Positions 1 through 64,000 of a stretch of 64,000 nucleotides of DNA are shown piece after piece. The stretch's first letter is position 1; every line of letters starts with the position of its first letter. Location of the stretch: NCBI RefSeq assembly GCF_964355755.1, contig NC_092680.1, positions 3,844,001 through 3,908,000 of the forward strand, in the 5' to 3' direction. The DNA is from Antedon mediterranea (lineage: Eukaryota; Animalia; Echinodermata). The position numbers and the translations under genes were made by a program. A model generated the notes under the pieces. That model made no database searches and was not told the DNA's origin. It was given only the letters and a program-made list of their open reading frames with translations.

Positions 1-1725
1 ACTACTCTGTATATTGAATTAGAATACTGTACCAAATTACGATTACAAAGAATGTGTTCACGAAACAACACATTAAACTCATTGTAGCATACTGTATTAG
101 GTAACTATTTAAGGAAAACAGATTCTCATGTCTGCAAGTTAAGTCTCAGATTAAACAACGATCCAAGTCGGACAAAACGACAACATTAATTCATGTTACA
201 CAGAACAAGAGAAACAAGCCTCTGTGTAAAAACGTGTCATTCAACGGCTCACATTTCCAGCAAAGTACAGGATGAGGTTTCAAACAATTAACTAATTTAT
301 AAAATCTAGACATTTTCACAACATCAAACAATTAACATTCATAGAATTCTGCTTTCTTCTCACGCAAAATATGTATTGGTTTACAAAGCTTTTCAGAGAA
401 CTAGATATACGTGGTGTACCGCAAACGTTTGATTTGATTGCCATGCAAATTCAAACAATCACATAATTATTAACAATCAGAACATCATAATAAAGTCACA
501 ATAATTCGTTGCGTAACCTTGTTTTAATTATCGGATAATGACCAATTAAGAAGGAAATTATGTTCATATTTCTTTTACATTGTTTTTAACCATTCTTAGG
601 ATATTGCTCAAGTCCTCATCATGATCCCGGAAAAGAAATTGAACCGTATGATAAACAGTCAACAACCGTATAGACAAAAGAAAACAACATCTTACTGCTT
701 AAAAGGAGAGGTATAGGTACCTGGGAACGGCCCTTTGTAGTAAGGTGTTTAGAGACCAATACAAATGACTATAATAGGACATTGTCTATATTCACTCTTT
801 CGATTCAATTCATTGCAGAAATGAGCTTTTAACTTATGCCTATTATGAATATGTATTATATTATTATCATGGTTGATCAACCAATCATTCAAGTATAGCA
901 TAATTGTGCGGTCTTTTAAACAATTTTAGGCCAGCCTTACATCTGCAAGCACGTACACATTTCAAAGATTTATTTGTACCCGAATGGTGATGTGTTTTTA
1001 TAAACATTTCGTTGTCTAATGTTGAAATTTTTGATTCGCCATGATGACGTAATGCTGTCTAGTTTTTCTTATATAGAGAATGCAATAATTTGACCCCGCG
1101 ATGACATTTTGATATCTGAATAATTGAAATAAAGAAAGTAACAGTAGTCTTATACAATGAAAAGATGAGATTTAATAAACTGCATATTTTTATTCGCTTC
1201 ATGAAAAAGAATCCATCTACGACCCATTGTTGGGCAAGTGTGTGAATTGATATAGGTGGGTCTAAAATTATAAGAAGCATAGGAACCAAGGGGAGAGATA
1301 GGCAACAAAAAAAAATAGTAAAGAATTGGTTTTACGTTATTGCTGCTCCTCTCACATGATTCCGGAGCAACTTGGCTTTTTACGATTCTATTTTTTAAAG
1401 AAAAATTGTGGGCGAAATTTAAAAATCGCGTTTAAGTTAATTTATTGACTTTGTGTGCACTAAAATAATTTAATTTATACGTTTTCTAACATTCTAATAA
1501 TCTTGATTTAAGTTCTAGAAACAGTGACTTCGAGTCTGAAGATTATCCGCTGGTAAATTTCAAACCTGTCATAAAAAAGATTTTCAGATCCCGGACGTGA
1601 CACCAAAAGCCTTGCTTGGTGAAACTAACATTTTCATTTAAATACAATTGTAGCCTTCTTTGATGAATGTCAAGTGTCATACTTACTATGCAAAATAAAT
1701 ACTAGAACTCAGTCTGTCAACTTAC

Positions 1726-1861
1726 CTATAGCAGTTGTCGTTGAATTGAATTCTCTCTGCAGTTCCACCAGGATAACGCTAACTGTATGGATGACTCCTA
1801 TAATAAATATATTTATGATAAAAACGCAAAAAGCGATAGTCCATCCTCGTTTGTTATTCAT
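1726..1861 (-). CDS. First coding exon of a monocarboxylate-transporter (SLC16/MFS)-like gene; remainder not found in the window
   Basis: Reverse-strand translation from ATG at 1861: MNNKRGWTIAFCVFIINIFIIGVIHTVSVILVELQREFNSTTTAI(G). It ends at a GTAAGT donor (1720-1725), and a tttcag acceptor lies just upstream (~1883). The pattern GW + hydrophobic TM1 + G...L...F resembles the SLC16 N-terminus. Too short for the ORF track. Confidence 0.7.
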
Positions 1862-2039
1862 TGCTGAATGGTGCTCTTCCTATAACTGAAACATAAAAGT
1901 ACCCATAGGTCTACTGAAACTGCTAAGCACTGATTGACCACGGAAAAAATTCTGCAATAACGGTATAGGCTAAGCCTCGACTGTGTCTACAGGAGCTGAT
2001 AGACACTATTTTTATCGCTTCAGATTGTTTGTTTATATG

Positions 2040-2470
2040 ATGGCCAATGCAGATTCGGCAGCAGGTCCTGCAATAGTGAACAATAAAAAACCGGATTGAT
2101 CCCGATTAGTAATAATAGGCGGCTAGTGATTGATCAACAAGCGTTGAGGGCAGACCATTATTATTAATCCTAAGTTAATCATTGATTGAGCATAGAGTGC
2201 GATTGGAATTTCATATTTGAAATATTAGCTCAAATTATATTGTATGTGGACGGTCCCAGAAAAAAGAACACCAATGTGTTGATCTGGTCGTCTGAATAAA
2301 TAACGTTGAACTAAGAACTTGCTTTTCTTGAATATGATCGTGCGATTGGTCCGCCGACAACGTGACAGAATTACTAAAGATTCGACCAATCAGCAGAGGA
2401 CAGACTATATTATTTTGCCCAAATCGTGCGTTGGTTTATGAAAGTCGCGGTTCACAAACGTTGACACAAC
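2040..2470. promoter_or_regulatory. CCAAT-box-rich, CpG-containing putative (bidirectional) promoter
   Basis: Several CCAAT/ATTGG boxes (about 2044, 2202, 2271, 2345, 2386) in locally CpG-richer sequence directly upstream of the SLC16-like exon. Confidence 0.4.
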
Positions 2471-2767
2471 AGTGAGGTAGGCCTAGACTTAATTTATATG
2501 AGGAAAATCATTGTCCATAGGAATTAAAGTGACCAATTGAAAACATGAAAGCTGGCGGAACTTCCAACTAGTACATTTTACTACTAAATGGAGCAAAATA
2601 TATTTTATGAAGCTAGGCAAATTTATCTGTATTATGGGGGCCTAGCTTGGTTAATGAAGGTGAGTTAAGAAGGCTATCATTGCCGGGATCATACCACATT
2701 AATTTAGGCCTAGGGCCTATGTATGATGATCCTATTCCCTACGTTTTGTAAAAATATAATGCATATA

Positions 2768-4525
2768 TGTGACCTGCTCTGGCAAAGTGAAACATAAGTC
2801 GAAAATTTAAATTTTTCAGATTTGTATTCTATCTGGTAGGAAATGTTATATCCTTTACAATGATACCAAACTTAATATTTAACATGAAGGGGATCCCGAG
2901 ATATTGTACGTTAAGTCGAAGCATGTATAAAGAAATATACAAATAACAGTTTTGAAAAAATCATGATTGAATGTCAATGTTATTTTATAAAACAACAACA
3001 CAAATTAATATTTGTTAATCTAATAGTGTATACTTTCTAAGTATCACACATTCACAAAATATGATACAATGAAATGTTTTTTGGTAGGATATTGATTACT
3101 GTGACAATGCATACAAAAAAATATTTCCACATTCTATGTTAAGTACATACTTGTGTTTCTTTTAAGCACTTGCTTAAAATGGTAAAAAAGGGGGTAAATT
3201 AATGTTTTTACACTTAAAAAACTGTATTATTCTTTAAGAATTAATTAAATGTATATAATAAATTAAGTTATATAACATTAAATACCATTTCTTGAACTAC
3301 TGGATTTAAGTACGTTCTTAAAAGTTACTTAAATAATTTAAATTTTAGTTGTGTAGTGCCTGCTGATTAGATAACAAATACAACTTAAATACCATTATGC
3401 GATTGCTTTAATCAATTAAATAATGGATATGTTTTAAGCACATACTAATGTATTAAGTTTGTTTTAAGCATTTACTAATACAATTGTGTAATGTTCATGA
3501 AATTATGTTGGTGTAAGTGCATAATAATAGCCTACAATAACATGAATTAATACAATACTTATTATGTAAAAACAATAAATATGGTAGGCCTATGTGATAT
3601 GTAGGCAAATAAAAGTGCCACTTAGGCCTAGCCTACCTATCCTAGCTAGGCCTATTTGCCCTGCAACCTACCTAGCTAGCCTACCTAGGCCTAGCTTGTC
3701 TAGTCTAGACCTGCTAGGCCTACCCTAGCTAGGGCCTAGCTAGGCTAGGACAAGTAGGCCTAGAAGGACCCAGCCTGGAGTCCAAAAGGCTACTTAGTAG
3801 GCCTAGGCTAGTCACTACACTGGCTGTAATAATTTAATATCATAGGTCCTTTGCTACTCTCATTATGTTTTTATTTTTTAGTCATTGTATTTGGCCCAGG
3901 CCTAGGCCCTAGACTAGATCCATCGATTATCTTAAATCTGAATTGTTTACACTCTCTTCTCCGCGTAAAAAGTAAACAGGTCAAAGGTCATTATAAGGAT
4001 AAGCCAATTACAGTACTGTATTTCTACTACGCGCTAGCCATTACGTGGCGTATCCTTGACAACGGATTTCTGTTGTGTAAAATCACGTCAGAGAAGCTTT
4101 TTACCTCCTCTAATTCCCGCTGAAGAAGCCAAAAATATTGAAAACCACTTGAAATACCCACTGAATATGGCTTATGAATATTTAAATTTTCAGACTCTAC
4201 CATGTTTCTAAAGGTAGCTATACAAATATTTTCATAAACTGCACAGTTTTCTAACAGTGTTTCATGCACTTTATTTCATTTTTTTGCAACAAAATGAAAT
4301 CAAGACAAAAAAGGTACTCATTAAAATCACTTATTTAGCCCTTTTATAAACTTAATTCACCCAAAATGAAACTTGATCTTGATTCTTAAATAGTTGTAGA
4401 TTCCAAAAAGGGGAAAACCCTATTTTCACCAAGATAGTGATTTTTAACTTACATAGTACTTCTATAGGTCAATACACTGAATAAAGATCAGCGAGTTATG
4501 TTTCACTATGCCAGAGCAGGTCACA
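2768..4525. mobile_element. Non-autonomous DNA transposon (~1.76 kb) with ~34-bp TIRs, TGT...ACA ends and TA flanks
   Basis: Left end TGTGACCTGCTCTGGCAAAGTGAAACATAAGTCG. Right end CGAGTTATGTTTCACTATGCCAGAGCAGGTCACA is its reverse complement with 2 mismatches. No transposase ORF inside. An uninterrupted copy of the host repeat at ~21975-22150 shows the empty site. Confidence 0.88.
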
Positions 4526-5383
4526 TATATTACTTTAAAAACATTAAACCAGGTCATTCCTTGTCTTATGTACGTTTTATGGTAAATTATGATAAAAAGA
4601 GAGAAACAACCTAACTAAGTTAAGTAGCTCGCGTCGAATGTACTCTCGTGGACGGCTTACTTTTGTAGGCCTAGCTGGTAAACAGCAGTAACGTACGAAC
4701 ATCGTACGCTAGCTAATAGCATGACGTTGTCTAGTTGCTGCATTGTCTTTTTGTTTTTGCCAGAATCCATTATTTTTACATTAAATGTAGTTTGTTATCT
4801 TAAATTAGATCTAAAAAACGTAGGGAATGGGACTTTAATGATTCAATTGAATCTTACTTATCCAGACTTTCTTCCAGTGGGGTATGGGAAACAATAATGT
4901 GTACCTGCACATATCTGAAAATGTGTAGGTATGGTGATAACTATTAATGGTGGTAATTTTTAGCTTAGCATAGTAAAGAAAATTATATATGCTTTTGTTG
5001 AGACCTGTAACAGAATGAAAACCCACACACAAGTATTTCCCATTATGTAATATACATAAAAATAACAACATTATTTCATACATTGTATGTAGATTAATTA
5101 GTAAACTATCAAATTAATAATATATTCATAAATTATACTACAGTAATATAATAACATAATACTTTATTTGGTAAAAGAATAAATAATGTTCTATTTAAAG
5201 TTTTTTTTTAAATGAAAAAATAATTTTTTATATACTAAAACTTATTTAATACACCATGAAATATTTATATCAATACGTTTTTTACGAAAGACCTCCGCTT
5301 AATTCCATACAAATACTGTAGGCTAGTTTTGAAATCTTTTAGGCTTTCCCCTTTTTGTGTTACCGTCTAATTTCGATTAGGGA

Positions 5384-5478
5384 CGAGTGATTTCACACGT
5401 TTGATTAAACAAGGAAAGAGTGATTTTAACTCTTTCCTGATTTAACTACGGGTGATTTTAACTCTTCCCTGATTAAAC
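5384..5478. repeat. Three degenerate ~30-33-bp tandem copies (GAGTGATTTTAACTCTTCCCTGATTAAAC-like) at the start of the NUDT17 3'UTR
   Basis: Direct inspection of the sequence; the array abuts the stop codon at 5479. Confidence 0.6.
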
Positions 5479-8400
5479 CTAATCAAATGTTTGGCTCCAT
5501 TGTTGAATAGCAAACTTTGTTCCTGTGCTAATTCGTTCTACATCTGGGCCTGTTGAGGGAGCTGTTGCAAATAGTATCGATGACGATAACTGTTGTATTG
5601 TTGGTTGGTTTGTGTCTTGTGTCAAAACTACAGACCTGAAATAAATATAGCGATATCCTTAATATCTGTAAAATCTACATTTAGGCCTAAGTATTACTGG
5701 TAACATGATAACATTCAAATCAACTTACTCGAATGTGTTAGGTATATGGTTAGGTACATCCCCCATTTTTTCATTGCTATCAGAGTTTTTGGCGATTTCT
5801 TTCAAACAAGCTTCTGATAGCCATGCTGCAGCATCGGTCTCATTTGGATCCAGTGCTAACCTCTTCTGCAGGTCCTCATGACCTTGGTCAACTACAGCCG
5901 TTTGATACACCACCATGTGGTGACGTCTTGGCAATCCCTGGGATAGCATTGCTGGGTACACTGACTAGAAAGGAATAATTCATTATTATTTGTACAGTTC
6001 CATATGACATTATTGAGCTTTTAAACCAGGTGACGCGGCAGTGTGTGTTGTGCAACCAAGCATACAATTTACAGTGATCATGCAGATACAAGATCACTGG
6101 ACCATTGAACATTCAACGATTTGGACCTAGTGTTTGGGTGTTTCTGACTTCTGCGTTTCGACTAATAGTTATAGTAACTCAAGTAATTAGTTGCAAATAT
6201 ACCTCCCACAATGCAAGCACTTTTATTGACTTGCAGTCTTGAGGTGTAATTTTCAAACCAGTCTCCTCCTCTAGCTCCCTCAGTCCTGCTTCTTCTAACT
6301 GCATCAAAGCAAACATGAGAAAAACATCAAAATGATGTCGATAAATACAAACACAATGATACTTACATTTTATACACCATACTACATTTTAAATCAAATT
6401 TGAATGAAATATGTATTGACAAACAATAAAACTCTAATGTAAATGTTTAGCACATCACTAAGTGTCAGCACTTAATGCAAGGCTCTTTTGGACATGGTGT
6501 TAGGTGCACATGGTCCTTTTAAAAAAATTTTATTTCTCAAATTGTATCAATCAATCAATCAATTTATTTGGAAATTGCACCTTTACATCGGTGGCACACA
6601 CAGGAAGTGGTGCATCCATATTGAACACAATTAACATAAAATGACGGATACGGATACTTAAGCTAATTTGAATTAAAATTAGTACTATATACTGTAGCAA
6701 TATTTGTCTGACATGAGTTGATACATTTTAGTTAAATATATTTATATATATATACATAAAGAGGAAGTATTTGTTGATGAGGATATTAAAATTATCATGA
6801 TAGTTAATATTGAAATGGTTTCCTATACAGTATAGTAATAACAATTATACATAGTGATACAAAATAATATATAAAAATACATTCACATAAAATCATAAGT
6901 TATATACGAAAAAAAAAAACTAAAAAAAAACAAAACTTAACTATACTATACTTAACTAAAAAAAAAAAAAAAATTCTTTATTTCGTTACTCTATTTACAG
7001 TTATACATTAGTAGTACCAGACTGGTATTTAAATCTTTAACATTTTGGTACGTGAAGCCCATGCTTGTTTTATATAGCTTTTGCAAAACATGTCAAATAT
7101 TTCATTTACTTTATTAACAATTACTGATTGCGTCCCAGTAGGAAGGCTAGTGTCACTTTTTAGGGTTAGTTTTAGTTTTAATACTGGGTTACCCAGTAGA
7201 ACGTACAACCAGAATGTATAGAGATTACTATTATATAGGTTACGCTCAAGTTTACAATATTCCGTTGAGCGTAGATCATCAAAATATTTGCATTTGAACA
7301 TAAAATGTATAATGTCTTCTTTATCATTTTTACATATAGGACATGTACCATCATTATCTTCTTCCCATATAGATTTCTTAAGGTTAAGTGCAAGTGTATT
7401 TGATCTTGCCTTAAATTTAAGACTTGCCCCTAAGAAATCTAATTTATCTAAAAGATACGGTTCTACATATGGTGTGGATTTAAGTGTGACATAATTCATC
7501 AATGAAGTTTTCTTTCTGGCTTGGTCAAAAATTTGGATACCATCAATACTTTTAATTATATTTTTTGAAATGATTACCCATTGATTGTTAGTATCTGTCG
7601 TTAATTTAAACCTGTGGCTCATTCCACACAAGTCTAGAGTATTTTGCATATGGTTGTACCATTTCCACTTAAATGTAGACGTATGACCAATGAATAGCAT
7701 TGCACTAAAAGCCAATTTGGGCCATCGACTCATATCCATCTTTACTAAACGATTTAAGAAAGCAATTCGTTGCATGTCTTGAATAGTTGAAATAGACTTC
7801 CAACCTAGATCACCGTACAAAGCTTCCTTACTAGTTGTACGTGGTGCTTTGAGTATTGCCTTTGCCATTTGGGTTTGTAATTTTTCAAGATTTTGAATAT
7901 CACTTATACCACCACAGACATATGTAGAGCACTCATAGTTAATTGAAGGAAGACCCAGAGTCTTCCACAACAAATCTCCATAAAACACTCTGTTATAATC
8001 ATCTTGATCATTAATAATTGACTTTATATACGCTATAATTCTATATCCCTTCTTAATAACCTCTTCAATATGACAGTGATCGGAAAGAGATCTTGTAATA
8101 TGGGATCCTAAATATTTGTAACAATTAACTTCTGAAATATAATGATCACTTAATGGCCATAATCTCTGTTTGTCTGTTCTTTTTCCAGTAATTAAAACAT
8201 TGGATTTCTCATAGTTGAATTCTAATTTGTAGTCATTACTAAATTTTGTAGCTAGATCAAGCATTTCTTGTAACTCCTTTTCATCGTTAGCTAGCAGAAC
8301 AACATCATCTGCCCAGAATAGACCACTTAATTGAACATTACATATTTCTATGCCCATTTTGTTTTTCCTTAAAGTAATTTACTTTAGCTATTTTCATATT

Positions 8401-9676
8401 TTCTACCTTATATTACATTTGTTACTGTTGTGTGTATAGAGGTGCTTGTCACCTGTTCATCCTTTTCTTTTCGCTGCCTTTATGTTATGTGCAGTGATAA
8501 AGTTTAATAAATAAAAATAAAATTTAGAAAAACCGAGCCTAGCCTTCAGTTTCACCAATGTAGCCTACTATGCTTATACTGTGTGTCTGTTGTTTGTCAG
8601 ATAATACTTAACTGTTTCGTTGGCTTCCACATGCCCACCAGGCGGAACCCAGATGCCTGGGAAGTTTCTCAAATGTTTTGCTCGTCTTGTTATTAATATG
8701 TGTCTGTCAGAAGTCTGCAGTAAGGTCGCAACGCCTACGTCAACTCCTCTGGAGACATCTTCTGGTCGTATGGATTTTATATCCGACTCGGTCAGTGCAT
8801 GCATTGGACAAAATGTAGGATGCTTGAAATAAAGTTCAAATTTAGAAAATGTTTTAATTAATGTACATTACTTTTATTTTTATTAACTACAGTATTACAT
8901 TATTACACCTACTACTACTACTTTATTTATATTAGTGTATATACCAGTTATTTACTATATTTATTTGTTTTGTAAATGTACATATTCTCTATGTTGATAT
9001 GATGTTTCCTGATGTTTTGGTCGAAATAAACGTTAAATTGAATTGAACATTCAAAGACTCTCTGAAAACTGGATAGTTGAAGAAGTGGAATTGTTCCTTT
9101 TATGGTTGCAGGGTCCCATATTTATTGTTATCATTCCAAATGCGTTATTCGTATGTCGATGGTATACTAACCTTTACTAGGATTTTTTCATCCCCTTCAG
9201 TTGATATGACAACAACTCCATCTTGTAGATTACAACTTAGTTTTGTGGTTTGCCCAGTTTTACCAAAATAATCAAATACACACTGACGAAACAAATAATA
9301 ATATAATAATTGTATGTATTAATAAAATTACTTAGTTGATGTATATGTGTAGAGTGAGAAAATAAAATATCTATGGATTAACTGGTTGATAACCTGGATC
9401 CTGTAATCTATAGGCATAGGCCTCAGAGTAACTATACCAGCCCTTCCTGCCATTCTGAACCGTGCCGTTCGTGGCTTTACAGAACTAAAAAGACTAGCCT
9501 AGGCCTAGCAAGTTTCAGAACACAAAATGTGTTTTCATTTGTTTATATACATCAAGAACGATTAATAATTATCGCAATGGTATACTTACATGCTGGAAAG
9601 GGGCAATTTCTACATTGCTTGAACCATTTTTTCGATAGCCAACTAAAATTCGCCTGGAATTCATGGAGGCTGCCAT
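5479..9676 (-). CDS. NUDT17: Nudix hydrolase 17-like protein, 6 exons, 298 aa
   Basis: Exons 9676-9590, 9282-9172, 8822-8613, 6298-6203, 5964-5729, 5635-5479. All introns are GT-AG and the frame is continuous (897 nt). The Nudix box GGHVEANET|LEEAGLRELEEETGL fits GX5EX7REUXEEXGU. NUDT17-type motifs are present: HPTFCP, RGVDVGVA, ILITRRAKHLRNFPGIWVPPGGH, LWESVYP..L..GLP.RHH, ERISTGTKFA. Confidence 0.92.
6546..8378 (-). mobile_element. 5'-truncated non-LTR retrotransposon (LINE, RTEX-like) in NUDT17 intron 3
   Basis: Contains the RT ORF 7029-8357, then an AT-rich 3'UTR, an AATAAA (6563-6568 on the minus strand) and a (TTGA/ATTG)n microsatellite tail (6546-6562). No endonuclease or N-terminal RT part is present, and no TSD was found. 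Confidence 0.85.
7029..8357 (-). CDS. LINE ORF2 C-terminal fragment: RT domains 5-7, thumb and CCHC zinc knuckle (442 aa, uninterrupted)
   Basis: Motifs LFWADDVVL (YADD equivalent), LEFNYEKS, YKYLG, EALYGDLGW and CPICKNDKEDIIHFMFKC. Confidence 0.9.
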   Translation of the reverse strand: MGIEICNVQLSGLFWADDVVLLANDEKELQEMLDLATKFSNDYKLEFNYEKSNVLITGKRTDKQRLWPLSDHYISEVNCYKYLGSHITRSLSDHCHIEEVIKKGYRIIAYIKSIINDQDDYNRVFYGDLLWKTLGLPSINYECSTYVCGGISDIQNLEKLQTQMAKAILKAPRTTSKEALYGDLGWKSISTIQDMQRIAFLNRLVKMDMSRWPKLAFSAMLFIGHTSTFKWKWYNHMQNTLDLCGMSHRFKLTTDTNNQWVIISKNIIKSIDGIQIFDQARKKTSLMNYVTLKSTPYVEPYLLDKLDFLGASLKFKARSNTLALNLKKSIWEEDNDGTCPICKNDKEDIIHFMFKCKYFDDLRSTEYCKLERNLYNSNLYTFWLYVLLGNPVLKLKLTLKSDTSLPTGTQSVIVNKVNEIFDMFCKSYIKQAWASRTKMLKI

Positions 9677-10430
9677 TTTTATTCTGTATTTACCAATAGA
9701 GGGCGACATTGTAAAATAAAGTAAAAATTGTTGTTTGTGAGCGGCGGCCACGATTTGTTTAAAACGTATTTTCCATTCTAGATAATTTCTATATATTTCT
9801 TATTTTTCTTATGTTTTCTTTTTTATTCACCGTTGCAAGCTAACTACAGCAGTTTTTTGTTTTATTTAAAAAAATATGATACACTATATTGAATTCTGAA
9901 AACTGAAACTTAAAAAACGAACTTCAAACCTTTTATTTTTAAATGGATCAAAAAACTTAATCCACTGTTTAATCCTTTAAAGCAACTTTACTGAATACAA
10001 TAATTACATTGTACAAAAAGGACAATGCTAACTTGTGTAGCCCAAAAATAATTCAATTTAGGTAATAAATTTGGAATAAGAATTCTATATCTCATTTTTT
10101 ATTTAACAAATACAAAATTTGGTCGAAAAACAAAAAAGTAATTTAAAGTTAGAAATAAGAATGAGAGCACCAGAGCTTTTTGATATAATACTGAATTTAA
10201 CAGTAGAATAACTAAATACAAATATAATGTACATTATTTACACAGTGCAATATGCCTGCACCAAACAAGGCGATTTACATATCTTGCTTTGTACATGTTT
10301 TTCTATATCTCTATAAATTCGTAGGCAACATCCGTTATACTTCTATCGAAGAGAGGAAAACAAACATTTTTTAAATGTCGTTTCCAAAATAAATTAAAAT
10401 AAACATACTGTATTTCTATTGATCATCCTA

Positions 10431-10548
10431 AGCTCTGTCTACACTAACAAACTATTTTGACCAAAAGAGTGTGCCCAAATATGGTAGTGATATGACATGG
10501 GCACATCACTTTTTTTTGTCATAAAGTTTAATAGTGTAGACAGAGGCT
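10431..10548. mobile_element. Palindromic MITE family A (TIR AGCTCTGTCTACACTATCAAAC), copy 1
   Basis: Starts agctctgtctacactaacaaac and ends atagtgtagacagaggct. Internal gtgcccaaatatggtagtgatatgac is shared with the other copies. Confidence 0.75.
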
Positions 10549-11751
10549 AGACTAATGTTTTGGACAATCTAAATAATAATAATAGGTAATCTTCATTATG
10601 TGAATAGTGATTTTTTTTTAGATAATAAAATAATTTGTTCTTCAAAGTATCAAATCACCCTTCTTATCTGTCAGAATTATGAGATCTAAGGTATAATCGG
10701 TGTTTAGTAAACTTTAGTACTACTTTGTAACACTAAAATTAATGGAAAATTGAGACTTAAACTTCTCCATGACTGTGCATACAGCCTTACAATTAGACCA
10801 CTAACACTACCATATAAAGTATGGTATGCAGTACAAAACCTCCCTTTGGACACTATCTAATTAACAGAGCTGTAGCCAGCATGAGGCAGAGGAGGCACTT
10901 GCCAGATTTAACCTCTCGCTATGTCCTTGATTAGTGCATGTTAAATGAACCAGGAAAATATATGTTTTGACCAAACCCTATTAAAAGAGGACCATTTTTG
11001 GTTCCCAAAGGTGTCACCAATAGAGGTTTCAATGTTTTCCAAAATTGTGGCTTAAACCATACTTGGGGGGAAATTTTGTAAAATGTGGCATAATATACTT
11101 ATTCAGAACTTCAATACCTCTTCTAACTTGTACAATACAATACCTAACTATTGATTGCTAATCAAACCAGTATTCTTACTAATATATTATATTACAGTAT
11201 CTTCCTATATTCACAGTATTAACAGTTATATATACATCATGTTGACCAATAATGTGTGAAAGATCGCATTCTAACTTCGGCATTAAGTAACTTAAATTAG
11301 AGCAGTTTATTTGTGAAATTTGGTAAGGTAAAATGGAAGTTAGGTTTGAAAGTATAACATATAGAAGCCCTGATTATATTATATATTAATATTCACATTG
11401 GAATATTTACATATTTTAACATTACATCAACTAATGCTAGTTGATGACAAAGATTGTTATGAAAAATTATGTTTAAACAAATATATTTTAGATATTTAAT
11501 TTGTTGTTGTTTGTTCAAAAGGCCAAAAAAAAAAAAGATGTTACAGGAGATTTATTACAAGATTCATTTAATTCTTATATTTGAAAGTTTTTGCAGAATT
11601 GTTTTTTGAAGATTTGTGCTTGTTTTTGTACTACGTTGCTGATTTACAAAAGATTCCATGATTATTCCAAACTTCTTCTTCACAGCACACCACTTGACTA
11701 TCCATCTTTCAAAATGAAAAGTCATTCTGCGTAGACTCAATAACTTAGTGG

Positions 11752-14700
11752 TCATACTTCATGTGTGTTCCTCATGTGTACAATTTGCTGTAGTGCATTT
11801 TGAATGGCTGGATCCATGTTACCCTAAAAGTAGAAATTAGGAATTAATAAACTAAATAGTTTTTTATTATTTATTTATAGTGGGAGACCTCTTCAGTCAA
11901 AGGATGGTCTTCCAGAGGGCCCAGCTATGATCAGTGGCTGTGATGTCCTAGTACATACATTTATAGTAGTATATATTTTTTAAGATATTGTATACAAAAT
12001 TAAATCCATTAAAAAATATAAATTAATAGTCAAATATTCCATCACACAAAATGTTAATTTAAGTAAATAAAACATGTGTTATTTACCTGTACGGCACTGA
12101 GAAGATGAGAGCGATATGTTGCAATCATGTTGTCATGATGTCGCAATATTTCATCCATTTCTTGTTCCATCTTTTTTATTTGTTTTTGAAGTGAGATATC
12201 ATCTATATATTTTCCACTTCCATGTTTTTGTCTTCTCCAAAACTCCTCTTCATTCCGTAACCGATTCAACTCATCCTTCAGTTTTCTCATTTCTTCCGTT
12301 TCCTCCTCCTCGTGAATGCTCTTAACGTTTGAGCTTCTCGTTTCTGCGAGCTTTAAAACTTTGTCTTTAAGTTCATTGTTCTCGGCAAGTAATTCAACAA
12401 ATCTTTGAGCTTCCTCCGTTTTTCTTTCAAGCGCTAGTTTATAACTTGCGATGGCTTCTTTTAATTTATCGTTCTCCCCTTGAAGTTTCTTCATAAACTG
12501 CGCGTTGTTCTCAATACGGCTTTTCTCCACAGTTGCCAATTTCTTTGTCTTTTCAACCTCCTGTTCGTATTTGGTGCATTTTCCTTCCAATGTTCTTACA
12601 GTTTCCTGAAGCATCCAGTTCTCTTTCAACAAATCCTCAAGTTTCAGATGTTGTTCGTTATGATTGGAGATAGACAACTCTTGCTTCTTAACAAGTTCCT
12701 CCAATTGTCGATGCTCAATAATAACTTCTTCTAATTTCTCTCGATCATCTTCAAAATCGTCAATTTGCGATTGTAATGAATTTACTTTCACCTCTAATCC
12801 ATCTCTCTCTTTTATCATTTCTTGAATTATATTTTTATCGGAATCAGTCTTTTCTGTTAGATCAATTATCAAATCTTCTTGTTCTTGGAGTTTTTCTCTC
12901 AAAGACCTGTTCTTAATTTCTGATCTTTCTAACTGTTCTCTGACACCTTTCCTGCCAATTTCTTTCTCTTGCGTCAGTAGTTCATGCAAGTCTTCATTTT
13001 CCTGTTCTTTCTCTGCCAACGATCGATTCAATATTTCGATCTCTGACGCCTGATCAGCAAGAACTTCGCTGTGTTTGCTCATGACCTCTTCAAGTTCGCT
13101 CTTTTCATCCAGCACTTCCTTATACTGTGCCACGGGAATGCTAGGAGTATTGCTTCCTATTTGCTGGTGGGAGTATATTGACATGACACGAGCATTCTCC
13201 TCCATAAGCTCAGCTAACTGTAACAAAAAAGAAAAGTATTCATTATTATTAATAGGTTCCATAATTATGTATTAATTTAGGTAATTAAATATAGAATTCC
13301 CAGTACAGAAAAACACATCTTCTAAATTTATTTACTTCCTATCAAAACTAATGATGATTATTAAAAAACATAAAAGGAGTGAAAGAAAAAGAAAACAATA
13401 TTGTTAATCACCATCATGTTATCTGATTTTGTAATAATTTGTTTTACTCTCGTAAATACAATGATTAATTTCTCTTTCATGAAAAAATTTCTTATTTATT
13501 ATACAATTAACGATAAATTTCCAAAAATATCCTACCCTTTTGTCCATTTCCATTCTCTCGTCTTTTAAATCACAGATTATTTTATTCAGCTGCGATGTCT
13601 CAGAGATATTTGCTTCTCTCATTTCTTCAAAGTCTGTGATTGGTACCACAGACCGGTTCTCAAGTTTCGAGAGGTCATCTTGGAGTTGAGTGACCTGACC
13701 TTCTAGCTCAGTAATACGCATGTCGCTGGTGTCTTTCAATTTTAAGTAGTCCTCCGTGGGAACCAGTGATGGTGAGTGGAATGGACTGTTGGAACCACTT
13801 GAATTATTCTGAAATTGAAAATAATAATTTTAATTAAAAAATAGTACCACGCCGAGAGTGTTAAAGAGTCGCTATCCAATTGACTTTGAACAATACCATG
13901 AAATCCAAGTGGTCTAATGGTTAGGACATTTGCATATCAAGCAGAAGGTTCCAGGTTCGAATCTCGGTTGAGGCGGATTTTTCTCATTCTCACAGATTTC
14001 CTCATCTTATCGTTTCAAATTAATTAATACATTTTCAGTATATCCCCGGGCAGTTAAAAATTTGTGATGTGTTTATATGTATATATAAATTTGTATACCC
14101 AATTAGTATAAAACAAGTACCAAACATTTTCACACAGTAGTCATCCAAAGCAATAAAGCCTGTCTAAGCAATATATTAAAATATTCTTAAAGGATACCTG
14201 TCAAATATTAAAATGTCCATTTATAGACTTACGCATTAACTCATGGGATTTCAATATAATAGTATGTTAACTATGATTTAAAAAATAGGACAAGGTTGCT
14301 ATGGTTCTGGGTGTATCCTCATTACTCATGCATGAATCAGATTATTAATCAATAGAGGGCAGGCTCTGTGAGGTCAACTGTCCTACTTTAAAAAACAAAT
14401 TTATTTATTTATTTAGGCAAATTGCCAAGGATAACCATAAGCGAAATTAATTCACTATCCTTTTTAAAGGTGGTAATCCTCTTCACAAGACAAACATATA
14501 CACAAGATACTCTACATAGACAAAGTCTTATTACAAGTCTTTGAGAGTGGAGTTGTATATCACCATTAGAACAAATCCTGACATGACAGGATTTGAACAC
14601 AGGACCATTCGATCATAACCACCAAACCAAACTCCACTTTTGAACGGATTATGGTGGGGTATTTGGAGAATTTTTCCCTTTTCGTATCATAATAGTACTT

Positions 14701-17700
14701 TGGAAAACTAGTACATTAGTAGATCAAAATTTAAGATGATGTCTTTACCTCATTCTTCATTCTTAAAGTTGCATTTTCCTCCTTCAACGAAGCAATCTGA
14801 TTGGACAACATCACCAACTTATCTGAGTCGTTCTTCCGTGGCATTATTACATGAGCTTTTCCTAATGTTGGATTTACACCTACATTTAGCACAAAAGAAA
14901 AAAACATTTTTTTTTTGTTTTCTCTTCAGAATGCGGTTGTACCATAAATATTGAAATGTCAAGACATTCTAAACCATACTTTATCTCTTTTTGGCGAACA
15001 TGTACTGCAAACATAACTTTTCTAATGAGTATTTCCCACGCAAACTTTCAAACAATACACTTCTTTTTGTGATTAATATAAAAATATTTATAAAGATAAT
15101 GGAAATAATGGCAATGGCCAAAACAATTACAACTCTTCTGCCAAAATATGGCTTTAATTTAATTAGTGCATAAACCTAGGTGGCCTACAAAATCATCGTT
15201 TTCCCACAGGGGAGTCACGTAATACTATTTAAGTATAGTGAATCCAAGCGAACAATTCTGATTGGTTATCATAAATACAGTATTAGAGAATGTTGTCATT
15301 GAACTTAATTATTAAGTTAATTGAGTTATAACATGATCAGAACTAGGTTGATCTCTAGAACAGGCATAATAATAATGTCTTCTTAAATAGAAAACAATTA
15401 TTATTGTAATGTCATTACTATTTTGTATTCTATTGAAAGAGAAACTATAGAAATACTGAAGGGATATTTTTATAGTCGATTGAACTAATACAAATTCAAA
15501 GTTTCTATTCAAGCTTTCACTATTAAGTTAAGCTCTGTCTACACTATCAAACTAGTTTGACAAAAGTATGATGTGCCCAAATATGGTAGTAATATGCCCA
15601 AATATGGAACATTTTTTTTGTCACAAAGTTTTAAAGTGTAGACAGAGCGTAAGACACTAACATATAATATTAATAGTCTGTCAATTATAGATATAAAAAA
15701 TTTAGTTCATAATTTCATTTCAGCTGTCAAAAGGGGATAAGCACAACCCCTCTAGATCCGTACCGGGAGAAGCATTTATTCATATAATACTACTATTGTA
15801 ATATAGTTATTAAATAGAAGACATTCTAGAGATAATTAAGAAATGTAAGATGATTAATTAATACAAATCTAAAATTTAGAATGAGTTTTTATTCAAGTTT
15901 TCATCCATTGTACAAACACTAGTAACCCATTTGATTTACCAAAAGATGTCTTTCTCAAACATTTCCTTTCACTCGACACTTTGTTTATTTCTACAGGGAG
16001 TGCTGCTAATTTAACTGACTGTACCATCCAAGTTAATTGAGTTTATGTGACATAATCTGTTTATTACCTGGCAAATCAAAAAGGTCTTCATCACTGTCTC
16101 CCCAGCTATCATCCTTATCAGCTTCCTCGTCCATGTCCTCTGCTGCCTGTTAAATAACACATTTATAATTATCTATACATTTGTATATGTTTGTATGGTG
16201 AAACATACACAACAGAAAATTGGAATAACAATTATGTGTATTTGGTAAAAATACATTGGTCGAATTTGTCCAATAGTATATGTTTGGTGAAAATACATTG
16301 GCCGAATTTGTCAACCAGACAAATTTGTCATTTTACATTTTTAATTTAGATACGCGGTTTTATCAATTTGTCAATAGTAGACTGTTCATTATTATAAAAC
16401 AAAACTGAAATATTGAATGTGTATGAGTGACGTCAACATTGTTGTTCATGTTCGTCATAGAACAATTACTCTCACAATATAGACACTTTTAGGTTGGAAT
16501 AGTATTTGTTGTTTTCTAGAAATTCTGATATTCAGAATGCATTTGTAATGGTAAAATAATTATTTGGACCACAAGAAAAATCTAGGTTTAGAGTCAGGAT
16601 TTGACTGTATTATTAAAAAACTATTAAGCTGTTGGTGATACACCATCACCGCTAAATGGGATCATTTTCTTACTATAAATAATCCTCATTAATAACAACA
16701 ATTTAATGTAATACATTTGTTCAGTGCTATGCCTAATGCTTGCTCCTGGTTAGAGTGTGCTTTGATATAACATGCCGAATCAATATCATTATTATTATTA
16801 TTATAACAAACCTCAAAGGCTGCTAGTCTTGCTTTGAGATTAGTAATTTCTTCACTAGTCTCTAACTTCTTTTCTTGTTCTTTATCAAGTTGATGTCTGA
16901 GTTGAACAACCTGACAAGTGAAAATAGTTAGTATTATTAGTAAAAGTTATATACTGTTAGCATTGTTGAAATATACCCTAGAAAACTATAAATGCCCAAG
17001 TTATTTTTATGAGGTCATTTCATCCCAATTTCAAGTTCCTACAACCTACTAGCCATCCGGGCTTAAAGGATACTTTGGATAGCCCGGAGCTGTTTTTCCT
17101 AGCCATAGTACGCCGGGCTAGTACATTTTTCATAATTGCTAGAAAATGTTGAAACTACCCGGTTTCCTGGTTTCTTTCTGTAAATTCAACTTTTATAGAA
17201 TTAACAAATTGATATCATCGGAAATTTATTAGTATAAATTTATTTATTCATAATTTTTGTTAGTAATAGAAGAATTAAAAACAACAAATTTATGATAAAT
17301 TATGATAATTTATGATAATTTATGATAACCACAATTTAAATTGAAAATAATATACTTTATGATTCACTTGCACTTTCCAAAAGCAAGTGAATCATAAAAT
17401 ATATTCTTTAATTCGATTCATTGGAATATGAAAATAAAAAAATTCTATAATTTGGCATTGCTTGTACTAAAAGCGTGAGAATATAGATAAAAGTTACTCA
17501 TCGTATATCATTTATCATATATCATTGTTTAAAATTGATGAATAACATCAAAGCAACTGCATGTTGCATTTTAATGTCTTTCTTTAATTCTAATCATTTC
17601 ATTAGAGTTACTATATTCATGCCATTACAGTAAAATGCTAATTTGTATACCTCTATTCAGGGGACAAACTATTTAAGGGAATATTTTTAGTGAAAAGAAC

Positions 17701-20700
17701 AAGGGGTGTTTTTAAAAAGGCCAACCTCTACTAAGGCGACACTTTCTGTGCAACAAACAAGAAGCAATGACAAATCCTATTCATGACACATCAATTAATG
17801 GAACACTCCTTTGGTCCTGAAGGTTCCCCTTCAACGGGTTAATCTGTCTACAATGCCATTTTTGGTATTTTTTAAAAACATTTTCATATTAACAAACAAC
17901 ATTTTTGATATAATTTTCAATATAAAATAAGATTAAAATTGTATACATACCAGTTCTTCAGTATTATCTGAATTTTTTCCCTGGAAAAATAATTAAATGA
18001 ATTATTAATAAAGGTTGATGAATTTAAAAAAAGGAATATCCTTAAAATAATTATGTACATATACTGTAGACATATTTTTATTAAAAAGTAGTAGTGTAGT
18101 TGGTTGGGAGGGTGTTTGGGGGCAAAATTTGGGATTGGTTTTAGGAAGTGGGGTCCACGGAAGCTTAATGTTGGAGAGCATAATGTGCCTTTCATTCATG
18201 TACAGAAACCATTGTTAACTTATGATGCATAATGTATTTTGGAGTGCTTCCCTTCTATGGGTAAGTGCCAAATTGAAAATTGCATTCTCATTCTAAATTT
18301 AATTGAATATTATTTATTTTTATAACAATTAAAAAAAAAATGTTATTAAAGATTAGTAGCAGGACCATCTGTAATGTATTTAAATATTATCTATTTGGCA
18401 GCAAATGGTGACATTTTAAATAAAATATATATTAATATATAGATAATAAATGTTTATCCAGGTATCCAAAAAGTGTATAACCTAATTATCAAATTATTGT
18501 GAAAGACCTAGGAATGGTTTCTTGCGAATTATCGTTCACATTGCCCCTAGGTATTTGTGTAATGCACAGGCCTTGCTGTTAGTATTAGCGCGCCATAACC
18601 TCCACAGTGTTATTAATACGGTCATTCATTAATTAACTTAGAATTGAAGGTTGATTTAGACTAACGTTTGCTGCCTTACAATAATCATGGCACCATTCAC
18701 ACTACTCGCAACAAGAAATTGTTATTAATGTCAATTTTAATTCATCAAACATAATATTAAAAGTAATTTAATTTTGTTTTTGTATTCAGAGAATATAAAA
18801 CAAACATCTATAAAAAAAAAATTAAATATGCTGTACAATCACAATAAATAAAACTGTACAATTCGTAATTTATATATCATTTTCTTATATGGGAAACCAA
18901 TCAATGTAGTTATATAGTTATTCAGTTCACTTTTTTCCCCTCCCTTCCAGTTTGTTTGCCTTGTTTTTTGTGTCATTTTTTTTATATGAGGAAAAAAAAA
19001 ATAAAACTCTTTTAAAATCAGACTTTAATATTCTTTGAAAAGCATCATAAACCTAGACTCCGCCCAGTTTCTTTCATACTTTTTGAAATCTTGAGACTAG
19101 GCTTCTACCCAGAAAACAGGACATTTCGAGGCTGCTGGTTTTAAATATATCATAAAAAGCATATTTACATTTTGCTGTTGTTCTTCTAGAAGTCTTTGCA
19201 ACATCTTTACTTTCTCTTGTGATTTACTTAATGTTATATTCATCGTACTCAGCTCTTCATGCAATAATTCATTCTCTTCTTCCAATTCCTGAAAAAAATG
19301 TATACCAACAAATAATAAATATTTTTCAATTTTGAAACAGTTTTGATGTATTGTATTATTGTATATATTTCGTCGACCATCCATCAAATATGTCATCTTG
19401 TCCTTCGATTGTAATTATTTGGGTAATGACCGGATGTGTGCTTATTTCTAATTGGTTAAAATGTGATGTTCATGATAGGCTGTCAGACTACAAGACGGCA
19501 CCAGTTGGTTACAGAAATAATCATTTCAATAAAGAAAATTTGATTATGTTTAAAAATGAATTGTCTGGATTAATGTATCATTTTTCTATGACTTTATTAT
19601 TCATCATGTTTGGCAAAGCCAAAAAATAAGCAGATAAACCCCATTTACAATTTGGGCCAGCCCAGAGCCGACCTTGGGTAAGTGTAAACACTGTATAAAG
19701 TTAGACCAGCCCTGGACCGGATGCAAATCTGGACCACCTCTCGAGTAGGTCCAGAAGGGGCTTTTGGGCAGGCTTATCCAGTGAACCGTGACCAATGGCT
19801 TGAGAAAATGAAGTAAATGTCCCCTTGATAAATTTGTCCCGTGAATAGAGGTTGGCCATTGGTTGATTTCAAGGGAATGTATCACTAATTTCAGTATAAC
19901 CGTAGTAGATACAAGTTTTCACCCTAGTAGTGGTAAAAATATATTGCCCCTCATTTATTTTTAGTAAAGTTTCCCCTTTAGCAAGGTAAAGAAATGTAAA
20001 CAACCATTTTAAAAGAACTTCTTGTATGTAGAATTTTTTTTTTTGCTTTGCTAATGAACTACATTATAGGCAATATCCTGTGTGGATTAACATTAATTTC
20101 AGTGTTATTAGAAGATTGTTAGAAAGTGTAAATTTGTATTGAATCAAATCTGTACATTCCTATGTGTACATACCTTGTCTTATTATTCTATCTACTTTCA
20201 ATTTAATACTCATACAGAGAATTTTGTTAGATTTATATAGAAATGAACTAAACACTTTACTATAGAACGGATTGTACTATTATTTTTTGTTTTATTCAAT
20301 ATATTACACAGAGGCACACTTTAGATAACAAATACAACATTTTAAAACAAAAAACTAACAGAAACATCAATCAAATCTTCCAGAATTAACAAGAAATTGT
20401 TGTACTATTACATAGGTCAAGCTTACTTGTAATACTTGGCGATTTGGCGACTCTAAATTACTTAAAAGTTTCTACTCAGTGCTAACATTTTAGGGTAGCT
20501 CAATGAGAAAAAGTCAGTTTGATTTGAGTGAATTTTTTCACTCTAGCTCCCCCCCCCCCCCCGTCGGGGAACACGGGTACTTTTTGTCGGGGAATATAGT
20601 ATACAGTAAAAAACGTTCGCTCGTAGCTAGCTAGCTTCAGCGCCTAGAAAACCGCGACGTTTCATTGACCGTGAGAGTACGTCAGAGTGATATTATGCAC

Positions 20701-23700
20701 TTTATATGCATTCATTATTGCCAGCGATCTAACTTACTACTAAACATTAGCTAGGTACGCACTTGTCTGGCGGTATCCCTTTGTACGAATCGTTCAACGT
20801 TGGGTCGAGACGCGTGATATCAAGTTTCATCCAGGGACCAAAATGTGTAATGTGTTATTTTCCAGGCGAAGTTTACAGACGGTTAAGTCGTGTACTGCGT
20901 CGACGTACGCTACACTACAGCAAAAACGAATTATGTTAATTGTTCGTTTGTTCACCAATTTTTTAATTTACAAGTAACCTTCTGTACCGTGGGGCACCTA
21001 AAATAAATTTTTCATCCATTACTAAACAAAAAAACATGCCATTTTCGCTTAGCCAACATTATAGCTATAGTTATTACATTTTCAATATCCTGTATGTCAT
21101 GAATTTCTCACCACTCGGAAGTCCAGATGGTACGCATGCATACACCTGGGAGGAATAAACTTACAGTATTTCCCCGACTGAAAAAGGTCTATGCTTGCGT
21201 TTTTTAAGCCTCTAGGCCTGATGTTTCAAAAGTATAAAATGCAATTTTTTGAAGACCTGCAGCTCTAGTTTTAAACATTTGCTTAGCTCATGCCCCAACA
21301 ATAAAGCTGGTCATATTTCGAAGAACAAGAAGTACATTTCCCGGGACCTAACATCTCTATTTTTCAAACATTTCTTAGCTCAGTCACAACCATGATAGGG
21401 ACTTATATATTTTTTTTCATGTTTTGAAGTATAATAAGTCCAATTTCCGGGACCTCCAACTCTATTTTTCTAAATTTTCTTTGAACTTTTATTTTTTAAA
21501 TTGAAAAATATGGATTGAAACAGTCATCGCGCATCGTTTTTTTGCACGCAGTATTTTATTTATGCATTATAAAAATGGAAAAAATGGCTACCCTAAATCT
21601 GATTAAAAAGACCTCAAATGACGCTAGAACGCGTTGCTTCCGAGGGCTTTGTCCCCTGGACCCCCACCGGGGGCCCTTGGCGGCCCCCTGGCCCCAAGCC
21701 TAGTGATGCTCGCATAGCCCCCTCGTCGGGGAATGTAGCCCCCGCGTCGGGAAGATCCTGCCGCCACCCCTGCTGAGTTGGCCTCATCATGAAAGCGTTA
21801 AGTTCTGGTGTCCATCGTTCAACTAGCCCAAGCCACAACAGAGAGTCTTAAATCAGTCTTTAGAACGTCAAATAACGTTCCCTGACCGGGGGCCCTTGGC
21901 GGCCCCCTGGCCCCCAGCCATTGTTGCTCGCTTCCCTCGCCCTCCCCCGTTATAAATGCTGCATACGGCCCTGAGACCGTCCACGAGAGGTCAGTCGCCG
22001 CGAGCTACTTACTGTAGGTAGTGCATTGTTTCTCACTTTTTATCATAATTTACCATAAAACGTACATTTAAGACAATGAATGACCTGGTTTAATGTTTTT
22101 AAAGTAATATATATGTATTATTTTTACAAAACGTCACAAATTGTAGGGAAGGTGTCTTTAAAGATTTAGAATATTCTCCATGCTTGCCAATAAGTTTTTT
22201 ATATAAGTAATAGTAGACTGTACATCAAACTATAACACTCTTAACTAATAATAATAATTTTAGCAGTGAAGGTGGATGGAGCCTTCTGTTATGTATAAAT
22301 GAAACATTTTGGTTGTAATCTAATAAAAACAAATCCTCTGAATAACTTCATTCCAACACGCAAGGCATTACACCATAACCCTTACGTGCTACTATTTCAA
22401 AGTAATAATGTCTTACATAAAGCAAATTAAATTTATTTTACTAAAACGAAAATCATGCCCACATTTTATAATTAACTACAGTATATAATAACACCTCTTT
22501 TTAAAGGGAGAATAAGGGGGAATGGGTGGCAATATATATGCTACTACAGCCAACCTCCATTCAGGGGACATCCCTGTTAAAGGGACACTGTGTTCCCTTA
22601 GTAGAATTTGAAGTGTATTGTATTACAGATATACCACAGTTTAGGACAGAATGTAAACACAGAAATTACTAACTTGTTAATTGGCATTAAATACAAATAT
22701 TCAATGTACAGAAAATTACACATACCTTTAATTCTCTCTCCGTGGCTGACTGAGTCGAATGATGCGAGAACTGCGAATCATTTAAAGAATCCATATCTCT
22801 AGAATCACCGTTCATAAGGTTTTTAGTAAATATGGGTGCTGTGTTCGGTACTGGCGATTCTCCACGATCTGTCATATCAAACCTATCGATAAAGTCCACA
22901 ACGTCTGGCTTCACTTCGTCAGTGTCATCATCGTTTTCTGTGGATGAAAAATGATAGCGAAGTTTAAAACGATCCCGGTTTTCAACGAACACTGTCAGCT
23001 ATACTTTCCTGTTACTAATTTCTAAGCAGGAAAACCATCATTTGTATGAAGCCTTGGCTACAATACAAAAAACTACCTACCAGAGTCATGTGACTCAGAA
23101 TCGCCCGCCTACACGACTGTGACCAGAAGTTACGGCACGTAAATGTCCATTGACATAGCTATGCGGCAATCTCAATAGGAATGCGTAACGTTTTGTTTAT
23201 AATTCAATCACTTGGCATTATGTATTAAATACACACCATACTAAGCCTAGAGACTATCCTTGCTCAGAAGCATTAAGTAATTAAATATAACAGTTTCAAA
23301 ATTGGCAGGATATTATTAAATTAGATAACAATATATTCTAACAGATAATATATTATCTTTCAATTTGATTATTTCATTGTTTGATTTATTGATTAAAGTA
23401 AACAGCAAATGTGAGATTAATTTGTCAATCATATTTTTTCATAGTCTTTTTTCTATAAAACTAAATTTTAATTGTGTACCATCTTTTTTTAAACTTTTTG
23501 TTTGTGTTTGATTTTGGATGACCCTATTGGAAATAATTCATAAATCAGGACATTTATGGACTTTCCTCCATCTATTTATCTCCCTTGCTGTTTTATGTTA
23601 TTGGTTCTTTTTTTGTTTTTTTTTTCTGACTTTTCTGACTATTTAAAAATTATAATTGTACTGTAAAAATCTCTTTTCTTTTTATTTATTTTGAGTGAAA

Positions 23701-26700
23701 TGAAAATAAAACAAATCAAATTAAAATTGCCAATAATTGATGCTAATTATTTTGTTTTACATCTGAGAGACTAGATAATAAAAAATGCATTGTTTTTGTT
23801 TATGATTTTCCTATATTGTTTTAAATACAATATCAAATATTTATAAATTCTATAGTATTAGTGTTTCATTGTCAATTTGTTTTGTGATAATAAAATGAAA
23901 AGAATGATATATTAGGAAAATCTCTAGTCAGCAGAGGCTTACTCATATTAAGCTGTTTTTGCAATATTGAAGGCCTATGCATTGTGATAGTCTTTTAAGC
24001 TCTGTCTACACTAACAAACTGTATGTAAAACAAAAATGTGATGTGCCCATATATGGACATGATGATGTCATATTACTACCATATCTTAGCATATCACTAT
24101 CATATCTGAGCATATCACAACCATATGTTTTTTTTGTCACATAATGTTTGATAGTGTAGACAAAGCTTTTATAGTCACTTAAACTAACTCAGTTCTACAC
24201 TTAAGTTTCAAATTCCAATTGTTTATTTCCCTAGAAATGGAAATAATGAAAATGAAAAAAACTTTTTAAATGATTTCTAGAATGTCTGGTCATTGTTTGC
24301 GATGCAACAAACAATTCTTAAAACATTGAACAAAAGATAGATTAATAAGAATATCATAACCGTACAGTATGACTGATGAATATAGACATTTCTTTTTTAT
24401 CAAATCAATGGTAAATACATTACATGGTCAAAACCTCCTTGCCAGTTTCTATTGAAGAAGCTGTTTCTGTACGGAATTTTAATTTAGGTTGTAGCGGTTT
24501 TTCTCATTCTCACAGATTTTCCTCATGTGTAGTGTTTAAAATTAATCAATTAATATTCAGTCCATGCGGTTTAGAATTTGTTCTGTGTCTGTTAATTAGC
24601 ATTAATAGTAATGGCACAAAGTATTAGAAAAATATATTGTCTTGGAGAAATATCCACTGTGTCTTATTAGATCACAATACTATTGAATATCACCAGTCGC
24701 ATTACTACTGTACACGCGCTATAATAAATTGTTTATGAACTTACTGACATCCCAAGTGGCTACAGAGGGCGCTTCACTCAGCAGTTTCTTAACATCGTCA
24801 TCTGTGCTTTGTTCAGCGTAATACTTGGCGTCATGACCTGTACTATCTTTGATCGTCACGTTGGCGCCACGCTTTACAAATAATTCAATCACTTCTTTGT
24901 GGCCTTTTTTACAGCTCAGTATCAAGGCAGTTCTTAACAAATTTAATAAAGTAATTAAATGTAAATGTATTGTTTCATAAATAAAAAATGTTTTTCTAAA
25001 ATAAAGAGGGCAGTATTATAGTAATAATTCATTTAAAAAAATTCATTATGTGAATAATGAATACTGCAGTAATAAATGTTACTTTCTAGAATGTTATATG
25101 TAATTAATATTAGTATTAAGCTCTTTCATACATAATAATAATACCACATTTATATAGCGCCCTTTTCATGAGTAATCGGTAGTCCAACGTCCAACACACT
25201 GCGCCACACGCCCATCAAACTTTATGTGACAAAAAAATGTGATGTGCCCATGTATGGACATGATGATGTCATATCACTACTATATTTGGGCACATCACAC
25301 TTTTTTTGACAAACTAGTTTGACTAGACAGAGCTTTATAGTACTACCTCTATTAAAAGAACTCCTTTGGAACTTAACGGATTGTCCTAATATTATGGGTG
25401 TCTAAATATAGGATGGCTATACTGTTAATTAAATATAGATTATAGATTTCTTTTTAAAAGAGGATAAATTCAGCTGAAAAGGTTACCCTCTTTAAATAAA
25501 GCTGCAGACCTTATATGAATCGTTTGTAACATGACAGATAATTAATATAACAAAAAGCACTTGGAATCTCCATTGAATGGTGGTTGGCTGTAGTGTTAAA
25601 ACATATATTTCCCCTAGTGTACCCTGAATAGGGATTTCTACTACATACCAAATTAGTATTAACACTACGAAAAGAAAATGGTTGTCAGACTGTATATTTA
25701 AAGCCAAATAACTCGGGTAAACCACGGTCAGCCAAGTTCATTGTTTGATACAATTCACTACTATCTGTCATTGTGTCAATTTTAACTGTTTTAGAAAAAT
25801 TCTCCCCCTAATTGAATGTGTCATTGTATCACGTTTTTAATATAATAATTGGCAAATCGATTGTATGAGCAATTCAACTAGCTCTCAATTATTCTGAGTG
25901 TCAACTCACTGTAATAGCTTGTCCTGATCATTGACCACAGCGCCTCTCTCAATAAGCTCACGACAAAGTTCAACATCTCCATGCTCTGCTGCATGCATCA
26001 ATGGTGTCTTACCATTCTAAGATGTAAAAAAGAAAAAAAAATTGCAATAATTTCAGTGCATTCATATGTTGTCTGAATTTAAACTGCAACAAATACTTTT
26101 AGAGTGAAGACATTTTTATAAGAATCCCACAAAGTTAATATTTTTTATTATTTATATTTAAAAAATAGAAAACAAATTTGTTTTTTTAATGCCTTTACAA
26201 AGGAATGAATGAACCCATGTCTCTCACATGCTTCTCCGATTCCTTACCATGATGTCATATTGCTCCTAATTGCCAATGTCTTTAAAGCACATAGTTCTCT
26301 TTTATAAAGACTCATATCCTGGCAATGCTAAACTAACAGTTTATACAATTTTAGATTAACAATTTAAATAAAACATAATACTGTACTTTATCCTTGGATC
26401 CAACAGGAGCGCCACCAAGAAGTAATAGTTTACACGAATCACTATGGTTACCAGCAACTAGTGAAAAAAAGATCATTATCATTATTATTTTAAAAGTATT
26501 GATAATAGTCAGAATTTAAATGGAAAGAGTTCTACTTAGATTATGGTTTGTTGTAGGAAATCACACATTAAATAGTGAGGTTTAAACAATATTATTATTA
26601 CTGTACTTAAAAGTTAGCAGGAGCACATTTTATCATACAGATTAATTATGGAACTTGGTACACATTTAGTATAGTTTGCAGTATGCTCTGTTTCCGAAGG

Positions 26701-29700
26701 AAATAAAGAAAATTGAGGATGTCTTGACATTCTGTTGTCAAGATATTGTCAACTAATACTGTATTTCCTTTGGAAAAAAATGGCCTATCGCAAACTTTAC
26801 TAGTGTTTATTCGCAATGCATTGTGAATGGAGTAAACATCAAGATAAGGATAAGCTAGTCAGCAAGTGTTGTTGACTAGCATTATTGACACAAATTCAAC
26901 AACTTTCAAAACCACATGATTTCTATGTTAATACCAAAAGTACATTGATGACTAGTATTCTAAAAAACCAAGGAAAACGGAATTGACCCTCTAATCTGCA
27001 CTTAAACACTTTGCCACTTCCATCACGGCGGAGTATGTTACAAGGAAAGTCCTTGGGATATGCCACATGCGACACATGTAAAGTATTAAATGGGTTGTAT
27101 AGCTATAGTTTGTGACACATAACACGTATAACTGCTGAACTATGCGCCACAAAATAACGTTTTATTTATTGGGGGAAAAAATCATTAAGGAAAGACATCA
27201 AAAGTTTGTAAATTGCCATTTATTTTTCTATACTGTACAAAATGATGTTAATCAAAGGTAAATACAGAACTCCCTCCTTTGGGACACCTCTGTTCTGGGG
27301 GACCTTTCTCATGAAATGAAAGAGGGAAATTATATGTGACAATGACAACCCCTATTAAGGGGACACATTCTAATGAAATCAACAAGAGCAATAGTGACCA
27401 AGGTCAACCAATATAGTGACTTAGGGGAAAACACCCCTATTTCGCGGAAATTCCTACTCAGGAGATAACATTCCGATCCTATCCAGAGGACAAAATCCCT
27501 ATTCAAGGGGACAACATCCCTATTCAAGGGGACAACATCCTTATTCAAGGGGACAACATCCTTATTCATGGGGACAACACCCCTATTATATTCAGGGGAC
27601 AACACACCTACTCAGGTGACGTTCACTATAAAGGGGACACATTGCTGGGTCTGAAAGTGTCCCCTTAATAGAGGTTTTACTGTATTATGCTATCTTTTTT
27701 TTTATTTTTGAACCATCAACATAGTCAAATGAACAAAACTTTCATTTCATGACTAGCTATCACTGCTGACACATTTTCCTGACCTAGCCTAAAATCATGT
27801 ATCATACACTTCTAAATCTTAACTGTCTTTTTTCAACTTCAATTATATAATTTAAATGATCTGATGTTCATGTTCGACCAAATGTTGTAACTATATTCTA
27901 TGGAAATTCCAGGTCATGTTTCCTCATTGATAGACTTGGAGACAATTATTCATATTTAGTTGTACTTTGTAGTATTAATTGTAACCATTCTTTGAGATTA
28001 TTCATTTTCATTAAAAACAGGAATCATTATTAGGGAGCTTTTAATTTGCGATGACCTAAAGCCTTGTCTACACTATCAAAATTTATGTGACAAAACAATG
28101 TGATGTGCCTATATACGATGATGTCATATCACTACCATATTTGGGCATATCACCACCATATTTGTGCATATCGCTACCATATGTGTGAACCTAGAGACCA
28201 TCAAAACTGTGTTGAGGAATGGACAGAGAAAAACACATCCTCAACCCAACTTCTTGATAGGCACACAAAGAAATTACTTGACCTAACTTGATTCCTAGGT
28301 CATCGGTCGCATCAAATTGAAAGCTTTCATTAATAATCAGATTTTCTTTATATAGTGCAGGGCCGCATGGAAGATTTGAACCAACCCCTTCCCTACGTAC
28401 ACCACTGAAGTGGTGTGGATATTGTTATTACCTGCTAATTGTAACGCTGTTTCTCCTTGAACGTTGAGGGCAGTAGCGTCAGCTTGAAGTTGAAGCAGTC
28501 GTTGGATGCAATTAAAATGGCCGGAGCTTGAAGCACAGTGTAATGCAGTCCAGCCTAATATATAAATAATTTTTAAAAAAAGGTTAAAACTTTATTGGTT
28601 AAAAATATTCAGAAATAAATTGTTAAAAGTCATTAAATGAAGATAAAAGAGAATAATTGTTGGTGTTCTTAATTGATTGATTTTGAATGTTTTTCATTTA
28701 CTAGTAAATTCATACATATTTGGAACTAAAAGAAGTACTAAATACAGAAGTATGAAGAAAGAAGTCTGCTAGGACCTGGCAATTGGTAGATGACAATTTA
28801 GAAACAAGGTAGGTAGTAAATTCTGAGCTTGTCAATAAAGTTTAATAATAGGAAGGGTCAATTTATTTTAAACACCGTTGAGTGGCTTAGAGCATGGCTT
28901 AACTTTGACACACTACGCCATAATATAGAGTAAATATATATTTATGAAAGGCAGTTTGAATGTAAAAAAGGTTTATTCTGATTTTCACTAGACAACCTAA
29001 TTCTTTATGATGAGTCAGAAAGATAAAAAGAGGTTTAATATGGTTTTATCATGCTTATATGCTATTGCGTATTGAAGATTTAAATATCTATAACTTACAG
29101 CACTGTAGAAATATTAATGCCTTTGCGGACAATTTTACCGATAGAGTACCAGAACCAAATTGACATCAAAATACTGTTTCGCTAGTTTCACTTTGTCATA
29201 GACAGGAACCAATTAATCTACAAAGATCACAGCAACGACTTGTTGTTTGACCCGGAGATAAATTAGAGTAAAATAAAATTCCAAGGATGAATTGACCAAA
29301 GGCAAGACTGTTCAAATTGATTAGAATAATATGTATTCAAATATCAAATAATTATTTAAACTTTTGATCACATCACATAAATCGAAAAAGAATGTTTACA
29401 ATACCTCCATACTTTTTGTCTAAAACAGCTGTAATTATTTCACACTTTTATTTAAACTTGTCTTTAGTGACTCTACAGCTCACTGTGTCGGTCGGTTGGT
29501 CGGTCTGTAAACACTAACTTGAGCATGCGAGTGCAGTCATGTATATGGCCTGGTTTCCTAGCTCTTATGTTTTTGACATTTTTAATCTCATATTAAAATG
29601 TTCTATACTTTTTGTATTCTTTATATTTTGACTATTAATACCTATTTCTTAAAATTGAGGTCTTGGAATAGTCCATTATTTCTCTTTTTTTTCTAAAAGT

Positions 29701-32700
29701 ATTCTGATTATTTTTAAAATTCTATTTTTCAGTGGTTTTAATAAGACCATGTAAATAGTGTTGTAATGTTACAGAACGAAACAACACGAACGCGCAATAT
29801 GCATGATAAAAAAATGTCCTACTTGGAAACATTAATTATAAACATGCTAATAAGTAGGAACATTATCATATTACTTTTCAAACTATAACTCAATCACATG
29901 AACTTGAACACAGTAAACGTGAAAACTTCAAGTGGCATTGTTATCATTTTATGTTTTTATATGGATCATTTTGATCATGATTCTGTAAGCCTTAGTGGTT
30001 GCTTGGTGTTTGTTAATGATGTCTTTAGCACTACCATATTTAGGCTTATCACTACCATATTTGGTGTTTGTTTGTATACCTTGCTTGTCAACAGCATTCA
30101 CGTTGGTTCCTAGTTGTAGCAAAACCTCAAGGCAAGGATACTGACCAAGCCTAGCAGCATGATGAAATCTGTCGTACAAATAATTAAAAAAATAATATAA
30201 TGAAAAATTGCACTTTTTGTAAAGGATTAGAAAATATGCATTTTATGAGTGATATTGTAATATAAAACTTTTAGCAGTTACAGGGCAACCATAGTAACTG
30301 TCACACACATATCAGGACACAATTAGCTTTCAGTTCCTTGTTACTAAGAATAGCTTGTCAGCAATGTTAAGGTTAGAGATGGAAATACTTTACGACATTA
30401 GGATATTAGTCAGTTTATCGTCACATGACTGGTAGAGAGAAGGTGATTTTATTCTGGGCAAATTTTTAAAGATACCGATCGATTTTATACGGTTCTAATT
30501 AGATTTGTCTTGTTAGGCTTTGGATAGCAATAAATGGAAATCTAGGATGATTAAGATTAGGATTAAGATTATTAATTAAGATTAGGTTATGGTTGCGTAG
30601 GCTGATGTTTACCCTATTCCTAACCACCCAATCAAAAGTTAGTACTCCAATCCAAGTCCGAAATCTTCAAATATGACCATAAACATGTTTTAAACTAGCT
30701 TAAGTATATTCCCCTCACAATCAAAGCACTATTTTATGGTCAGGAGCTTAAATTTTTTTTAAACATCTACCTACTATGTAGCCCAGCATGTCAAACATTA
30801 ACATCCGACGGAACACATTATGTGGGACATGTACGATATGATATACAGTACCATACTATGTGTCACCATATGTCATGTCTGTCAGGAAGGGGGCCTAATG
30901 AATAATACCATATTTGTACGTGTCTATATTGTATCCTTCCGTCTACTTTTTATGGTGACCTACCACACACTGTTTTATCTTTATAGTATATTTCATTTTT
31001 GTCCCTACTATTATTATTCATTATAATATTTGTATACAATTAGTGTGGTAAACAAATGAATTAATAAACTTATAGATTCTATCATGAAAGTGAGGTTCTT
31101 GATAACAGTAGGTGATAATGACCTCACTGAAACTATAAAGACACAAAATGTATACCTGCCCAGTTCCATGCATGCGTTTTTTATATACTGTACATGGCAA
31201 CCTGAAAAGGTAATACATAATGTGTGTTTCTCGTGTACTGGTTGCTAAGATACTTACGCACTCTTTCCCTCTGCATCTAATTTGGTAGCTGATGTTCCCT
31301 TCTTGGTCAACGTGCTTTGAAGCTTCTCGGGGTCACCAGCATCTACGGCTTGCAAGACCTTGTCATCATACTTGGTCCAATCATTTACCTACAAAAAAAA
31401 AAACATTTATTATTATAATAAACTAAAATATAATATGTTTTATAATAATCATTATTTAAAATATAGAAACTATAGAGGGCAGTATGTAACATTAAGAATT
31501 ACAGTAGGTTTTAAGTTAAGTTTTTCTAAATTCATATTTATGAAACTAATTGAAATATTTATTTATACTGGGCGACCTCTTCAGTCAAAGACTGGTCTTC
31601 CAGGGGTCCCAGTTATGATTTGTGGCTGTGATGTACTAGTATAGTACACCAGGGTAACCCCCTACTTTTCTTGAAAGATGATAGGATCAGATTTAATAAT
31701 GTATAGTCACTGAAGGTGGACCAACTGATAAATTAAAAAAATTAGAAGACAGTTCAAATAATCCATAGCTTTTGATTGGTCAATTGGCTTGCATTGCAGT
31801 TTACGTTCTTGCGTTGCGAGTGGGAACCGAACTTGATATTATCTTGAATTTGTTTTGGATAAACCAAGACTACTGCATCATATTCAGAGAAATCAAACTT
31901 TCCTTTAAATCTTTTCGTCTGATTCATCTACAGACAACGAGGGACATCACCTAGAGTCCCATAACTATTTCCTAATATTGGTCTTGAAGAGAAAGTACAG
32001 AGCCTCGTTCAAACGCGATGACTCTAGGCCCAACTGACCTAGATAGATAGTGAATAATATCCAATGGCTGTAGGCTAACAAAAACATCCTTTAAGTTTAA
32101 AATCACCAAAACCTACGGTCAAATAATGGTCACATGTTTCATACATTTTAATCAGTGGTCAACACATTCATAAATATGTAATTTATTAATTTATATGTAT
32201 AAAATGTGTGCATGGATTGGTCATGTTACTGCAAAACGACAACAGAGTGTGGTTGTCATTACGATGATGTCATTTTATCTCAGACTACTAGGATGTGTTG
32301 ATTTGTTTATGTTTTTACATCATTGTGAGGTCAAATTGAGACTGCTATTTTGCTGAAACTACATGAAAAGTATTAAAAAAGTGATATTTTTTTTTTCCAG
32401 AATGCATTATAGTTTTTTTATTTTGGAACAAAATTTTTTTTTGTCAGTATGCCATTTATGCACTGTCAATTGTATGACCCACTATACGACCCCCGGGAGA
32501 TGTGCGTCATTTGTCCAATGTGCGTCATACCTTATGAATACAATGACGCACCTGTGCGTCAAAACTGTGACTTACCTTGAGGTGACCGTGACGCACCCAT
32601 TTTGACATTGACCCACCATTGTTCATTGATGTGACGTACCATCTAGGTTTTTTGACGCACCTCTGCGTCAGTAATTATTTGTAAATGAAGCACCTCTCCC

Positions 32701-35700
32701 GGGGGTCAAATAGTGGGTCATACAATTGACAAGTGCATTACTGCCAGAGAACATTTTTTTTCCTGTCAGGAACAGGCCCTATTATGAGTCATGGCAAAGA
32801 TGGTATCAACAGATTAATAGCATAGCTGGAAAATAGATGTATTCTAATCTGCAAATTTACCTTGACCATGGAGGAAATTCCTCCATGCCTTGACCATCAA
32901 AGTGAATGTTCACAAAAATATAAATATAACTTCGTTTTTTAGTATTATTATATTGGCCTATAACCAGGTGCAATGACACTCCACTCCCTCAAATAAAAAT
33001 TGGGTCAAATTGGGTGGGCTTAAGAAATGATTTATACATCATAGATAATTTTGGCAAAAAGTAAACAATGATCGATAGGCATTTTTTTCATTCCAGTCAA
33101 TATAGTATAGTACTGTATAATTCAATTTACTTGTTTATCTTTATATTAGACATTTAAAAAAAAACCCAACCAAAGTGAAGAGTACGCGACAGGCGAAATG
33201 TCACTCAAAATCATCAATCTTTCCCACGAACAATTATTATGAAGATCCATTAAAACATGGTATTAATTTGCAATAGTTCTAAAATACGGATGTTGATAAT
33301 CATCTAGGATGACAGTTAAACATAAGAAAGCCCATAATCCTTTGTAATAAGCAAAGTCACAGTTGACAGGATTGTTATCGGTAATTGACCTATTGACCCA
33401 CTTCATCTAATAATAAACAAGAAAATACACATGTGTTACATCTTTTGTAACAAAGTGTTGACAGTTATGTCATATTTAATATTCAATTTTATTAATATAT
33501 TTAATTTAACGTTAATATGATACTGTGTTAATAGTATTGCACCTTGTTTCGTTAACGTGAATAACTATTACGTATGTGACAATAAAATGACACATTCAAA
33601 AACAAATTTGAAATAACAAATATTTTTCAATATACACTTTAAAACTTACGTCAACAAGCGAGCAGCGTTTTTTAAAGGAATATTTCTTGTTTATTTAATA
33701 CATAAAACAACTATAGTCAGTTGAGTTTATCAGTTGAGTTAATACCAATACTTGGCAGAGCCTACTGTCTGAATTTCCAAAAATTGTGGAATTATGAATG
33801 TGTGTTTTGATAATGCTAAAAAGAATTTTTAACTTTTGGAACCTCAAGAAAAGTCTGGTTTTAGGAAAGTTTGCGGTTCTCAGATAGTCTGGTTTTGGGA
33901 AAGTTGATGACAACATTCCAAAATGAAATATGAATTTCACAAAATCAAAAAGCTAAGAATGACTAAAAAATATATATCATATACAGTAGTTTCATACAAG
34001 AAAATTCTTTGCTATGAAACGAAAGACAGAAATATCAATGGATGAAAGTGGGCTATAGTATTATTGTGATGATTCACAATACATTATATCTACTTCCATT
34101 ATACTATAAAACAATAGGATCACTGAACCTATTCAAACTGTACTTTTACCCAAGGATCTTCTACTTAACTTCTACATTCTTTCTCTTTTTGTATTTCAGT
34201 ACAAAAAATGTAGAAAATCACAATACAGTACAAGAATACACTGTAATTCTGATATCGATCAACAGATTTTGAATGAGATGATTTTCAAGAGAAAGTCACT
34301 GTATCATACCAAGATGTTTTCTAATGTACTTTTTCTTAACTTAATATGCTTACACTTTAGGAGTGCTCACGGCAATAATGAACAACTGGTATTTCGTTAA
34401 ATAAAGATTTGCTACGCTACAAATGAGGTGTATGTTAGCCTGTAATGTACCTGTACTATAAGAAAGTTCAGCTCAACTCTTGGAAATCAATTAATTTTAA
34501 ACCGTCCTCAGTCTCACTTTAATGTTTTTGTTTTCACTATAGCTGCTGTTGAAATGTCAGATTTGTTGTTGATATAGTAGATAGCCAGAGAACATTTTCA
34601 CCAGTTTCATAACCAAAGGCTAACAAAAAAATTAATCAAACACAAGGCTTCGGAAAAATTCTAATGCCAACAGAGTATAACCCCCCCCCCCCCCAATATT
34701 CGCCAAATTTCATACACTGGATCATAGTGTATCCAGTCATATACAAAACATTTATTTTTACATAGATTAGCAGACCTCATCTCCTCCCTCTAATTCCCTA
34801 AATTTCTGGTAAATTAGATTTAATTTGCCACATCATTAATTACAATTACGCCCTCTCTGATTTGGATCACCATTGAACAAAAAATAAAAAGTCACTATTA
34901 TGTGCGCCGCTTTGGCACGTTTCTTAGGAATAGAAAAAGTTGAAACAATAATGTGCGTCACTTTGGCACGTTTGTGAAGAACAAAAGTAGGATTCTATGT
35001 AGAAGTTGAAACTATAATGTGCCTCACTTTGGCACGTTTGTGAAGAACAGAAGTAGGATTCTATGTGGAAGTTGAAACTATAATGTGCCCCACTTTGGCA
35101 CGTTTGTGAAGAACAGAAGTACAATTCTATGTAGAAGTTGACTGTATAATGTGCCCCACTTTGGCACGTTTGTGAAGAACAGAAGTAGGATTCTATGTAG
35201 AAGTTGAAACTATAATGTGCCTCACTTTGGCACGTTTGTGAAGAACAGAAGTAGGATTTTATGTGGAAGTTGAATCTATAATGTGCCCCACTTTGGCACG
35301 TTTGTGAAGAACAGAAGTAGGATTCTATGTGGAAGTTGAAAGCCCCGATCTCTGCTATTTTTATCACCCATGCTGCTGCTAGCTCGCGATAAACAATAAA
35401 CGACCAAAATTATGTTCACCGTACGTACGTAGGCCTAGTCTAGGCCTTTTTGCCGCTAAAAACACATTGAGAAACAATAATTTACTACTGTAACATGTTT
35501 TATTGCTACAGTAAATAATGTAACTTTTAAAAAAGGTAAATTGAATTAGCTTAATATTAATAAAGTAGGCCTAGGCCTATCAGTATTTATTTAATTAAAA
35601 CTAGCTTGACACAATCATATTCATAGCCTAGGCCTTCCCTAAGCTAGACCGCGCGTACCGGGCAGCATTCGGACCGGTGATTCAAAGCATTTTCAGTGAC

Positions 35701-38700
35701 AATGTGATGACTTTAAAAATATGTTTTCAGGAAACCGGACTTTCGAAAAACCGGAAAATATATGCCCGCCCAAGAGTGTCCGGTATTGGGAAAGTTGACT
35801 GTATAATGTGCCCCACTTTGGCACATTTGTGAAGAACAGAAGTAAGATTCTATGTAGAAGTTGAAACTATAATATGCGCCACTTTGGCACGTTTCTGAAG
35901 AACAGAAGTAGGATTTTATGTAGAAGTTGAAACATCTCGTTTGAATGAGCAAATCTATGTTAATTAGAATTCAACTCATGTTCCTAATTTGAAATTCATC
36001 TTGAAGCAGCTAAATGTTATTAAAAAGCGCTGAAAGAAAATGTTCAATCACTTATATCATACATTCACTGCCAAATACCTAATTTCATTCCCAAATCATG
36101 TCTTAGATGTTGTAAGGTATTGACAATAGTAGATTTTAAAACAGTTTTTAAACTTCCTTTTGATAAATCTTATATTAATAGTATAAGAAAAATGCATGGT
36201 TGTTGATCAAAAGGGAAAAAAAATCTTAGATACTATAAATCAAAAATTATTTTATACAGTTGACAACATTATCCAATTGGAATGGCTATTAATAAGTTTT
36301 GTAAACTGAAAACAGTACAAAATAATAGTGGACTATAAACTGTTCTTTCAAAATACAGTATTTAAAAAAAACCATATTCCCTTGCTTAGCTGTATATGTT
36401 TCTCTTGATATTTAGTTCATGGAATGTACCATTATCTGATAGGGGTGTTTCTAGATTTTATATAATCGAGTTGTACAGTAGCTCTCTTCTCAGAGAAAAT
36501 AGGCAAATTTTGGTTATTCCAGGTAAGCTAGGCACGAAATAGACATTGAGAAATAATGTTTCTGCATTCTAGAAATGGAATATTTTGAAACAAATGGATA
36601 TGAAACCTTACACTAAGATTGGAATGAATGAAATAGAATAATTAGTGGTTACAACAATGTAAAGTCTTATAAAGAGCAGATGTCTTATTATTCTCTAATT
36701 TAGGTTATTGAAATATTAGAACACAATTAGTTTCTAATTATTATTAAATTCAATCATGCATGACGATAGTTACAAGACTGTTCAATTTTTCCTGTTTGTC
36801 CAAGAGTCAAACTGATTATAAAAACAGTTTGATTGAGTTTATTTAAAAAAATAAATTATGTGTTCTAAAATTAAATTAATGCATATTCTTGTCCAAACAA
36901 TACACAAGCAGTACAAATGGCATATGGCATGTCAACATAAAACAGTAGTGGCCGATTGTTCCATTGTATTATCCACTGGCTTTTGTTTCCATCTACTGTA
37001 TGTGTGAGTTCATCATGATAAAGTAACATGGAGTATGTAACAGTATACAGGACACTGAATATGAGAATATGGGATGGGAGAAATACAGTAGGAAGGAGGG
37101 GGAGGAGGAAGGTGGGGAAGAAGAAGGAAAGAAGGAGGAAGGAAGAGAAGAAGGAAGGAGGAGAAAAAAAGACTAGAAGAAGGAAAGAGGAGAAGAAGGA
37201 AGGAGGAAAAGGAGGAAGGAGGAGAAGAAGGATAGAGGAGAAGAAGGAAGGCAGGAGGAGAAGAAGGAAGGACGGAGGGGGAGAAGAAGGAAGAGAGAGG
37301 GGAAGAAGAAGGAATGAGGAGGAGGGGGGGGGGGAGGAGCAAGGAGGGGGGGGGGGAAGGAGCAAGGAGGGGGGGGGGGGGAAGGAGCAAGGAGAGGGGA
37401 GGAGATAAGAAGATTACATAAGAATTGGTTCTGATTTAAGAAAAAACAATTAACCAATCATTTTTTTTCTGGCCTTATCGGTTCGGTAAAAGTGTGGTAA
37501 TGCATATAAAATAAATGCTATTATCATAGGTTGGTATGCTAAAACCAATATCACTATCTTATATCCTATAGTACACAGGTTGCTCTCTTGTCAGATTTAA
37601 TTCAAGTTTCAAGAAAGCAAAAAGAAAGAAAAACTACTTCAATTTGACGTTCTCCCCCATGCGACCTTTGTTGAAATATTTCATGTGTCATAAATAGTTA
37701 CCAATTCACAGGCTCTACCAAGATTTGACCCAACTCTCTAATATGAGTCGTGTTGGATTATAACCTATAGATTCTGCTAGTCGACTCAAGCCTACAGTGG
37801 GTGTATATTAGTATTGAGTAACAATGACATCATACTCTGTGAAAACTATTTTGAAATACTCGGTAAGAAATAATAATTATAATTCAAAACCTAATTACAT
37901 AAGAATAATATAAACAACATCAATCAAATGTTTGCCAAGAATTATTTTATTAGTATTACTCATAAGTTTGTTAAAATGTTATTATTTGTCGGAAGTTTGG
38001 TAAAATGATCCATGAAAATTTTGAATACTCCAGTTTTAATACAGGATTTAGGCAAATTGTAATTTTCAGAAATTGCATTTTTGAAATGATGATTAATGAT
38101 TATGAAAAATGAATTTTCTAAGTTACTTTCTCATAGCTTATTGTCAGTTTCAGCAATAATTTAGATATCAAAGAGTTAATAAGGCATGTTATTTTACACA
38201 GTTCAGTTATATCATCAATTGTTTTTACTGTTTTTAAATTTGAATCATCAAATAATGTAGGGTGTGCTTCGTAGATTGTACAGGAAACAAGCATGCAAGT
38301 CATCTTATTGCACCCTTTCTTTATTATTCATACGTCATTCATCGCTGATGCAAAGACGGACTAATGAGAAAAAAAATCCAGGTCAAGAATGCGACCTTTG
38401 TTGGTTTTTTTAATTTGTCATACGTAAAAAATTTAACTACATTTTACAATCGGTTTACTTAAATAAACTTAAAAAACTTAAAAATTATCTAGTACAATAT
38501 AAACTAAACAACAATTACATGTACAACAAGCTCATCATCACATGTCATTTCATCTTTAAACACAATTCTTAGTTTTGGAGGTGGGGGCTAATCCAAAGCA
38601 CAATAATAAAATAAAGATCTTTATTTGACACATCCATTAAATAATTAGGAGGACAAAATAACATTTACAGTAATACAAAGGTTTTAAAATAATCAAATCA

Positions 38701-41700
38701 TTTTTCCTTTTTTCCCATTTTTTTTTTCAGAAGTAAAAAATTGACTTGCCTTTTAAGGGCCTCATATCAGATACAAAATTTGATATTAGTAGGAAACAAA
38801 AACAAACAAACAAACACATTGTTTGATGATTGTTTTTATGACATCATACAATCTTCTTTGATCCAAGATTTAGTTACAAATTTACAACTATCTCATCTAT
38901 TGACCTACAAATGACAACAAACTACTATTATTATTATTTGTTTATTATGAGAAATATGATCAGTATTAACAAGAGAACAAAAAACAAAGATACACTCAAT
39001 AATAATAATTATGAAGCCAATTAGTGGCATACCTTACATTGTGGAGGATGAATGATGACAGCAAATACAAAGAAATACTGAGTGAGAATTTAGTGAGCTT
39101 GTAATACTTTCAGTAATCTGGAGATAATGAATACGAGGAAATGAAATTAAACCGCATCAATCGCTTCATGTATCAATCATACGGTATTTGATTTTACGCT
39201 TCTGTGCTTTTCAACTTATGAAGCTGTGATTCTTTTAAAATATCTGTCATCGAATCTGTAGAGTAATGGTTGAGTAGCAACCAAAAAAAAGCATGAGCCT
39301 TCCTTCCACAAGAGTTAAAAGTAATCTTTCATTTCCACAACATATGTGAATATATAACTCGCTCTTTATAAGCAGAACACAAACATCAAGTATCCCGGAC
39401 AATTCAGAACCAAGAAAGACATCAAACAACTTAAACAACTAGCCAATGAAAGATCCGATTGGAAGAAACTGGTAAGAGATATACGGAGCAGCCCAAGCAG
39501 AAATGTTGGCAGACTTTTCAGCGGAGAGGCAGTAATCATCATCACTATGTGACTATATACAGCTGTTGAGTCAAAAAGTCATATTAGTTCATTGTACGCA
39601 TGTGGAGATATTGGGACGATTTCCTCGCTTCTAAGCCTGACACAGGTTTGATGGTTTCTAGGTTCGGGCAAAAACCAATGACACACCGATTGACCTGACC
39701 TAGGTTGGTAGTCGTAGCTACCTATTAATAGCTGCATAGTTCTGCAGCAAGTTGCGAAAAAAATGTTGGTAATATGCTTTCGGGTGTTAAGCGACAGTGA
39801 CCACCATTCAACTCCTGTATCTATTGCACATTTTGATAGCCTTTAGAGCAGAAAGCATTTCATAACAGTGCATTATTTTGTGTTTGTAAAATAATATTTA
39901 CAGTTAATGAACAATTTTTTGTTTGGCAAAGTATGAGTTTAAGGTCCCTGGATTCGCTACACATCAAGGAAATTCAATTACTTTAATTTTCAATTAGGAA
40001 TCAAGTTAGATAATTTTATTAATAATATCAAATGACTGTTGATAATATAAAAACATAATTTAATTATGAAGTACTAGTCGAAGGTTAGAAATCTATTAAA
40101 ATAATACAATCTGTCAATTTGAATCTGTATCACCTAATTAGATAGTTATTTGGTTGTATTAATTATAGTTCATCTCATATTGACAATTATCTAGACTAAT
40201 GTAAATTAATTACCAAGATTAATTTTAGTAATTTATTCTTTAAAAGAAAATTAATAAAATAATGTTTGAAGACTTGACTGTAAAACTCAGTCAATATAAC
40301 ATTTTAAGACACATATTGAAACTAATTCAAACCCAGAACAAATCAATCCGAGATTAGAATCTTTGATAATATGTAGTGTTCTTTTTACTGTATATAGCTT
40401 TGGTTCGCATTTGGGATGAATGCAACGATGTAGGAGGAAAGGAAGTGAATTGACCAATCACAAGCGCAATGGCGTAATGGCTATGACCGCTCATTGGCTA
40501 AATCTAGATAAGTCCAATCCAACTCCAGCGTAGGGTTATGATAGTCTTAAAAATTACTTATGGTGAGTTTTTCAGATCCTTGTGTTTGCATCCAAGTGGG
40601 AACCAAGCTTTAGATTCTAGTTGCCCACATCCATGTTTTGGTCAATTGACCATGTTTCTGGCAGCAGTCCATACATTACATTATTACCTACAATTATGAA
40701 AAATATGCTTTATAATGATTTTCAGCTTAAAGAAAATCTAAAAATACATTCAAAATTGAAAAGTTAAGAATCAACTAATTTATCAAAATGTGGTTAACAA
40801 TTTTTTTTTGCAATTCACGGTTTTTTAACCAGTAATTTACTAAATGGAATACTTGATTGATTCGGTAGAGCATAGCTTGAATTTCCTTTCCTTTGTAGCT
40901 GTCCTACCATTATTCACATCTTTAGTTTAGTTTTGCACTTTAAAATCTACTCACTACTAATTCAAAGTTCCTTCGAGACTTCTACAATGTCTATATTTTA
41001 AGAGTGTTTGTACAGTATGTTTGTTCGTATACATTGGTTTTTGGGGGCGTAGTTGGATATCAAAATGACCAGAATTGTACTGGTTTTGGACTAGGGTGGG
41101 GGAGAGGTACCCACTCCCAATCAATAATCAAAAAAACAATTTTTTCTTTTGTTTTAAATTTAATACGATTACGATAAGATTTTCTTTTTGAGAAAAAAAT
41201 TTTTATATAATGTATAAAATGGTGATTAAATTATATAAAAAAATGAATAAGGCAAAAAACCCAAGAAGTGTAAACAATTTGGTACAAAATTTCTTCTAAT
41301 AAATCAAACATTTACCGTTTAAAATGCAATTTGTTTCAAATAATTACTTGTGTTCATCTTCTGTTAAAATCAAACTATAGTATTCTTTAAACAATTAAAC
41401 TAAAAATATTTTTATACCAGAAAGGTAGGTATCTGTAAATAGTATACACTTTAACTAATTTTTCTCTAGTTATCAATTTAAACTGTACAGTGTTTCCAAT
41501 TGTTGTAGCCAATGTAAGGGATGAACATCTTATCTCAGAAATCTGCTTAAGATAATCTGAAAATAAGAGGGTGGTAATACACTGAAATGACGTCAAGATT
41601 GTTTAGATAGGTTGCCATGGTGAAATTCAAATTAACAAGAAATTATAGGATTTGGCAAATTAGCCAGTTTGGCCTTAGGCTAGTGTGTGCATGAAAATTA

Positions 41701-44700
41701 AAATTCAAATGCATTTCAACGACTTTACAAAATTGATTTTTAAGTCAAATATTGAATAGAAACTGAATTGAATAAAAACTTCTTATTTTGAATTGAAAAA
41801 TAGAAGAAACTAAGATGTGATTTTTTAATACAGTATACATTTTCAACTTTTTTAATTAAAAAAATAAAATACAATGAAAAAGAATTCAATTTTCCAGTAA
41901 AACCTAAAAGAGAACATCTGTACATTTGTTATTACTTTTGTTATTGAGTTTAATAAAATAGTAAAACACAGTAGAAACTCCTTGGGACAAACCTTGTATA
42001 ATAGTAAAGGGACATAAACTGTATTCTCATAAAAAGAACGAGGGGGAAATAATTATGTGTGTTATGACTATGGCCAACCCCTATTCAGAGGAAACTCCTT
42101 TTAAGGGGACACTTCCTTGGGGGCTGAGTAGGGGTTTTACTTTAGCAAATCCTGATAAGGCAAAATTTAAAAAGTTATACCTTATAAAGAACTGAACAAA
42201 TTCTACGATTATTTAACTTTTGGTGGTTTGTGGGGAGGCCCATAGTTTATGGACTGTACCATTTGTGGACAGGGGTGTTCAATGAAAATGTTTACTTTGA
42301 GTTATATCTCGCTCTTCGAGGAGAAAGGGCTATTGGCGGTTTATCCAAGTAAGCTAGGCACGAAATAGACTAATGTTTTTCTATAATTTATTCTACATTT
42401 TAAAATATTCAAAATCAATCAAAATAAAGGACAAAGTTATTTAGAAGAAACTTTAACATTGTAGTTTTTTCAGAGAACCTGATTAAGGTCATTGTATTAT
42501 TTTATAGCCCTGGAGATGGGAAAGGTAAACAGGTAAACGATAATAAAAGTGAAATTAATATGACAATAAAACAAAAGTCTCGGGAGAAGTGTACAGTACC
42601 AGACTGTCATGCCAATCTCTGAAGTTGGAAAAGGGGTTTTTTTTTGGGTGAAATATAATACATTAAAATTTTCCATTACAATTTCAGATTATGTACTTTT
42701 TGTAAAAGTGGTTGAGACGATTAAACAGTAAAAGTAAAACCATGTTTACATTATACTAGTACAGGCATGATGATCATTAACACTGGTACACATGATTGAT
42801 ATACTGTAGATAGATAGGAATATCATAACACTGGTTCACACGGTACTACAGTACTACTATAATCATACTGCATTGTTTATTTACATGGAGAGCAAAAATT
42901 CCAAAATTGAATATTATTACTCAGTTTAAGCTAACTTAAAATGTTTACTCTCTGACTGAGTCAAAATATTTGTTTATTGACTATACTGTAAATATTCACG
43001 TTCACACTGAGTGACACTTTGTATTGTACGGACACACATACTGTAATCATTGTTTGTATACTTCATTCACACTTGTTACTATACATTTCACGGAAACATA
43101 TTTGCATTCTTGTTTCATTTATTTAGGCAAAACTGGAATGGAATAAGCTTACCGTAATTGAAAAATAAAATGCTATTTTCATTCACGTACTATGTATGTT
43201 GTTAATCTTGTCATATTTATTATTAATTAATAATATTAATTAGCGTAATTAGCGCTTTTAACAATCACCATATAAATAAAAATTAAAAAAAAGAGGATTT
43301 AAATAAATAACAACAGATTAGAATACTACTATACTACAGTATTTATTGTCAAGCAATATTCATTATCATATGACTAATGAGTTTATTAAAAAACTCCAGT
43401 TTATAACCATTGTTAAATTGACAGAGAACCCTTTATGGGTTAAATTAATTATGCTTAATTCATGATAGGAATGTTGAGTACTATCTGTTTATACTTATTG
43501 ATTTTCAACAGCACTAGATCTCTTCATATTGCCTTGCTAATTAAATAGAATCAATATATGGTAATCCTTGAGTGTGTATTGGGTGACATGTACAATAGAA
43601 TTCTGACAGGCAAAATGGGACTTTAAAGCCTGACTAGATGGAATACAGTGCTGTGACAGTGGCGTAACACAGGGCAAAAGCTCCTGGTTTAACACTCGTA
43701 AGGGACCCTTAAACTCTGGGTAGTTGCATTGTGAAAAAAGCACATTTTAAGCTCTGTCTACACTATCAAACTTTATGTGACAAAGAAATGTATATGGACA
43801 AGATGATGTCATATCACTACCATAATTAGGCGTATCACTATCATATTTGGGCACATCACACTCGTTTTTTGTCAAACTAGTTTGATAGTGTAGTACTACG
43901 GAGCTTTATACTAACTCCATTGTTAAATAAACAGCACCTTTTATATTAACACCATTATGAAATAAAAATAACCATTTTCCCGAATTTAAATTTATGATTA
44001 TCTATACTGTGTGTAGTGTAGTATGTAATCTCTTTTTTGTTAGGCGTCAATTGTGTTCTCTTCCCATCATCTGTTTTGAGTTGTAGATCTAGTCTTATCT
44101 GTTCTTTTTTGTATTTACATTTAGTATTGAAAACTACTAAACTATAATTTTACAAAGAAAGTTTTCTATAATGTATCAAATTCACTGTGGAACTTCTGAC
44201 ACACAGAATCTTACCATAAAAAGGTAATAAACCATGGAGACAAAACAGTATTGTGAAAAAAAAACAACCAATTTTGTGAATCCAGTTTTTTATCTGTTGT
44301 TATTTAATATTGTTGTTGAAAAGAAACCCTATATTTATTTGGTAGAAAAGCAAAAAGTGCTACTGTAGTCTATGTACCAAAGATACAACAATACAGTAAC
44401 TATATTTAACCAAAGTTGTTTTACAGTATACCTATAGGTGGAACAAATCTAATGGACTGAATTTGGCACCTGCCTAGCCATTCACGTTTTTGACACCTTT
44501 ACACAAAAGAACTAAAACATGTTCATTGTTATCACTTCAGGTGTGTTAATCTAACAGGTAGGTTTACCAATACTTTACAAATCCTAAAAATAATAGAACA
44601 ACATTAACAAAAGGGTTTATTGTTATTGTTAATATAATCAGCAATAAACAATGTGGGGGTCGTTTATAGCTAATTTAAAATAGGAAGCATTAAACAATTG

Positions 44701-46161
44701 CATTAAAATGGTATATTATAGTTGGTTTACTAAATATAACTAAAGTACACCTACTGTAATTAGATTTGTACACAATTTGCTATCCTTGACCATAAAGTGA
44801 ACTTTTTATTGTTAAAATATTATAAATTAATCTACCACTAGTACTACAGTAGTGTGATCATTTAGTAGTTTTTTTTACACAATTGCGCAATTGCGCTCCA
44901 TGCACCCTTTCTTCAGACAAATCTTAACTGTAACTGCTCAGGTGAAACTATTCCTATAATTTGAAAACCTCTTAAAAAAGTCAGAAACTAAATTCTCTAA
45001 TTTTCTGTAAAAACTGTTTAAATAAAGTTAGAAAAAAAGTGACCGTGTCTGTCAAAATGTTAAGAACCATCTACAGTATGTGTCCAAGTCTAATTCAAAA
45101 TGACCTCAGACAGCAAACACCGGATAACATACATCCACAATGGCTTAATATTTCAACTATACGAACTTACCACAAAATAATGATATAGAAATAAAGAGTG
45201 GCTGTGTAGTTATTCATGTAAGTATTTGATTAAATATTTCATCTTTTATGTGCTACTTAACATTATTCTACAACTGCAGTTTCTGCAGTAACAACATTCT
45301 TTTACTGCAGTAAACTGTGTATGTATTGCTAAACAATGTAAACAAAATGTGCAGTTAAAATAATTCTGACATTAAAATTATTTAACAGACAAAATTGCTG
45401 CAAAATTACTGTAGTAAAAATACCTGAGTTTTCCTGATACAGTCTTTGCAGAGGTTTTTTTAATTTTATTTAGAAATATTGTCATTTATGATTTAATATA
45501 TGGTAATTGACAAAATATTAATTACCGTAACTTCCTACCAAGTGTCAAGTGTTATCTTGTACAATCTAAGTAGGCTATCACTTTCAAGTTAACAGTCAAC
45601 ACTAGTCTCACAAGTTCAAGTATATTTTAGGAACAACCTGTCAGATTCCTTCCAATATGGCACTATACTAAATTTCATCATGCTGTACCTTTCTGTTTAA
45701 AGGCAAATTTACACTAAGCTGTAAACTGTGTAAGCGGACAACCACACTTGTCCCACGTAGAATCTATATCTATCCTGAGCAAGTGTGAAAGAACCTTTAC
45801 CACATTGATTGTTTCTTTATTTGGGGTTTGTTTGTCTGTCATCAATTAATGGGCCATTAATGCTGAACTTTGTCTCATGAATGCTTATCTGGACTTCCAC
45901 TTCCAGGTACAATAGTAAACTGGTACTACTTTTAAACCTTTAATATTCTGCTTTAAATTATTGAATTAAATTGACCATACTTTCTTTACAGAAACAGCAA
46001 AACATTTGTGTTCAATACAAATACTGTACATCAATCTAACAACATTTCTTGTGTCTATTACCTAAATGGGAATGCAGTGTTTAGCTCTGTCAGAAAAACG
46101 CTTCTAAAAATACTGTATGTTTACTTACCAACTTTGGTTGCTTCCTAAGCTTTTTAAACAT
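11752..46161 (-). CDS. RAI14: Ankyrin-repeat and coiled-coil protein of the RAI14 (ankycorbin)/UACA/ANKRD24 family, 15 coding exons, ~952 aa
   Basis: Exons 46161-46129, 31388-31258, 30168-30080, 28554-28432, 26457-26387, 26016-25910, 24932-24745, 22937-22726, 19288-19169, 16910-16812, 16146-16068, 14879-14749, 13808-13536, 13217-12087, 11823-11752. All are GT-AG with consistent phases (2859 nt). N-terminus [11 protein letters not shown]|[49 protein letters not shown]. Ankyrin repeats follow ([32 protein letters not shown]), then a long coiled coil and the family C-terminus [10 protein letters not shown]|[18 protein letters not shown]. Probably co-orthologous to the vertebrate paralogs. The 33-nt first exon is the least certain. 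Confidence 0.88.
11869..11955 (-). repeat. Retroposon (SINE/LINE) 3'-tail fragment; second copy at ~31556-31680
   Basis: tttatttata.tggg.gacctcttcagtcaaag...ggtcttccag.gg..ccag.tatgat..gtggctgtgatgt is shared by both loci, with a (TAAA)n tail on the minus strand. Confidence 0.6.
13903..14075 (+). mobile_element. tRNA-derived SINE (Pol III A and B boxes); body-only relative at ~24490-24565
   Basis: A box TGGTCTAATGG (13910-13920) and B box GGTTCGAATCT (13954-13964). The acceptor stem is poor. The following body gcggatttttctcattctcacagatttcctcat recurs near 24495. Confidence 0.7.
15531..15649. mobile_element. MITE family A, copy 2
   Basis: agctctgtctacactatcaaac ... aaagtgtagacagagc, with TTA on the left and TAA just beyond the right end (Harbinger/Tourist-like). 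Confidence 0.78.
20540..21975. repeat. Composite of GC-rich non-autonomous DNA-transposon fragments in a RAI14-like intron
   Basis: Duplicated ccgggggcccttggcggccccctggcccc (21667-21695 and 21886-21915), hAT-like ends ccacccctg and cggccctg, and internal ccgggacct-type repeats. Boundaries are approximate. Confidence 0.55.
21975..22150 (-). repeat. Uninterrupted copy of the repeat that is split by the TIR element at 2768-4525
   Basis: Its reverse complement aligns to 2735-2767 joined to 4526-4660 (gttttgtaaaaa...catatatattactttaaaaacattaaaccaggtcatt...ctctcgtggacgg). Confidence 0.85.
23998..24167. mobile_element. MITE family A, copy 3 (further partial copies at ~25214-25334, ~28060-28185, ~48570-48665)
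   Basis: agctctgtctacactaacaaac ... gtttgatagtgtagacaaagct, with the shared core gtgatgtgcccatatatggacatgatgatgtcat. Confidence 0.8.
27263..27684. mobile_element. MITE family B with internal CTATTCAGGGGACAC sub-repeats and Tc1/mariner-like TACAG...ACTGTA ends
   Basis: Starts tacagaactccct and ends gaggttttactgta. Internal 21-bp tandem ctattcaaggggacaacatcc occurs about four times. Degenerate relatives lie near 10830-11035, 17650-17850, 22480-22600, 41968-42140 and 60900-60971. Confidence 0.6.
32459..32737. mobile_element. MITE family C with ~55-bp TIRs; partial second copy at ~48324-48560
   Basis: tgcactgtcaattgtatgacccactatacgacccccgggaga... pairs with ...tctcccgggggtcaaatagtgggtcatacaattgacaagtgca. 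The interior is rich in TGACGCA(C). Confidence 0.85.
34895..35932. repeat. 66-bp minisatellite (~6.5 + 2 copies) interrupted by a ~450-bp insert (35341-35790)
   Basis: Unit taatgtgccccactttggcacgtttgtgaagaacagaagtaggattctatgtagaagttgaaacta. The period of 66 was measured between 35081 and 35147. Confidence 0.9.
37085..37410. repeat. Polypurine (GA-rich) low-complexity tract with G-runs
   Basis: About 325 nt almost purely G/A on the + strand; three G9-G11 runs at 37324-37381. Confidence 0.9.
40396..40609. mobile_element. Degenerate MITE (TIR AGCTTGGTTCCCACTTGGA-like)
   Basis: agctttggttcgcatttggga ... tccaagtgggaaccaagct; a related right end lies at ~31808-31830. Confidence 0.55.
43750..43905. 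mobile_element. MITE family A, near-full copy
   Basis: agctctgtctacactatcaaactttatgtgac ... gtcaaactagtttgatagtgtag...gagct. Confidence 0.8.
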
Positions 46162-49100
46162 GTTGCCTTATCTTGTTGTATGATACAATTGGTGGGGAGA
46201 GTCACTATCAAATTTGGTAGCAATTGACTGACTACATTAGTAATGATCCAATCATCTTCCTTCTGTTATAAATTCTGAAATTTAAGAATAATTCAGTTTG
46301 AGGGTTTATTCTCGACTCAAAAATCGATTATTAATATTGCTAAACAAAATTAAATTTTTCCCTGCAACACCAAAATAATAACTAAGTCTTTGTCTTTAGT
46401 ATTGTATTTTTTGCTACACAATTTTAGAAATGTATAGCAATAAGGTTGCTTTGTATTGTATAGCGTTTTGCTATGCTACACTGGCAAAATTATTCCCTGT
46501 GTTGCACACTAAGAATATCCCTCAGTCTAGTCCTTAGACTTTTTTCAAGTGTGGTCCTTCTGGTTGTGAATTTTGGGCAATACACCAGGAGACGATCCCT
46601 ACTCTATTTGACAGTGTACATTACTGCGTTCTTTAACGTGCACATGAGATATGTTTAACAAAAAATAATCAGTATGAAATCTCATAGTTTAGAGTTGATT
46701 TATTAGCCATATTGAATGATGAGGATTTAGAACTTAGCAAGCACTTAAATGACGATAACAGCTCTTATCTTATCACCATGGATTATGTTTCGTTCTCCTT
46801 GCTGCAATACAGTACGTTCAATGCTAAGTTAACCTTCGCTTTACAATGTAAACGTCAGCAAATCTCTAATGTCCACTATGAGGTCAATCACATTGTAGAA
46901 TAATCTGACCATTTTAAACCAATTAAAAAGAAATGTACAGTACTGTACTTAGTGTTTTTTTAAATTTAATGTTTAAACCTTATTTTGCTTTGATCTAAAT
47001 TTACAATCATTTCTGTACAGAAACAGCAAACATTTTTACCATTACAATCAGCATTTCTTGTGTCAATGCAGACAAATTCTCTCAACCCATTTACACTACA
47101 ATGATTGGAAAGAGGGAGGGGGGGGGGGGGTAATTAAAGAGACATGTACTGTACAGTTTTGATAAAAAAAACCTAAATCTCTAGTTTATGGTAAAAAATA
47201 TAATTTAATAATAATAATAAGGGTTTTGCTGAACAGGATGAAATAATCAATTGTTCGTATTGCCTGTGTGCAAAAAACTACCGTACAGTACAGTGATGTA
47301 TTACCGCACGGTAAGGTGATTAAGTTCAATGTAAGTTTAATTGGCGCAAGATACGTAATCTACATTAATGAGAATTAATGCAGACACCAAGCACAACTGC
47401 AAGAATGTTTATTCAACCTCCAAGTGTTGTGTCAACAAAGACCTATTAAATCATACACACTGCTTCATGGTTACAACATATACCTCGCCTTTTGGAGTTT
47501 TACAATTATTATTATTTAAAATTCTTTAAAATATAATTATCAAATACTGTATGTAGAATCTTCTATAAATGAATACCGGTTAAGGTAAATTATTTTCCTG
47601 AAAAAAACCATAATTTAAAGAAATAATTTTAGATTAAGATTAAGAAGTAAAAATGATTAATGTTTGTTCTTTTTTTATGAAAGTATATTATAACTTTATT
47701 TATTAACTACAAAATGGCCTAAATTCAAATTTATTTCTTTTGTTAGTTTATTTTAAAGTTAGTACAACATGTCACCGGAGAGTTTAGGGTTCTCTTTTTA
47801 TATATGTAATAATCAGAGGATACCATTGCGAAGTTTCTTAACCTTAAAAATAAATGGCTTATTCAAAGTTTGTTGTACAGACTGACACAGTAAAAAATTT
47901 ATATAACTAAATTTCTATTTGGTGTGGTAACTCTAGGCTGCCTAAGGAAGTTGGTCAGAGTGTCTCTTCCTGAAACTGAATTGACTAATTAAACTGGTTA
48001 ATTCAGAGCTTTTTAAACAAACATTAAGATTAAGAAATAAATGGCTTATTTTATAATAAACCTTGTTAAAGTTTTTATATATTTTACCTCCCAGTGACAA
48101 TACATATAAATTACTATGTACAGTAAGTATTAATTTAAAAACTAAATATAATTTTTTAGTCTGTAATTCCAGAGAAAAATATGCTTTAATCTCAACAAAC
48201 ATACATTAATCAACTTTAAGAGAAAGTCAACTGTAAATTGTGTTCTCCTTCTGTCTGCAGTAATTTGTTAAGTTGAAAGATATTCATATAAAGCAGTATT
48301 TGTATTGTAGAAGATGTTGCTAATGCACTTGTCAATTGTATGACCCACTATACAACTCCCGGGAGAGGTGCGTCATTTACAAATAATTATTGACATTGGG
48401 GTACGTCAAAAAACCTAAATGGTACGTCACATAATGAGCAATGGTGTGTCAATGTCCGTCACTTTACCACCCACAATATCACAGTGGGTCAAAATTGGTG
48501 CATCATGGTCACCTAACTGAAGGTAAGTCACATTTTTTTCGCACAACGCAGACAAAAAAGTGTGTCTAAATATTAATGTGGTAGTGATATGCTCAAATAT
48601 GATAGGATATGAAAGCATCATGTCCATATATGGGCACATCATACATATTTTGTTTGGTCATAAAAATGGTAAAATCATCAAACAAATAGAAAAATAAAAA
48701 TTGCATACCATAAAGTCAATTGGTAACATTCATATCATAAGAAAAGAACAGCAGATAGTGTAGGATCGATCCAAGTGTATAGCTACTGTGCATGCCTAGG
48801 TAAAAGAAGTCGAATATAAGCTAAGCCCACATAGGGTCAACAGTCACCCCTCTTCGACGTCTTTTTCTCGTATTGCCGATCTTATTTTTTGGGGAAACGG
48901 AGTGACTTTCCATACCACCTTTGTGTCAATCAGTTTCTGTTAAAGGATATACATCACTCACTAGTAACTAAAAGACGTGAAATAATAGTTAAGATTGGAA
49001 TGATAATAAACAACAACAATAACGATACTTACAATTACTCGTTGTTTTATCTCCAATTTAACACCTCGTATCTTGTAAACAAAACCACTAAAATACTCAC

Positions 49101-50931
49101 AACACCGCCGTGGTTGTTTTTTTGGACCTAAATGATGATAAATGGTCGTTGACAAAAACAAATAGAGGGCGCTATTACAATTTTTTCAGTCGTCGAAAAG
49201 TATTAGATGGGTTTGAAGCAGTCTGGTAGGCCCTCTACTAGGCCTTGGTCCCAGGAAATTGCATTTATTCATTGTAATATGAAATGAAATATTATAAGTT
49301 TCCAGTACTAGCCCACTATGATTGGGGTGGGGCGTAGCTAGCTAAGACAATTATTTTGAGAATATATCTGTATAATATTTCATTCGTATGCTAATACACT
49401 GTGCTCAAGTGGACCCAATTTGGAGCTAGTGGACAAGGGGAGCACAGTGGTATATAATATAAATAAAGTCACCAAATTGTAATAAATTTAAGAAAAAACA
49501 ATATTCTTTGTGTTTCCTTAGGCAGAGTCAATGTTCTTAAAAATGGTTACGTCAGTAGATTAAGTTTATATTATAAAATCTGTTTCGTTTCTGAGTTGCT
49601 GTAATTGTCGTTGTATCTGTTAAACCAAGCTGTAAGTGGTGTATTTGTTGCTGCTGTTGCTTCTGGTTTAAACAAATATCTTTTCGTATGTTAATACACT
49701 CATTAAGTGGACCCAATTTGGCACCAGTGGATCACGTTAATATAAAACAGAAATAAGTCACTGAATTTTCCGTCACATCTTGTATGTCCGATACACTGTC
49801 CTCCAGTTGATTACATTTGGCGCCAGTTGAGCACAGCGAAATAGTCACATTCAAAAACATTGAGAAAAATACTTCTGGAATTCAAAAATATTTTAAAGTA
49901 GATATATATATATATATATACAGTACTAAACCACTAATAAATTAAGTTATACAAAGGAAATCTAACAACAGGAGCTCCAGAGATCAAGGGTTTCATTTGT
50001 GGCTACGACACGAAGTTCCACGCCCTTTGAAATAAAAGGCACTGAGCGTCGGTGGTCTACACAGTAGTAGTAGTATTGGTGGTATTTGTCGCAGCCAGAC
50101 ATTACGTTCAAAGGACAGTTACGAGTTCCTATCTTGGCAAGGTGAGCTCAGTGTCCTGTGGTTAGATTGCCTTGCTTTATAACGCATGATATTAGAAGAT
50201 TTTCTTCAACAAGTTTTGTAGGCTACAAAGTCCATATAATAATGTTTTATGAGTGGTCCCTAACTTATAATGTACGATATCGCATTCAGACGGTGAATGA
50301 TCATTGAATGTTTTTCAGAACATTTCATTTTCCTTTAAAATTCCATTATAATATATTCATATCTTTTATAAAATGTCGTTTCCAGACTACCAGCAACGTT
50401 ATTACTTATTAATAGTAGTTTTGACTAAAAAAAAAATACACCGTCTGCCGAGTTTATTTAAAATTTTGAACAACGTTTGTGCAGACACTCATCAAAGTGA
50501 ACACATTTGAGTGAGAGGTCCGGTTGGCGTAGGAGAGGTAAAACGTATTTAAGTATCATAGCTTAAAATTAGCCTTTATTCTATTATTTCGCACATTATT
50601 ATACGCTATCGACTCTTTACGTAACAGTAATTTTTCTTCGTTTGATCCGCTGTTTGTTCTCAGATGGATTTTAAGGGTGCAAAGAGCGAAATGGAATTTC
50701 GTTCTTTAGTCACTATATTTTCCCGCATCTAGCCCCCGGCCGCCCTGAATACTAGATCCTGTGCCTCCTGAGCGGGCCAGTGACTACCTACTGTAGGCCT
50801 ACTCTTTAATAGGAATTATAATTATACTGTACAGTATATACATTCCCAAACTACTGTATTGTAAAAGACGTTTACACTTTTAAAACTGTATAAACAAAAT
50901 ATTCTACTAACTGTTTCTTGTAGAAGAAAAC

Positions 50932-51384
50932 ATGCATCTATTTGCCAGTTGGTTTCTGTTGGTACTCAGTCTTAGTGGAGCATTGCCTCTACAGACTACC
51001 AACCTACCTGATGGCCGTATATCTACTTCTGTAGATATACCACAAATAGCAGAAGGAAGCAACCTAAACGAAGTTACACCAGTTGATGCTATAGCAGAGG
51101 CCGAAGAAGCTGGACCCATATTCAAGAGTGACTCCAGAGTTCAAGAAATTGCTAATGATGTGTCACCTGATCAAGTCAATAAAGGATTTTTCCATTGGTG
51201 CTTCTGGCATCATCGTCGGCACGTGATCATTGTACACCACTACCATCCGTACTATCACCATTACTATTACCATCATTATTATCATCCTTATTATCGTCAC
51301 TATTGTTATCATCATTACTATCATCCATATTATCGTCATTATCACTACCACCATCATTACTGGCGTCGTCGTCACTGGTTTTAG
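50932..51384 (+). CDS. Secreted prepropeptide with His/Tyr-rich cationic C-terminal domain (150 aa), function unknown
   Basis: Signal-peptide-like MHLFASWFLLVLSLSGA, then an acidic pro-region. The last 66 aa contain 22 His, 19 Tyr, 7 Arg and no Asp/Glu. A splice acceptor (ttcttgtag, 50923) precedes aagaaaacATG, and ATTAAA lies at ~51452. Confidence 0.72.
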   Translation: MHLFASWFLLVLSLSGALPLQTTNLPDGRISTSVDIPQIAEGSNLNEVTPVDAIAEAEEAGPIFKSDSRVQEIANDVSPDQVNKGFFHWCFWHHRRHVIIVHHYHPYYHHYYYHHYYHPYYRHYCYHHYYHPYYRHYHYHHHYWRRRHWF

Positions 51385-52237
51385 ACATTTAAATTGTTCT
51401 AAGCCTCTAGGCCTAGTAGTACTACTACTAGATTGATAATGTCAACATTGGATTAAAATTGCTTTAAATGAACATTTTTGTAGGCCTACTCTTTTTGTCT
51501 TTTAATGTTCTACATTTGTTATTTAAAAGAAAAAATAGTTTCGTCCCTTTCGGAATTCTATCCGTGATTAAGATTACGCCGAGCAGAACAAAATGCAACT
51601 TTGACGTGCCATAGGCAATAACGTCAGCAGCAGCAACCAACAACAACTTCCGTTGTGAACGTCGTTATACACGATCAACATGCGAAGTAAAACCACATAA
51701 AAAGTAATTTGAAGGTACTTTTTAAGAAATAAATCTCACTTTAGATCAAGATTAATATTTACTTCACCGTATGGATGTGCAAACCTATATCCTGGGTCTA
51801 TGCTAGCTAGGCCTAGTAAGTAGGCCTAGCTTGTGAGTGTAGTAGGAGGGCCAGGCCCACCAGCTGCCAGGAAAGGCGCTAGGAGCGAACCTGTCTGTCT
51901 GCAGGCTAGAGGCCTAGGCTAGGCCTAGCTACTAGGGTAGAGACTAGTAGGTAGGCCCCAGCCAGTGCAAGCCTGCAAAGAGGAGGAAGTAGGACAGGTA
52001 CTAAAAAAGAATGAATTAGACCTAGCTAGGCCTATCCATTCGTAGGGCCAGGCCTATATAACATTAACAATCATATTCTCCTGTGTGTAAAACATACATA
52101 GTAGCTAGGTCTAGGTCTACTAGGCTACTAGGTAGGCCCTAGACTAGGCCTATTTTGCAATCTTCGTTGTATTGTAATATTTTCAAATATATACATTTTT
52201 TACATATTGTTACATGTAGACTTGAATTTAGTGCAAA

Positions 52238-55200
52238 ATGGGGGAGCTTGCTAATCGTTTGGCAGTTTTGCAAGCACTGTTCCAGCAGTATGACACAGAC
52301 AATTCAGGAGAACTTACACCAGTACAGCTGCAGGCATTACATTCAAGCCTACGATTTGGTGGTATTAGCCTTTCACAGGTACAGTAAAAACAGAAGTGGT
52401 GACAATCAACCATGCAAATGGAAATTTCTTTCGGTACAATTGACCATTATTGAACCATATGTTTCATGAGGGTAGCCCACCCAGAAAAGCTGATTATTAG
52501 GGCACTCGAAACACATTATTACCATGTATCTACAGGGCTGTAGCCAGCATGAAGTTTTCAATTTTCACTACCCACCCCAATTCCCCAACAGAGATTGGCA
52601 TAAATATATTAATAATATTATATTTAAAGCATCTTTGCCTCGTCTGTAGCCCTTGATCTAAAGTTCGGCTAGTTCTCAATCTCTGTGCTGATTGACAACA
52701 AAGAGGGAGCATGGTCGAACTTGGTTGGTTGACTGTTCCAGCATGGTCTACCATGCCTCCACACCAAATATTAACTATCAACACGTACCTCTAGCCTAGT
52801 ACTTCCCCCTGGATGTTGTTGGCTGTTGGTTCATTCTTTATTGATTACACATTTCTACCATCACAGGTAAAGGCTGCCATGTGCTACACATGTATGTGCG
52901 ATGATATTTCTTGTGAACTGGATGAACTGTTTGATGCTCTACAAGAGTTGGACAGACGTTATTTCTTGGTTCAAGACTTCCGCTGGGAATTCTCGCTTCT
53001 TGATGGGGACCAAACGGATTTTATACGCGAGGATCAGGCAAAGTGAGCATAATTAAGCGAACTATAAATCATATATCATTTATTAAATAACATTTTTTTA
53101 TTTGCAGTATTTTATAAGAATATACCAATAGGCATAGATAAAATAGATCTAGATGTCTATACTCTCTACATAATCACAGTTCAAAAAGTGATTTATCATG
53201 GTTAGGAAAAGGTTGTATAACATTGGCCAATCAGATATATATATCCAATCTGCAGACAGTACTGTTTCGATCTTATTAGATCTCGTCAGTGCAGATCAGG
53301 TTTCGAAATGATCTGTACCAAAATATAGGCTGAGCAAGTTACGCAGAACAATATATATAAACACCACAGAACAAGTTCTAAACCGCCCAGTGATATACTG
53401 ACAATTTATATATTGTATTGATATTATTTTGGGTTATTATTTTTTCATACTAAATAACATCTTAAAAAGACACAACAACTGTTTTGCTGTGAGTCTCTAC
53501 CCTGGTGACATCACTTAGCAGTTGCCTAGTTGAACCTCTGATTCTTATAGTATGTCTATGTACTAAAATAGATGTACCAATGTATAGATATGTTAAAATT
53601 ATAATTAAAGGAAAGTGTCTCTTTCACTCAGGTTTTTAATGGAAGCTGTTCATGGTGACCTCTTCTCTAAGCGACAATGGGAGAAGTTCCTTAAGAACCG
53701 AGCTGTCCCTGGTAGTGGTGTCTCTTTTGCGGAAATTGAGGTCGACCTTTGCAATATCCCAAGTAGAGAAGACATAGCTCTTGAACAATTTGAAGAAAAA
53801 CAAGAAAAAGATGGTATGTTTAAAATTTATTTCCAAAAACTGGTATAGTGACTTATTTGTGCTTAGCTTACCTGGATAAATCAAACTTAGTCCTGTCATT
53901 TTTTAAAGAGGAAAGCAGCAATTGGAAAAATACCTAGCACTAATAATAGAACATTCTATTCATAGACAAACATTACTGATTCTGATGTTGTGATGTCTTA
54001 AGTTTTGGTTGGAGGAAAGTTTACTGCAAACTTTTTAATGTACTAATTCCAACTACAATTTTTTATAATGTTTTTAAGAACGTTTAAGAAAACACATTGA
54101 GAAGAAACTGGCAGATGAGAAAGCTAAAGCTGAGATGATGTTGCAACTTGATGAGGATAGTAAAAAGGCTGAAGCAACGGAAAGGCAGAAAAATGCAGAG
54201 GAAGAACGGAGGAAGAAGGATGAAGAGGACCGATTGAAGAGAGAGATGGAAAATAAAATAAAACAGAAGAAAGATGAAGGTAATAGTGGTTTTTTTTATA
54301 TTAATTTAGCTTTTTAATTATACTGTATCAGGTCAGGTGTCCCCTGAATAGAGTTGTCCCCTGAATAGAGTTGTCCTCTGAATAGAGGTGTCCCTGAATA
54401 GAAGTATCCCTGAATAGAGGTGTCTCCTGAATAGAAGTGTCTCCTGAATAGAGGTGTCCCCTGAATAGAGGTGTTCCCTAAATAGAGGTGTTCCCTAAAT
54501 AGAGGTGTCTCCTGAATAGAAGTGTCCCCTGAAATAGAGGTGTTCCCTGAATGGAGGTGTCTCCTGAATAGAAGTGTCCCCTGAATAGAGGTGTCCCCTG
54601 AATAGAGGTGTCCCTTGAATAGAGGTGTCCCTGAATAGAGGTGTCCCCTGAATAGAGGTCTCCCTAAGTAGAGGTGTCTCCTGAATAGAAGTGTCCCCTG
54701 AATAGAGGTGTCCCTTGAATAGAGGTGTCCCTGAATAGAGGTGTCTCCTGAATAGAGGTGTTCCCTGAATGGAGGTGTCTCCTGAATAGAGGTGTCCCAT
54801 AAATATAGGTGTATAGAAAATCAGTCTGTATATGAAGTAATCCACTTACAGAGTCACTACACTCTCCCAAGATTCTACTTAATTACATATTAACTATTAA
54901 AAATGATGGTATTGTTTTTTAAATAATATTTGTAATTACAAATAATCCTTTTGGCCGACTAGCCTGTAAGTTAACCCTGAATTTTATGAATAATTTATGC
55001 ACTCAGAAAAACAATAGGGAAAAGGCCAATTCAATAATTATGTTTACTTAATTTGTTATCACTTATATTGTGTAATTTCTTTTTTTATAAAATAACGATA
55101 AACTTTCATTTAAGTGGACTGTGAATTTTTTATTTTTAGTTGTGGTGATCTTTCACAATAGTTTTTAGCAATATCCTTTAATGACAATTTATTTTTGTAT

Positions 55201-58200
55201 AAATAATTCAATAGTAAGCTTAATTCTGGTGCCCTAAATTTTAATTTAGTTTTTGTTTTACTGTCAGGTTTTTCTTTTTATCATAACTACACAAGGTAAG
55301 TGTTGTGGCTTCACAAAAGATAAATGAATATTGCGCATATGTCTAGAAAATAAAAACAAAATATTTCCCTTGTTTTTGAAAATACCTATACAGTGATAAT
55401 ATTAATAGTATTGCAATTAAAAGTCAGTTTGCACACTGCTAAATTAAAATATATAATGTTAAGATGCTTTATGTTAAAACTTGGTAAGTATTTTTGTTCA
55501 AATATTCTGCACATTTTAAATTATTTTGTGTTGATAAAACAATTTTATTTTTTTATTAAATGAAGCCTAATTAAACGTCATGTGACTCCATCTTCTGTAG
55601 CAATAGCATGAGTCTCTTTAGCAGTTATGGATTTAACATATTTTAAATAGGTTAGGGGATGGGGAGAAGGGGTAGTCTAGGTTCTAGACCAAAATTAGTA
55701 AAAGATTTTGGCACATACAGCATTTTATACATATTATATATGAGCTTGTATTTTCTGACAAAAGTCGAAATGCTGACTGGTAAACTAACATAAAAAAACC
55801 AATAAATACAGACTTGGGGCAAGTCTAGGGAAGGGTTGGCTTAGGCCTTCAATTCGCTTGTCAGTATGCAATGCTTTCTGCTCCCATTGTATTTGTTTGT
55901 ATTTTATATTTTACTTCTTTAGACACAAAAACCAGAAATAGAGCACCTCAATTTAATTTTACAATTCCACTTAATTCAAAATGTTTAATAAATTTAGTGT
56001 TTTTTTATATTTTGTTGTTTTTTTTGTACTCTGTAACCCTGCTTGTCTTTTTTATTTTTTAAAGAAATTTTAATTGTTGTGAAGTTAAATTCAAATTAAG
56101 AATTTCTACCTTTTTAAAAAATGTTTCTGTATTAAATGTCATTTTTTGTGTTTATTTTGTTTAACAAATTTCGAGCTGCGTCAGGATTAGTAGTTGGAGG
56201 TCTAGAAATATCTTGGTGTGGTCAATCACTGGTCAAGATATCCTGGTGGTAGTCCAGATTTTTATCCAGTGGCCATATTCTTCCCACTATGAGAAATACC
56301 CCCGTAGAATTAAAAAAGTAGTAGAGAATTAGAATTTGATAAGAGAAATTCTTATTTAAATAATAAAATATGTATTGACTTAAGTGAATTTACTTAAGTT
56401 CTTACTGTCTGGTAAAGATGATAACAGGATGTAAAACTTTTATAAAATGACAATACTAAGCAAATATTGAGTAGTATTACCTTAATTATTTAAAATACAG
56501 TTAAATGTGTAATCTCCATTCCAGATGACAAAGACAGCCCATACAGCACAATTATTATCTTAATGAAATGTTTATATTTACCAGAGTTAGGAAAAAAAGA
56601 AGCAGAAGAAAGAGAGCGACGTGAAAAAGAGCAGAGAGAAAGAGAAGAGGCAGAACGACAGAGAGAGCTAGAGATCATAGAGGTACAACAAGCATTAGAA
56701 GCTCAAAGGGAACTAGAAAAGAAGGCAAAGGAGTTGGAAGAAAAACAGAAACGAGATTTGGAAGAAGCAAAAGATGATGAAGAACAGGCTAAGGTAAATA
56801 GCAATTAGAATGTCATTTATGCGGTTTATTAATTTTCATTTGTGAAACATCCCCTGCTTGCTGTATTTGTAACAGTGGCGTAACGCAGAAGCCTGAGGCC
56901 CCTGGTTAGGAACCCTTCGTGGCCCTCCAATGCTGAAGGCCTTGGACGTCTTTAGCTTTTTTGACATATTTGAATGTCCCCATAAGCTCCGGGTGCCCAT
57001 AAGCTCAGGGGCCCCTGGGTTTAGCCAGTGAGCGCTCATAGCCGCCACTGATTTGTAATACATTAATTGATAAACCTGGGCAATCATTCATTTTTTCAGT
57101 GGTAGAATTCCTACATTCTTTTTTGTAACTTGATTTGTGTTGTTGAATTGCACAGGAGCATCATTTTCCGATTGACACTGGTACACACATTATTATATGT
57201 TACTATTAAACATCAAAGTCCACTACTAGAAATGAAGTAACTGTGGATCATTTGTTAATTTGTTAGATTTTAGCAGAAAGAGAGAGACTTGCTGAAGAAG
57301 AGGCAGATAAAGCTAAGCAGGCAGCCAAGACTGCTAAAGATGCAAAGACTAGGCAAGAAGCGGAAGAGGCTGAGAAGGCAGCCAGAGAAAAGGCTAAACG
57401 TAGGCTTACAAAAACTAATTTATAAGTGAAATACTAGTTATTAGCCCGGGTAAATTGTAAAGTTTTTTTTCATTTTTTTATGGCTTTTGGTTTTTGGATC
57501 GGCGACAGAATTCTCTTGGCCTCTTTTGCCACTCTTTGGCATAGTCAAACTATTTGTTGTAAATTGTTTACCAAAATAAATTCAAAAACAAAAATAATAA
57601 GATAAAAAAATAATCTTGGGGTATACAACACAATATGAAAGACATTAATAAAACACATTGTACCAATTCCTTTATTATGTTTAATGACATTTACATGACA
57701 TTGTTTATTTGTATTTAGGAGAAAGAAATGAGAAGATTCGCAAAGAACTTAAAGTGGCAATCAAGAAACGTGACAAGAAGATGCTAGTAAAGTCTGTGGG
57801 TGAATTTAAGAAGGCAAAGTTAGCTGACGTTGATGGGGATTTACCAAAAGCCGAGAGAATTCTGAAACTGTCGCAAGCTAAGCAAGGTACAGTATGATAA
57901 AATACAAACTTTAAAAAAAATGTTAGTGCGGAAATCCATGATCAGACTTGTTTCCTTAGAGTTACCAATTTGTTTACTTCAGTCATTATTTGAGGAAGGT
58001 ATTACTTACTTAGTCCGGGACATACCCAAACTTATAATAATGACTAAATTCCTCCTTCCTATCTGCCATTGTGACATCTCTATATGTATGTCTTCCTTGT
58101 TTGGCAAGCCCATGTTTGTCTGCCACATCAGAACATCTGCAATGATTTGTTCTCTATTGCAAAGACAGTGCCCAGCAATGTCAGTCGTCTTCTTATTGTT

Positions 58201-61200
58201 TCTGTTATTTTTGGTGTGGCCAATGAACCTTACAGTACTTCTTTGTTGCCAAGGAAGGTATAGTAAAGGTAAATTTCCACAATCTTCTTTCTTTTTATTC
58301 TTTAAGAGTTGGAAGAAGCAATGGAAAACAGAGACTTGGAGGGTTTGGAGAAGGCAATCACGTTCGTCAAGAAGAACACATTTGAAGGAGATCTACCACA
58401 TGAGATGATCCGTGCCAACAAGATGCTCATCAGTCTAAAACGATTAAAACGGTTGCGTGATGAAATCCTCAACTTGAAGCAGAGTACGGTAGCGGAGATT
58501 CGCAGTTACAGCAAGCCCCCACGAGTTGTCCATCAAGTGATGATTGGCACATATCTGTTGCTAGGCAACAAGGAAAAATCTTTAAAGGTACCATATGGCC
58601 TCTATAAAGGTTGAAGGTTATCTCTGTTACTATGATATTATCACTGAGGAGAAATGTTTTAATGTTTATAATATTTTAATGTGATAACTGTTATTAATTC
58701 ACTTACGTTTATTTTAACATGAGTGATAACCTATCTCAATTAACGTTCTTCACTAATATTTCTATTAACTGTATAAGGCGCAAGTAACAATCTTGTGCAC
58801 TCTTCGTCACTGTGTGAATTCTGAAATGTTATGTGGGCTTTATTCATATGTAGTCTCATGGGATACCTGAAATAACATTTGAAAAAGGTTGGAGCGATGA
58901 GGATAATAATAATCAACCGCACTAATTCTCAGTGATGTTTTCGTAAAAGTAACAGGTGCTAACCTTTAACCGAGGTCAAAGGAGAGTTTGTCAGCCACTT
59001 CTTAACCTAAGCACTACTTCACAGTGTGTACATTAATATCATGTTTCACTCATTTTAAAAGTAATTAAAGGACAAGTAGACCAAGGACCATATTTTTTTT
59101 TCAGAACAATCGCGAGATTAAGGATATCGCCACACGCGCTTACCGTACAGCCGTCACCGTAAATTGCTGTGACGTCACAGGTGCATCGCAAAATCTACTT
59201 AATGAGTCCAGATAAGCAAAAGAAACAATAAAAAAAATCAACATTTATATTTGTTACAATTTATTTAGAAAGTGTTTACTGTAAATTTTGCGATGTACCT
59301 GTACGGCAAGCGCGTGCGGCGATATCCTTAATTTTGCGATGGTTCTGAAATCATATGTATATCCCTAATACGTTGTTAAAATATGGTCCTCGGTCAAGTT
59401 GTCCTTTGATAGTCATATATATCATATTTAGATATTATTCTTCAAAATAATGGAATTGATGAAATCAGATATTTGCCTAATGCATGAATAACTACTATTA
59501 CCTTAGAAATTATAGTAGATATCATAAAATATTAATACAATTCATACACCAAGTGGAATAATTGTAAAAGCGTTTAGAGTTTCGAATGAAAGATCAGAAT
59601 AATGGGGAAGAAAATCAATAAACCAATTAGAACATATTTAGTTACAACATGACACATCCATTTCACACATCAATCATATTTTAGACAGAAACATGATATG
59701 CAGTAGGTTATGAAGAGGTTTAGGTAACTTCTTATTTTAACAAGTGATGGCCTGGGTGAGACTTGGGATGTTGAAGTCAAATTTGCTTTATTTTAAAGAT
59801 GTATTGTCCCCCTGAAAAAATAATTCTTAAAATATTTTGGCTGAATATTTCATTTTAATGCCACAAAATATTATTCACTTTGACCAGAAAAATTGATTTA
59901 AAAAAAATGATTTGGTTGAATTTATTTTGTCATTAATTTATAATTGAAAACATAATTGTTTTTTTTATGGAAGTGACTCACTTTATTAAAACTACAAAAT
60001 GGCCTATTCAAAGTTCGATTTTATTAATTATTTGTTTTATGTTTTTTTGGGTACAATACATCTTTAAAGATATTGTCTACCTGCCTCTACCGCTAACCCC
60101 TGCATCCGCCCCTGCTGTGTTTTTTATTTTATCCTTTTTTTGTGTAAATGATGTACGTAGAAATTTAGACTTCCACATCCAGAGTTAGCCTCAACACCAG
60201 ACTGTCCCTTAGTGCCCAGTCATAGATATGTGCCAATTATGTTCTCTATGAGTAGTAGGATGATCATTTCTTTCCATTTTTTATATCAATTTTTATTCAT
60301 TAATTTCATTCAAACAGGTAAGTTTGTTTTCATTATCTTATTTTTAAGAATTTATTTGCACTTTTGCACAACTTTGTCCTATAATTCTTGTTTTATTATA
60401 TACATTGTATTTTTATATAGATTATTTGCAGTTTTCCATTTTTTTTATGAGATAATAAAATATTTATTTTCTTACTAAAAAAATACCTTTAATAAATGCC
60501 CAAAAAAAACCCGGTTAATTACGCACAATTTGTGGTGTTGCAATTTATTTTTTATTCTGAATATTTTTATTTATATTCACTATGATTTGAAATATATCAC
60601 ATGACACTATTAAAAGCCTCAGTAATCTGAGGATATAACTTAATTATTTTGAATGTCTAATTTGATTTGATTTTATTCCTACCCACACACCTGACACCTG
60701 TTCAATCACATGATTTAGTGCAATTCAAATTACTAATGACTAGACTTTGATTATTGTCACTATAGCGACACTGTTACAATAGTAAATAAATAGACAAATA
60801 ATACAATTAACTGTTCATTATGTTGGCTAGGGTTTTCTTTTTTTAACATGCATGAATTTTTCTAGCATGAATACATATGTACCTATTACCATTATTTATT
60901 AATAGAACTCCTATCAAGGGGACACTCAACATAACTCTACAAGGGTGTCCCAAATGAGGGGTGGTACTGTATTAATATTATACAGGTACAAGATATTATG
61001 ATGGTATGATAGAAAACTCTAAAAAAAAAACATTTTTGTAGTATAGTATTTATAATAGTTATTGATAGGCAATTACTAGGTGAAATAAATATAAAAATGA
61101 ATATATACTGTATAAATCCAAAGGCAAATTACTGAAAAAATGACATGGGTATCAGTGGCTGGATCTCAATGGAGATACAAAAAAAATAGCGAAAGGCTAA

Positions 61201-62389
61201 ATCAAAACGATAAATAAAAAGCCAGAAAAGTTAGCAGAGCTTTCGGGCAACACTAGCCCTTCATCAGTGGATCAAAAATGAATATATATATATAATTCAA
61301 TTCAATTCAATTTCAATTCAAGGAACATTTATTCACGTCCAAAAGACAAAAGTAACAAAAACAAAATGGCAAGTGATAAAACAAGAAAATGGACGAAGGC
61401 AAATCCCAAAAAGATTACAATCTTGTGACGGGATTGCCTTTACAAAATATTTAAATTAAGAGAAGAAAAAAAAAAATATAAATAAAGAAAATAAATTAAT
61501 TAAACAATAAAGAAATACAAAATATATATAAAACCAGTAGATAAAAGTTGGAATAAAAAATAAAAAAAGAACAGAAAAATATAATTTATTAAATCAAAAT
61601 CATTATAGTTATATGTATTATGATTGTAATGATGGGTTATTAGTCCAACCTACAGTAGTGTGGCTGACTGGAGTATAAAGCAAATTCCATAATCCCACCC
61701 CTCGCATTAGGCAGTAATCCACTTAATCCACCATAATTTTTTAAAACAATTATTTACAACCTAATTCAGGATTGGAAGGGAATGCAAGCTCTAATCGGAA
61801 AAACTGGAAAAGATGGACTGAAGCGACGAGTCAAAGAGTTTAAGCTGGAAACCAGTATTGCTGCCACTGCCGACAGAAGCAAGACCATTCTGGAGGAGTT
61901 TGATTTGGAGACTGTTAGAGACGTTAGCGCTGGAGCTGCCATCTTCTTTGCTTGGGTGAGTGCAAATTCACTCAGTTCTCCTGGAACACGTATGGAACTG
62001 CTAGAAGTTTAAAAAAAAGGCTAGCAAGCCAGCCTATAGTCAAGGATTTTTTGTTCTTCCACAAAAAGGGGCAAGTGCGAGCGTAAGCTAGTACTTTGGA
62101 ACATGTAAAAAGATGTGTATGGAATATAGTTTTAGACCTAGAAATTGTGATTCTTTCAAACTCTAAAAACCCACCAGCTTGGCCAGATGGCAGATTTGTT
62201 TATGCTACTGTATATTTTTTTAACTTCTTTTTATGTCACTATTTTCAGGCCACTGCTACCATTGATGAGATAATTGAATACCACAAGCAAAGGGAAGCGG
62301 GTGAAGTGCAGCCTGGACAGACTGGGCCTAAAACAGTCATAAAACACACAACACAGGGTGGTGGTACCCTCACTGTAAATATCAAATAA
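52238..62389 (+). CDS. Uncharacterised ~605-aa protein: calmodulin-like EF-hand domain, E/K/R-rich helical rod, C-terminal dynein stalk/microtubule-binding-domain-like region
   Basis: Exons 52238-52378, 52867-53042, 53632-53813, 54079-54279, 56585-56793, 57267-57399, 57719-57886, 58307-58587, 61770-61955, 62249-62389. All are GT-AG with consistent phases (1818 nt). EF-hands LFQQYDTDNSGELTPVQL and FSLLDGDQTDFIREDQA. C-terminal LNLKQSTVAEIRSYSKPPRVVHQVMIGTYLLLG...DWKGMQALI...FDLETVRDVSAGAAIFFAWATA. Probable 5' non-coding exon ends at 51714; AATAAA at 62571. Confidence 0.85.
53248..53296 (-). ncRNA. Minimal type I hammerhead ribozyme (Penelope/retrozyme type)
   Basis: Minus strand reads ATCTGCA-CTGACGA-GATCT AATA AGATC-GAA-ACAGTACTGT-C-TGCAGAT. 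It has a 7-bp helix I, the CUGANGA and GAAA core, a 5-bp helix II, a palindromic helix III and a GUC cleavage triplet. Confidence 0.85.
54336..54800. repeat. Tandem array of ~27 copies of a 16-18-bp unit (GTGTCCCCTGAATAGAG)
   Basis: Direct inspection. The unit is the reverse complement of the internal sub-repeat of MITE family B. Confidence 0.92.
56873..57050. mobile_element. hAT-type MITE (178 bp) with 8-bp TSD
   Basis: CAGTGGCG...CGCCACTG termini flanked by a perfect ATTTGTAA direct repeat (56865-56872 and 57051-57058). Confidence 0.88.
59069..59405. mobile_element. Largely palindromic Kolobok-type non-autonomous element (AGG...CCT ends, TTAA/TTGA flanks)
   Basis: aggacaagtagaccaaggaccatattt pairs with aaatatggtcctcggtcaagttgtcct. 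Inner IR attaaggatatcgccacacgcgcttaccgtac pairs with gtacggcaagcgcgtgcggcgatatccttaat. Confidence 0.8.
59797..60063. mobile_element. Kolobok-type MITE with TTAA TSD; decayed relative at ~47595-47750
   Basis: TTAA|AGATGTATTGT ... ACAATACATCT|TTAA. Confidence 0.8.
61234..61270 (-). ncRNA. Second minimal hammerhead ribozyme motif in a Penelope-like remnant (~61145-61270), helix I weakened
   Basis: Minus strand reads CCA-CTGATGA-A-GGGC TAGTGTT GCCC-GAA-AGCT-C-TGC. The core is conserved, helix II is 4 bp and helix III is the palindrome AGCT, but only 2 bp of helix I remain. Confidence 0.62.
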
Positions 62390-62586
62390 TAATTTGTAAA
62401 GCCTATAGTTACCAACAGCCTCGCATCGTGCAGGACGGTCCCGCATTTCAAAGTGATTTTTAATGAAACATGCATTTTGAACAAACACATGCGTGACCAC
62501 ATATTTGTCACACGTTTAGCAGAAGTATGCATGATTATTTTTTATCACAATTTGAGAGGAAATGCATTCAAATAAATTAGTATATA

Positions 62587-63811
62587 CTAGATGGCACGCT
62601 CGCTTCGCTCGCGTACCATCTAGGTCGTGCCCACATATGGTTCTCGAATACATAGTAATTTCAGCGTAAAAAAACTGGCGATTTCAAAATGTAGGCCTAC
62701 GTACCGCATGACTATAAAACATTTATTTATGTATTTATGTAGTCAACCAAAATTAGCACCGTGCGAATTACTTCCAAAAGAGAAACTTCTCACAAAATGA
62801 GTCCAAATGTTTCATTTGGACTCATTTAAACAAACCCAATTTGTATTTTGTATCTAACATTATTGAGGGTTGGGTTTTTTTTTTAATAGGCCTATAAATA
62901 ACATAACACTAAATAGAGTAAAACATTTCCGATTTAATAACTGTTAAAATTGTCACTGTCATAGTCGATTGAAATAGTAAAGTACATGTAACGATACACC
63001 ACCACGACGTTTATATTTTTTGTAATTATTAATCAATACAAACGTTGAGAAGCAACTGTCAGTAATAAAGTATTATATTATTATGTGTTTATAATCTAAA
63101 AGTAGGGGCTACCCACACTCACAGTAATAAAGTTTATTAGTATATTTGTTTATATTATAATAAACAGTAGGCCTACCAACGCACACAATAAGAAATTTGC
63201 GATTCAAATGGCTATCAAAAGTGGTTAATACCTATTTACAGTATTGTATAGGTTTACAATACTATTTATGTTTATTCTCAAAGGGCCCATAAATTGACCT
63301 ACTTGTGTTAAATCATGGAGGTATGCAAGCATGGTTAAACCAAATAATTTGGAATGTTCCATTCATCGCAAATCAATACATTTGTATAAACGTATATTAA
63401 ATCTATCAAAATAGTATTTTTTAAAGAAAATCGGCCTGTCTTCAACATTATGATACTCTACTCGAGCTGTTCAACCGGTTTTCAGCTATTAAAAACAATT
63501 ATCGTAGGAGGAGATAGGAAAATGCGAAGTATCCTCGTATTATTGTGTACAGGTATTTTTCATGAGGACATCCATTAGACAGTGTATACCACGATCGGAA
63601 AACACCCCTATTTGGGGCAAATGGTTGAACCTAAATTCGTTTTAATTGTCAATAACTAATTATCTAACTAAATTTAATTAGTAAACAGGGTTACATCAGG
63701 TGGTTAAAATCAGTACCGAGATTATGACCAACTTTACATACCATCGAGTACACATTCTAGAAATAACGCGCGATTTACAGAATTTTGCCCTTACGTAAAT
63801 TTATATATAGA
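62587..63811 (-). mobile_element. Complete non-autonomous Helitron (~1.2 kb)
   Basis: Minus strand begins A|TCTATATATAAA at 63811 and ends in the GC-rich hairpin TAGATGGTACGC-GAGCGAAGCGA-GCGTGCCATCTAG|T at 62587. The 5'-TC, 3'-CTAG, insertion between A and T, and absence of a TSD all match Helitrons. Confidence 0.8.
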
Positions 63812-64000
63812 TTAAAATGTATAGAACATTATGCGAATATTTATTATTATAACACAACACATATCACAAAAATAAGTAATATCAGGGAAAAAATGTATTT
63901 TTCCGCGGTCGCTAGCCGTCACAAAAGGGGAGGGGTGGGGGAGAGCTGTGGCTAAAATACTTAGTGTCCGAATCAACCGACCTACTCCCCTCCCCCCCCC

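Follow-up and report, generated by a model that had tools for sequence, protein, structure and literature searches.

A motorless dynein-type microtubule-binding domain, identified by profile and predicted structure, in an EF-hand-headed protein of Antedon mediterranea

The window analyzed here is a 64,000-nucleotide stretch of Antedon mediterranea contig NC_092680.1 (assembly GCF_964355755.1, positions 3,844,001 to 3,908,000). Ten coding exons at 52238 to 62389, all with GT-AG introns, join into 1818 nt encoding 605 aa with no internal stops (Table 1). Splicing evidence came from X1, a run from one study that we guess to be RNA. Of the nine junctions that an earlier note had proposed to confirm, those of introns 1 to 4 (4 of 9 coding introns) were seen as GT..AG joints in X1, and intron 5 was represented by a loose end reading into the start of exon 6. 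Introns 6 to 9 are supported by a 1324-nt X1 contig with listed pieces on exons 5, 8, and 10, since the gaps in its record (300 and 187 letters) match exons 6 plus 7 (301) and exon 9 (186). The gene is real, and its introns are backed by spliced contigs. The 10-exon, 605-aa gene of the earlier note thus retains its coding exons, ATG, stop, and poly(A) signal, but an extra noncoding 5' exon brings the total to at least 11. Near that exon, no RFX X-box consensus site was found with 0 or 1 mismatches; a 2-mismatch site at 51623 is 1 of 59 such sites across the window and therefore lends no support to a ciliary promoter.

Table 1. Exons and protein features of the motorless MTBD gene
Feature	Position in window	Strand	Evidence
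Noncoding 5' exon, splices to 52220	51572..51714 (start approximate)	+	141-letter X1 loose end matches 51683; GT donor 51715
Coding exon 1: ATG 52238; EF-hand 1 loop (aa 19-30) 52292-52327, Gln at position 12	52220..52378	+	EF-hand_6 E 1.4e-5, 24.8 bits vs cut-off 25; X1
Coding exon 2: degenerate hand 2; EF-hand 3 loop (aa 93-104) 53002-53037, Gln at position 12	52867..53042	+	X1
Coding exon 3: degenerate hand 4; head ends (~aa 160)	53632..53813	+	X1, model
Coding exon 4: E/K/R rod	54079..54279	+	X1, composition
Coding exon 5: E/K/R rod	56585..56793	+	X1, composition
Coding exon 6: rod end (rod in all ~aa 161-347; predicted single alpha-helix, ~28 nm)	57267..57399	+	X1 loose end, composition
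Coding exon 7: predicted helical repeat 1	57719..57886	+	model
Coding exon 8: predicted helical repeat 2, CC1 stub, MTBD H1-H2 (MTBD segment from 58438; invariant Glu467 58495-58497)	58307..58587	+	X1, alignment, model
Coding exon 9: MTBD H3-H6, basic GKTGK loop, Asp548 (61920-61922) replacing dynein H6 arginine	61770..61955	+	profile, alignment
Coding exon 10: CC2 stub, low-confidence tail, stop codon	62249..62389	+	X1, model
3' UTR, first AATAAA after the stop 62571-62576	62390..62576	+	1324-nt X1 contig ends at 62561

Profile comparison and predicted structure together confirmed that the C-terminal domain is a true dynein microtubule-binding domain (MTBD), as the earlier note had read from a residue pattern. 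When a profile of 39 module-only relatives (A3; the module comprises two helical repeats plus the MTBD) was compared with the PDB, the 60 best of 83 matches were all dynein heavy chains (best E value, 3.7e-13). DNAH6 and yeast cytoplasmic dynein scored alike against the profile, which singles out no donor dynein class. The Pfam MT check divided: 13 of the 39 module-only relatives matched at an E value of ≤0.01, with the Oscarella orthologue at 26.0 bits exceeding the curated cut-off of 24, whereas no match was obtained with the window's single exons or with full-length relatives (0 in a set of 11 and 0/20 in alignment A1, two overlapping sets). Exon 8 alone retrieved dyneins only at E values of 0.5 to 1.6, and exon 9 alone had no match. 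Family profiles were thus needed, since single exons miss Pfam MT and full-length EF-form proteins mostly do as well. Among the 60 best PDB matches, one chain of 4583 aa bears a spoke-protein label; its match covers the same stalk region.

In two orthologue models, antiparallel CC1 and CC2 helices flank the six-helix fold, with Z scores of 12 to 16.6 against MTBD or stalk structures and rmsd values of 2.4 to 2.9 Å against isolated MTBDs. For the sea-urchin orthologue, the AF2 model superposed on 6kjo (Z, 14.4; rmsd, 2.7 over 137 residues), 6rzb (Z, 13.7; 2.6 over 143), and 6rza (Z, 13.9; 2.9 over 145), and a second orthologue model, compared with 48,161 chains, superposed on 6l4p (Z, 12.9; 2.4 over 123). 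The high-affinity yeast NMR structure 6kjn fit at an rmsd of 6.2 over the same 137 residues for which the low-affinity 6kjo gave 2.7, although the microtubule-bound structures 6kio, 6rzb, and 6rza also fit, at 2.6 to 2.9. The whole-model pTM was 0.47, so the model does not fix the arrangement of domains.

The predicted domain resembles dynein heavy-chain MTBDs (yeast Dyn1, 6kjo/6kjn; mouse DYNC1H1, 6rzb; DNAH6; DNAH7, 6rza; Pfam MT, PF12777) in fold and in its H1 Glu/Arg/Ser and Pro-Pro, H2 LLG, H3 Trp, H6 Ser, and CC2 Trp motifs. In contrast to dynein, the six-AAA ring, full stalk, linker, and tail are absent; the gene is complete at 605 aa and holds no Walker-A-like match, in agreement with the earlier note, and none of 92 module carriers scanned had a motor or AAA family at an E value of ≤1e-5. 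The stalk is reduced to ~25 residues per helix, and two helical repeats, missed by the earlier note, are predicted to cap this short stub. The domain also lacks the CC1 and CC2 prolines seen in the aligned dyneins, has no flap, carries a basic insertion of three residues between H3 and H4, and has aspartate in place of the H6 arginine.

Tubulin-contact residues were counted in 49 EF-form sequences and 132 other carriers (181 nonredundant segments together). Glu467, which aligns to the dynein H1 glutamate that pairs with alpha-tubulin R403 (PMC4298687), is kept in 49/49 EF-form sequences, 130/132 other carriers, and 179/181 segments overall. Other tubulin-facing H1 and H3 residues of the EF form are also largely retained (Arg/Lys469, 48/49; Lys461, 43/49; Lys500, 42/49), and Lys515 and Arg516 are present in all 49. 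The H6 arginine, however, which in Dictyostelium (R3469, with K3472) binds alpha-tubulin E416 (PMC4298687), is lost together with its basic partner: the two positions are Asp548 in 46/49 and Ala551 in 47/49 sequences, while Arg547, one residue earlier (44/49), may or may not compensate. The positions of mouse K3299 and R3337 are Gln in 46/49 and 48/49 sequences, respectively. Given the H6 substitution, microtubule binding may be weak or altered, and competition with dynein at its high-affinity site, suggested by the earlier note, is less plausible.

These substitutions raise the question of whether the fold has instead been repurposed for protein interaction, for instance, as part of a radial spoke or another axonemal complex, with tubulin binding gone. 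The charge reversal at the H6 arginine, the Gln residues at two basic contacts, and the tolerance of the module for many unrelated N termini would fit such a history, as would MTBD-like folds in non-dynein axonemal chains. Three non-dynein PDB chains do provide a precedent for a motorless MTBD fold. Chain 7jtk_C of Chlamydomonas radial spoke 1 (Z, 11.9; rmsd, 3.9 over 153), which we take to be RSP2, and chain 9fqr_Xl of bovine sperm (residues 1326 to 1496; Z, 10.6; rmsd, 3.2 over 144) mean that the fold by itself is no proof of microtubule binding; both are much larger proteins, show 10 to 12% identity, and fall outside the 60 best profile matches. Our guess for 9fqr_Xl is EFCAB5, for which mouse and pig entries of 1406 and 1304 aa are shorter than residue 1496 of the chain; if so, a named protein already pairs EF-hands with an MTBD-like fold. 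RSP2 carries a DPY30 docking motif. The same motif occurs in EFCAB5 (PMC11779644), but Pfam scans of EF-form relatives detected no DPY30 family, and only the fold is common to them and the putative RSP2 and EFCAB5 chains. The 2021 radial-spoke structure papers or the supplements of PMC11779644 may already note the MTBD-like domain. The third chain, 9ya2_L of the Toxoplasma intraconoidal microtubules (residues 1207 to 1457), comes from a microtubule-bound structure and has a nonmotor MTBD-like fold (Z, 8.7 to 8.8, modest for a helical domain at <9; rmsd, 3.0 to 3.1 over 123 to 124), at 10 to 15% identity and again outside the 60 best profile matches. By length it fits ICMAP2, a 1678-aa protein that dimerizes between protofilaments 3 and 4 and links the two intraconoidal microtubules; no mention of dynein likeness was found in the available part of that report (PMC12819142). 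Loss of tubulin binding nonetheless appears unlikely, since the H1 motif around the almost invariant Glu467 is kept, the MTBD segment is net positive (+6 for the window protein), and the segment still detects dyneins by sequence, whereas the radial-spoke and conoid chains do not rank among the 60 best profile matches.

The head adopts a predicted paired EF-hand fold that matches calmodulin/centrin and penta-EF-hand proteins (calpain, sorcin, and grancalcin) with Z scores of 6 to 8.6 and rmsd values of 4 to 8. Unlike those proteins, it is fused in-chain to a rod, and its calcium loops are degenerate across the EF-form family. The earlier note was correct about the fold and about degenerate hands 2 and 4, but hands 1 and 3 likewise deviate from the calcium-loop consensus: canonical ligands at loop positions 1, 3, 5, and 12 were never all present in EF1 or EF3 among 51 nonredundant heads, and position 12 is Gln in 37/51 EF1 and 29/51 EF3 loops, including both loops of the window protein. 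An ESM Atlas search with the head returned generic EF-hands. A calcium-switched tether or dynein-site competitor, in which Ca2+ on the head toggles microtubule binding, could appeal to the four-hand calmodulin/penta-EF-like fold, to the D-x-D-x-S-G retained at positions 1, 3, 5, and 6 of the window's EF1 loop, to Glu at position 12 in 11/51 of each loop, and to the one orthologue (P0008) that passes Pfam EF-hand cut-offs. Set against these are the incomplete ligand sets, the loss of EF1 position 1 in amphioxus, the ~28-nm rod between head and MTBD, and, for competition, the missing H6 basic pair that serves the motor's strong-binding site. Calcium control of the head is therefore doubtful, and we consider a calcium switch improbable.

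The charged middle rod described by the earlier note was supported: its 184 aa are 63% charged and 12% LIVMF, with opposite-charge i+4 pairs (0.30) exceeding same-charge pairs (0.06) and no clear heptad signal. In E/K/R content, i+4 pairing, and lack of a hydrophobic heptad, it has the sequence features of ER/K single alpha-helices, and the models draw it as a continuous helix except at aa 200 to 215 of P0002. The rod thus looks like a single alpha-helix of ~28 nm, a character that the earlier note did not recognize.

A taxonomic survey placed orthologues in aquatic animals from sponges to tunicates, and 74 proteins carry the full head and module. No vertebrate or ecdysozoan orthologue appeared among the names of 26, 111, and 34 matches and 30 looked-up clusters; this absence (vertebrates, arthropods, and nematodes) applies to named matches, as distinct from 1812 unnamed clusters. 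In a FastTree module tree, of moderate support and with no dynein outgroup, the branching broadly followed the animal tree and the window protein was sister to the crinoid one; the EF form was not strictly one clade, with 46/49 sequences grouping together with 4 to 7 other carriers. The repeat and MTBD unit is a mobile module, since it also ends many other protein types, including KY/hillarin-like and vWA/CLCA proteins; the earlier note had not noticed this mobility. The KY/hillarin-like proteins of molluscs, annelids, and amphioxus (transglutaminase-like core plus Ig-like_KY; PF01841 and PF23265) account for 49/92 carriers scanned and have the same module, mostly C-terminal, but their N-terminal part is different: it often bears a myristoylation motif, and an EF-hand head is missing. 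By myristoylation and hydropathy patterns, 39/61 other carriers of at least 500 aa have a predicted membrane anchor (myristoylation motif, 30; hydrophobic helix, 10), compared with 1/49 EF-form sequences for each; this enrichment may be a habit of the KY family rather than a property of the module. An ESM Atlas search with the module returned unnamed mollusc clusters. Errors occur in some of the family's database models: Anneissia P0001 is missing the exon 3-4 region, and P0019 contains a reverse transcriptase insertion. The gene's proteins are automatically named, many being mislabelled as trichohyalin-like or caldesmon-like. The searches run found no named protein combining EF-hand head, rod, and motorless MTBD, in line with the earlier note, and no literature on the family was found in titles or abstract starts; the gene is apparently unstudied.

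That the locus is the remnant of a broken dynein heavy-chain gene, or that the gene model has fused two genes, is very hard to credit: no single X1 contig spans the gene and the two faulty models show that errors occur in the family, but the two contigs meet within exon 4 (54241 and ~54243) and both include it, the 74 proteins join head and module in one chain, the module tree broadly follows the animals, the gene contains neither a dynein-like exon nor a Walker-A match, and none is evident in window open reading frames of at least 70 aa upstream of 52000, and the head-only matches (4/34) all end within the rod or continue into intron-like sequence.

We favor, with a probability of roughly 0.5, the reading that this protein is a passive microtubule tether in which the predicted ~28-nm rod holds out an EF-hand-fold head that probably docks a partner and does not sense calcium. 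The C-terminal 120 residues form an MTBD on a stalk stub, as profile and predicted structure indicate, and the two helical repeats would occupy the position of the AAA ring; with no ring ATPase to slide the stalk, affinity is predicted to be fixed. Binding to the tubulin intradimer cleft would use the kept H1 residues and the added basic H3-H4 patch and would probably be weak or diffusive, given the lost H6 Arg/Lys pair. The rod would set the distance, likely keeping a partner ~20 to 30 nm from the microtubule, and the head would anchor the protein, a part that in other carriers seems to fall to a myristoyl group or a transmembrane helix. Taxonomic range faintly suggests action in cells that bear cilia or flagella.

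The dynein MTBD is generally regarded as one component of a motor in which the AAA ring, by sliding the stalk, sets MTBD affinity. Tentatively, early animals may have detached this domain and capped it with two repeats, yielding a mobile, ATP-independent anchoring module that ends hundreds of clusters (EF-hand/single-helix spacer, myristoylated KY/hillarin-like, transmembrane vWA/CLCA, and EGF proteins), which could be unrecognized membrane-to-microtubule linkers reading dynein's tubulin footprint. An MTBD that has persisted in nature without a motor since sponges and bilaterians diverged would offer a fixed-registry test of strong versus diffusive contacts (H1 Glu versus H6 Arg). Its carriers are candidates for 20- to 30-nm microtubule-to-membrane or inter-microtubule links in invertebrate cilia, and the finding suggests a testable function for the proteins mislabelled as trichohyalin-like or caldesmon-like as well as for the C termini of invertebrate KY/hillarin-like proteins.

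By homology, as judged from sequence profiles, the C-terminal end of the gene product is a true dynein microtubule-binding domain (MTBD), and the motor domain is absent from the protein, as the earlier note had claimed. In PDB searches, profiles of 20, 17, and 39 relatives matched dynein MTBDs with E values of 2.6e-5, 3.6e-6, and 3.7e-13, and the best 60 of 83 PDB matches to the 39-relative profile were all dynein heavy-chain stalk regions. Comparison with Pfam MT was mixed: 13 of the 39 relatives matched and the Oscarella orthologue exceeded the cut-off, but none of the 20 full-length proteins in alignment A1 matched. The proposed structural check gave a match using AlphaFold2 models of two relatives' proteins, which stood in for the spliced window protein (Lytechinus orthologue, pLDDT 76.7, pTM 0.47; annelid-like C-terminal half, pLDDT 88.8). 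These fitted isolated MTBDs at Z 12.2–14.4, five of them (6kjo, 6rzb, 6rza, 6l4p, and 6kio) at rmsd 2.4–2.9 Å; 6kjn (6.2 Å) and 2rr7 (3.5–4.3 Å) fitted more poorly. Foldseek results were concordant. The match takes in ~25 residues each of the stalk helices CC1 and CC2 in the predicted models, suggesting an MTBD fold with a capped stalk stub; the remainder of the dynein stalk is replaced by two helical repeats upstream (aa 350–447), and the flap insertion is absent.

Motorless MTBD-like folds have precedents in three PDB chains: the non-dynein axonemal chains 7jtk_C (radial spoke 1, residues 440–598, Z 11.9; presumably RSP2) and 9fqr_Xl (bovine sperm axoneme, residues 1326–1496, Z 10.6; at a guess, EFCAB5), and a globular domain of 9ya2_L (Toxoplasma intraconoidal microtubule, residues 1207–1457, Z 8.7–8.8), which fits ICMAP2. 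These have the fold alone in common, at 10–15% identity, whereas the window family keeps sequence-level dynein similarity. Excerpts of PMC11779644 and PMC10774353 hold no confirmation of the RSP2 or EFCAB5 identities; those of PMC12819142 describe ICMAP2 as a microtubule-bound linker and make no mention of dynein likeness.

Tubulin-facing residues were given mouse numbers from the 6rzb alignment and range, cross-checked with K3299 and R3337, which are named in PMC6629372. Excerpts of PMC4298687 give the key pairs as H1 E3390 with alpha-tubulin R403 and H6 R3469/K3472 with E416. Across 49 non-redundant segments of the EF form (EF-hand-fold head, charged rod, and repeat-plus-MTBD module), the H1 residue is invariant (Glu467, 49/49), and Arg/Lys469 (48/49), Lys461 (43/49), and Lys500 (42/49) are kept. 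The H6 pair is lost (Asp548, 46/49; Ala551, 47/49), Arg547 lies one position earlier in 44/49, and the K3299 and R3337 equivalents are Gln. An extra basic patch spans the H3–H4 loop and H4 (GKTGK, then Lys515 and Arg516, both 49/49). Microtubule binding is likely. From the kept H1 Glu, the lost H6 pair, the added patch, and the weak, diffusive binding via an electropositive H2–H3 face described in the same excerpts, we infer that the binding mode is fixed and, rather than the dynein-like strong state, probably weak or altered. That the fold was instead repurposed as a non-tubulin domain seems rather unlikely.

The earlier note had also proposed a calmodulin-like EF-hand head, possibly under calcium control. 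The four-hand, calmodulin/penta-EF-like fold stands, but regulation by calcium is doubtful: all four ligand positions occur in EF1 or EF3 in 0 of 51 non-redundant heads, and loop position 12 is Gln in 37/51 (EF1) and 29/51 (EF3), including both loops of the window protein. We consider a calcium-switched tether improbable. The head helices are strongly conserved, which is consistent with a partner-binding surface. The 184-aa rod is 63% charged with few hydrophobic residues (opposite-charge i+4 pairs, 0.30 versus 0.06 for same-charge pairs) and is predicted to form a single alpha-helix of ~28 nm, with 17–31 nm predicted in most orthologues.

An artefact is very improbable; the gene is real, spliced, and conserved in animals. 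The claimed multi-exon structure with its own stop and poly(A) signal was confirmed, all introns being GT-AG and the 605-aa product free of internal stops in the window sequence. Support for the nine junctions comes from contigs of X1, a run from one study guessed to be RNA, which show the GT..AG joints of introns 1–4. Exons 5–10 are supported by a loose end and gaps of one 1324-nt contig (3' end at 62561): past exon 5 it reads the opening letters of exon 6, and between its pieces on exons 5, 8, and 10 the missing stretches match exons 6 plus 7 and exon 9. The 1324-nt and 823-nt contigs meet inside exon 4; no contig among the X1 records covers the whole gene.

Coding exons and flanking features of the gene, in window positions
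Feature	Position	Remark
Non-coding 5' exon	end at 51714	823-nt X1 contig
Coding exon 1	52238-52378	
Coding exon 2	52867-53042	
Coding exon 3	53632-53813	
Coding exon 4	54079-54279	
Coding exon 5	56585-56793	
Coding exon 6	57267-57399	
Coding exon 7	57719-57886	
Coding exon 8	58307-58587	
Coding exon 9	61770-61955	
Coding exon 10	62249-62389	
AATAAA	62571	3' of stop

Intron 4 contains a tandem repeat (54330–54800, unit ~17–18 nt) with high depth in both runs, and it is therefore a dispersed genomic repeat. Just upstream of the gene, a single ORF (50911–51384, +) begins with a hydrophobic, signal-peptide-like stretch, is acidic in the middle, and ends in a basic repeat rich in His and Tyr. It had no Pfam match at E<=1 and looks like a secreted peptide precursor, at a guess metal-binding or antimicrobial. 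On the minus strand lie dispersed exons of an ankyrin-repeat and long coiled-coil protein (~12000–30300), which we take to be RAI14/UACA-like, and, by eye, a Nudix-like exon (8577–8867), presumably NUDT17-like, beside an ORF of 449 aa (7032–8378) that belongs to a non-LTR element and resembles a reverse transcriptase.

Protein matches numbered 26, 111, and 34 for the exon 8, C-terminal, and head queries. The closest relative is that of the crinoid Anneissia japonica, with 89% in exon 8 and a sister position to the window protein in the tree, so that a crinoid is the probable source of the window. Its database model P0001 lacks the region of exons 3–4, both of which are included by splicing in the window gene; the omission is likely an error of annotation. 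Named head-rod-module proteins occur in echinoderms, hemichordates, amphioxus, tunicates, molluscs, annelids, nemerteans, one brachiopod, one bryozoan, one orthonectid, cnidarians, and two sponges, under automatic or uninformative names (e.g., trichohyalin-like, caldesmon-like, uncharacterized). None from vertebrates, arthropods, or nematodes was among the named matches and 30 looked-up clusters. In a FastTree phylogeny of 121 module segments, the EF form approximates the animal tree, with moderate support and a few other carriers intermixed. No paper on the family or module was found in a search mostly outside subscription titles.

The MTBD belongs to a mobile module borne by many other proteins. 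Against 1.84 billion representatives, the module profile found 222 clusters at E 1e-30, 898 at 1e-10, and 1812 at 1e-3, the two looser counts possibly taking in dyneins and charged rods. Among 92 carriers scanned for domains, picked mostly by length, 49 had KY/hillarin-like Ig domains, 4 vWA or CLCA, 1 EGF, 1 Pfam MT, 1 a low-scoring repeat match, 36 no domain, and 0 a motor. Many KY/hillarin-like proteins of mollusc, annelid, and amphioxus (within proteins P0101–P0112 and P0114–P0254) end in the module, often with an N-myristoylation motif, and it also occurs in amphioxus CLCA/vWA proteins and one hemichordate EGF membrane protein. In 153 of the 181 non-redundant carriers, at most 60 residues separate the MTBD from the C-terminus. 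A myristoylation motif was present in 30, a hydrophobic helix in 10, and either in 39 of 61 non-EF carriers (>=500 aa, Met start), versus one each among 49 EF-form proteins. Together, the carriers suggest a shared anchor-spacer-MTBD plan. For the window protein, a passive tether is the most likely mechanism, at a probability of about one in two: the MTBD would sit on the microtubule lattice, perhaps in a ciliary setting, and the rod would act as a rigid spacer to a head that may hold a partner in the anchor role.
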